From Lingula anatina (Eukaryota > Animalia > Brachiopoda): a stretch of 64,000 nucleotides of DNA. The stretch lies in NCBI GenBank assembly GCA_051362555.1, contig CM120644.1:12298567-12362566 (forward strand), read 5' to 3'. Below, piece by piece: positions 1 through 64,000 of the stretch. Made by a program: the position numbers and the translations under genes. The notes under the pieces were generated by a model, which made no database searches, was not told the origin of the DNA, and saw only the letters and a program-made list of their open reading frames with translations. The first letter of the stretch is position 1. Each line of letters opens with the position of its first letter.

Positions 1-563
1 TATCAGTTCTGTAAGTTTCAAGCCAAAAGGTAAAATGGTTTTCCACTTATCGTGTTATCGGTGCTGCATATATGCTGAAAAAATAGAAAAAATAGCCTAA
101 ATTCACTAAAAATGACCCAATCACGCTGATTTTCGAACTTGACCTGCGTATTAAGTATATTCATCAGTTCTGTAAGTTTCAAGCCAAAAAGTAAAATGGT
201 TTTCCACTTATGGTGTTATCGGTGCTGCACATATGCTGAAAAAAGTGAAAAAACAGCATAAATTCCCTATAAGTGACCCGATCATGCTGATTTTCGAACT
301 TGACCTGCGTATTATGAATATTCATCAGTTCTGAAAGTTTCAAGTCAAAAGGTAAAATGGTTTTCCACTTATCGTGTTATCGGTGCTGCATATATGCTGA
401 AAAAAGTGAAAAAACAGCATAAATTCCCTAAAAGTGACCCGATCATGCTGATTTTCGAACTTGACCTGCGTATTATGAATATTCATCAGTTCTGCAAGTT
501 TCAAGTCAAAAGGTAAAATGGTTTTCCACTTATCGTGTTATCGGTAAAAGTGCACGGTGACGG

Positions 564-594
<31 letters not shown>

Positions 595-646
595 AGACGC
601 AGATGATGGCTATATGTACAGACACATCTGTGTCTGTACATAAAAA
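1..646 (+). mobile_element. 3' part of a non-autonomous Helentron/HINE-like element: 161-bp tandem array (~3.4 units), (GACGGC/GAC)n microsatellite, terminal hairpin and A-run
   Basis: The TCAGTTCTG motif recurs at 3, 164, 325 and 486 (period 161). A GACGGCGACGAC tract lies at ~558-600. The hairpin TATGTACAGACAC-atct-GTGTCTGTACATA (613-642) is followed by AAAA. A near-identical 3' end occurs at 8144-8249. Family assignment is by architecture, from knowledge of DINE-1/HINE-type elements. Confidence 0.75.
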
Positions 647-939
647 TGAATAGAGTGATTTTTAAAAAAAATGTTTATAAGTTTAAAGTTAACTCGCATC
701 AATTTTAGTTCAGAAATGGGATGTTTTTGTTTTTAACAGATGGAAAAGACATTTTCTACCAGCCTTCCAAGTTCCAAATTTTGATTGGCGGATAGTGCGT
801 CAGCTAATACACAGAGGCATGCGTCTATTGGAATAGGGCGAAAGAAAGGGTTTATTGAACAGATTTGTACAGATCATGGGTAAGACAAAACAGATTTTGT
901 GTATACTGGTAGCATCTTCACGAATCCAAGAAACTAACA

Positions 940-2170
940 AGCAGTTTTCTTCTATTTTGGCCAAACAGGGAAGAATTATTTTCTTCATTATAGTGATCGA
1001 TAGGTGTGTTTGGTCATTTGTAGTGAGTGTAAAGTGCTGGAAGAGTGGTTGTGTCATTATTAAGGAAGAAATAGAGCAAAAACTCTCTCCACCCCCCTCT
1101 CTCCAAATCCTGTTCTCAGGTGTGCTCTTTGGCCATCTTTAAAGCTGAAATTGGGGGCTTTTATGAAGTGATCTGGGCGCGTATCCAATTTTTTTATAAA
1201 TGACAGGTGTGGTAGATTTATTTTTGACAAATTTTGGAAAAATCGGAGACGGGTCGATCCTGGGTGATTTTGAGTGATTTTTATGAGGTCCGGATATGGC
1301 AGTTTTCTTCAATTTTGACAAGATAGGGAGGAAAAAAATTTTTCTTTCTTGTAGTGATCAGGAGGTGTGTTTGGTCATTTGTAGTGAGTGTAAAGTGCTG
1401 GAAGAGTTATTGTGTTATTAGTAAGGTAGAAATAGAGCAAAAACTCTCTCCACCCACCCCCCTTCTCTCCAAATCCTGTTCACAGGTGTGCTCTTTGGCC
1501 ATCTTTAAAGATGAAATGGGGGGGGGGGGGCTTTAATGAAGTGATTCGGGCAAGTTTCCAATTTTTCTATGAATGTCAGGTGTGGTAGATTTATTTTTGA
1601 CAAATTTTGGAAAAATCGGAGACGGGTCTATCCAGGGTGATTTTGAGTGATTTTTATGAGGTCCGGATATGGCAGTTTTCTTCAATTTTGACAAGATAGG
1701 GAGGAAAAAAATTTTTCTTTCTTGTAGTGATCAGGAGGTGTGTTTGGTCATTTGTAGTGAGTGTAAAGTGCTAAAAGAGTGGTTGTGTCATTATTAAGGA
1801 AGAAATAGAGCAAAAACTCCCTTCATCCCCCCCTCTCTCCAAATTCTGTTCTCAGGTGTGCTCTTTGGTCATCTTTAAAGCTGAATTTGGGGGCTTGAAT
1901 GAAGTGATCTGGGTGCGTTTCCAATTTTTTTATGAACGACAGGAGTGGTAGATTGATTTTTGACACATTTTGGAAAAATCGAAGACGGGTCGATCCTGGG
2001 TGATTTTGAGTGATTTTTATAAGGGGTGGATATGGCAGTTTTCTTCAATTTTGGCCAGATAGGGTTGAAAAAAAATTTTTTTTTTCGTTATTTATGAATG
2101 ACAGGTATGGTAGATCGATTTTTTTACATTTCAGAAAAATCAGAGACGGATCCATTCTGGGTGATTTCTC
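940..2170. repeat. Tandem array of ~360-370 bp units (~3.3 copies)
   Basis: The GCAGTTTTCT anchor occurs at ~941, 1299, 1672 and 2035. The blocks GGTGTGTTTGGTCATTTGTAGTGAGTGTAAAGTGCT and GGAGACGGGTCGATCCTGGGTGATTTTGAG repeat in each unit. Confidence 0.9.
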
Positions 2171-2409
2171 CACTGAAAAGATTTATTCAGATCATTAAAT
2201 AAGATATATATTTTTTTTCACATAAATCAAATGCCTGACATGTTAAGTTAAACCAAATAAAAAAAAGTAAATGCACAGTTTTGACAACTTCATCCACATA
2301 TTTATGTAAAAATCTTTCCTTTTTATAGAAAACATTAAACAATTCAGTCAAATATTATGCTCTTATTCACTTATGTCTTATGTAAAATGGTCATTTGTCT
2401 TTCAACTTT

Positions 2410-3578
2410 TTATACAAATATTTCAATAAAATCATGACTACTGTGAATGGCCTTTTTTGGTTCTACATTTTTCAATTTCTGTTTTACGTATAACCCTTTC
2501 TGATGAAGTCTAGTGTCACTGTGAGCATGTTTTTTGGGCAAGTGATAATCTAAATGTTCCACAGAAGGGAGACGCCATTTTGGATAGCGCTTTCGCCTCT
2601 CCAATGCGGCTGAATGGTAGGACTGCTTTTCTTGGCTTGTTTCCGCCAACATTGTTTCACTTTTGGCAATTTGGCGCACACGTGGCACCAGCTGCTGTAT
2701 TGTGTCAGAACGTGGTGAAGACTGTAGAGCATCATAGGTATTTGATCTAGGTCGGTGACAATGGTGCCCTTTGGGTCGGCGGCCTTTACTGCTAGTGCTA
2801 CTGGCACCACCATGTGCTGCTATTACAGGGAACTTTCTGTCAGATGAAGCCTCAGCACTTGATGGTGAAGTTAGAGTAAGTTGTTGTTGCTTCCCACTTG
2901 AAGACTTCTGTGTCACCCTCTGCCCTGGTCCTGTATCTTTTGGTTCTGACATTTGAACATCAGAAAAGTCTGTGAAAGCTAAACCCATATCGTGCACCTT
3001 TCCTTTTTCATCTGTCACTTGGAGCTCAATGCTGTCAATACTGTGACAAGAGTCAGCCTTATATTTGTCACCATTTTCACTAACAAATGGAATTTCAGTG
3101 TCAAAGTCAGTGACATTATCATCAGGGGTGACGAAAAATCTCACCATCCTGTCCCTGGGACCAGACTGATAGTCCAATTCTGTATCAGAACCCTGGTTGC
3201 TATGGCAGCTGTTGCCATTAGCAACAGTTAAGTTATTTCTGTTGTTTTCTATAGCAGCACTAATGTCTCTTTGGGTGGATTGGATTTTTTGTTTTTGGCA
3301 GTAATTTTGATCAAACACTGGACTTGACCGTCCACTACCTGCATCAACTAGGACTTTTATTACCTTGTTGTTTTTATAAATGGCTGACCCTCGCTTTTGA
3401 TAAATGGGGGCAGCACGTGTGCCTAGACCACCGAGGGAAGACGAAGAGCTGACACGTTTCTTTTGTGGTTGGTCATTGGCAGCAATGCCAAAACGTTCCC
3501 TCATTGACGTAGCAACCATTAGACTTAGGCGACGTAAAGCACTGGTGTTTGCGCTGGATTCTTCTGTCCTCAATGAAT
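2410..3578 (-). CDS. Terminal coding exon (~389 aa, disordered, Ser/Arg/Lys-rich, ends ...HDFIEIFV*); probable longest C-terminal tail of the GPCR
   Basis: Long ORF in AT-rich DNA with acceptor tatatttccAG|AT-TCA-TTG (exon starts 3578). Phase 1 matches the GPCR TM7-exon donor (G|GTAAGG at 19581), giving ...EEML-D-SLRTEESS. TAA at 2410-2412; AATAAA (minus) at 2182-2187. Confidence 0.8.
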
Positions 3579-4102
3579 CTGGAAATATACACAAAGTCAA
3601 GTAAGTTTGGGCTAATTATAGCAGTGAACATTTTTCTTCATCAGACAGATTTGAATTTTTTTCGCAAGATTTCCTTCTACCCGTAAAATAACCAATTTCT
3701 TCTGTGTGAAAAGTCGACAATAATAATAATAATAATCAAATCAAATCCCTACACTTGCTAAAGGCTGGTTAAATAGATCAATGAGAAAATCTATTTGTCC
3801 TATTATACTATTTACAATTAGTTGGGACATAACTATTCTAGATTTAAATAAAATTTCATAAATTTTAAAATTTAAACTGGATAGACATTTTCAGATGTAA
3901 AACTGCAAACTTAAAATGTTTTAAAAAGTTGATATAAAATGTTATAATGAAGGTATAATCATAGTCAAAACCACATCTGTAATCAAAACACTAACTCCAC
4001 AACTGGCATCAAGTCATATCTGGACAAAAATATCTAACTGTAATATTATATGACAAAAGGAGAAGTCTTAGAGTTTCTTAAATTCACCACATCATCAATG
4101 AG

Positions 4103-4555
4103 GCTATAAACACAACCAAAGTTGATCTGCAGACTAGGGGACCATTCCCACAGATATTTCGATCTATCTCCCTGGGGAGTCTCACAAAATTGCTATCAAA
4201 CTACTCGGATTTAACATCTGTCACCCCTAGTAAAACTGTAAGGGGTCTATTATCTTTACCCCTAGCTGATTCGGTAGGCGTGGCAGACATTTAAACCTCT
4301 AGAGCTGATAGCAATTTAGCATGAACCCCCAGAGAGTTAGGTCGATCCAGATGGATTGATCTAAGTATGGGAACCCAGTCTAATAGATCCACAGATCAAA
4401 TATGGCAGAACCACTTGAAAGCATATGGCATATTCCCCATGTGGAATCTATTCAGTGTCTATTAGGGGATTAATTCGCAAGATTCCAAGTGGGTCGGCCA
4501 TATTTGATCTGCACCGACCTGTTGGTCCACGGATCGACTTGTTCTGAGTGCGTCC
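4103..4555. mobile_element. Degenerate foldback MITE interrupted by an inserted MITE at 4138-4380
   Basis: Inverted arms CAGATCAAATATGGCAGAACCACTTGAAA / TTCCAAGTGGGTCGGCCATATTTGATCTG and AAGTTGATCTG / CGGATCGACTT. The left end is approximate. Confidence 0.5.
4138..4380. mobile_element. PIF/Harbinger (Tourist)-like foldback MITE, diverged copy
   Basis: Ends GGGACCATTCCCA...TGGGAACCCAGTC, flanked by TAG/TAA. It is an imperfect palindrome over its whole length and is homologous to 4559-4784. Confidence 0.7.
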
Positions 4556-4558
4556 TTA

Positions 4559-4784
4559 GACCCCATTTCCATAGATTTTTAGATCAATCTATCCCCGTGG
4601 GGAGTCTCACTAGATTACTGTCAGCTTGGCCGGATTAAGCATCTGTCCCGCCTACTAAAAGCTGTAAGGGGGTAATTAACTATGGTGCCCGCTCGGCTGA
4701 CTGCAATTTAGCGTGAACCCCCAGGGAGTTAGGTCGATCTAAATCTTAATCTTTAGATCGATCTAAATCTCTGGGAAAGCACCC
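4559..4784 (+). mobile_element. PIF/Harbinger (Tourist)-like MITE, subfamily A
   Basis: TTA target duplication (4556-4558, 4785-4787); ends GACCCCATTTCC...GGGAAAGCACCC; closely similar copies at 26527-26756 and, inverted, at 36547-36753. Confidence 0.85.
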
Positions 4785-5071
4785 TTAGAGACTATATTTT
4801 GACAGACCTGACAAATCCTTACAGAAAGACATAAATTTTATCAAAACACTTCAGGCATAATACCAACTAGTACTAAAAACAACCACTGCATGAAATCATC
4901 TATTAATGAGTTTTATCAAATCAGTTCAAAACTTACATATAATCATTTTCTCATCCCCTTAAATATCAATTAGTACTAAAGGTTAGTATGACTTCATGAC
5001 ATCTAATCAAACATGCATTATTGGTATGTGTACAAACAAACAACTTTGTGTTTTTTAAAGACAAATTTGTA

Positions 5072-5332
5072 TTGAGGATATGATATTGTCCATCCTTCCT
5101 AGTACATGCTTTCCCTGACAGGTATCTGCATGATTATGTGAAGCTTAACACCGGCTGCAAAAGTACCAGTTAAGTGTATTCCCTTTTTTGCCAAATTTAC
5201 CAGTATTCTGTTATCCTTTCCCCAGCAATGACATAGGGAAATGCAGCAGAACAAAACATTAAAAAACTTCCCACAGAGATCGGTAAGGGCTAACATGTAT
5301 CTGGAGAACGGCTAACAATACATATCCTCAAA
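5072..5332. repeat. Degenerate inverted repeat, possibly an old foldback element
   Basis: TTGAGGATATGATATTGT at the left pairs with ACAATACATATCCTCAA at the right; weaker complementarity continues inward. Confidence 0.45.
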
Positions 5333-6229
5333 ATGATAAACTAAAAGCATGTACACTGTACAATGGGCTGTGTTTCTATTTTAAAATATTTCTTGTCAGC
5401 TTATTGATTTATTTGATACCATCAGAACACCCTTTGGATTGTTTTGAAATTTGATGAAAAAAACTGTGATATTTAAAATTTATAAAAACAAATGGCATCA
5501 TTACTACACCAATCCAGTGAACTTAAAAAGTAGACCCCAATCTGCCAATTTCGTGACTATGTTTGCAAGATAGACGGAAATGTTACCCCCCCCCCCCTTT
5601 TTACACCAATTGCTCAGAACAGTGTGTTAAAACTGGAACTCTTTTGATTTGTAACTTCTTGCCATAGGACAAGAATTTTACCAACCCCAAATGAACCACA
5701 TTACACCCTGAATTTCAGAGCCTAATGGAACCCTGCCTCAGTAATAGCCTATAGCTAGGTAAGTTACCCTTAGTGCTCTGAATTTCAGGGTGTCAAAAGT
5801 GCAGGTTGTAATGAACATGACAATATTAAGTTGAACCACAGCATGTAAGTAATTAACAACAATAACAATTGTTCACAACTTTTTTGTGAAGTGTATTGAA
5901 CTACATGCACTACTGTAGTTGGACATGTTCTTGGAATGTGAAAAAGGTGCCACTGTTATCTATCACTTTGGCATTAATCTGACTTCAAAAATCAATTTTG
6001 CCCAAGCTACATGGTGCTACATGTTGTTAAAACATGATAGAGGGAGTCCACATTAAAACAAGGCAGCAAAGCTGTCAAATGTACAGACAAAAAGCAGACA
6101 ATAACAATGCACAAAACAGGCTACTGTCAATTCTGATGCAAAAGTACATTATGCTTAACTGCAAATTCAACATCAAATTTTAATTATGCTCAACAGGTAA
6201 TACCAATGTAAGTGAAATGTGTAACAAGC

Positions 6230-7290
6230 GTAAGGCTTCAGGCCCATGGGAGTTTAAGTTCACACTTTGAAAATGCCAGAATGAGAAAAATGAAAATTTC
6301 ACATAAAACTGCTTAAATTCAATAATAAATGATAACCCATTTGAGCTGGCTTTCTAATTTGAACTGCATGCCAATCCTACAAATCATACTTGTAAGTTGA
6401 AAATAATAATAAGTAACATAGTTTTCTTTTCATAATGTTTGTTGTAGCAGTGCAAAAAGATTTTTGTCAATTTTGATGTAACATTACAAAATAAATTACA
6501 GAATAATTATCACCAATTTTTGATTATTGACTATAAAGAGCATGGACATGTAGAAAATTTGATTACCATTTGGCTTCATGTCCATGGGAGCTTCGAGTCC
6601 CACAATGAATATGCCAACATGATAAAAATGAATAATTCACTAAAATGTATAACTTCCAGAAAAAGAAGCCAATTAGACTGCTTTTCCAACTCAGGCTGCA
6701 TTTTAGTCCTTTGTTTCTTTTTTGAAAGTTTGACAATCATAAGTAACACGGTTTTCCCATAATGGTCATCATGGCAGCAGCACCAAAATTGTGTTTTCTT
6801 CTATTTTAATGCAATATTACATAATGCTTAACAGCATAATGACCATCAGTTTTTAATAATAAAAGATCCGTATCGTGGATTTTCAGAAAATGTGACTAGC
6901 ATGGGTCTTCAAGCCCGTGGAGGTTCTAAGTCACACCTTGAAAATGCCAATATGTGAAAAATTAAATTTTCACAAAAAACTGATTAACTGCCAAAAAAAT
7001 TTACCAAATAGTCTGCATTTCCCACTGAAGCTTTATTTAAGTCCCATGTTTCTTCCTGTAAGTTTGAGCACTGTAAGTGACATGGTTTTCCTTAAATGGT
7101 CATCATGGGAGCAGTGTCCAAAATAGGGGTGTCTTCAAATTTTGATGCACTATTACATAATGTTTAACAGGATAATTACCATCAATTTTTAATAATAAAA
7201 TATTAGTATCATGGATATTCAGAAAATGTTCCTAGCAAAGGTCTTCAGGCCAAAGGAACTTCAAAGTTACACCTTGAAAATGCCAGACAA
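6230..7290. repeat. Degenerate ~335-bp tandem array (~3.2 units)
   Basis: The motif CTTCA..CC....G....T..AGT.ACAC.TTGAAAATGCCA recurs at ~6236, 6574, 6907 and 7243. AATGGTCATCATGG...TATTACATAATG..TAACAG blocks occur at ~6761 and ~7096. Confidence 0.7.
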
Positions 7291-7685
7291 GACAGCACTG
7301 TCTTGAAATGTTTTTTTTTCCATTTTTAACAATTTTTTAACATATAACAAAATAAACAATTTACTGCCACTTATATATGATCAACTAAGAAAATTGATGA
7401 GATGGGAAAAATATCAATAGAACAGTGTTTATTGTCCAATTTCCTCCATTCTGAGTTTCTGAACATAGTGAATGAATGAATCTGACAAACTGCAATGATA
7501 TGAGTTTATTTCCATTTTTGAAACTCTATTATACAATACATGATAACAAGTTTACCATCATTTTTACATAATCAACTAACAATGTTGTAAAGATGCAGGA
7601 AATGTCAAACAAACACTTTTATGAATCTTATTAGTTAAATAATGAGACTGTTAACATGCCTAAGAATTGAATCTGAGGAAATGTT

Positions 7686-8249
7686 TAAAAACAGCATAAC
7701 TTATAAAATAATGGCCCGATTATGCTGATTTTCGAACTTGACCTGCATTTTAGTAAGATTAATTACTCCTGTGAGTTTCATGACAACAGGTCTATCGGTT
7801 TTCCTTGAAATGTGTTAACAGTGTTGCACATATGCTAAAAAGTGAAAAAAACAGCATAACTACTAAAATAGTGGCCCGATCATGCTGATTTTCGAACTTG
7901 ATCTGCGTTTTAGTAAGATTAATTACTCCTGTGAGTTTCATGACAACAGGCCTATCGGTTTTCCTTGAAATGTGTTAACAGTGTTGCATATATGCTAAAA
8001 AGTGAAAACACAGCATAAATACTACAATAATTGCCCAAACATGCTGATTTTCGAACTTGACCTGCGTTTTATGAATATTCATCAGCTCTGTAAATATAAA
8101 GCCAAAAGGTAAAACTGTCTTCCACTTATCGTGTTAACGATGAAAGTGCACGGCGACGGCGACGGCGACATCGACGGCGACAGGGACGGCGACGACAGAC
8201 GCAGGTGATGGCAATATGTACAGACACATCTGTGTCTGTACATAAAAAA
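7686..8249 (+). mobile_element. Second HINE/Helentron-like element 3' module: 160-bp array, GACGGC microsatellite and terminal hairpin (the element may start near 6057 and include the 335-bp array)
   Basis: TTCGAACTTG at 7731, 7891 and 8050; GACGGC tract at 8149-8200; hairpin TATGTACAGACAC/GTGTCTGTACATA at 8215-8244 followed by an A-run. Same family as 1-646. Confidence 0.8.
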
Positions 8250-8349
8250 TTACTGTGCTGACAAGTTTGTTTGGTGCAATGTAAACAACAAATCACCACA
8301 AAAAAGTGGGAAAATCATCAACTGCATATCACGCATAAATGGGAAAAAA

Positions 8350-8620
8350 GTGAGAGTGACACAAGGTACCATGACAACATGACGACTTAGCAACTTATTC
8401 AAATGACATAAAACATGACAATCAGTGACAGTTTTATGCTTCCATGACAGCTTGCATGACAAGACAACATAGGGTACCATGACAAATACAGTGTAGCTCA
8501 GAGTGCATGAGTTAATTAATAAACTGACCCTGGGCATAACATTTAGTGACTATTTCATGCTTTCAACAAAAACTCCCATGACAATATATGACAATATAGG
8601 GTACCATGACACATTTAACT
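8350..8620. repeat. Degenerate ~110-125 bp repeats rich in CATGAC(A) motifs
   Basis: GGTACCATGACA at ~8365, 8472 and 8600, with many interspersed CATGACA words. Confidence 0.55.
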
Positions 8621-10839
8621 GATACTAGGCATGGAATTTGGTAACAATTTCATGCTTAAACATGTAACAACACTGACACAAGATTGCATGCAAGCATCCA
8701 TATGATATAGCTTACATTTGATACCTTGGTCAGAGATAAGTAGCAATAAAAGAGTAATTAAGAATGAGGCTGGGAAAATGGAAATGGGAAATATTGGTCA
8801 TAGCAGATTACTTTTAAGCACATCAAATTGTTTCTTCTTTTTATCTAAAATATTTTTTAAAAATATTATAATAAATAAAAATCTAAATATATTTTCTGGA
8901 CAGAACACTGAAAGAAGGACCTCATGCCAGATAAAAAATAACAGGATTTATATATCTATTTTGGTTGTAGGTACATGTACATGCAGCAAATAATGCACAT
9001 CCATTAGAAAATTAGTCAAAATTCCCAAAATAGAAGAAGGCAAATTACCAGTATGTATTTCATCTTTCTATCCTGTTTTTGAAGTGATCAGGATTACTTT
9101 GAGCACAGTCTAGAGAGAAAATAGAAGGGCTAAAATAAAATTAATGAGAGACAGAAAGAGAGAAATACAAAGATGAAAAATATCAACAAATAGACAAAAG
9201 AGTAAACATACAATTTCACACAAGACAGGCAAAGACAGTTGGTCCAGTGTCCTACTTAAAATGCACACTAGAGTCAAGTATATAACTGATATCTTTACAA
9301 TGTTCACACAAATATGTTGTTCACAACCTTAAAGAAGATACAGAGATATGAAAGCCCCATAGTCAGGATATATGGTTTTAACAAAAAAAAAAGTTCCAGT
9401 TTGTTAGCATGCTTGATTGTGCTGGCCCTCACTTTCTGCCACTATATCCTACTAGTAGAGTGAATATTGCCAGAGATTGGGGAAATTACCCTTTTCAGGG
9501 CCACAGTTGATTTTTTACTAGTTATTCACAGATACTTCTCTAGCTGGTCCGTGCACATTTCGGTACTGTGAGAGCCGTCCAACAGGAATTTTTGCACACA
9601 ACAGACATCATCCCTCAACTGGCCTATGGTGAATAGTAAGGGGGGGGGGGTGCTTAAAGAAGGGCCTGTTCAGAACCAGCTGATCCACTGAATAGCTAGA
9701 TGATAGAGCTTGCATCAAACATGACGTACACTTGTTATTCCCTAACGATAATGTAATGGATTTCTGCCTCGCAAGCCACCCTCCCTGCAAGGGCAGAGTT
9801 ATTAAATATCTGCAAGCATTCAAGAGGGTTACGCCATATTTGATCATATTTGAGGGGACTAGTTAGTCCATGAATCAAATGGTTCTGAAAAGGCTCTAGG
9901 ACACCATATACATACTTTCTTGTGTCACCAAGCAGTTAAATCAGGAATGTAGAAATAAAGTTATACTGTTATAGTTCTTTAAATCAAGTGAGTGGTGACA
10001 GTATATTTCTTTACCCTGTCTGGGCAGTAACTTCGGTGCAAAGGGTATATTTTTGAACATGAAAGTTGTGCAAGAGTTGTGTATAATTATCATGCCATAA
10101 CTGGTTATACTAGAATCTATGTATAAACTGTACTCTTAGTACTGGTACTAGTACAAGTATGTGCCATCTATTGCAATCAAACTTTCTGAAATGCATCCAT
10201 GGTTAATATACAAGATTTAAAAAAAAGCTATACTTTGCATGTATCTGGAACTTATGAGACTCCTGCATATTTCATCTTATCCTATCATACAAACAGCTAC
10301 ATATTCAAACACATACGAATTCAAAAATCACTCCATAAGAAAGAAATTATAAATAAAACAACAGAGGCTGATCCAGAATTATATTAGTCAAAGAGATGTT
10401 CTGTTCTCCCTCCCACTGTCTGATATTTTTTTTGAAAAAGATAATTATCCATTGTTGAGGCATTTTGTGGTAATACCAGTTCAACAGGTACAGTAATGAC
10501 TTCATCTTTTCAATGGGGACAAATTACCAATTTTTCAGAAAATGATTTTGGAATAATAGAAAAATATATGATTTCTATATAGCATTGGTGGTGCTTTACT
10601 GTAAAGAATGAAACCGCTTTTCGATTTTGGTCCTACATGACATACCACTGAATCAACATGCATGGTCTAGTTTGAAGAATTAATGACATAAGAAATTACA
10701 GTATCTGTCATTTTCACAATTTGTTGCCCACTGAATAGATTGAGTCATCGCCTAATTTTTCTTCTATCTGACCTGAACCTGGTTCTGTTTTCAAGAATTG
10801 GAGGAGGGCACCCTGAGTGTCAGAGGTTTGGAAACTCAC

Positions 10840-10872
10840 CAAGCAAAGGCATGCACCTGTGGTATCCAGTTA
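10840..10872 (-). CDS. Candidate 33-nt symmetric (phase 1-1) micro-exon of the GPCR tail (VTGYHRCMPLL)
   Basis: A long (CT)n pyrimidine tract precedes the ctatttctAG acceptor; the donor is a strong TTG|GTGAGT; the frame is open and preserved. Confidence 0.3.
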
Positions 10873-11173
10873 CTAGAAATAGCAAGTGCATGGCTATGAG
10901 AGAGAGAGAGAATGAGAGAGAGAGAGAGAGGAGAGGCTAGTTTCCAATGACCTCTAATACTCAGGGTTCTGGTAGGAAGGGTGTTGGCTGGGGCCCCTTG
11001 GATTTGCCTTTTTTCCAGCAAACTTGATTACAGTTTTAAAAAGTGACAAAGTAAACAATTATGTCCTATTCAGATTTTGGTGCATTTAGATCTGTTACTG
11101 CATGTGAAGATGACATGTAAAGTGATGATAAAATATGAACCAAAACAAAAGCAACAGCAGTGCAAAAAAGTAC

Positions 11174-11209
11174 CTGCAAAGGACTCAACATCCGCATCTG
11201 AGCAGCATC
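11174..11209 (-). CDS. Candidate 36-nt symmetric (phase 1-1) micro-exon of the GPCR tail (GCCSDADVESFA)
   Basis: Acceptor ttttcttctAG, donor GCAG|GTACTT; GC-richer than its flanks and frame-preserving. Confidence 0.35.
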
Positions 11210-12753
11210 CTAGAAGAAAATATCAGAAATTGTTTGAAAAATAAGACCACCTCTATATAAAATCAGGAGTGGATACCATTTTAGACCATGAAACATCAGC
11301 ATCTTTACAGCAGGTATCCTCACCCAGGAAATGTTTTCTGTAAAAACTCATTTCATCCTTTAAAACATATTAATAAACAAAGGGCATTCAAAATACTTTT
11401 TGTACTCTATTTTTGTAATAATTTTCACTTAGACATGTAATATTTTAGAAGTTTGTTTTAGTTTGGTAAAGTATATTGTGCGATTGCAAAAAACAAAGAA
11501 AAATTAAAATAATTCTTTTATAATTCTGAATAATAAGAGATAAATGTTAAAGAAAAAAGTGCAGCAAACAAAAAATCAAGTTATTAACAAAATAAGTCTT
11601 AGACCACATCTCTAGAATCCCCTCTTAGTATCAATAACACAAAAAAGCACCAGTGTACTACCAATCACCGTGTTCAAATGTATTTTAATTTTTGCATTAT
11701 GTAATATAAATATATGATCTTGAAAAAGTTATTTCTGATTTTAATTTTCAGAATTTTCAGATTATTGATATGAGGCATATGCTGTATTCAGATCCCTTTT
11801 TACATATTAGGGTGTTTTAATACCAATGTTTTACATTACAAAGTAATTACATTTTTCAAAATAGCAGCCGAATATTACAGTAATAACTTAAACCCAAACA
11901 GCAGTCTTAATTTTCATACGCAATAAAAATAAAATTGTTAAGTACTTAAAAAAAAGGAAGAAAGAAAAATGTTATGGCAATTGCTGAAGGCTCTCAGAAA
12001 AAAAATTAAAAAATCTGAGATGTGACCATCAGTTCATAAGTTTGAAATATTTCAATCTTTGTTAATTTAGTGGAAATGGATCTGAACACAGCTTGTAATA
12101 CTTACAATGTAAAAACTCTTGGTCAGTTATGTATTAGTTTCAAATCAAACTTCAGTAGCAAAGTTAATGCTATTAAGGATTAAAGCAGGTAATATAACAG
12201 ATAAGATTATAAAAAGGGGAGATATGAAGTAAATGAAAAGGCAAATAAAATTATAAAGAAAAGATGTTGATTAATAAACAATTTTTAAACTCATTAAATT
12301 TATGAAAGCTAAGGTAACATTTGTACACATGCATTAATGAAATAAATGTATGTGACTTAAATTTTTACTTAAACAATCAAGGAGAATATTATAATTTCAA
12401 TGTGAAATTAAAGTAATATTCAAAATTATCAAGAAAATAAAAATAAAAAATATTAACCAAATAAAGGGGAAAATGAAAAACAAAATCGAAAAATCAAAAA
12501 TAAATATACTAGTATATGTATACATACGAATTGTATTCATTTTTATTTAAATTACACTTTCACATTTACCAGTACCTATCTATGTACCAGTAAATATCAT
12601 CTTTAAGCCTAATCATCCTCATCACAAATCTCAATAAACTAGTTATATGGTACATAAGCCACCTGCAATTGTCAAAAATTAGTACAAAAGATCAAACACT
12701 GAAGCCCTAGCAACACTGCACCCATTACCATGACAACTGTTACTACGCCAGCA

Positions 12754-12926
12754 CTAACCAAGGCAACAATCTGCCAGAGGGCTGCAGATCCTATTACCAG
12801 ATGGCACTCTGTTATGCAAGACAAACCCTTTTTCATTTTCCCCACTAGCTGGCTGACTGTCTCTAACAGGATAGAGACTGCTCCTTGCGTCATCTTCTCT
12901 GCCCATTTTTAGGTCAACGTCATAAT
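12754..12926 (-). CDS. Candidate alternative terminal exon of the GPCR (57 aa: DYDVDLKMGREDDARSS...PLADCCLG*)
   Basis: Acceptor tacttgcacgtAG|AT-TAT-GAC in phase 1; hydrophilic protein-like composition in a GC-richer island; TAG at 12754-12756; AATAAA (minus) at 12542-12547. Confidence 0.5.
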
Positions 12927-13731
12927 CTACGTGCAAGTACATAGTAAGAGTGAAACACATAATCCTAAAATTGATTACTTTTCTTTAATACCATACTTAC
13001 ATGTACATCACTGCCATATATATATCATGTTCAATAAAACATTCCTCTTTTTTAAATCTTAAAAAACAAACAATGCAAACACTTAACTGAAATCCTACTC
13101 ACTCACATAAGCATACATCTTATCACTAACCAATATGGGTTCCTACTCTCATAAAATTCAATACATAACTAAGCATTTAGACTAAATTAGTTTACCATCC
13201 GAAGCGCATGCATCTAAAAGACCTGCAGTGACATTCAGACTTGACAACCATATACATGTACACTGTTTAACTTGCTCTTCTTACATTCATAAGTTGTTTT
13301 CTAAGAGTTTTACAGTTTTGGCTAATTCTAAAGACAGGCAAACTTAATAACATCAAATACAACATTTATTCAACAACTTAAAGAAAAATATACATGTCCA
13401 TGTAATAGTAATTGTGCAAACAATGGATATACTAGTTGATAATTATTTTTTTGTATTTATTGTTGGTAATGAGCAAGGCCTTTTTCTGTAATACTGACAA
13501 AAATGAATGAGCTAAATCAATATCACAAGTACATGTGCCATATTTACAATGACTTGGGGCATTTGTGCATCACATTTTTTTATAATGTAAATTTTAAAAC
13601 AAACTGAAATTGTTTAAATTTCAATATATGCAGTTTCTGAGAGCACCAGTATTTTCTCTCCTTCTAGTGCAAATGTAAATGTTTATGAATATACTGAAGC
13701 AAACTTCAAAAAATATTTTCAGATCTTTGAG

Positions 13732-14510
13732 TTATATTATATCATTGTCATCATCATCATCATTATCATCATCATCATCGTCATCATCTATCCAACGAAA
13801 ATTTCTGTCTAGCAAATTTGGTAGGTCTGGCATTATGGCACTCTGATTTATAGCATCTTCTTCATGATTACATTTTTCATCATTCCCCATTTCCCCTTTA
13901 CCTTCTTCTGTCTCCCCAACATCTCTGAGAAGAGGGGCACATGTATCACTTACTTTGAGCCTTTCGTCTTGTATGGAGTCATCAAGACAGAATGTCACTC
14001 TTAATTTGCTGTCACTTTTTACAGATTTGACATTATCTCCAGCAGAATTTCCCAGGATTCCAAGGACAGAAGGCTCGCTGGCCCCTATATGCTGGTTGCT
14101 AGGTTTACTGCCTTGTTTTAACTTGAAGCATGACAATGAGCTATCTGTGCTTTTGGGCAGAGTAGGGAGAGAGGCGTTTTTCTCACAGAAATCAAATTTA
14201 AGAAACGCAGGTTGGTTGAGCTGTGTTGCACCTTTAATATTATTTCTAATTGCCAACAATGGTAGTTCACCATAACTGGCTTGTTTGACTTTAGGAAAGC
14301 TTTTGACAGAGTTAGCAAAACTTCCTGTTCGACTTCTTGAAGGGACAAGCGTATCGGAGGCAGAATTTCTACGTCTTGACTGGATGCCATTTCTTAATGC
14401 ATGATTTGGTTGGGTTGCAAGCAATCTTCTGACCTGTGGCGAGGCCTGAGTGAGCGATGTCACAGATCGTGTTGTGCTGAGAGTGTGAAACACAGAATGT
14501 GATGATCCAC
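13732..14510 (-). CDS. Alternative terminal coding exon of the GPCR (~259 aa, Ser/Thr/basic start, poly-Asp end ...DDDDDNDII*)
   Basis: Long ORF with acceptor cctatcacAG|GT-GGA-TCA (exon starts 14510) in phase 1; RRRNS and RSRTGS kinase-type motifs; TAA at 13732-13734; AATAAA (minus) at 13456 and 13365. Confidence 0.72.
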
Positions 14511-16261
14511 CTGTGATAGGCCAATTGTGAGCAGGAAAAGCAAACAGATAATCTTTACTGTAGCAAAGGAAAATACTTTGATTGGATTCCTTTTCAAAAA
14601 AATCACTTGGGACCAAAAGTTAGTTGGTCTCAACTTAAAACCCAAAATTTAGCTCTACTCCACAGAATATATCTCCAGTAGTCTACTAAAATAAAGTCCC
14701 AAAAGAAGCTTTTTTTTTTTTTTTATAAAACAGGCACATTTCAGAAAAACAAATTTTGATTTATCATGGCTCAAAAAAGACCTATTTTTTTTTCTTGAAG
14801 TTAAAAGTTCCCTTTGATCTCAAGTCCTTTTTGAAACAGGTCCATGGGAGGTTTATATAATGGATACATTTCCAGTTCACAGTCAATAATTACAGTTTGA
14901 AGCATCATTGCTGCTTCCATCTGGCAGAAAAATAATTATGTTCAAGATCAAAATCATTAGAAACTAGTAGCTTTTTGACTAAGATGTGACAATATCTAAA
15001 ACTTTTGTTTTATAAGTATTCCAAAATGCAAGTCTAAAATTCTCATGATCTGTGATGTTAAAGGCTATTGATATATATGTATTCAATATTTCCGTTAAAT
15101 ATATCATACATTAATCATAACTACTTGCTACCAGTAGAATTTAAAAATAGAATAAAATGAAGACTTCCCAATTACTTCAGTTCATAATTGCCAATTTATC
15201 TGTAAATATCACTTGAATCATGACAAAAAATTACATCAACAATGAAAAACTTCTGGCTGACAGACACTTGCAGTTGAGGGATATATACAAAACTCTTTCA
15301 AAAGTACATTGTACAAATATCTACAAACAGGTATAAAATGGTGTAACCAACAATTAGTCATAAAAACATCACTCATCACCACGCGATTATGTTCCAGGTT
15401 TCAAAAATTGATAAATTACTAAAATCTACACACACACACACAATCAATTTAATTAGAAAACAGTTCTGATGATGAGCAATGTTGCAGTGGAACACCAACT
15501 TCTACTGTCAGCAAAATATTCCAAAATACAAAACAACATGAGGGATATTTAAAATATAAATAAGTGTGGTACCAAAAATTGAACACCTTTTTTGACTCAT
15601 AGTTATTGTACTCCCTGCCATATGGGACAAACATTTTGTTGAATTAAGAGAGACAGGGTTTATTTTCCTGAAAATTTCAACACTTTTACCCTTGATCACC
15701 AGGGTGCACCAAGTTAAAAGCCACTCACAATTTACAATCAAATCTAGAAAAAATTTTAGTTTGCATTTTTAATCCTTGAGTCACTCTAATAACAAAGGTG
15801 GAAACTGTATGATGAACTGTGCTCATGATGATAAAAATGGAAGTTGAAAAACTTCAAAATTAAAAAAAAAAAAAAAAAAAAAGACTTTTCTGAAAGTTTT
15901 AGATAAGATATATTTTGGGATTAACAAATTTAGTGAAATTTTCAGGTAAATAATTTTTTTATAATAAAAATCTAAAAACTCACTGTGTGACACAGTTTAA
16001 ACAAGTTTACATATATAATAATACAATACAATAAGATGACCAACATCACAGTTTGCAAAATATCACAGCCGTTTGTTTACATACATCATGTTGTAAACAA
16101 CACCTGACAACATTGGTATACTGACAGCCAAAATACTTGAAAATACAAAAGCACATAGAGATGACAGACCTGTGAACAATAACTGAAAATCCACCCAGCA
16201 CTATTTCAATTAAAACAATTTTTAGACTTATTGCAGGAAGAATTTTATTCTTGGGACCTAA

Positions 16262-16440
16262 CCCCTCAGCCATAATGGGAGTTAAAAAGAACTGCCCCTT
16301 TCGCAAATGTCCACTCTGAATCAAAAACTATATATGAGTTTTATGCCATTTTGTAAGTCAGGTCAAATGACAGGTGAAAAGGTCCACATTCTAAGAAAAA
16401 GAACCCCACCCCTTTGAAATTGCTGGCTAAGTAAGGGCCT
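16262..16440. mobile_element. Degenerate ~170-220 bp MITE family remnant (related copies ~17375-17575, 21142-21308, 21385-21600, 49652-49853, 51877-52055)
   Basis: Shared layout: G-tract, AAAGAACTGCCCCTTT, GTCCAC, CCCCTTTGAAATTGCTGGCTA. The best-preserved ends are CAGGCATTAGCC...GGCTATGGGGCTG at 49652-49853. Confidence 0.55.
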
Positions 16441-17905
16441 TCATGAGACTTAAATTAATGTCCAACAAGAAGACCTATTCTCGGGACAAAATGATAGTCT
16501 AGTGGTCAGGTTGAAAAACAGGATTGTGGGTAAATTGATGGAAAACAAATGTTACCCAAAGTGACCTTAATGGTTGATTGCAATCAAGCTGGGATTAGTC
16601 TTGAAATAGTTTTAATGAAAACAGTGCTGGCTGTGGCCTGATGCTTACAACAGTAAATCACAGAGGAGGACACAGTTATCATGAGCATCTCTTCATGTTA
16701 CTGACACATACAATACTGTAGTTATAAAAACATCTAAAAAAGGGGTTGGGGAATAAATTCACAATATTGAAATATAAAAGTTTTGTACATACAATTTGCT
16801 TTCCTAAATGTCTCCCTTGCTAAAAATTGAACACAGTAAGCATAAAGGTTTAAAATATAAACAGCTACTTAAATATTCAATATGCAGACTCATTTTAAAT
16901 TCAACTTTAGTCAAGTATATATCAAACATTAATGACATCTCTGTCACATCCTGACACAATCCTACATCTCAGCAATCACAATCATACCAGAGCACACTCC
17001 ACATTGTGCAAATCACAACAAACACATTTAGTTTAAGTCTCTGGAACAAAAATAGACAATGTGATAAAATCATGGGGAAAAAGAGGGAGGGGGGGGGGGG
17101 CTGATGGATAAGGAAAGCCTTTTCTTTAAACTGGGTCTGCCCTCCCAAAAAGAACAGTTTTTAAATAACCTATAAGCATGAGCTCACTAGCTTTACCTAT
17201 AAAGGGTTGTGGTTTTATGCAGGAATTAGCAATTGAAATTTTTTCTTCAAAATATAACTTGGTTTCATTATTGAAAAAATGTGTTACATGTATATCTCTT
17301 GCATTTCTGGTATTATCATTTAGATATCAGAAATGAATGAATATATTTAGTTCATAAACTTAGCACCAACACCAACCTGTAGGCTGGTGGGGGGGGGGGG
17401 GGGGGGGGTTAAATAGAACTGCTCTTTTGGTTAGGAAACAGATCTGCTCTCACTCAAAAATGTACCTACATATACCTCCTTTGCCAAAATTGTCAATTTG
17501 GGCCAACTAAGCTGGTAAAAAAGACACCCCTTTATTTAAAGAACCCCCTGCCCCTTGAAACTGCTGGTTACACTCTTCCAACATCTCAATTATTCTTCAA
17601 CCTTTTGTAGGCTTCTTTTCCTGCCAAGCTGAGGGCAATACTCAGAAACTCTCACCACATATTCATATATATATGTACACTCTGCGTGAGTGAACTCTAC
17701 AAGTACACTAAAATCCCATTTCCTGACTATATAGTACACCCTGTTGTATCTGGTCTCACTGACACCAATGGAAACAGCATCAATTATGCAGTGTCTCTTA
17801 ATTCAAGGGCAATTGATTCAAATAATTAACACCTTCACAAATGCTTCAGGGAAGATCAAACACCCACTCCACCTACTAATCAGGTGCCATTTTAAAGAAA
17901 ACAGA

Positions 17906-18024
17906 CTAATCACAATTACACGATTCAATGACAGAAAAATGCCAATTAGCCAACATTTCACAGTAATATACATTTATCAGTGATCTACGTCGCGAGGCCA
18001 GCAATTTCAACTGGGGTTGTTTCT
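17906..18024 (-). CDS. Weak candidate alternative terminal exon (EKQPQLKLLASRRRSLINVYYC...SCNCD*)
   Basis: Acceptor ttcacatttcAG|AG-AAA-CAA in phase 1; CpG-rich TCGCGACGT codons are unusual for intron DNA here; RRRS motif as in the longer tails. Confidence 0.3.
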
Positions 18025-19580
18025 CTGAAATGTGAATCTTTTTACTCCCTAAGTTGACCCAGTTGACAAAGTAACAGTCAAATGGCAGAGAACTTCGATC
18101 AAATTTTTATACATGTGAGGATGTTTATACATTCTAATTTGGGATTTACCTGTATATATTTCATCACTAAAAGCTCAGATGATTTGCAAGATAATGATAG
18201 GACAGAGACAGCGAGAGAGGGAGAGGTTCAATCAAATTCTCTGAAGAGGTCCATTAATTTCATACCACTAGGGACACATTGATATTAATGGCACATATTA
18301 CATCAGCCACTTCTCACTGATCTACTGGGACATACATAATTTATATTCAATTACCCAAATAACATATTTTGATGCACAGGAAACACTTAAGCTTTATTCC
18401 CAGGTGCCCTTTCTGATCCCATTTCCCACCAAAGCAAGTGTGCAGTGTTCATTCCATTAGCTTGCTTTACAGAAGAAAATTTGTAATTTCCCCGCAGAGT
18501 CCACATGTATCATGGTACCGGAACTGAATTAAACCCTGTGGTTTAATTAAGCTAGGGTGGGGGTTGAACAGAAGGAGATAACGGAGAGACTATTTTAGTT
18601 GAGGGGGAGGGGGCGGGGGAGGGGGTCCTGTGAGATGGAACTTGATCAGCCAAGAAAAGAATGACTGAATCTACATCTTGTAAGTTAGGTGATAAATAAA
18701 TAAATAAATAAACACACAGATTCAAACACACATACTTCATCCAGATCACAATCTCAACAATCTACATCATAACATTGGAATTACATACATTTTGTTTTAC
18801 AGGAAATAAACAAACATCACTTCACCACACTCTTATCTTCCTTTCACTAGAACCACATTCCTCTATTGAATGAATTGATAATTTGTTGAACAGCACTGAA
18901 TTGATATCATCTATCATAATGCTTTTCACTGCTGGTTTGTGTTAGTTATATCATACAACTGTTATCTTACAATAAAACTTATATTTGAAATTATAGAATC
19001 ATGTATGATGGTGTAAATTTAATTATTATCAATAACACTATCTCTAAAAGTTAATCAAAATAATCAAGAAACATAAGATATATAAAGCTGAAAAAATAAA
19101 AATGCAACTGATTTCATAATAAGGAAAAGTTAGGAATGCTTTCAGATAAAGTTGTGTGCAATCTGTAAGTATGTTAAGTGCCTTTTGTTAAGAAAGGGAC
19201 TCGACAAGTCCAGTTTTCATTTTGAACAAAGTAAATATTTTTGATAAAGACGCCTGCAGTTTAAAATATACAATTCATGTCTAAAAAGTAAAACTTTTTT
19301 CCAAATATTATAAATAAAATTTTTCTTTTTTTATTTTCTGTTTTAATGTTACTAGCATGTTATTAGTTGTCCATGCACTGGGGTCATAATAAACATATCA
19401 AGACTAAGTTATGCACCTTATTACGTATCAGAACCATCAAAAAGACAGCAGATTTTGCTATTGTTCCTTTTATAAAGACCAGTCAATACATGCTAAGTAA
19501 CATAAATATCTTAAACAATTTTCTAGTGTTCATTAGGAATTGGAAAACGTTTTAAAATTCATTGAAAAAATATTCCTTAC

Positions 19581-19710
19581 CTAACATTTCCTCTGTTACA
19601 TATCCCTGTCCACGGCATATGATTTCTTTGAAACCCTCGCGGAAAGAAGGACTACGCAGAGCATAGATAATTGGATTACATGCACTATTCATGTAGCCGA
19701 AGAGATAAGC
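19581..19710 (-). CDS. GPCR coding exon 2: TM7 and helix 8 (AYLFGYMNSACNPIIYALRSPSFREGFKEIICRGQGYVTEEML)
   Basis: NPxxY motif and F(R/K)xxF helix-8 pattern. The acceptor catcttcAG at 19711 (phase 0) matches the exon-1 donor; the donor TTAG|GTAAGG at 19581/19580 is phase 1. Confidence 0.95.
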
Positions 19711-22323
19711 CTGAAGATGTAATGGATATACAGTGAGCACACTTTTTTTTTTATTAAAACATACATATATGACATATATATATTATGGTTAGAGTTTGGT
19801 CTGTTACAAGATACTTAATGGTAAGAGAAAATATCTATGATATGTGAGATACAATAAATATGTAGTATATAAAGTTTGTAGTGAGACAGTTAAATACAAA
19901 GCATAATTATGTGATGCTATGTAATAAGATATATCCATTTTATGTTTGGAAAAAATATATAATACACATAAACTGAATCTTTGATATATATTGCAGCAAA
20001 AAATTATACAGCATAAAAATAAAATACAAAGTATATACTAGTATGTGTGAGGAATGATTAACTTTAAGTTGGAAAGTTCTGTCTCCAGTAAACATAATAA
20101 AAAAACTTTTCCTATATTTAAAACTAATTATTTGACATACGTCCAATAAGCAAAATTCCTCAATTCCATTTATCTTATCTTGGTTTGTTCAAAGCTGTCT
20201 CTGAGAAAGACACTGATGACTTCACTCTTAATCAGATTTTGTCATCAATACACTGACAGAGCTGATCTTCTAAAGGACGGAAATGCAGTTAGAGGGTTCT
20301 CAAACCACAGGAGAAATTTCAAACGGCATATTGGGTTCCCCATTTGTCTGTCAGTAGATAACGAGCAGATTACTGCAGTGGCAATGGGTTTACCATGTCT
20401 TTCCCAACCACTGTCAGTCTCTATTACGTCTGGACTTCGAAAGTACCTCTACTGAATTACAGATAGTGGAAATATAATGGCCTGTTAGGCAGACAAGGAG
20501 GAACATTTTTTAAATCACGATTTGTTTTTTTTTTATCTATTACACAATCCTAATAATGGAATCTTCTTTTGGTAATAAATTTTATACTAATTTTCAAGAT
20601 TTAAAATTCATGGTGCACATGCAGTTCATGATGCTTGAAAATAATGATGAAACTGAGAATTAACCAAGATGTAAATAATTTCAAATGCTTCAAATGTTTT
20701 ATAATAACTTAACTGTATTAGCATTTTTATCTAAGGCCAATTGATCCGATTAAATTTCCTTTTATTTCTTTTCATAATATTGTTTGCACTCACAAAATAA
20801 ATAAATTAGCAACTCAAATGCTATCTTTTATCATTTCAAAAAATTTCACTGTAAGAATGGCATACCTCAATTACACAATTTCCATTGATTACTTTTTAAA
20901 AATATTATTTAAATATCATTATTTCATTATTTGAAATACATGATTTTCATGTATTTTTTCCGGTTTTCTTAAAACAGCCTAAATATGAGAGATGGAGTAA
21001 AGGCAATAGCATGGATATTGATAAAAAAGAAAATCAAGTTACACTGACCCATATATTTGCCAGGTTATGCAAGAAGCAGCTAAATTATATCAAGGCAGTC
21101 TTCTTGGTTTCGACAGGGTTGCCAATACTGTGTGTTTGGTATCATGCCTGTAGCCAGAAGGGATCGGAGGGTTGGAACAAACTGCTCTTTTTGCCAGGAA
21201 AGAGTTCACTCTGGGTAAAAATTGATCTAAGTACACTACAGTTTCATGGTAAGAGGTCTACATGGTAAAAGTGCATCCCTCCTTTGAAATCGCTGACTGT
21301 TAGCATAGGCATCATTTCCACTTACACCAATTTTCTGGTTATCTATTCCTCCTTTGTTTTTGTTAATTCATGATAGACCAACAGACATACAGGAAGGGTA
21401 GGAGGGGATGGTGTGTGTGTGGGGAGGGGGGATTAAATTTAAAGAACTGCCCTTTTGGCCAGAAAATATCTGCTCTGAATCAAAACTTGATCAAGAATCA
21501 TATACCATTTCTTTCAACTGGATCACTTAAGGGGAGAAAAATTAAAGGTCTACTTTTCCAGAACCTCCCTGTCAAATTGCTGGCTACAGATATGGACATG
21601 AGTTCCACATATTTTGGAAACAACAGTATTGGCATAACTGAGTTTATCATATCCTAATAATTTTATTTTTCACCTTTGTGATGATAAAGAAAATGTTTTA
21701 CCGCCCGAGGGTTTCGCCAGACATAAATTATAGGGTTACAGCAACTGTGCAGGTACCCAAGCCAGTACACCTGCAATTACATTTGGATGTAAAAAAACAC
21801 CATTAATGTACCAGTTGTAATTAATTATTTGACAATTTTGGGCAAAAAAAAATTTTTTCTGGTGGGAAGGGGGTAAGGGTATCAGTTGAACAGACTCCAT
21901 TGCCAATTTGTGACATGTGGTGTTGCTCGAGTCCCAGAAATTGCACTTCATGCACTTTTCTTTTTAAATATTCATAGACATGGTTTTCTGCTTGTACAAA
22001 GCATTAACTGACAAAATTCCGAAAAATATTTTTTCTTGACTAAAATAGATTAAATTTTTTATTCTTTTTTTTTTTTTTTTTGTAAATCCACAGCATATGT
22101 ACTACTTGTAAAGCTAGTAGTTTAAAGAACCTATTAATGTGAATATATCTAATGCCCAATAAAGGATTTTCTTTAATTTGACCAAAAAACAAAAAAAATC
22201 TTTATATTTAAAATCTCCTCCCCTCCTTAAATATTTGATTTGGTTATTTTGTGACCACATATACTACGAAAGTATTAGCAATATGTTGTAAAAAAAGTTT
22301 GGTTTTGCATGCTGTCTACTTAC

Positions 22324-23226
22324 CAGAGGGTTGGCCCAGTGCGGGAGACTGGTCTTGTCCTCAATAATGGAAGCATACGTGGAGTAGACGATGTAAGGAA
22401 ACCAGCATATGAAGAACACCACCAAGACAATGAACAGCGTCACAGTTATACGTTTCTGCTGGGCCAGAACCGAATCTCTCTCTTGGTTAGTATGTGCTTG
22501 GAGTCGCAATGTGTAGCCTTTGATTTCCACAAACATCCTCCGGTAGCAAAATATCATCACGACAAACGGCACGAGCCAGCACGTGCTTGTCGTGAATATT
22601 GTGTGTGCATACTGTTGGGTTGTGTGCGGAAAATCTGGGCCACACTGGGTTGTGGCATTTTTATAAACCACGTGATTCAGTCCTGTTACTGTTAACATGG
22701 CGGTGAGGAACCCCCAAAACCAGGCGCCGCCAATCATGAGCAGGATTTTACGGTATGTTAACACTCGACTAAATGGTCGTGTAATTGTTACATATTTGTG
22801 GACGCTGATATACATTAGGTTATGAATTGAAGTCACCAGGAAAAAAGCCATTGTAAATCCATTAAAAACACAAAATTCATCCTCAAATATCCATGTCCCA
22901 CGTATAATAGTGGCTAATGAGAATGGCATATCCAATATGGCAACACACAAATCTGCTGTGGCCAAACTTCCCAGAAACATGTTAGTCCTTGTTCGCATAC
23001 CTTTATGACGGCCTATCACAGATAAAACCATTAAATTACCTACAATGGCACATAACATAAATATTGACAAAAACGTTGCAAAGATGACCTTCATGGGTAA
23101 ATCCCAATGGTCACCATGGTGACCATCAAGATCGTTGTGGAACGTCACATTCAGTGTTCTGTTTGGAGATGTCAAGGTAAGGGTAAAGTGGTCCATTGTG
23201 GTCAGATCCATGCCTGAAGGGGTCAT
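22324..23226 (-). CDS. Orphan class A (rhodopsin-like) GPCR, coding exon 1: N-terminus to TM6/ECL3 (301 aa)
   Basis: GN in TM1, TNMFLGSLATADL in TM2, ECL1 W and C3.25, ISVHKY at the DRY position, W4.50, P5.50 and Y5.58, CWFPY in TM6; N-glycosylation sequons NRT/NVT. The first in-frame ATG is at 23226 (in-frame TAA at 23305-23307; the ORF track start at 23283 is TTG). Donor CTG|GTAAGT at 22324/22323. Confidence 0.95.
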
Positions 23227-24384
23227 CTCACTGATGCCAATAAAAGATTCTATGTCCAGACCGAGATTCTTGGCAATCCTCAAAAGAAATCCATAAGAGT
23301 TTGCTTAACTATGTCATTCGATGTTGTTTTTAATCTCAATCAAATGTCCAGTATGGAGCAATCTCAGGCAGATCTGCCAAAAGTTCCGTAAAGCAGTCTA
23401 TTTCAATATGTTATAGAGTGAATGGGCTGGTTCCATATGCACAGCACAGTATATATTCATTGAGGCGTATCCACTGAATAATAACTCCACAAGCTAAATG
23501 ATCACTGAATTCATTTTTCACTTAGTTTTCCAGATTGCAGCAGAAATTGTCACCACTTGTCAGCAAAATAAATACTTAACATTTATCAATACAGTGGAAT
23601 TCCTGGTAACAGACATTGATGCCTCTTCATGAAGTCATACCTCTGCCAATGACTTCAATTTGTCAAAGCTCAAGTCAGCAAATGACGTTCAGCCTTTCTC
23701 AAGCAAAAAGTTGGCCCATTCTAAAAGAAGTATGATTTTCAGTTGTAAATTAAGATTGTCTGGTGAACGCCATACCTAGTATCCACCATGCAGCTTACTG
23801 ATAAAAAAAAAAAAAAAAAAAACAACATATAATATCCTACACGTAATTAAAGTTTGAAGTCCCATGTTACATGACTTTACACATATATCAGAACAAGCTC
23901 ACCACATACCCACAGCCAGAACATGTATTGAATCAATTTCCTGTTATGTCAAAAATATCTGTGCTTTATATTTTTTATCTCTGAATAACAGGCTGCTGCC
24001 TGTAAGCCCACTTACATAAAATGAAGCAAATTAAAAAAAAATTTTGTTGTGTAAGAATTGGCAAAACATTAACCTGGCCCATTAATGAGTCGAGGCCACT
24101 TGCTTTTAACACAGCACTTTAGTACATTCATTTTTTTCAGCTATGTGGAACTGCCATATAACAAAAAGGCAATCGAGGATTCTCACATACAGTGTGAATC
24201 CCTGTTGCCTTTTTAGGAAAAACTCTAGCCAATGTCAGCTAAAAGCCACTGCAGCTTTTATTCATGCTTGGTTGATGATAGATTGAATATTAATGGAGTT
24301 TTCTGTGGTTATTAACACGACAATTGGAATGTTACAGTAGCAATATTCATAAAGTCATTGAATAGCAGGTGTCTGAAAGCTTAC

Positions 24385-24676
24385 CCTATTTTTCTGCATT
24401 CATTCTGATATACTCTGCTGGTCAAGTGCTGAAAATCCACCAGATCTGATCCAAGATTTTTTTTCTTTTTGTTCACTTATTTCAAGTTATTCTCTTGCTG
24501 TAATGACTCATTATCCAGAATAATGTTGAGAAGTGCAATTCTTTGCTCCAAAGTACTTCTCCACGGCAGACTGATAAATATAGGATTGTGTCATCACAGT
24601 ACTATCTTGTTGTTTTTAATTCATTTGGCGTAATGTGCACTAGACCATACCCCCAGAGAGATTCTGTGCAGCTGAA
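24385..24676 (-). other. Probable non-coding 5' UTR exon of the GPCR gene
   Basis: Strong acceptor ttcttttttgtttttcAG at ~24677 and donor AGG|GTAAGC at ~24384. A further strong acceptor (T)n-atcAG at ~23798 opens the coding exon. Confidence 0.45.
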
Positions 24677-26526
24677 CTGAAAAACAAAAAAGAATGCCAC
24701 ACATTAAATATATATATTACTGCATTGTTAAACTTCTTCAATGGCAACTTTTAATTTTAATTTAAAAATGAAAACAATAATGAAAAAAAAAAATAAAAAT
24801 AAAAGTGTGAATAACACTAAATCTTGTAAATTATTATACTGTGTCAGTACATATCAAAGTGTACATCAGCTGGTTACAATGAATTATATCAATTTAGAAT
24901 CTTTTATCTCTTATAAGAGTATATATGCCATTGGTACGGTAGGATAAATAATAATATGCAAGTAAGAACTGTAAGTCAACGAGGTATCAATTTCTCAGGG
25001 CTCAATACAGCACTGTACTTCAAATATCTGAAGGCTAAATGATCATATTTGGTGGCTGCAGTGTTTTGTAAACCAAACAAAATTGATCTGTTTCTATTCA
25101 GCTGCTTCTGTGATAACTTATTATGTTCTGGTTCTATCTCTAAAATGTCACAGCTGCCATTTGAGCACTAGCTTCCTGACATTTCTAGCACAGCACAGAC
25201 CAATTAGATGTTCAAATTGATCATCTAATTATGCTACTTAGAAATGAAATTCAGATGTAACAAAAGCATTCTGAGACATTTTGAATGACATAAATCAAGC
25301 CAATTTGAGATAAAAATGTTTCCAATCTTAGCACCTTGTTCATTGGTATTAAATTTTCATCAACAAAACATACAATGTACATGCACATTCTTGCAGAAAA
25401 ATACTAAACACTGAATCGCATACATTTATTAAAAAATATTAGGTCTTGACTGAGATAGTCACTAAGAAAACATGAAATCATAAGATTTTAGTATGTTTGA
25501 TTAAATGTGATACAGTACATGTCAAAGAGTCCATGGACAGAAATTAAAGCAATAAAAGTAGGCAATTCCTAATTTCATCATATTTTAAGTTGTGGAATTA
25601 CATAAGGACAATTCCTCATATTTTGGCAATGATAATATGAAGATGCATTTTATCATACATCCATGTATATCTAATTCAACAACTTAATAAAAACAATTAA
25701 TGGGATTTCAGTAACCTTTATGCAAGACTGATAGCATTTAATAAATCAAAGCAAACTTAGAGCAAACTGACACTTCAAATAGCACTTACATGGTCATTAT
25801 CCATACATTTTGAACCACCTCACACTTTTCAATATTTTCCTATTTCAAAGTTCAGCTTGCATTTTTTTCTTTTTTCACATGGCCCAACTACTCTATCCTA
25901 ACTTTGAAAAAAAATTGTGATATCACTAAAAAAACATTTTTTTGGGAAATTTATTTATTAAATATAAGCAATGTTGTGGGTAATTACTAATACCTTAATT
26001 AGGTTAATTGATTTTGAATACAGATAGCATGTATTTATAACAAATTTTACACAGAGAAGGAAACATACCTATATCTTTTTGGTGGATTAATTAAGGATTT
26101 TCAATATCTTTGGTCAAAAAGATGATGTTCAAAGTAAACCGTCCTGTAATTACTTTTGACCTAATGATCTGAACTGTACAGTTTCCATCACAATAATGTC
26201 TGAAACACAACTCACTACTCTCATGACTCACAATCCAAACACTCCAACAAATATCACACTTTTTGCAAGAGTTGGTAAAAAAAAGATAACTGTAATGTGA
26301 TTATTGTGTGAGGCAATAAGAGATCTTTCATTCAAATGCCAAAGCAATCTGTCTTTTGAATCATCTTCTTTAACTCAGAAATGAAAAACATTAGAAGAAA
26401 CACAGAAGGGAATTCTTCAAGTAGTGTATATCACGTCAGAGGAACAGATAGTGGCCTCTTAAATGAATGGTTTAGAATAACGACCAAAGACAGCAAAGTT
26501 CTGTAAAACTAAATCATTGCCTGTAA

Positions 26527-26756
26527 GACCCCATTTCCATAGATTTTAGATCGATCTATCCCTGTGGGGAGTCTCACTTGATTACTGTCAGCTTAGCCGG
26601 CTTAAGCATCTGTCTCACCTACTGAAAGCTGTAAGGGGCCGGGGTAATTAACTATGGTGCGCGCTCGGCTGACTGCAATTTAGCATGAACCCCCAGGGAG
26701 TTAGGTCGATCTAAATCTTAATCTCTGGATCGATCTAAATGTCTGGGAATACACCC
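26527..26756 (+). mobile_element. PIF/Harbinger (Tourist)-like MITE, subfamily A
   Basis: TAA target duplication on both sides; closely similar to 4559-4784. Confidence 0.88.
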
Positions 26757-27049
26757 TAAGTCTCATGGCAATCAACCCAGACTAACTTCCTCGCTAAAAC
26801 CAACTGGTTCATGTCTATCAATTTATCAGCAATTCTTTTTTCAGTTATTCTTGGCAGAAATTGCTGTACTATAGTAGTTTCACTAATCAAACTGTCTACG
26901 TATTTTTGCACAGAAGGCTTTATATTTTTCAGCATTGCCCCAGATATACCTAACATTTCTGGCAAACATGATCAAAAATTGGTGATCTTTTTTTTTCTGT
27001 GATACAGTCAACACAGCACTATACTGTACATGTCAATCATGGTTTCCCT

Positions 27050-28180
27050 ATTACTATCAGTAGCGAATCCAGAATTTTACTCGAGTGGGGGAGGGGGTGG
27101 AGAGGCAAGGATGTAAAATAATTCCCTCGCTTTGCTGATGTAGGTATGAAATAGATTTGGAAATATCTTACATATGTTATGTCTGATTTCAAATGTTACA
27201 TATACTACTAGCTGTTAATATGTTAGGGAGAAAAAGTGATTGGGGAGGAGGAGGAAGTGACATATCTGCTCTGCTCTCTGGATCTGTCATTGGTTCTGAA
27301 ACTTCAAATGCCACCTGACTCCTTTCCATCCCATGTAGAAGGAACTAACAGTATAAAATTTAACAGTTTTCTGAATAAATATCTTTGTTTTAGCCACTCC
27401 TTTTGCTTGCTAAATACATGGAAACTTGCCTATTAGTGCTTGTATTGATACTCGTACTGGTATTTATTGATTCAAAGACAGGATAAAACCATCACTGGCC
27501 CATGTAATACTGTCACAACCATGTCACAGTCAGCCAATCATGAATATATATGAATTTTTCAACAAATTGAGTCTGTTTGTTCAGCATTAGCTGACACGAG
27601 TAAAAATCATAGAAAACTGGGGTCATGTTGATACTCTGTTACTATCAGTAGTGAATCCAGAATTTTGCTCGAGTGGGGGAGGGGGTGGAGAGGCAAGGAT
27701 GTAAAATAATTCCCTCACTTTGCTGATGTAGGTATGAAATAGATTTGGAAAAATCTTACATATGTAATGTCTGATTTCAAATGTTACATATACTACTACC
27801 TGTTAATTTGTTAGGGAGGGACATATCTGATCTGCTTTCTGGATCTGTCATTGGTTCTCAAACTTCAAATGCGACCCGACTCCTTTCCATCACACATAGA
27901 AGGAACTAACAGTATAAAATTAAACAGTTTTCCGGATATATATTTTTGTTCTAGACACTCCTTTTGCTTGCCAAATACATGGAAACTTGCCTATTAGTGC
28001 TTGTATTGATACTCATACTGGTATTTATTGATTTAAAGACACAATAAAACCGTCACTGGCCCACGTAATATTGTCACAACCAAGTCACAGTCAGCCAATC
28101 ATGACATATATATGAATTTTTCATCAAATTGAGTCTGTTTGTTCAGCATTAGCTCACACAACTAAAAATCATAGAAAACT
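27050..28180. repeat. Local tandem duplication of a ~570-bp segment (27050-27618 and 27639-28180)
   Basis: Both copies start TTACTATCAGTAG.GAATCCAGAATTTT and end AAAAATCATAGAAAACT. They are colinear with scattered substitutions and one ~20-bp indel. Confidence 0.92.
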
Positions 28181-29486
28181 AACATATAGTTATATCTCAA
28201 TATTCAATTTAATTTGGTGAATGCTGTGATTTTTTCTTTGAAGTTTGCACTGGTTTCTTAATTCTTGCCAATAAACAACAGAAAACAATAAAAACAACAC
28301 ACTTTTCTGTTTCATTAAGCTTTAATATACATGTACCCTCTCTTTCTGATTCACATGCAGTCAGTGAATACATCATCACGTCTCTCAGTAGTCAGGATTT
28401 TTCAAACTCTAAGTAATGAACTTGAGTACAGTCTAGTACAGTTTCATGAGATTTCGCCTCCCTGCAGATGTACTGTACTGCTTAACGAAACAAGGGATAT
28501 GACTGAGTCATTTTTCAGTATTAGTGTTTTTTATTGTTTATATTCTTAAGTTTTAACGTGCTGTAGATAAGTTTGAAATTGATACTACAGATTTTACCCC
28601 CAAAACATGCTGTTGCTACAGTACGGTACATCATCAGGTTGAATAAGCAAATTCCTCTTGATGTATTTTTGATTTGCAATCTTATCACATAACATGACGA
28701 TGTTCATTTCCTCATTATTGAAGAAAATAATGAAAAAAGTTCATATGTATCGAACCCCGTTAAGCTTTTATCATTCAGCTGGAATTCATCATCACAGCAT
28801 TAGAAATTGAGTAACTAGGATATATATGAGCAATACCCAAGTTTTATGACTGTAACATTATGCAATATCAAATTAGAATCTGACATTTAATGAATTGTAT
28901 TTTCTCATAAATCCGTAGTCAAATACTTCATTTTCAGAGAAATGTTTCTGTAACATCCTTCTTTAATGGCTGACATATTTAAAGTTCCAGTTTTAGAGGG
29001 TAAAAGTGGGTCTTAACTATATATTAATTATTATAAAAATTGTTATCATTTCTAATATAAATAATTTTCCACTAACATATCAGTGTTCTAATGGAAGTTA
29101 ATCTGTGTAGTCACAGTAGTATTCTCAACATACCCATCAGTGTTGTGTAAAGACTTACGTACCTCAAAGCAGAAATAATTGGCTTAAAGTCTATCAATAC
29201 CATTAGGATTCAAATATATCCTCCCCCAAAGGTTATTTTTAGGTTTAAATTGTGAGTTATTAGTCTAGGATAGCCTAAGATCTGGAACTTCAAACTCATA
29301 ATCAGATTGATCTACTGAATAAACGACTGTACTTAAAAGTATAATTTGGGCCTCAAATGGTATCTATCTCTGGCAGGCTGGGTCATACCAATGATAATTA
29401 AAAAATGACACTTTTCAACTTCTTGCTGTGAAGCATTCAAAATATTCTTTAATTGCACAGAAAATGTTTTGTACACTCTGTAGCCT

Positions 29487-29517
<31 letters not shown>

Positions 29518-31099
29518 GAGGGGAAGTTCCTGACTCAACTGGAGATTGAACTTGGGAGCTACTGTAGATCTCAGGTCTACACCCCCCACCCGCTTTTACT
29601 GCACAAAATAGAACTATACAGAGTAGCCTGTTTTTTAATTTTGTTGCTACCAAATTTTACCAAATTTTAACAAATCATTACCTAAAAATAAACAGTATCT
29701 TTAAAGTTCACAATCCCCTATCCCATTGAAAAGACCCAGTAATTATCAGTAGATGAGGCTGACCATATAAGCTTACATGTTAGCTTCATCAACATTTTGA
29801 TTGGATAAAAATTATACCATCTCCAGACTAACAGTTTGTCATCAGTTGAACATCAGGCAGAAACATTGTAGATTGTATTCCCTATATGATGCTTTCCCAT
29901 CAAGCCTTCTCTATCCATCATTCATCCCAATTTTTTTCAAATAGTCTGACTTTCTTTGCCACTCATAACTTTTTAATGATTTCACAGCGGATATCATTGA
30001 CAATGATCTCCTGTACTTTGGCCATTCATAAGTAGTTATATATCAGACAAGAGTCAGATGATGAGTCAAGCAATGTTTTATCAGAAATTGTTTTACAGAC
30101 TTGCTCCTGAAAGTAGACAGGGTCTTGCAAGATTAGCAATTGATGGGAAGCTTGCTATCTCCAAATGAATAAACTGACATGCTACCTACTAGCAGTACTA
30201 TATCTAGCACCACCCACTCATAAATAGGGATATAATGTTTGGTAGACCTTTGTATGGCAAACAAGAAAAAAAAAAGGCAGAGAATTTTAACAGATTTCAC
30301 TTAAAGGGATAGTAACTCTTCATATAAGATCTATATTTCACAGTAAAAACATTGAGTAACTCAAAGAAATATAATATATTCTGTTTTACCACAAAAACGG
30401 CAGTTATAGCTATTATTCTGATATCTGAGCTTGTCTTTAGACCACATGACCTCCACTGATGGCTATACTCTGTTAAAATCTCTTAAGAGATTTTAACGAA
30501 AAACCAAACTTTTTAGAAAAAAAAAAAAAAAAAAAACAGGGACTACCTTTGAATGTAAAAATGGATTCATTAACCATTTGTAAGTATGGGAAAATTGTTG
30601 TTTACTCCAGGAAAATTCATTTTTTGGCCGAAACGAAGAATTATTATCCTTTTAATCACCAAGGTTCATGTACTAGTATATCCTAAATTAAAAGAAACTG
30701 TTGAGGGACTCGCAATCCATTTTCAAGTTTTAAATTTCTCTTTACTGTGAAATTTTGTAGTCTCCACTGCCACTAAATTTTGAAAAAAAAAAAAAAGAAA
30801 AATGAGCTTAAATATTGTAATTTTGTCAAAAGTTTTTTTTTGAACTTATCTTAGTAATCAACCCTGCCTCTATTTCTGCTTGTTTCAGGTTTCAAACTTT
30901 TTAAAAATTTATCCCCCCCCCCCCAAAAAAAAAATTCTTAAAAAAATTTCTTAAAAAAATCACACCAATAGTCCCTCCTTGAAATTAGAACTTTGACTAG
31001 CTGAATCATAGCTTTAATCTGCGCCAAATGGCACCATTCGCCCTCTAAAATACCAAAATTTCTTCAGGCCCCTTCAGCAGGCCTCCAACCCCACACCAA

Positions 31100-31130
<31 letters not shown>

Positions 31131-31440
31131 AGGGTTGGCTTTGCATCAGTGGACCCCCCTTCAAATAAACCTGGATTATAATCCTGAACTTTCTCAAGGG
31201 GGTTGAACTCTTGAGACGGACTGTGCCAAATATATTGATGATTTTGGTATTTTGTCTCTTAGAAGTAGTAGTAGTAGTTTAATCTCCTTGAATGTGTAGC
31301 AACCTAAACATGAAAAAAGTAATGCACAATCTAAAAGCATAAACATACACAGAGCTTATTACCTGGTGCTGCTGATAAATAAGTTATATATGTAGGTAAT
31401 GAGAATATGCTCTGTACAAAAATCTACAACAAACTCCAAG

Positions 31441-31607
31441 CAGGGTCGGATCCAGAGCTATTTTCTGACAGTCTTCTTGTTTATTTTTGTTGATCCATCC
31501 TCCAAATTTGACCGTCTTCCAACAGAAAAATTAGATACCTGTTAATGTAAACTTGAAAATCTGACTGTCTTCTGGAAGACCCAGAAGATGGCCTAAATCC
31601 GCCCCTG
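31441..31607 (-). mobile_element. ~167-bp MITE with CAGGG(G/T)CGGAT termini
   Basis: TIRs CAGGGTCGGATCCAG / AAATCCGCCCCTG flanked by the direct repeat CCAAG; reverse-complement homolog at 48130-48297. Confidence 0.85.
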
Positions 31608-32057
31608 CCAAGGGTCCTTCTCTTACACACACAGTACTAGTAACTATAATGTGTAAATGCTGACCTACCGGCACCCACATCTTCACTTGTCTCCACCCTG
31701 ACAGTGCAACTTCAGCCCCCTCTACATACAGAGGAGTCTTTGACTCCTATCTTCTGACTGTTTGAAAAGAGTTTCTTTTCTAAACCTGTTTTATCCCCTA
31801 CATATGCTATATATAAATACAACAACTACTGTTGCATGAATTATGAATAACGTATGATTTTCCACGCTATCCACCTACGACATTTTTCTACTGATCATTG
31901 ATTTTGATATTGCCTTAGGTTTCTGAAAATGGGTGGCAATTATTAATATCATACTGCTAGCAGGTCAAAGAACAGCCCTTTAACCTAGCTGTACCCCAGT
32001 AGTTTGTCATCCACAACACCTGAATACCATCTCTCTCTCTCTCTCTCTTTATATATA

Positions 32058-32216
32058 TAGAAAACTTAGTTTTTTTTTTAAAAAAGAATGCCTTAAATGC
32101 TTTGGAAACTATAACACATTAGTTTATATATATATATATATATATATAAACTAATGTGTTATAGTTTCCAAAGCATTTAAGGTAAATTCTTTTTTTAAAA
32201 AAAACTAAGTTTTCTA
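32058..32216. repeat. Near-perfect 159-bp palindrome centred on (TA)n
   Basis: TAGAAAACTTAGTTTT...CCTTAAATGCTTTGGAAACTATAACACATTAGTTTA(TA)nTAAACTAATGTGTTATAGTTTCCAAAGCATTTAAGG...AAAACTAAGTTTTCTA. Confidence 0.92.
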
Positions 32217-32454
32217 AGTTGAGTTTGGTCTATATGAGAAAGTATGAGTTTGTGTGTAACAATAGATGGCAAAGCTTGGAGAAAAAAATTAGCATGACTA
32301 CTGGGTATATATGTACACTTCTCTGGACCATATGATTCCCCTAGTTTTGGAAGTAGACAAAACCGAAATAATTTTTATCCATATCTCCTACCTATTATTA
32401 TCATAATTTTTTCTCCAAATTATGAATATTGCCTTCTTCTATTTTATATTCTTT

Positions 32455-32485
<31 letters not shown>

Positions 32486-32728
32486 AAACTGGGTCTAACA
32501 GTGCATAACGACAATATATCACAAATACTTAGTCATGCTTCTGGGACTGGTGGCTTACAACAAGGGACCAATACACATACTGTAGTGGCTTCAAGGTTTT
32601 AGAGGGACCATGCTGCACTCAGCCAATTAAACCACTGGTTAATTAATCTAGTACTTTGGGGACACATTTCACTGGTATCCTTAATGGGAGGAGTGAACCC
32701 CAGACTACTAATTTCAAAATTATTAGGA

Positions 32729-33151
32729 GGCCTGTTTCCAGTGAAGAAAATAGATTGCTTCAACTTTGTATGGTCCATCTCAGTTGGCAGTGCTAAATCA
32801 TGTCACAGAACTCATTTACGATTAGGTCATCATGGAGAAGGAATCTGATCTTTCTGTTGTCCACCCCATGTCCACAACTTTAGTGACAAAGCTCAGTTAC
32901 AAGTCCTGAAAAGACGGGACTCCCTGTGAGCACATTCAGAACAAATAATCCTCGGACTTACTGATGTGTGGACTAAATATGGCTGATCCCATTTAAAACC
33001 AAACCACCTAATCCCCTGTTGGTCTCCCCACCTCCACACCTCCTTGCATTCAACGAGAGTCCCTGAAGAGTTGGATCTGTTTTCGTAGACAGATATTTTC
33101 AACGGGAATGAAAACTCAGTTAGGAACAGCCTTCTTCACTGGAAACAGGTC
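32729..33151. mobile_element. ~420-bp Harbinger-like MITE with TIR GGCCTGTTTCCAGTGAAGAA
   Basis: 20-bp near-perfect TIRs. The internal GCATTCAACGAGAGTCCCTGAAGAGTTGGATC block is shared with the subfamily B MITEs. The TSD is not preserved. Confidence 0.75.
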
Positions 33152-33782
33152 TTTAATATTTGCACATGAGAATAGCATGATGCATCTGCAGGCCTTGTGA
33201 TAAAGTAAATTAACGGTGAAGAGCAGTAATAGTCACCAGGGAGGAGAAAGATACTGTTTGTGCTGCTGAACTACCACTGTTTGATGATACCGAAACACAT
33301 TTAGAGGTTTTAGGAGCCAACAATTATCTTCACGTGAATCATTCTTTACCTTGGTTGGTGAAAGACAAAATCATAAATCATATCTCTCAATATCTGAAAT
33401 ATACATGTAGGGTTTGCATGACCATGAGTTCTTGCCATTTTATTTCAATAAATTCAAATAAATTGCCTTTTCTCTTGTATGCCAATTAAGCATTGATTTT
33501 GTTTTAAAACTATTCATGCTTGCCTTGAAAACCCTCATGATTTTTTAGTTAAAATACTGGCTTTTTGACAACTTTCGAAAAAGTTTCAATTTTTTGTAGC
33601 AAAAGTCTGTTACACTTGGCATTTGGTAAATATTTCTTGGCATGACTAATTAAACATTACACCTCAGGGAACAGAAAAAGAACCGGCAGAGTCACTTTTA
33701 CTTCAAAACAAATGCAAGTGGAAGTATGTAACACTGGAAGCTAGTTCAATAAAAACTCTAAAAAACTGAGTTCTGGGTCTTA

Positions 33783-33937
33783 CCTGCTAGAATTACCTGC
33801 AGTCAACATTCCAGCCAAAATTTGCATGAATTTACAGCATCACCTGGAAAATTCTCCATGAATTCTTGAGAGATCTTTCAACAGTCCAATACCAGTCTGC
33901 GTTCTTGGAAGTTTGTCCTGTTGCCCTTTGACAACTC
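33783..33937 (-). other. Probable non-coding 5' UTR exon of the GPCR gene with two alternative donors
   Basis: Acceptor ttcttttgcatttcAG at ~33938; donors GCAG|GTAATT (~33796) and GCAG|GTAAGA (~33783). Confidence 0.45.
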
Positions 33938-35944
33938 TGAAATGCAAAAGAATATTTACCAACATTTATTGGAAAATAATGGCACAGTGCACAGATAAGT
34001 TAATTTTAAAAGCAAATACTGTGCATTAGACCTAGTATATTCAGCAATAAATTATCCCTTAACCAAAACCACTGAGAAAATAACTACAATGTACAATCTA
34101 CAAACACACGTCTCTAGCCAGCAATATCCAAAGGGGGGAGGGGTATTTTCATTGTAAGGCATAAAACCTAGATCAAATTTTGAATTAGAGCTGACATTTT
34201 CTAGCAATAAGGCCAGTTCTTTCTAACCCTTTAACACTTCCTGCCTATGGGCCTAAATCCTTTTTTCCAAGTTTTAAACTTTCTAATATTTACCCTCTTG
34301 AGTGAAATTTACAAGATAATATCATTTTTACTTAAAATTGCTAATGCACAACTCGAAATGACTCTGCCAGTACCTTGCGATATTGAAAAGTGGAAAAGTG
34401 TCATCTTTTCTAGTCAAGTCCATTTTATTTCCCATTGGGATATATTCTTATACATTTTAAGCACTGATGCACGAATTATTGTGAATACATGTATCAGACA
34501 TCAAGGATATGAACAAATTACCATGGAACTCGAAATTGCCAAGAGATCAAACATGTACATCCTGAGAAGAAATGAGATGATGACATGATCAAGGCCTGGT
34601 TTAATAGCAAAACAAATGACAGTCGACTCGACTCAGAAAAGAATTATACCGTCCACTTGCAATCACTTCACAAATCTTAAAAAAGAAATTTGCCAAATTA
34701 CCTGCTGTTCAATCAGATATATCTATATAAGGTTCAAGATTAATTGTAGGATTAACTTTAACTTCCACATAAAAATAAATTCTACAATGTATCCTTAGCA
34801 TTCAATTTTCTTTTTGAAAAATGCCCTTGACAATTTCATTATGAAATTAAAGGTATTTAATAATACTTGCCTGTCAATTAATGATTTGTTAGAAAAGGAG
34901 AGAGAGAGAGAAAGAGAGAGAGAAAGAGAGATTTCAAATACTAGTACTAAAAAAATCAAGTACTGTGTATAACAGTTCTGTAAAAGTATCATTTAATGCC
35001 TAAATTAAGGGTGTGGACAATTGTACCAGTACTCACTCACAAGGACTACATGACGCCTGTCACTCATAATTAGGTATTATAATAATTGTATGTTAAATAC
35101 CTAAATATGATACCCCCAGCAGCATTTGCGATGAAATCTTGTTATCCTATATAATTGAATAATGGTAACCTTAATCCATCCAACTTATTAGAAATAACCT
35201 GGTACAATGTATTAGGATTCTTTGTTGAAATACTCACATCCAAGTACTAGTTTACTGGTAAGTTTATATACTGACATTAGCGCAAATGAAAAGGTAGCAA
35301 CTAAAATCATAAAAACCATGAACAGAATTATATCAGTAAACATTTATAGTGCCGAAGATGTTAAAATGTACCCCCTTCTCATGTTATTCCAGAGTTACAT
35401 GTGTACCCATATTTTGCCAACAGCCAGTCAATAAAATACTTCTTGTGACAATTGGATTAGTAACAGTATTCCCTACGTACGATATCTATTGATTGCTTCG
35501 CTCATTTTCCTCTCTGTAAGGGCCTACGTCTTGGCTATAAAGTTAAATGGTTTTAACACCTGACTTACCAGAAATCTGTTGTTGGTTGTAAACATGCACA
35601 AAAACACAAGTTGCGTGGTTAACTAGTTACAAAAGTAATGTCCCAAGATTTCAGCTGCCAACTCAGTGTGCACTGGTTTGAAATGATTAAGACAAGCACA
35701 ATTTCCATTGCCTGTGGGGGGAAAAATGCAGCAAAACATTGCAAGCAACTCCGATGACCTTGAAGGAGATGCTGAGCTCATAGTTCAACATTGGCTTGCA
35801 AATGTAACAGTACAGCAAAATTAAATCAAAATATATGGAAATCACTTAATTTTTACTTTCCTCTTAAATCTCTCAATATAATCTTTTTTTTAACAGATTA
35901 ACAGGAGTGGGCTTAAAATAAGAAATGATTTAGAAATAAACCTC

Positions 35945-36065
35945 CTTACAGGTACAACATAGAACATGGGTACAAGTCCAAACTTCCTCAATCCAGTCTT
36001 GAAATGATTTTAATCAGCCTATTCTTGTTCAGGACATGCTTTATAACTAGTAATTCCATTTCAAG
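35945..36065. repeat. Dispersed ~120-bp repeat, second copy at ~45365-45491
   Basis: Shared AACATGGGTACAA...ACTTCCTCAATCC.GTCT...GATTTTAATCAGCCTATT.TTGTTCAGGAC.TGCTTTATAACTA...ATTCCATTTCAA. Confidence 0.8.
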
Positions 36066-36546
36066 TCTTCTTCAGCGGCTACCGGCACAATGCACTCTGT
36101 AAATCTGTTATTTTATGTTTTATGTTTGCTGCAGCAACTTCCAAGAAATTTCAATAATACCATGAACACAATACACACATGCAAGCCATATTGATAACAA
36201 CTTCCAATACAAGGATATTCTGGATCCCAGTCACAGCTTATCAGATAGCACTGCATTTTTAGTTGGAAAAAAAAGAGACACTTGCGGCTTTGCAATACTT
36301 GTAATATTGATTTTTAAAGAAAGAAAAACAAGAGTGCACAATGGACTGACACACCCACAACACCGCTTTAGGATTGACATTAGATCAAATTACTGGTTAA
36401 ATTGAAAAGAACATACAAGAGCTACTCAAGCTAAATTTGATACAATTGCTAATTGTTCCCTTTTAGAATAACCGCATCCTGTCAGTTAAAACTCATTTCT
36501 CAGAATCATGAGCCTGCAGTTGCCTGCACTGTTAATGTCTCTCTAA

Positions 36547-36753
36547 GGGTGCTTTCCCAGAGATTTAGATCGATCTAAAGATTAAGATTTAGATCAAAAT
36601 TTAAATTGCAGTCAGCCGAGCGGGCACCATAGTTAATTATCCCCTTACAGCTTTTAGTAGGCGGGACAGACGCTTAAGCCGGACAAGCTGACAGTAATCT
36701 AGTGAGACTCCCCACAGGGATAGATCGATCTAAAAATCTATGGAAATGGGGTG
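36547..36753 (-). mobile_element. PIF/Harbinger (Tourist)-like MITE, subfamily A, inverted and with a small internal deletion
   Basis: TAA target duplication; reverse complement of 4559-4784. Confidence 0.88.
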
Positions 36754-37951
36754 TAAGGCTGATTGAAGCAATTTAGATTATTACATGTAGCATGATGTCA
36801 AGCATTTATGTACATCTGTATTTTACTCACTTTTGGTAAATGTTTTCTTCCTTAACAGCCCATCAATTTTTTTTGAAACATGTATGACAAATCAGCCGTG
36901 TTAATTTATGCATCTCACCATTTGTAATTCTCAATGTGATACTCTCTTAGAAAATTTGGAAAAAAAGAAAACTTACTATAAATGTGTGTTGATGAGTGTG
37001 AGCGTGTGCGAGACCAAATTTTTTAAAAGTAAAATGTGTAAAATATGTTATTTATTGAAGAAAGTTCTGTTTCCAAAGTTCTCCCTATTTTCAGACTTTC
37101 ATGCGTCACTCATAACACTGGACAGAATTACAGCTCTTAACTAGCTAATTAGTTCATGAAATTGCACAGATGCAACGGTCTGATATGAGAAAATCCTTAC
37201 AATTTTTTATGTTTACTTTTTGAAATACATAAATATTAAGGCTCATGGACCTTAATCTTATATCTGTTACCATTTAATTGCAAATATTTTTTATCAAGAG
37301 ATTTCAAAATTGATAAATTTCTACGTAATGAAGTCTCCAGAAAAAAAAAATAAAATGAAATAAATCCCTCCCCATGAATGCAGTGGAAGCATAATACTCT
37401 TTCAAATCATGCACATACAAAACTCATTTTTCTTCTACCACTGTATGGTTATTTCTGTTTCATAACACACAAGATGCATCCAAAAGGTTGTGTGCCTACA
37501 GGAGAGATGAACATATCGAATTTCATAATTAAGCAACGTACCTATAACTGATAAAACTTGTGATACTTGAACTCTTGCCCTAGACGGTTTAGACAGAAGC
37601 TATCTTAACATCTAAATACAACATATTTTAACATTATCCCAACAACATATCAGAAATGTTGCAGAGACTAATTCAAGTGACCCATGAAGGAAATTATCTG
37701 CTTAAATAAACAGTTCATACTTGATAGATCTTGATACAATAATAATTTCCACTTCATACTCCCTAGGTCTTATATTATAAGGAAGGTTTTAGAAATATTG
37801 CAGCTGATTTCTGTGCTGAAGCACAATAAGTTTAACTACCATGTAAGTGTTAATATTTCTGGTATGCAATGCATATTCTTGCCTCTAAAGCTCTTTTCAG
37901 TATGGTCTTTTGATTCATCTTGATTGTCTGGCTGTATGCAAGATACCAGCA

Positions 37952-37974
37952 AAATAAATAAATAAATAAACAAA

Positions 37975-38009
<35 letters not shown>

Positions 38010-38010
38010 A
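37952..38010. repeat. (AAAT)n microsatellite
   Basis: Direct reading. Confidence 0.95.
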
Positions 38011-39792
38011 AAGTTATTGGTCCCAGAGATTCTGTGCTAAAAGTAGGCCAATGACATGCATCGTTGCATCTTGGATTATGAATACAGCACCAGACACAAG
38101 TAAATTGATTTGGAAATCAAGTAAAAATTTTCATGACAAAAATGGCCTTCAATGAATCTTCCAGGATACTATAGTAATTTGATCTGACATCAGCATTTAT
38201 AGCAGGTTTATAAAGCCCTCTCTCTCTCTTCAAGCTTGTAACTGATTAGGACCTTTAACGACTGAATAATGGACAATCTCACACATCAAAGTCTGTCAAT
38301 TTCTACTAATTCATTAAGGAAGGTCTGAAAGACATATTCCCTGCTTCTATTGATTGAATCGTCAATTAATTATGCAACAGCTCAATTAAGGAGTAATATG
38401 GGGCTTACGTAATACAGAAACGTACACACTACCAGAAATAGTCTTAGGATTGATGCTGCAGATAAAATTTTCGACAAAAATAACAGCAATGACATATGAT
38501 TAGTCTGTACTTTCAATCAACTTGCAAGTTTACATTAACACCTAATCTAAAAGGAGAAAGCTGAGAAAAAATTGGCTTACCATACCCTACCCTGTAGACT
38601 GTCTTAATTTGTAAAAATTGCATTTTGTTTACAAAAATACCCTTTGTCGTCAGGGACCTTTTCTCATTAAATACACACAAAAATATCTTAAAACTAGTGT
38701 TAAAGCACTTACTCATGAAATGCAAATTTTGGAAAATATAATGATTGAAACTCTTATATAATAGGAGACACTGAATGATGAAGGGTTTCTGTTGCCTGCA
38801 ATGTCAGGTAATCAATAGACCAGATTTGGCATGAAATAAAATGTTTCCAGTCAGACCTATGTATATCCCAGTTCAATTCATGTCAGACGGCTACCTGATT
38901 ATAATTAGGTCCATTAAATGCAGAAGTTAATTACTTTGAATTATTGAAAAATAGGACTTGTCTTATTAAATGAAACACTCTCTTAGAATAATAATTACTT
39001 GTTTATATTCATATCATGTCTTAAAATAGCATTTGGTATATTTAGGAGTAAATCAGAGTACTTTTTGTAAATTAAAAGTCAGTGCTGAATAAGGCTTGAC
39101 CAAATTAATGCACATTCTAAATTGCACTCAAATTTCCGGAAATTAACAAATTATAAACATTTAAAGTTCCGCTAATGTCTGTGTTCCTGCTTTCTGCTAC
39201 CATGACAAAATCAAATAAATCATCTGTCTCCTTGCAAAAAAATGGACAGGCTCTTGTGAGCTCAGGATATGGAAAATTCAGAAAAGAATTTCTCAGAGGA
39301 AATATAATTCTGTAACTAAATTGTGATCAATAACATTTAACTGGATACTCCCCCTAAGCAAACAGCTGTACCCTCAATTTACTTCATTCCCAAAGGCATG
39401 ACTCCGGGTCTAGAGACAGCCAATCCCATATTGATAAATAAAAGCTCTATAATTTTTCAGCTGACATCTAACTTAAAGAGAAATTAAAAGTCTGATGGCA
39501 AGTTTTCGATCAACCTTGTGCTGCCAGAGCTTCGTTTATGAAATTTTCCTATAGGGTCCTATTGGACATCCTTAATCTCTCTGTAACCACGCCCAATTTT
39601 TCACAAAAATTTTATTCATCAGTTCAATCTGGAAAGTTGAGATTATACTTGTACATGATTGTACCAATGGTGAGACATGTACATGATTGCGTGTTTATCA
39701 TTATATAAATTATCTCATATAAAGTATCAAAATGCATTAATATGGAGGCACACTAGCTTGTGTGCATTTACCTTGTCATCAGTAACAAACTA

Positions 39793-42520
39793 CCCAGCTA
39801 GAATGGGAGCCCCGGCTGCCCACAGGAGCCCAGGCTGCCAGAGAGACTGCCAGGGAGACTGTCCTTTTGCAGTCTGGGGCTCCAGTGTGCAGTCTCCTTG
39901 AGCAGGCAGACTGCAAAGGGGGCTGCAATAACTTAAATATTTTTGCAGGGGACTGCAAAGGAGGCTGCAATAACTTAAACATTTTGCAGGGGACTGCAAA
40001 GGGGGCTTCAATAACTTCAACATTTTGCAGGGGACTGCATAGGAGGCTGCAATAACTTAGGCATTTTTGCAGGAGACTGCAAAGGGGGCTGCAATAACTT
40101 AGGCATTTTTGCAGGAGACTGCAAAGGGGGCTGCAATAACTTAAATATTTTGCACGGGACTGCAAAGGAGGCTGCAATAACTGACATTTTTAACGTTGCC
40201 CAACGTATGCAATAAAAAACCCAATAGTTACTTAAAAAGTGTTTCTATTCGCAACTGAGAAGCATGTATGCTAATCTTTTGATCAGTTATCAGGCTTAAA
40301 AGAAAACATTTTCTTTTTATTTTAATAAATGTTAAAACAGCTTGTCAAAATGACTTTAAAATTGTTTGGGTTAAAAGCAGTTGTTAGCTTTAATCCTCCA
40401 AGCTATATATACACTCATATATAGTACATTTACTTCACCTATAAAAAATAACTGAGTGAACAGATTTATATTTTTTAAATAATGCTGTGAAAATATTATA
40501 TGCTTAACCATTGCTATTATTATCATTGAAATTAGACAAATGATTGAAGTCTTATTTTAATATACAATTGCAAAATGTATAAATTTTAAACCTCACAGTT
40601 AGCATCAATATAAGTTGGACTTAAAATCAACTGGTAACTTTCAATAGACCAAATTCATTTCAAGTTAGGGGCATGTTTATCTTAACTGTCAGTTTGATAT
40701 AAACAGTCCGCCTACAGCTTGCTCAATGAGATCAAATTACTATACTGGACAGTACATAGCACAGTTTAAACAGGCAGTTGTCCGTTGGGCTGATTCAAAT
40801 ATCTAAGCCAGAAGCTATAGGTCAGGAATGTTCTAAGGAAGAGGCAAGAAATCTGAAAACATTGATTTCTGGATTGAAAAAGAAGACATTTTTAGGAAAT
40901 ATAGAAAGAAAAATGAAGAGATAAAGAGACAGGATAAGAAGTGAGCATGCAAGCCTTTTTGGTTTTGTATTTTCCTACATGTATAGTTTACTGATGCACC
41001 AGGATCCATAGAGCCTTGGAAAGTGTTCAATTTTAACCCAGCACTTTGAATTCTGTTTGTGGTTTTGAAAAGTACTTGGAATTGCTATTAAGCTAGAAAA
41101 AGGTTTGCATTTAACCATTTTGGTCCTTGTAAAAATCTTATTTTAAATTCTTTAGTTTTTGGCATGAATATCAACAATAATTCACAGATGAGGATAATTA
41201 CCTTTTAAAACATCTCTGTACATTTCATCATCATGCAGTGTGTTAAAAATACCAAGTTTAAATGAAATGAGCCTTTTTTCCTTTGGTATGTACACTTTAA
41301 AATTGTATTAGTGTATAACTTGCCCTCATTAGTTGAAAAAACCTTAAAAATTACTTGAAATATTGCTGTTATATGTCTGTATATGTGAATCCTGGTCAGT
41401 GAATTCTGTGATAGAGTTTTTGGAATGATTAAATAACATACAGTAGAATTCCCAGCCCTCTGCTAATATGGGCTTTGTAGAAAAATATATATATGTAAAG
41501 CAGTAAACTGAAGTAAATTGTATGGAGAGAAATAAACCAATATGTTAGATATAAATGGATCAGATAACATACATTTTATGATCAAGGGGAAATTTTGTAT
41601 TTAGATTTGAACTTAAACACATACTTTGGAGAAAGATTATTTCTAAATTCCTTTTGATAAATGTAATTATTGTTTGAATATACAAAAAATAAATAAATAA
41701 ATAAATAAATAAATAAAATATATAAATAAAAAGATTTTACCAAATTTTATTTTGCCAGTTGCCTAGGGAGACTGCAGAGTAGACTGCTAGAGGGGCTGCC
41801 AAGCAGACTGCTAGGGGGGCTGCCAAGCAGACTGCCAGGGGGACTGCCAAGCAGACTGCTAGGGGGGCTGCCAAAGCAGACTGCTAGGGGGACTGCCCAG
41901 GCAGTCCCTCTGGCAGCGCGTTCCAAAAATGCAAATTAAGACTGCCAGGGAGACTGCCAAGCAGACTGCTAGGGGGGCTGCCAAGCAGACTGCTAGGGGG
42001 GCTGCCAAAGCAGACTGCTAGGGGGACTGCCCAGGCAGTCCCTCTGGCAGCGCGTTCCAAAAATGCAAATTAAGACTGCCAGGGAGACTGCCAAGCAGAC
42101 TGCTAGGGGGGCTGCCAAAGCAGACTGCTAGGGGGACTGCCCAGGCAGTCCCTCTGGCAGCGCGTTCCAAAAATGCAAATTAAGACTGCCAGAGGGACTG
42201 CCAAGCAGACTGCCAAGGGGGCTGCCAAGCAGACTGCTAGGGGGACTGCCAAGCAGACTGCTAGGGGGGCTGCCAAGCAGACTGCTAGGGGGGCTGCCAA
42301 AGCAGACTGCTAGGGGGACTGCCCAGGCAGTCCCCCTGGCAGCGCGTTCCAAAAATGCAAATTAAGACTGCCAAGGGGACTCCCTCCATACTTAAGGATA
42401 CCTGCAAAGGAGGCTGCTATGGGAGCGGGGACTGCTAGGGAGACTGCAAAGCAGGCTCCATGGGGGGACTGTAAAGGAGACTGCAAGCAGACTGCAAAGG
42501 GGACTACTTTTCTAGCTGGG
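39793..42520. mobile_element. 2.7-kb non-autonomous DNA transposon, probably CMC/EnSpm-like, with subterminal CTGC-repeat arrays
   Basis: TIRs CCCAGCTAGAA / TTCTAGCTGGG flanked by TA on both sides. The left array of ~41-bp units (39910-40180) and the right array of ~24-bp units with higher-order blocks (41760-42510) are both built on GACTGC(A/C/T)A(A/G)GGGGG(G/A)CTGC. The middle is AT-rich and non-coding. The superfamily call is inferred from the CCCAG ends and 2-bp TSD. Confidence 0.8.
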
Positions 42521-44735
42521 TAGCACCAAACACTGTCCTGAAAATTATCAACATGGGAATATATCACTGACTAGAAAAAGCACTTTGGGACCAGCAGGGC
42601 AGGGCAGCACAATTATCTTTATCAATCACTTAATGCATCACCATCCAAAACCTAACTGTTCCAAGTATGTTTCTGACCTAATATTCCTAAAAATATGATC
42701 AAAAGCCAAAAACTAACAAACTTACGAAAGGTAAAGCATAACCTCCCCAGCAGCTGCAATAAATACACGCTACTAGTATATGCATGTATGGGACTGGGAA
42801 GGGCTGAACTTAATAACCTTAAAATAAATCAACAAATACTGTACATCCAGTCTAGGTGCACATGAACCATTATGAAAACACATAAGGAAATTCTTTCAAA
42901 CACGTGTTTTTTAGGGTAAAAGTGTGCATATCGTTGCTCACAGTTGGACAAAAACATCTGGAATTCATCTTCAAAACTTTGAGGATACACCATTCTTGCC
43001 GGAGAGAAAAACTGACTTCTAACCAGATTTAAAGGGAATTGATTAAGTTCAGGTGCCAGTGTCTAAAAACACACTTTTGATATTATATAATGGAAAGTTT
43101 TTCACAACCTTTGGCTAACACAATTTGTTGGGGTGTTGACCATACATAATCAGTACAATATGAAAATTGTGCTGAAGTTAAAACCAAATTTACTAGAACG
43201 CCACTGAAAATACTTTTAGAGAAATCACTCAGAAGAGAAGAAACACCTTTTTTAAGTGGAGAAGGGAGAATGACCTAAAATCACATTATTCATTTTGATC
43301 AGCTGGCTATTATGATTAGATCACCATAGGGAATTAACTTCCATTTAATCCTTTAGTAGACCCGCCCACCTCCATCCTCAATGAGGCATATGTCATTAGA
43401 AATTCTTATTTTAAAATAATTACATTAATTCAATAATTCTTATGTGATACTGACAGAACTATTACAAATATCACCCAATCATATACAGTAGACATGTGCG
43501 TGATGCGACGTATATGGCATTTGATACAAAATAAATGCAGGTACATTAAATACTTTACCAGAAGCAGTTAATTTCAATATTTAAAACGAGCTGCTAGGAT
43601 AGGTCTTATCAGACTGCTATCATGCTAGATAAACTCTTCCTAAAATGTAAAGTTCTGAAAACACGACTATGGTCTATGCACTCATTTCACTCCGCATGAC
43701 AGACGAACTGACAAAGAACAAAAGATTTTGCAGTTAGAGACAATGCTATTAGACACCTTAAAACTAATCCAATTACCCTGTGATAAGTGAGAGCAATTTT
43801 CCCTTTTATTGGCTCAGGACCAACACATGAGATGGTTTATGCTGATTTGAATCAATTGAGATCATCTAATCAACTACCACAGCCATGAGGGACATGCAAG
43901 ATCAATGTATTGAATGGATGTGATAATTGAAATATACGACCACGGTGACTTGTTTAATAACCTTCACACGAACGCATGCTGATGCATGCATGTGAGTAAT
44001 GACAACAAGGGAGATGGGGGGGGGGGGGTGTCCATCAATCAGCGGACCTTCTGTAGGTCCTTGAATCACTTTTATGTATGTGATGCTAATATGCTAGTAC
44101 ATATGGATATGTTACTCTACTATGTTGCTATAACATAGGTGTAGACACTCAGTGACACATACACACACATGCATACACATGCACGCACACACATGCAAAT
44201 CTCAATGTTGAGAATTTGAGAAAGCGAAAAAAAATGTGAAAGAGTTCTTGTGAAGACATGCTAGGAAAAAAAAAGTTTTCAAATAATAGACTTAAAAATC
44301 TGTAATTTTGCTTAAGTTCTAATGCTGTTGATGGCAAGAGTTTTTCTTGTCAGAGGACTAGGCTGCTTTATGCATATCTAATAACATTTTATACCTGTAC
44401 TCATATGAGACCATTTTACCTAAAACAAGGATCCAGAATCTGTACATTGGATCTTAGGTTTGCTCTTTCATGCAAGCTTGTTACACCCTCAAGTGTTTTT
44501 GTCTCCAATAGAGTATAAATACATAAAAAACAGCCTTAAGTTGTTTATCTTTTTACTCTTCCAATCAATTCCAGGGGTCTTTCAACAAGCTATAGCTGAA
44601 GAAGCATTGATAAATGTGCTGCTCATATATTGATCCCCCTCTCCCTCCAACAAGTGTTAAAGTATATATCAAAAACAAGTCCCACGTAGTCTTACACCTT
44701 TGAACCCTACGTCTCACCACATGAATAACAATTAA

Positions 44736-44962
44736 GGGCTCATTCCCAATGAAACTATTGGTCCAAGTAAACCGATCCAACTCTGTCGGGACACTCCACT
44801 TCTTGTTTCCAATGCATTCATATAATCCCCAGCTTTTCTGTATTCTTTTCAAACCCTGGAGGAGGTATGTTAATTAATCTGTTAATTTGATTGCATTCAG
44901 CAAGAGTCCCCATGGAGTTGGACAGATCTACATAGATTGATAGCTTTATTGGGAACGAGCAC
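44736..44962. mobile_element. PIF/Harbinger-like foldback MITE, subfamily B
   Basis: TAA TSD; TIRs GGGCTCATTCCCAATGAAAC / CTTTATTGGGAACGAGCAC; interior similar to 59845-60101 and 63440-63679. Confidence 0.8.
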
Positions 44963-46167
44963 TAAGATCCCAAACAGGAACGGGTGAACTAAAACAGCTT
45001 TACTATTTAACTTAAATGGTAAAGGAAGCATTTTAAAATTGTTTCTTAAGAGACAATCAACAATGTTTACACGTGAAGCATGATGTTTGAGATGTGATCA
45101 GGGCTCTTTGATAAAGTAAAAAAATGCAAAGCCTCACAAGTATAAAACAGGTACTAGTATATTAATCATTTTGGGCATATTTCCTTATTTTTATAATCTT
45201 TACAGAGAGAACATGAGAAGCACACTGCAGTGTAACTTCATGTGGTAAACAGTTTGATGATATTAATTAAAAATCTAGGCCTTCCAGTTGAGCCTTTGTA
45301 CATTATCTAATACCAGTAGTTTTTAAAAAGACTTTCCAACCAGTTTTCATGATGTTCAACACTCCCTACAGGTTGTACATATAACATGGGTACAAACAAA
45401 CAGTCATTACTTCCTCAATCCTGTCTAAAAACGATTTTAATCAGCCTATTTTTGTTCAGGACCTGCTTTATAACTATGAATTCCATTTCAATTAACTCTT
45501 CTTACCCTGCAAGTCTGTATTTTATAACATAATAATAAAATAATGATAACAATAGGTATACACTGTAAATCTCAATACATCGTTATGGGCACGTTTTATG
45601 AGTTAAGCAGACTTACATGTGGAAATTTGAAAATGAAGAAGCAATCTTGCAACATCTCTGACACTCTCAGTCTTTTCTCCACATATTAACTTTTGGTATA
45701 CCTAATTAAAGCTAACACATTTTGACAACTTCTTACTAATGGTGTTGGGTAAAACATATGAGGGCCATTGGCCTTATCAGCCTGGTAAGACAGCGTTTAA
45801 TTGGATACAAAAAAGGTAATAAAAACTTTCATCTCTCAGCATGTTTAACCACATTCCACCTTAAGAAATATCTAAAAGTTCCCTCAAAAGCCTGATATGT
45901 TACAAATGGTACCAATTAACAAAAATATACGTTCAAATGACGTCACAAGACATAAAAAGTTGTTCAGGGTCAGACCTTCATAAAATAATTAACTTAACCA
46001 CAAAGTTGTTTAAACTTACATGCCAAAAATTTAGGCTACTCAGACTAAAGATAAATCATCAGAAGTCCAATTAAATCAAATATAACAAGCCTGCTTCCAA
46101 ATAGCGCTTACTTTTTAAAAAGTGTACTTCTACAAATTTCTCTTGAATTTAAATAGACCACGTCTAA

Positions 46168-46415
46168 GGGCTTATTCCCTTTGAAACCTTCAGTATCAAG
46201 ATTGTTCCAGCTCTGCCAGGACTCTCACTGAATTCAGTCAGATTAGCAGGTTAATATGCTTGTTTCCAATTTACTTGTATAATCATCTGCTTTTCTGTAT
46301 TTTACTTAATGCCCAAAGGAAGCGTGTTAATCTGCTAACCTGGTTGCATTCAGCCACAATCTTCGCAGAGTTGGGTAGATCCATGTAGACCAATATTTCC
46401 AATGGTAATGAGCCC
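46168..46415. mobile_element. PIF/Harbinger-like foldback MITE, subfamily B-related
   Basis: TAA TSD; TIRs GGGCTTATTCCCTTTGAAA / TTTCCAATGGTAATGAGCCC; internal inverted arms CAGATTAGCAGG / CTGCTAACCTG. Confidence 0.78.
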
Positions 46416-47100
46416 TAAGGTAAAATTTCTGAAGACATTAAGGCCCCATTCAGATTGTCGTGGCCTTGCTAGAACTCGGCTCTTCTCATTCTGAAGACAT
46501 TAATAATCCAAAATAGCAGCTTAGGGGCAACCAACCCATAAAACATTCACACTTCACTTACTAGTACATACTCATAAGATACATGTGCCCCCTACCCCCT
46601 GTAATGTTAAAAGAAAATCTTTCTTCAGATCTCCAACATTCCTTTTGACTCTTTCCTATTGCTACATGCAATGTAACAACAATGCATTTTAGGGATTATA
46701 TTAATATAATATTGCATAATATAAAACTGATCCTTAAAAACTCCCAACTTTAACAATTAGCACTAGATTTAATGAACTTACCAACCACACCATACAAACA
46801 AACTGGACAAAATGAAACTTGCAAGTTTATTAGAAAATTGAGTCCCAGGTTAAGCTGTATACGTTATGAAATGTGTCAAAAAATTCATCACATGCCTAAC
46901 GTAATTTAATCTTTCAAAACACACCACAGTCAATATAACATGAGAACTATTAACCTGTCACTATGCCAATATATGAACTGCTGCAAAATACTAACTTTAA
47001 TGGAACCAGGACTGAGATAAAAACATTCACATCCCCAACTTTATATATGTAACAGTGGTATCATCTTAGTCTCCACACATAAATGCAACAATGGCATCAC

Positions 47101-47420
47101 ACTTACCCTGCTCCGGGCTAGACAGGCTCTTTATGAGATATTAAAGAGTTAAGAAGTCTTATGTCAACGATTAATGCACAGTGCAGTACTCACCCCACGA
47201 CAGGCAGTGGAGGTATGCCTTATTGGCGTGAAAGCCGCGTATTGATTGCTATTGTGAGCCTGGCGCAGCCAACCAATGGTGCTCCAGAGGCAGCTATTTG
47301 CTCAGTCGTTCAATGGAGGGCATTATATTTTGACTTTGTGGTTGTTTCATAGAGCAAGGTATCTTTTGAAGATATTACAATGCGGCAGCGGTATTTTTTC
47401 ATATGGTCCACCAATGGTGA
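47101..47420 (-). promoter_or_regulatory. Candidate promoter/first non-coding exon of the GPCR gene
   Basis: Local CpG/GC enrichment; two consensus minus-strand donors (CAGG|GTAAGT at ~47106, GGG|GTGAGTA at ~47193); CCAAT-type words at ~47222 and ~47273. Confidence 0.4.
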
Positions 47421-48129
47421 ATGTTTTCTGAGAAAACATCTACAAATAAACAAAAGAATGGCTGGGAGATAAAAGAAAGGGAGAGTTAAAAAGAATCTGG
47501 TACAAAGTGGAGAATTAAACTTAATTTCTGAATAACCTTGTTACGTATTTATGTTGTTAGATTTACTAAAATTAATTTTACACCCGATTTACACAATATA
47601 TATGCACGCGTGGGTCATTGTTATGAATGCACTAGTATACACATCTGGAGTACCTGTACAGAAACAGTGGTTTATCAGGATTCTGAATATAAAAAGTAAA
47701 CATAATTCATTCTTTTGACATGCCTCATACTCATGAAGTATTACCTTACTATGTATTCTTCAATTATTATGCAGTCATTGTGGAACCTTATAAGCCAGAG
47801 TTATTTAATACTGTACTACTTCGGAGACATGTGAACAAATGGACTGTCTTGGTTGTATTCATAACTACTTCAATGAATACTGCTAAATTATACAATATGA
47901 TCAATCCAGTATTTTGCAAATATATATTAAGTATATGAACAACTACTATGAAAAATAATTGTTTCTCATTGAACTACTAGCTAGAATAGTATAATATCAA
48001 TATCATAATCATGACTTTATTTGTCTGATCTTTTTTATTTTTTTGAATGTATTCTGTCCATTCATCTTTTCATTTGGTCTTTGTCCTTAAAGTGATTGAT
48101 AAATGATCAAAAATCTTAAGCCTAAGATG

Positions 48130-48297
48130 CAGGGGCGGATTTAAGCCGTCTTCTGGGTCTTCCGGAAGACGGTCAGATTTTCAAGTTTACATTATCGGGC
48201 ATCTTATATTTTCTGTCGGAAGACGGTCAAAAATGGAGGATGGATCAACAAAGATAATTTGGAAGACTGTCAGAAAATATCTCTGGATCCGCCCCTG
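48130..48297 (+). mobile_element. 168-bp MITE with CAGGGGCGGAT termini
   Basis: TIRs CAGGGGCGGAT / ATCCGCCCCTG; 7-bp direct repeat TAAGATG on both sides; homolog at 31441-31607. Confidence 0.9.
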
Positions 48298-49913
48298 TAA
48301 GATGGATCATTAAATTTTTAAAAATTCCATTATAACCAATTTCTATTCTTATGTAAAATAACTCTATGACAGCAATCCTTTTACGAACATTAATTGTAAA
48401 AATAAAATTGATCATTTTAAATACAATGAACCATACTAGTAATTAATCACTTTAAAAAACTATACCAACACCTGGGTTTATACAAATATGATTCATAATT
48501 CAAGGAAAAAACGTATTCAAATAAGCCATAGCGAAATGTGTAATTCATAGAGTAACTGTTTCTTGTTTAACTGAAAAAAATATGGCTAAATAAATATGGA
48601 ATAATGGGTGGCAGTTCTTTTTCTACAATAATAACTTCACATTGCAATCTGTAATCCTTACATGACTGAACCATGTATGCCACCTTAACTTTGTAATATG
48701 ATTGTAACTTTATTATTGTATATAATGGCAATAAATTGGTAAACTTCAGACATTCTCTCTGGATAACCTAGAACCTGTGGGGGAAAGTTTCATAATAAGC
48801 AGGATAAAAATCTGTACCTTCAGTAATTAACTAATTGGCATTTAAATATTCTTTCGTCTCACAGTTCACACCTATATACTACATCTACATAGGTGGGACA
48901 CATTAGGAAAACCACAGAAGAAAACATCAATCAAATACTTAATGCTTACAATAGGTTTTCCAATTATCAAAACAATTGTATTATAACCATGCCTTTAAAG
49001 ATCAATTCCATCTCATTAGACATGTTTCAGTGACTTCCATTAAAAGAAAAATAATCAGGTCAATTTATTGAGTCACCTGTTCTTATTGTTTTTAGTAAAA
49101 TGGAAAGATATAAATATGCAAGTGTTTGACTTGCTGGTATTAATTTTTCTGTTATTAAGGACTGAAGCTATCAAACCTGGCTGTATCTGGCATTGTGTTA
49201 GAGAAGCATGCATCTGGTCACACTGAAAAACACAATCCAATATGACCAGATACTGGACAATAAAAAGGCCAACAGTAGCAACTACAGAGCCAGAGAGGTG
49301 GTGACAAACTAAAAATAATCATTAAATTTTAAAATTTAGAGATTTTAAATGAAAAGATATTGAATTTCTCCTTTAAAGTTTTCTTTTTCAACAAAGTCTT
49401 TATTTGAATAGCATTTCAAGGTAAAGTTATAGTAAACTGTCCTCACTAAAAAAATCATCTCCACATTTCCATTTTCCTTTGACCCACTTAACTGCTGCTG
49501 GAAATCTATTACAATTTGACCTACCAATTGAAATAAGTTATTTCAGTATTCCCTCAAGTTATCTGGTTTGGCTGCCTTCACAGGCACCATATTACTACAT
49601 CAAAGTCATTCTACTTGACCACTAGCATGGTTTCAAGCATGCTCAATTTTCCAGGCATTAGCCGGGGGTGGGTGGGTGGGGAGAGGGGGGTGAACCTCCC
49701 ACCCTACCTTTTTTGTTGAAAAAAAAAATGATCCGCTCTGTGTAAAATTTGACCCAGGTACAGGAAATTTTCATGGTATTTCTATAAAAATTCCACATTT
49801 TCAGAAAGAGACCACCACCCCCATCCCCATTGATATTGCTGGCTATGGGGCTGTTTTGAAGTTCTCATTATTAGCATACTTTACAACCTAGCTGAGCACC
49901 CAGTATACCAGTA

Positions 49914-49914
49914 T

Positions 49915-49982
<68 letters not shown>

Positions 49983-49998
49983 TAAATAAATAAATAAA
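49914..49998. repeat. (AAT)n followed by (AAAT)n microsatellite
   Basis: Direct reading. Confidence 0.95.
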
Positions 49999-50879
49999 TG
50001 AAATGGTGTGCCTGAAACAGAAAACAAGAACTACATGCACCTTACACTGTTTGCCTTTACATAGTTTGTGTGCAACTCTTTGTTATAAAATATTTGTCCC
50101 AATAGTTGCCACGAGTATACTGGTGCCCTGTCATAAATTTAAAATATTTACAGTTTTCTGGCATCAAAACACATCTCATACAGAGATACTGGTATCAACA
50201 AAGTCTTAGCCTTTTAACTACAGTATCATGCCTTTTTCAAGGGATAAATATTGCATTTTGTCACTCCACTTTGTTCTTTATAAACCAATAATTGTTAGGA
50301 AGTCAAGTTCTACTGCATAGGCTTTAGGAAAAAATATTGTACTAGTATTTACTCAGTAGGTACTTTGTATTTTCTCATATTCAATGGACATTCAGGTATT
50401 TGCCTACCAAAATCCCATTGTTTTGTCTGTTTCATATCACTTTGCTTCAGAGATTGAAGAATCACAAATTAAACTTTTGTTCTTATTGTTGGACATAATT
50501 CAAGTGTCTGTGTCAAAATTAATAATTAATCAAGTTGGGTAATTTCACATGTGTAATTGTCACTAAAACAGAAAACTATTTGGATATAAATTGGACTGCT
50601 AAAAACTCGCAATCAGGCCCGTGGCTATGGGCCTTTAAAATTTCAAGCCCTAGTAATAATAATAATATTAAGGGGAAAATATTATGTCGACCGCAACCCC
50701 AAACTAAAGTGTGGACTGTACAGCTCATTTTTGAATTTACCGCCACAAAATAAAGTCACGTATATTTCACTTACAATTTTACAATAACTTTAATTCCACA
50801 TAATATTTCATCGAACATATTTTCCTGATTACACCATTATCAAGCCATTAGAAGAAAAGTTGTTTTAATAAGTTTAGCA

Positions 50880-51320
50880 AACTTACATCCTGATCACTTT
50901 CCCTGTGCATGTGTACCGGAACTTGTGACCTATATAAGTTACGTTCAGCTTCGGGCTTCGACGCATTTAATGAAATGTTCAAAATCATTATAAACAGGCA
51001 AAGGAAGGAAATTCAAACTATCAGTATTTATTTACTATATTTGAATTCATTAAGACTGCACTGATGTAAATGAAAAATATGTTTCTTTGAAAAAAATTCA
51101 TTCTCTGCGGTCCTTTCATATGTCAATTTCACCTATCCCTCTACAGGTAATTGCTCGATCCACTTTTGGAGTGCTTGGATGTTGTTCCTTCTTCCGGGTT
51201 TTCTAGCAAAGGGCGACTTCAGCAGTAAGGAGTGAAAGCGGAAGCAAAGTAAGCATAAGATGAACGCCGTGCTTCGCTGAGAAGTACCAACACAGTTCAA
51301 CTTGATCGGTAAGTAAAGCG
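50880..51320. promoter_or_regulatory. CpG-enriched promoter with the first non-coding exon of the WIP-like gene (donor at 51308/51309); possibly bidirectional
   Basis: CpG cluster; Ets-like CCGGAA (50917), CTTCCGG (~51191) and GCGGAAG (~51238); plus-strand donor TCG|GTAAGT; minus-strand donor GAT|GTAAGT at ~50886. Confidence 0.55.
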
Positions 51321-54300
51321 GACAAAGTTGGTATGACCTAATTCTGCGGGTTACTTTTCAATCTCCTGGTGGTCACTCCCATACAAACCATCTTAGGCAT
51401 TATTTTATTGCCATTGCACTTTCCTTCGCTCAGAAACCCTTCACATTTTTGTTGACATGAGATCAATGATTGGACTCGTCATTATTTGGGATTAAAATAC
51501 TTGAAGCAGTCTGCAGTCTGAAGAGCTTTACTTTTAAGTGGACATTGTGTCAAAATGTCAAATCATGACACCTTGACTGTGTCACCGGACATGTGATGGT
51601 AGGGTATTGTAAGATATGATAGTGACATCTTTGATACCACTTATTATTGACCTAGAGTTGTGTTATTATTAGTGAATTATAGAAATAAGTACAGTTGAAT
51701 ACTGTGTGTGTAAGGGGAGAGGAGGGAGCAGTTTATTAACTAAACTTTTCCATTACAGTCATCTGTTGAGTCATTCAACACAGTTGCACTGTCTTAAAGA
51801 AATGCTTGACTTGGGTCTGTTTATAAGGACAGGTTCCCTAACAAGTTGGATGACCTCTTGTCATCACCGACTTTAGGGCAGACCTGATAAAGGGGGGGGG
51901 GGATAAAAAGAACTTCCTTTTTGGCTAGTCCCTCCTTGAATCAAATCCTGATCTAAGTTCTATGACATCTCTCAATTTGGGTCACCTAAGGAGGGGGGGG
52001 GAGGTCCACTTCCTCATAAAAAAGAACACCTGTTTGGAATTGCTAGATACAGTCTTGTCTAGTTTATATTTCTGTGCATCATGGAAACAGGTGACTTGCC
52101 AAAATTCATTGAAGTCTGAATCCAACCAACATTTTAAAATGAGTATAAGGTTTCAACATAGAAATGACAAAAATACCAATGCAACATCATTATAGATGTC
52201 TCATGTGGCAGAACAGCTGTTGCATTCTGTAGTTATTATGAAATAATTGATTCCAGTGAAAAGGGGAAGGTTGATATATCTGCCACAAGTGTCTCTTATT
52301 TAGGTCTTATGTTATTTAAGAGAGCAGCCCTTGACAAGCCCACAGACAATAGTAAATATTCCAAACATGACTGATATGTCATGATAGTAGGTCTATATGA
52401 TACATGTGCATTTGAGAACTCCACATGGCCTTGGATTGAGGAGTTTGTAGTTTGCAGTTTGTAATTGATTCCAGTACGCAAGGATTCTCTGCATTGAATT
52501 ATATTTAATAAATACAGAAAATTTTGTTTCGCCCAGGACTGTTCTTTCAATAGATACCTGGTCCTTAATTAATATATTTAACATCTGGTAATGTGAAATG
52601 TTGAAATATTGTGCAGTGATATGGTAATTAGTGAAAAAACTAAATACAAAGACGAGGCTGAAGTTTTATCATTTACCTATATATATGGCCTGACATGTAT
52701 TGTTCCCCATGACCCTAAGACAAGGCTGATTAATGTGATAGATTATTAATCAATAATCCTATCAGTTTTATGGGTGTATCTATCACAGTTATAGTTTATA
52801 TTTAAACTCTATCAGTGGTTTAAACAAAAAGTTTTTTTCTGCCTGACATCAGGTAGCAAGTGATTGAATATCTCTCCTGCATCACATCATATAATTATAT
52901 TATATCATATCAAAATAATTTTAATATCAGTATCACATAATGAACTGAGGTTGAGATATTATACAAGGGAATTGCAATTAAGTCTCTGTGGCCTTAAGGT
53001 AAGCATGAAAATAAAAACAGCTCCAGACAGTAGCTGTGATGTGATTAAGTCTTAACTAGTCTTAACCTTGGTCAGTCCAGGATATAGTACTCAATAGTTT
53101 ATTATAAACCAAACCCAAATGAAATAATGGATTTTACCTTCAAGTTCTCTCAGCTGTGATAAACTTTTGATAAATTTTAATACAATGTCTTAGAAAAATC
53201 TCATATTTTTATGACATATCTTCTCTACAATGCATAAGTGAGTAACATACCTTATTAATAAATATATCTCATATTAATTCTGCCAACTTGGAGTTATAAT
53301 TGTCCTTGCAACACCTGACAACCTATGGTCATTTATGCTGTTGTGACAAAGGCGAAACTCATCTGTAAAAAATTTGGTTTGGAGGAAGTGATTCTCATCT
53401 TTAGAAACTTCAATAAGGCTGTAGTTTAATTAGTTTATGTTTATACTTTTTTCTCTAAAATGTGTATATTGCAGACAATTATCAAAAGATTCTAAAAAAA
53501 GTACCAAACTATGATCACAAAGATAACAGATATACTTACTGGTAGTTAATTATTGGTAATCAAGTTATAAATACTCATGCAATTTGATGTTACTCATGGT
53601 CCTGGCCTGCTAAGATAAGTTATGATGTACAGCAGATAACAACAGTAATTAATGTAGATGATTCTATCAGATGAGGAAATGGTAATGACCACCGCACCTA
53701 GGCCTTTTACTAACAATTCAAGTTTCTATTTCAGTCTGTATTGCATGCAATTTTTAACATTAAAATATAGCAATATGTGATTGTCATTTTTGCACATTGA
53801 AATATTGGTCATTTTAATAGTCAGCACTGACATCGCGAATGCAATTTTTGATTTATTTAGAATTATCCTACAATTTTTGTCTCAAAATATAATTCAGTTT
53901 TAAAATATCCTAAATGTAAAGAAGACGGGGGTTTAATGCTGACCTTTAATCATTCCAAATTACCCCTAGATCTCTTGATAGAAAATTATTTAAAAGGCAA
54001 TTTATTGTTTGATGAAATGATAAATGTTTTTTTGAATGCACGTGCCTTTTCTCAGTGAAAAGGTGTGTTGTTATTTCCAATAGATTGTCCATAAATTGCT
54101 ATATCAGTTATGCCAGTGTGTCAAATTAAGGCAAATTGGTTACATTTCTCTTACAAAATCATAGACAAAATTAGAATGCTGATCACCCAAATTTTGTACG
54201 TGTAGACCTGTAAAACTTCTTGGAAATTATTTTGTTAAATGCTGTGGAATCTTACTACTGCCCAAACCTAGGAAGAAGAGATTTGGCTAAATGTCTAAAC

Positions 54301-55074
54301 AAAAAAGGAGTTGAACATAAAATTCCTTTACTGTATCGGTTATTGTGGAAAATTTAATGCATTTGTAGCTTTTATTTTACTTATACTACCATTACATTAA
54401 CTGTCCACCAGTTGCCCTCCCTGCTCAACACTTAAAAAAAAGTGTGAAATTGCTAGATTAACTTGAGAATAAGATGTAGATCTCAAGCCTGTTAACAGCA
54501 AGTAACCTTTTATGGTGATAAGACCTCAGAATTTGTTCATGGGAGAAAAGTCATGTCAAGCGAGTGTAAATATTTAAATACCAGCTCCAAAGTTGCAGGG
54601 ATTACAAAGTTCATCTCAGACCGTGCTAAGTTGAGAGTTAAAAAGTTAATGATTAAAATCAACAGTAGAAGGGGGGGGGGGGGGGGTAGAAAAGTTTCTT
54701 ATTCTGTGCTGATTATACCTGAATGAACCTTTGGCAACATCTTTTGTGTATTGCAACTGTAAGTATGCATGTAACTCTTCTTATTTCTGAATTGCCCTGT
54801 GAAAAGTCCTATCTGATTTTGACCTCTGTGCTGAGTTTTCCTATCTGTCAAATATGTCTTCATTACATTAATAAGCTTGATGTCTTCTGTATGTTTCCTT
54901 GACCCTGTGATTTACAGGTTACTGGGAACTGAACCTTCACTGTCAGCAGTGTGAATGTTGCAATTCATTAATCTCTGAAACACACGCAGGACGGTTTCAC
55001 TCTCTTCCTGTGTGAATAGAAATTCAAATGGATTTTATTCTTTATGTAGAGAATAGTGATAATTGCCCCCCCTC

Positions 55075-55077
<3 letters not shown>

Positions 55078-55123
<46 letters not shown>
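55078..55123. repeat. (CA)n microsatellite
   Basis: Direct reading. Confidence 0.95.
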
Positions 55124-55125
<2 letters not shown>

Positions 55126-56669
55126 GTACAGTCTTGCAGAAGTGGTGCTCAATGCTCTTCACAGGTCAGGTTACATGTGCTGCTCTCAACTTTTAATTTG
55201 CATTGGCATAAATAAACATCACAATGTTTTACTTCCCAAGATGACTCCATTAGCTTATAATAGCCACTGGTATCTTGTGATGCTAATACAGCTTGCTAAT
55301 TAGAGTATTGATTCTTCATAGGCTTGCAGCTGGTTATCCATTCAGACATAATTATTGATAAACTGGACCAAGTTGGTTGCAATTAGCTCAAAATGTATAC
55401 ATCTCTTCTGTTGAAATTGGTCTTTCTTCCATTGTCATAGTCACCATAAATATGAAGATAATGAGGACATATGTATTGTAATTTTTTTGTTCTATCCGCG
55501 TCAGTATGCATCATCAGTGCATAGGAAAATGAAATTAGTTCAAAGCATGTGTTAAAACAGTGTGTGTGTCTTTGTGCAATTTATTCAAGGAAATTGAATC
55601 ACAGAAAAGCTGGCAACTATTTCCACAGTAAATAAATTTTTGGCAAATGGTTGTATTTATTATTATACTTAATTAGATGTTTCATATTGATTCCACAATT
55701 AGTTAACCTATGTCTTGTACCTTCATTTCTTGAAAACGTTATTTATAAATCATTATTTTCTCAACATCAGATTGATGAACTTAAGATAATTTATTCATTT
55801 TAGTCATCACGAAAATTTGTCAACAAAATAACTAGATTAAATAACATGTCATTTAGGCCTCTTCCTCAAAAATGGAATGTATAAATTTATAAATATCGAT
55901 TCTTGATCATTTGATGATATATTATATGTACACCTGTATCACCGAGATTACAAACTCTTGCATTGTATAATTCCACTTCTGGGTCTCTTTAGAGTCACTT
56001 GGTAGCCGGTGAGTGCTTGGCAAATAAAGCAGTTTAGGATGAAGTCAGACTGTTGTTAGGTTAAGTACTACGTACTGATAACGCTGAAATGTATTAGGTT
56101 TAAAATCTTGACTTACAATGCAAAACATCCATATGACAATGCAGGTGGTACCTAACGAATGTCATAACAATGTATTTTTGAAGTTAATTTCCATGTTTGA
56201 AATGGAGGTATAAGGGAAAAAACAATGTAATATTTTGTTACTGATGAATTCTTAGTGAAAATGGTCATAGTATGTTGTTTAGGACATCAATTATTGATTG
56301 AGAATTATAGCTGGGAGAAGTATTAAGATTGATACATGGATGACTCAGTTTAAATTCTCAAAATTCTGTAGCAGTTTTTAGTTGGGAAAAATAAGCAAAA
56401 ATGATACAGTTAATAAAAAACCCTTGCATGTAATAGACATAGATGTTTAGTTGTCAGTCTTGTGAATTAGGTATACATGTGGAATTTCGAAACTTTTACT
56501 GATAGGTCTATCTTGGAAAGAGTCTTGCGCAGAATGCTGTCTAATAACACTGATCAAATATTTGAATAAAAAAGTTAGTTACTTTCAGATATGGAAGTGA
56601 AACCACCATATACACAGAAACATCTCTTCATTACATGAAGATTAATCTTGTAGTTCTTGTTATAGAACT

Positions 56670-56975
56670 GACCGGATGGCCTTGTGGTCAGAGTGCCCCC
56701 CTACAAAACGGTAGAATGTGAATTCGACCCCGTCCAGGGATATACAGTACCTTCTTCATAGTTGGTACCCTCTGTCTCCCCACTTGGCACTCAGCACTAA
56801 GGGTTGAAGTTTGTGGACTTGCAGAGAAAGAGATATTGTTTGTTTGCTAGCTTTCCACGCCTTATACGGCATACTAGGCTGTATCCTCCCCCAGGTAAGC
56901 GAGAGCGTAAACGTCCAGATTGTATCAGGGTAAACCATGCTAAGATGCATCAGTGTTGCAGTATATAAGAAGAGA
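56670..56975 (+). mobile_element. tRNA-derived SINE, probably MetaSINE-type
   Basis: Pol III A box TGGCCTTGTGG (56677-56687) and degenerate B box GAATTCGACCCC (56720-56731). The central GGTACC...CTTGGCACTCAGCACTAAGGG resembles the Meta domain as recalled. Length ~300 bp with a short AAGA tail. Confidence 0.7.
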
Positions 56976-58383
56976 ATTTAACTTTTACTTCTTGATCTAT
57001 ATAAGTACTGTACTAGTATACAGAAAGAAAAATACCATGTGATCAAATGCTATATCTTCCATCTTGGCTGAGTCCAGTGGATTAAATTTTATTAATTATG
57101 TAAATTATAGATGTCATGAAACAATGGAATGATAGAGAGTTATACTCAAGTGATCAGATATCCCATGTTACAGTGGAGCTTTAACTCTCTCTCACACACA
57201 CACACATGCACAAAACAAATTTATAAAAAATCTGACAGACAGACAGAAAAGATTTATAACCTAGTAGAATTAGTAGAGAAAAAGGATGAAGAGAAATAGA
57301 AAGTAGAATTAGGAAGCTTCATGGTTTAAATGTGACTCAGACCATACCACAGCAATATTGAAACTGTTTCTTATAGTTCATGAATACTTTATCAATCCAT
57401 GCAATGTCTTTATATTGTATAATTAATTAGCCTTTAGATTGTTGCATATTATGTGTAACATGTTGCTAGAAACTCTGTAAATATTAGATGCATTCTGTGT
57501 TCATAACTGAATGACTTCGTTGGTGATGATTTTGATTTGATGCACGTTGCTCATTTGGGAGTAGACGCGTGCTTGCACATGTGCATGTGTGAGCATGTAT
57601 ATATTATAATCAGGTAGAGCAGTCATTTTTTGGGAATTATTGCATAGTCACTTAAACTACTGACACATTTTAAGGGGCTAGGTATGATTCGCACCAGTCT
57701 CTCCCCCCCCCCCCCCCCTTTCCTCATTTCAGTACAACTTACAAGCAAAAGCCAAAGTAATAGTATATTTATTAAAAATGAATTTTTGGGGGGAGGGGGG
57801 AGGGGTGAATGCTTAGAAATATGCTAGCCTACCCCAGTAGGAATCGTCACAATTTTTCCACTTTGCTGTGAAACATGGGTCACTCTTCCTTCCTACGCAC
57901 TGCCTGTTTCCTCTTACTAACTCTTGACAGATTTAGATTTTTATGTCACTGCGAGGAAATGATGCAAGAAAGGCCAGGGTTTAACATTGTTAACGCAGCC
58001 TGCACAAGAACTTTACTCTTCATACATATGTCAGATCTCTTCAAAATGTACTCAGAATTTTCTGATGTTGTCATTTCCTTTCATTTGCACCTCACTTATG
58101 TGCATCTTAACCCCATGATTCAGAGCTTCAGTTTTGTAAGATTCTTCATATTTTGCCTGCTGTGGGCTAAATCGAGTATTGCTTTTTTTATAGGCATATA
58201 AGGTGAGAATATCAGCAAACAGAAACTTTTTAACCATGTTAATGTTTGTTCTTGTATAAATTTTGCACAGTTTAATGATTATCACTAGACAAATAAGGAT
58301 TATTTAGCAAAGATTTTATTTGGAAGTGAGTGTATGGCTGCAATTCATAGTCCTGAATTTTCATTCTTTTTTAAGGGAGGGAT

Positions 58384-58385
<2 letters not shown>

Positions 58386-58455
<70 letters not shown>
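58386..58455. repeat. Compound (GT)n(GA)n microsatellite
   Basis: Direct reading. Confidence 0.95.
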
Positions 58456-58456
<1 letters not shown>

Positions 58457-59158
58457 ATAAAAAGATAGAGAAAGAGGGTGCAAGTTCTTTCTTTCCCCTG
58501 CAATTAATGTGTCACCAGTTAAAGTTCCATGGAGACACAACAGTGACGGTGTTTATTTGTATAAGTTCTTCTAAATGGCATTGGTCTCTTCACCTAAAAG
58601 CTACTAATGGACCTAACAAAACAGAACAAGCTTTTTGGGTAAAAGAGAACAAGCTTTTTGCTCATCAGTGATGAAAATTGATCTTCAGATGGGAGCTTCT
58701 GTCTAAGATGTTTCCCTTTTTGTCCTATCATGACACAGTGCAAGTTAATCATTTATAGGGACATGTCAAGTTTTCACTCTATTTTCATTGAAATAAGAGT
58801 TGTTTATTCCCTTAACTTGGATGAATCTACCCTTGTTGATTCATCAGTGATCTTCTGGTTGATTGAGTTAACCAGTGAACATTTTTTCTAGTTTAAGGCA
58901 TGGCATATGGATTATCCAATGTTACCAGCCCAAGATTTAAGTTTAAAGATATTTATTATCTTATGAAAGTCTAGCAGATTTATTTTGAAATCTCAATGTT
59001 TGGGTGTTGTATTTTCATGTCTGCATCCTCTATGTTGAGCTGCCCGCCTTTGTTGCTTGCATTTTCAGGGATTTTCATTGTTCACTTTCAATTCTATGCT
59101 TAAATTGTTGTATCTATATCTTTTCAGAAGCATCAAAGGGGTGCCTTTATAGTCCAAG

Positions 59159-59366
59159 ATGCCCCCTCCCCCGCCGCCCCCTCCGGGGCCCCCTCCCCCG
59201 CCAGGGCCCCCACCCCCGCCTTCAGGGGGACCAAAGTTGAAATTAGGCGGCGGAGGCGGTGGTGCTGGTGGTAGAGGCGCACTGCTTAGTTCTATACAGC
59301 AAGGCAAGAAACTGAAGAAGACTGTTACTAATGACAGGAGTGCTCCTGCTTTGGCTGATTCTAAAG
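59159..59366 (+). CDS. WIPF: WIP/verprolin-family (WIPF-like) actin regulator, first coding exon: polyproline + WH2 domain
   Basis: MPPPPPPPPGPPPPPGPPPPP...GRGALLSSIQQGKKLKKTVTNDRSAP is the canonical WIP/Vrp1 N-terminus. Acceptor ttttcAG at 59126-59127, good Kozak context AAGATG, donor AAAG|GTAGGA (phase 1). Confidence 0.9.
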
Positions 59367-59844
59367 GTAGGATATAGGTCATTGTGACCTGATCTTGATA
59401 TATAGGTCATTGTGACCTGTTTTTGATATATAGGTCACAAGTCTATGCTGTATATTTATATATATACTAGTAGAATAAATTTTAGGACATAGTAAAATTA
59501 TAGATAAAAAGATGTGTTTTGGAAATCAAGTAGTAGTAGTATTTGGTATTATGTGGACAGTTGAAATGGATCGAATAATAGTACTATATAAAATTGATTA
59601 GTAAAATGACCCATCTCTTGAATAAAAATGGCATGCATGTAAAAAATCAAAAGTGCTGCTTTGATAACTATAGATCTAACTTGCATGCTGATTTGCAGTA
59701 AAGTTCACAAGTTTGACACTACATACTCTAGTTGGTGTCACTTAACAGCACTGAACACATGGGAGTTTATATATTGGGACATATTTCATCTGTCAAAATG
59801 AATTATGTTTTGTGCTTATGTTATAGAGTATTTCTGGCAATTAA

Positions 59845-60101
59845 AACCCGATTTCCCATAGACACCAGCCGTCTGCAATACATCAATCCAACTCTGCTGT
59901 GACTCTTACCGAGTACAACTTAATTGAATGACATGCCCCTCTTGTTTCCAAGGTACTCATGTAATTGCCAGCTTTTCTGTAGATTCTACTCAACACCAGG
60001 AGGAAGCGTGTCATTAAGTTAAGCTGATTGCACTCAGCAAGAGTCCCCACAAAGTTAAATAGATCTACATAGACTACATAGGTGTCTATGGGAATGTGCC
60101 C
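59845..60101. mobile_element. PIF/Harbinger-like foldback MITE, subfamily B
   Basis: Inverted ends TTCCCATAGACACC / GGTGTCTATGGGAA; flanks TAA/TGA; interior similar to 44736-44962. Confidence 0.78.
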
Positions 60102-60399
60102 TGAGTGACATTTTTATCCGTCAGTTAACATGAAGTAACAGAATACTTTTATAATTATGTAAAGACTTTTTTGTTTCAGGGTTTGAAATATTCCAGTGTA
60201 TGACTTGTTCTGTATGATATCAGAATTATGTTTTTAGAACTACACTTTAGTAGTTGATATGTTCTTTTGCGTGGGAGTTAAAACTAAGATAATATTCTGG
60301 CAAATCTCCCATCATTATGAACATCTTCTCTTGTCTGATTTTCACAGAATGTGATGTTTAAAAATGCATAATATTTCTATTTAATCCCTCTTCACATAG

Positions 60400-60561
60400 G
60401 GCCAAAATCAGGAGGCATAGGCAATAATATAGGTCATATGGGTGGAGCCCCAATGACCCCAAAGGGGGCTTTGAAACCATTTTCAACTGTAGCAAGCCAC
60501 CATAAGCCTGTCAAGCCCCCTGTGCCATGGATGCAGAGAAAGAGCATGGAGGCAGAGGATG
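60400..60561 (+). CDS. WIP-like gene, probable coding exon (GPKSGGIGNNIGHMGGAPMTPKGALKPF...KPVKPPVPWMQRKSMEAED)
   Basis: Acceptor ccctcttcacatAG; 162 nt, phase 1-1, open frame, Gly/Pro-rich; the donor GATG|GTACTG is weak. Confidence 0.7.
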
Positions 60562-62096
60562 GTACTGATGAATTGCTTGTTTTATAGATGGCGCTTTGAA
60601 TTAAGACTGACCCAGTTCTAACTTTCTGTTTTCCAGATACTATCTTCTGTACATACAGCTGATGTTAGTGGTTATAACCCATAGTTCCTCTCTTGTAGTT
60701 CTGCTGATCTTTCGTCTGTAGCTTTAAGAAACCCTATTGCTTCCTGCCCTGAACTGACTATAAATTTCTACTGGCAATAAAATGTCATCACAAAATATCT
60801 TCATGGCTTACTTTGTCAGTAAGTCACCTTTCACTGTGTGGCTGATAACCTAGCTGACTTCTGGTATTGGGCTTCTTTTGATGCTCTGTCAGAATTCACA
60901 TTTAATTGTTTGCTCGAGTTGACAATGGGCAAAGAAAATTTCTGGAAAACAATTGATTTTTTAGGATTCATTTCGTATTTAGGATTATTGGTGTGTTTCT
61001 AGTCAAATTAGGATAACTATAATTGGCATTATTAATCTCAGGTGGTAGTCTGGTGATTACCACCTCGGCATAGGAAGATTATCTGATGGTGTACGAACTT
61101 TGGACCACGCATCAGTGATATTAAAATTTGCCGTCTGTGTCAGGCAGTTAGAATCAGGTCACCTGTTGAGATTGTCCTTTCAACTTGACTGGAATCGTGA
61201 CTTTATTTTTACGTGAAACAAAGACCATTAATCTCTATAAATGATTGCCTAATTCAAGTGCCCGAGACCTGGATTCAACCTTAAATGTGCCTACATAGTG
61301 CAATAATGAGTGAAGTAAAAAGATGCATTTGCATCCATGATAAGAAAGATTCCAAACTCCCAAGAATCCAACTAAAACATAGCAAAAATGTTCCATTTAT
61401 TCATCTCTGTACTTGATAAAATGTGAAGCTTGTATAAAACATATTGTCAGCAAGTTCTCAGCTACAAGGAAGCCCTGTTCAAAACCCACATGCCAAGCTT
61501 TTCAGCTTATTAAAAATTTCACATTTCAGTGCAAAAGCAATAGATTTACATCTCTGCTTCTTTATGTATGCTCTGATGTTTTTATCTCTCTTTTTGCAGA
61601 ATTTTGTGTGTTAGAATGTATAGGCTCACAAATGTCTTTTTCACAGAAGTTTTCAGTTTAATGAACACTTCCACTGGATATGAATCTTTAAGCTTGAAAC
61701 ATTAACAAACATTGAGAAAATTAAGGCACTTATAATCTTGAAGAACTGTAAACTATTTCTTTTTAGACAATTTGCCAAAATAGGTGATCTCATGCCTGCT
61801 TTAAATATATTGTTTATTTCAATATATGTGAATTTACTTTTGTTACATGCTGTTCTATATATTGTTAGCTTTTTTATACTTAAATGTTTTTAGAACTTTA
61901 TACAAACATTTATCTTTTTACACTTATCAGCTATCTTCATTTTCCGTGTAATCTGTGAAGTACATGTCGTGTAACCTTTTAGTACATGTATTTTTTTATT
62001 TCATTTCATTTCTCAAGACGTATATTTTTACATATATTGCTTTATTTACTAGATTTTTACCACTGACTTTCAAGAATTTCCTCCACAAAATTTCAG

Positions 62097-62380
62097 GTGT
62101 AGGATCTCAAAAAAACATAAAAGTGGTATTAAACCCTACGTCTAAACCCCCAACCTCAGAAAAACCTAGCATTCCAGTGAAACCTCCACACATTAGAAAA
62201 CCAAGCACTCCGACGGAGGGTGCGCAACATAATGGGTCCTTTAACACATCCATGAAGACTAATTACAGCGAGAGTGACCTGGCGCGGATGGCTGACTCGG
62301 GATTGTATCCTGGTACCCACAATGCAACAGTTGTAGAGTTTGTGGCGTTTGTGGGCGTGATCTTGTTGAGGAAGCTGTAA
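62097..62380 (+). CDS. WIP-like gene, probable coding exon with PxxP/KP motifs (internal donor possible at 62312, or read-through to TAA at 62378-62380)
   Basis: Acceptor aaatttcAG|GT-GTA-GGA in phase 1; TSKPPTSEKPSIPVKPPHIRKPSTP; possible donor CCTG|GTACCC. Confidence 0.65.
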
Positions 62381-63439
62381 AGGGGACCATAATCAATTGT
62401 GTTGTATTGAAAGATGATTTTGGACGTTATGAAGCAAAAAACAGAACATATGGTTGCAATTTCTTATAGTGTCACTGTCAGTATGTTGTAAACACATACA
62501 TGCTTACATAAATCTGAAAAGAGCATTACATGCATTTATATAGAATTAATATTTTTCCATTAAAAAATGGAAGAACAGCGTAATTTGAATATGGTCCCTT
62601 TTGTAGTTCCATGTCTGCTAATTAAGATGTTCTTTATTTTACCACTATTTCAGTTTTAATTTCTATTTCCCAGTTTGCAAAAATGCAGTCCTGCATGCCA
62701 GTATACTTTGTTGTTATATTTATCTTTATTTCCAACTTTATTTTTGAATGCCAAGTGTATTATACAGTGAATGAGGTATTAAGTGGTGTTCTGTAGTTTG
62801 CAGTGGCAGTGGAATTAGGCTTAATTTTCAGTCGTCGTATTGTAGAGTTTATTGGTGATTCATTGGATGCATTGTGTCTCATCAGATATCACTGTGTTTG
62901 ATGAAGTAACTACTTGTGGGCTATAAATTATATCAGATGTAACATAAAAGACAAAAAAAGGCTGCACAAAAAGTATGTAGAAAATTGATTCTGTCCATGA
63001 AGATACTTAACTGGCCAATCTAAAGGTATTCTGCCCAAAGAGGTGTGATACGGGTTCCTGTAGCATTTTGTAGTCACAGTGCATTTCAAAATATTTTTAA
63101 AATGATGGATATGTGGCACATCAACCTTTAGATCAAACATCAGATTAATATACAGCACAATGCATGGCTTTCTCAACTGATGCATTCACATTGTCCTTCA
63201 GCAATTGTAAACTGTAATGAGTTGCCAGAGTATGAATTACCTGCTGGGTTTATGATTGGTTTATCTTTGACAATTAAATTCAGTCAAGTGGATTTGAACT
63301 AAATTAGTACGGCCCATCCCAGCTGGACTGCAGTTTACAATAAGTTCATCAAAGACTGTCACCGTAAATGTAATCACATGCTCTATATGTATTATTGCTC
63401 TTTAGTACCACAGAAATAGAGGAAAGTTTCTTACTGTTA

Positions 63440-63679
63440 GACACCACTCCCATAGACACCACCAATCTACATAGATCCAACTCTGTGGGGACTCGCGGAG
63501 TGCAATCAGCTTAATTGAATGACACACCAACTCTTGTTTCCAACCTGCTTGCAATAATCACCAAATTTTCTGTATTTAACTTAATACCAAGAGGAGGCAT
63601 GCCCTTGCATTCAGCCAGAGTTCCTGCAATTTGGATCGCTCTACGTAGAGTCGTAGACCGTTTCAATTGATATGTGCCC
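63440..63679. mobile_element. PIF/Harbinger-like foldback MITE, subfamily B, diverged
   Basis: CTCCCATAGACACC start and ATGTGCCC end; GATCCAACTCTGTGGGGACTC and CTCTTGTTTCCAA blocks shared with 59845-60101. Confidence 0.7.
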
Positions 63680-63936
63680 TATGATTGGCTTCCTCTTTGA
63701 TGATGTGATGGGTAATATCAAGTTGGGCAGATCCAAATTATCTGGAAACACGGCAGCAGTAGACAATTAAACCCCTTTTTAAGAATATCGAGAATCAATT
63801 TTTTAATTAATAAATACTAAAATATTGGTTGCATTTGTTATTCCAGATTTGAAGAAGAAAATGAAGTGCTTATTATAAGTTAACATGACATATTTTTTAT
63901 GATTTTTTTTTTTTTTTTTTTCATTTTCCATTTTAG

Positions 63937-63974
63937 ATGGTGGGCCTCGTGATGCACAGAATTTTGTTCAATGA
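63937..63974 (+). CDS. Candidate short terminal exon of the WIP-like gene (DGGPRDAQNFVQ* in phase 1)
   Basis: Very strong acceptor (T)n-cattttccattttAG. The reading frame is uncertain and the window ends just after. Confidence 0.35.
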
Positions 63975-64000
63975 AATGCTTTTCAGAATTTGGCTTTGCT

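Follow-up and report, generated by a model that had tools for sequence, protein, structure and literature searches.

Duplicated TM7/helix-8 exons and in-frame cassettes at the intracellular end of an orphan class A GPCR gene of Lingula anatina

The stretch of Lingula anatina DNA analysed here (64,000 nucleotides, hereafter the window) carries on its minus strand, as do all the features described below, the gene of an orphan class A GPCR, to which RefSeq LOC106170308 is 98% identical. Coding exon 1 (positions 22324 to 23226) runs from the N-terminus to ECL3, encodes TM1 to TM6 and ends at a phase-0 donor (TCTG/gtaagt); it matches Pfam 7tm_1 with an E-value of 8.8e-48 and is 97–98% identical to RefSeq Lingula anatina proteins. 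AF2 models of both isoforms, with exon A or exon B (see below), consist of seven long helices followed by helix 8, that is, a class A 7TM bundle, and the best Foldseek matches were class A receptors with 20–28% identity. Sequence and fold comparison with the PDB gave only generic class A matches that did not name the receptor, and the NCBIfam search gave no match. Looking at the family, for which 115 proteins were retrieved, we found HKY or HKF at the DRY site in all 103 proteins having this site. Aminergic receptors carry Asp at position 3.32. By our own counting of positions, this residue is Met in the Lingula receptor, and in the 103 family proteins it is Met (59), Asn (20), Val (11), Glu (9), Thr (3) or Ile (1), never Asp. 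The aminergic identity implied by automatic names such as "alpha-1B adrenergic", "histamine H2" and "octopamine" was thus rejected. The receptor's isoforms already stand in the automatic annotation, unremarked and misleadingly named.

A search of the window with a TM7 profile returned only two matches above threshold, which correspond to two adjacent homologous exons, as in tandem-duplicated mutually exclusive exons. Exon B (positions 19581 to 19710, 130 nt, E-value of 2.2e-25) is the orthologue-like copy and ends at a phase-1 donor (TTAG/gtaagg), as the first-pass annotation of this DNA had stated. Exon A (positions 21674 to 21770, 97 nt, E-value of 4.6e-21), with the weak donor AAAG/gtgaaa, is a derived copy that this annotation had missed, together with a 36-nt micro-exon, and its presence contradicts the idea of a single receptor core. 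The two exons share 13 of 32 residues and 42 of 97 bases (43% DNA identity), and 8 of the 13 common residues are written with different codons; residues kept while codons and bases differ fit selection on the protein. Since both exons are entered in phase 0 and left in phase 1, the frame is lost when both are included or both are skipped: the ten combinations containing exactly one of them were all in frame, and the ten containing both or neither all ran into a premature stop, at residue 341 with A and B together and at residues 303–317 when neither was present. Exactly one TM7/helix-8 copy therefore preserves the reading frame. The NPxxY motif is NPIIY in both exons. Behind it, exon A has Ala at the site of the helix-8 Phe of exon B; it also has His in place of Asn at about 7.45, and no Cys. 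AF2 placed TM7 of the exon A isoform at residues 293–315 and its helix 8 at 317–325, with pLDDT values over residues 301–330 of 94/89/70 (compare 93/88/84 for the exon B isoform), from an alignment in which the remaining rows were B-like.

We then studied splicing behind helix 8. RNA reads came from raw-read runs selected by species label (nine runs), of which four were counted (X1, X3, X4 and X7); reads were mapped to positions 12510–13725, and groups of reads with loose ends were considered only when they held at least 3 reads. Runs X1 and X3 gave 2 reads each. Junction reads were found in one of the four runs, X7 (31 reads), and run X4 (32 reads) had none among groups of this size. In run X7, 4 of 31 reads join exon B (19581) to T2 (12926), their loose part at the 12926 acceptor being the 3′ end of exon B, which agrees with a splice proposed by the first-pass annotation and is the evidence for exon B use in reads. 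In the same run, 6 of the 31 leave T2 at 12759 for the micro-exon at 11209–11174, and their loose letters correspond to positions 11179–11208 with 0 mismatches. T2 (positions 12759 to 12926) is thus an exon of 168 nt encoding 56 residues, symmetric (phase 1/1) and internal in RefSeq isoform X1. The micro-exon (positions 11174 to 11209, 36 nt, 12 residues) is also symmetric and begins with Cys-Cys; it is present in RefSeq isoforms X1, X2 and X3 and in the second-scaffold model P0035, and absent from X4. The first-pass annotation had taken 12926–12754 as a last exon, but its TAG "stop" sits within the used donor (CTTG/gttagt at 12759), so that the 6 reads depart ahead of the stop. Unspliced reads crossed this donor at about 3x in runs X4 and X7; the unspliced depth was equal on either side of T2 (about 3–4x in run X7), as for pre-mRNA, with no excess downstream and no pile of 3′ ends among the read groups in the mapped interval. 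In the reads seen, T2 is an in-frame cassette and not a last exon, although it may end a minor share of the messages. Two further groups of loose-end reads, which were not poly(A) and matched no exon, seem to reflect differences between alleles.

The common last coding exon is T3 (positions 2410 to 3578, 388 codons, predicted disordered), which closes all four RefSeq isoforms on the main scaffold with 380 of 388 residues identical. Its AF2 pLDDT is mostly below 50, and a search among 1.84 billion representatives found only T3 itself. A Pfam hit to Peptidase_M15 (E-value of 0.033) was below the cut-off and was judged to be due to chance. T3 gave local matches to mollusc tails in three of seven lophotrochozoan comparisons (scores reached by 0, 0 and 1 of 200 shuffles) and is likely to be the ancestral tail. 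The variation demonstrated so far consists of in-frame cassettes ahead of one common last exon, and not of a three-way choice of last exons.

Altogether, the exon structure, the frame rule and the splicing from exon B through T2 to the micro-exon are observed, and we consider it quite likely that the gene combines two diverged TM7/helix-8 copies, the use of exactly one of which keeps the frame, with two cassettes and one last exon, exon A being predicted to be used and likely to change G-protein coupling. We infer a tandem duplication of an ancestral TM7 exon within the Lingula lineage, after which copy B would have retained the helix 8 of the family, and copy A would have retained a TM7 with NPIIY and rebuilt its helix 8. 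The receptor would in this way keep TM1–6 and alter the TM7/helix-8 face that touches the G protein, GRK and arrestin. Spacing and, likely, palmitoylation would be adjusted by the cassettes. T1, a further open frame discussed below, probably serves as an alternative last exon of minor use, with its own poly(A) site. A more elaborate form of the same idea, which we hold only tentatively, is a fully combinatorial intracellular face, in which the TM7/helix-8 switch, the two cassettes and a choice between T1 and T3 would yield at most 10 in-frame receptors with a common TM1–6 body. Both exon A models splice exon A to the micro-exon, which puts the Cys-Cys pair just behind the helix 8 of exon A and could supply the Cys missing from this exon.

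The use of exon A is a prediction from two automated RefSeq models, X3 (P0078) and P0035, which contain it at 32 of 32 residues; exon B is in X1, X2 and X4. Automated gene models of this kind generally follow RNA-seq introns. It could be argued that exon A is a duplicate which is dead or seldom spliced, in other words annotation noise, and T1 dormant, leaving a conventional GPCR gene with two small cassettes. Exon A indeed lacks cross-species conservation, since none of the 24 distinct non-Lingula orthologue versions of TM7/helix 8 has an A-type helix 8, and it is without the helix-8 Phe and Cys of the family. A second copy of the TM7 exon was likewise absent from the complete preceding intron at each of 11 intron-containing animal loci (8 distinct exons). 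From these comparisons, made with loci that include no other named brachiopod, the duplication looks lineage-restricted. Against a dead duplicate, exon A has kept both splice sites, its phase, an open frame and NPIIY despite its divergence from exon B, and its 32 residues are unchanged across three sequence versions. We thus regard this explanation as unlikely.

T1 (positions 13732 to 14510) is an open frame of 258 codons with a phase-1 acceptor and a poly-Asp end. The frame is non-random: it is longer than those of all 300 intron simulations and all 5000 simulations of its own composition, and its GC content is 41%, compared with 33% for the intron. Its codon score (0.09, compared with an intron maximum of 0.052 over 1308 windows) mostly reflects composition, because the other two sense frames also score 0.06 and 0.04. 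T1 occurs in none of the 115 retrieved proteins and has no homologue among proteins of 453–2000 aa or in Pfam, which also speaks for its being dormant. It is not a duplicate of T3 (best BLASTP E-value of 6.8), in agreement with the claim that the three tails are mutually unrelated. A similar-looking short motif suggested a chelicerate-tail homologue, an idea we abandoned: none of six group tail profiles found T1 (T3 was missed too), and 6 of 200 shuffles scored at least as high as the top one of 19 pairwise comparisons. With T2 internal, T1 is the only remaining plausible second last exon, and we give this candidate a little better than an even chance. It was also conceivable that T1 is an internal cassette of 609 nt, since a donor-like GAAG/gtaaag at 13902, already pointed out by the first-pass annotation, is in phase 1 and makes 14510–13902 symmetric. 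However, the frame continues beyond 13902 for a further 55 codons before its stop, exon B is the only upstream partner of T2 among read groups of at least 3 reads, and the 3′ flank of T1 is covered in three of four runs (2–5x in X4 and X7 and a single pair in X1, with nothing in X3), at a depth similar to that of the neighbouring intron. An internal T1 therefore appears rather improbable.

The first-pass annotation had proposed an OPRM1-like gene, with a fixed core, T1, T2 and T3 as alternative last exons and a read-through tail. Its description of the sequence holds: AG acceptors are present at 14510, 12926 and 3578 with frames that fit the phase-1 donor, each frame having its own stop and AATAAA, the joined lengths of 603, 401 and 733 aa were reproduced, and the read-through frame (predicted 353 aa ending GKEYFFNEF) exists. 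AATAAA does follow each stop, at 271/362 nt (T1), 207 nt (T2) and 223 nt (T3), but as an argument it is weak, because an AATAAA lies no more than 250 nt away from 24% of minus-strand positions and no more than 400 nt away from 36% of them; in addition, the first hexamer behind T1 has another letter in 5 of 5 run X7 reads. Starfish orthologue models do differ in their terminal tails from this junction on (515/379/346 aa and 514/379 aa), and variation at the phase-1 junction past helix 8 stands; the bank of tails holds only in part, the cassettes preceding a shared T3. Despite the real exon B to T2 splicing, the non-random T1 frame and the unspliced reads beyond the T2 donor, this proposal is very unlikely, given the used donor at the T2 stop, the even depth around T2, the T3 end of every RefSeq isoform and the second copy of TM7.

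The predicted Lingula swap would be a narrow new variant of known GPCR exon swaps. In insects, ETHR-A and ETHR-B arise from mutually exclusive homologous 3′ exons of one class A GPCR gene and differ in ligand sensitivity and expression (PMC5572281). The Lingula gene likewise has two homologous alternative exons, but the ETHR exons are terminal and exchange everything from TM4 to the C-terminus (PMC5572281), whereas the Lingula exons cover only TM7 and helix 8 (32 and 43 residues), are internal, are enforced by the frame and lead to the same last exon. The alternative 3′ exons of Drosophila OAMB-K3 and OAMB-AS, also at the end facing the G protein, alter the second messenger (Ca2+ versus Ca2+ and cAMP) and span ICL3 onward (PMC2650798), while in Lingula, without the aminergic Asp3.32, ICL3 and TM6 are shared. 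Full-length C-terminal OPRM1 variants have the complete 7TM bundle in common and differ at their ends, through splicing past helix 8 (PMC8534031). We take such splicing as the model for T2, for the micro-exon and, should it be used, for T1; unlike OPRM1, Lingula shows in-frame inserts before a shared end, together with a predicted swap inside the bundle. Exons A and B also resemble the substitutions derived from tandem exon duplication in FGFR2 (IIIb/c), GRIA1 and GNAO1, where adjacent homologous exons are used one per transcript; the events in that human catalogue are mostly ancient (PMC8373072) and the Lingula one looks lineage-restricted. In this catalogue, a term search that found the controls FGFR2, GRIA1 and GNAO1 gave 0 matches for GPR, HTR, OPRM, PTGER, ADGR, GRM, CALCR, ADCYAP1R1 and 7tm, the GPCR names being limited to these terms (PMC8373072). 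"GPCR" occurs 0 times in the main text of PMC7954323 and PMC9741552, and a search, largely of literature outside subscription, found no publication dealing with this gene or with a swap of TM7 alone.

The value of the case is limited by the receptor being an orphan (no known ligand), by a duplication seemingly confined to one lineage and by isoforms that automatic annotation already holds. Known GPCR exon swaps exchange far larger parts, and a functional exon A would make the gene a natural swap experiment, with the same TM1–6 and two TM7/helix-8 versions. The part played by the NPxxY/helix-8 module in the choice of G protein and arrestin could then be tested directly, as could the question whether a linked micro-exon can provide palmitoylation sites. 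Variation in this invertebrate orphan GPCR is concentrated at the phase-1 junction behind helix 8, where the models of the scallop, chiton and Penaeus orthologues likewise vary by short inserts.

Exon 1 (23226-22324), which ends in a phase-0 donor, and exon B (19710-19581), a TM7/helix-8 exon ending in a phase-1 donor, were found on the minus strand, B with the phase-1 donor given in the first-pass annotation. Mapping the RefSeq models of LOC106170308 to the window revealed two further minus-strand exons, a second TM7/helix-8 exon, A (21770-21674), and a 36-nt micro-exon (11209-11174). Three downstream minus-strand frames with AG acceptors at 14510 (T1), 12926 (T2, ending at 12759) and 3578 (T3) are also present; joined to the core they indeed give 603, 401 and 733 aa, and read-through of the donor gives 353 aa. 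The four RefSeq isoforms and a fifth model, P0035, are all automatic gene models. They correspond to exon 1-B-T2-micro-exon-T3 (isoform X1, 796 aa), exon 1-B-micro-exon-T3 (X2, 740 aa), exon 1-A-micro-exon-T3 (X3, 729 aa), exon 1-B-T3 (X4, 728 aa) and, on another scaffold, exon 1-A-micro-exon followed by intron read-through (P0035). This last model (XP_013400495) is a near-identical second gene copy on a 126-kb scaffold of the RefSeq assembly, and its locus is likely an allelic haplotig or a truncated model, not a paralogue.

Exon 1 matched Pfam 7tm_1 and shared 97-98% identity with RefSeq proteins from the brachiopod Lingula anatina; orthologue-like matches (37-58%) were to an annelid, molluscs, chelicerates, crustaceans, a priapulid and starfish. 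By our own position count, DRY is replaced by HKY/HKF and Asp is absent at 3.32 in all 103 proteins, out of 115 retrieved, that contain the site. This makes the automatic labels (adrenergic, melatonin, tachykinin, melanopsin) uninformative, and the LOC106170308 product is an orphan receptor. Searches of the PDB gave generic class A matches only, and this analysis identified no deorphanised member of the family. This HKY/HKF family is widespread in invertebrates, with an invariant QQ before TM6, and its automatic names are many and contradictory.

A family TM7/helix-8 profile found exactly two significant sites in the window, B and A. Both exons are entered in phase 0 and left in phase 1; all 10 tested combinations with one of them stayed in frame, and all 10 with both or neither stopped early. 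A and B agree at 13 of 32 residues, 8 of these 13 being encoded by different codons, and at 42 of 97 bases. Scored over the helix-8 half, each of the 24 distinct versions from outside Lingula was nearer B (22 to 74) and farther from A (-19 to 10); over the TM7 half, six were nearer A and three were tied. Metagenome contigs supplied 65 related loci, of which 13 covered TM7: two lacked the intron and 11 (8 distinct) had a separate TM7 exon with the Lingula boundary. No second TM7 copy was found in these 11, over the whole preceding intron and 171-6189 nt downstream, so that within the sampled loci the duplication looks lineage-restricted.

Exon A has neither the helix-8 Phe after NPxxY nor the Cys at the helix end, and its residue at about position 7.45 is His. 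AF2 placed TM7 at 293-315 in both versions and helix 8 at 317-328 with B; with A helix 8 was shorter (317-325) and less confident, in a model biased by the B-like remaining alignment rows. In class A GPCRs such positions bear on activation, sodium binding, G-protein or arrestin contact and palmitoylation. Exon A would retain the TM7 core and swap in a helix 8 without the family Phe and Cys. Both A-containing models join A to the micro-exon, which opens with Cys-Cys and may restore the missing lipid anchoring. That A is instead a dead exon, as its lost helix-8 residues might suggest, is unlikely given its intact phases and frame; its use, like the skipping of the cassettes, is taken from the automatic gene models.

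The junction after helix 8 varies elsewhere in the family. Models from four scallops, a chiton and Penaeus monodon carry inserts of about 6-22 residues directly after helix 8 and keep their end in common, and those of two Asterias species diverge from this junction to different ends. It is thus a recurrent splicing hot spot, where the choice mostly concerns cassettes and sometimes last exons.

A short T3 motif is common to mollusc tails of three species (0, 0 and 1 of 200 shuffles were as good; 11, 49, 108 and 159 of 200 for the other four species), which makes T3 the likely ancestral end. The T1 frame of 258 codons was longer than any from 300 intron-model simulations (maximum 211) or from 5000 simulations with its own composition (maximum 169), the longest open frame in the gene's real introns being 99 codons. 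Its GC content is 41% vs 33% in introns, its Ser/Thr content (18%) is as in T3, and it contains RRNS and RVTF motifs, candidate kinase and PP1 sites. Sequence searches found no T1 homologue, and T1 occurs in none of the 115 family proteins. On balance we slightly favour T1 as a real minor last exon; that it is an internal cassette is improbable.

We examined RNA reads over one stretch, 12510-13725, in four of nine listed runs; X1, X4, X7 and X3 gave 2, 32, 31 and 2 reads. The T1 3' flank was covered by one pair in run X1 and at 2-5x in runs X4 and X7. Coverage in run X7 ended in the bin just past AATAAA 13370, before four empty bins; this would fit a poly(A) site, although it concerns about two reads and the neighbouring intron is equally deep in run X4. 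AATAAA does follow each proposed stop, but weakly supports three ends, since on the minus strand one lies within 250 nt of 24% of positions and within 400 nt of 36%. T2 had been proposed as a last exon with its own stop; this stop falls within the donor G|GTTAG at 12759, and isoform X1 continues past it. In run X7, four reads enter T2 with overhangs exactly matching the end of B, as predicted, but six leave it at the donor with overhangs exactly matching the micro-exon, so T2 is spliced on both sides. Both run X3 reads diverge at the T2 acceptor, and no junctions were listed among the 32 run X4 reads. Unspliced depth in run X7 was about 3-4x on either side of T2, compared with a depth of 7-8x on T2 itself, and no 3'-end pile was listed there; nothing here thus points to T2 as a last exon, a role that it may have in a minor share of messages. 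Relative to the window, run X7 carries differences at about 4% of T2 positions, with three amino-acid changes and no stop codon, and at a higher rate in the flanks, reflecting high polymorphism within the species label. The proposed bank of alternative tails is only partly right, and its full form, with three last exons on one core, is improbable.

The Lingula TM7 exon pair is real and would be a compact, new form of GPCR exon swapping, with isoforms already latent in RefSeq. Its nearest known counterparts are insect ETHR-A/B, where the swap spans TM4 to the C-terminus (PMC5572281), Drosophila OAMB-K3/AS, where it starts from ICL3 (PMC2650798), the tail variants of OPRM1 (PMC8534031) and, more broadly, substitutions between tandem-duplicated exons (PMC8373072, PMC7617313). 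Titles and abstracts mentioned neither the gene accessions nor a TM7-only swap, and supplementary receptor lists (e.g. PMC8557429) may name the family.

Elsewhere in the window, satellite-like arrays occupy 2-545 and 7687-8071 (160-161-nt units), 979-2084 (373-nt) and 6220-7285 (about 335-nt); the 160-nt array recurs 7.6 kb away with an identical (ACGGCG)n flank, which suggests a dispersed repeat family. At 4159-4744, in the last receptor intron, a sequence with internal inverted repeats occurs twice, the diverged copies lying about 400 nt from each other; it is possibly a MITE-like element. Frames open on both strands at 39782-40244 and 42131-42570 are built from short tandem units and are probably minisatellites, not genes. 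A polyproline and WH2 exon at 59153-59374 on the plus strand (Pfam WH2, E 2.8e-14), near proline-rich frames at 60372-60584 and 61952-62377, is likely to open a gene for an actin regulator of the WIP/verprolin type, encoded on the strand opposite the receptor gene.
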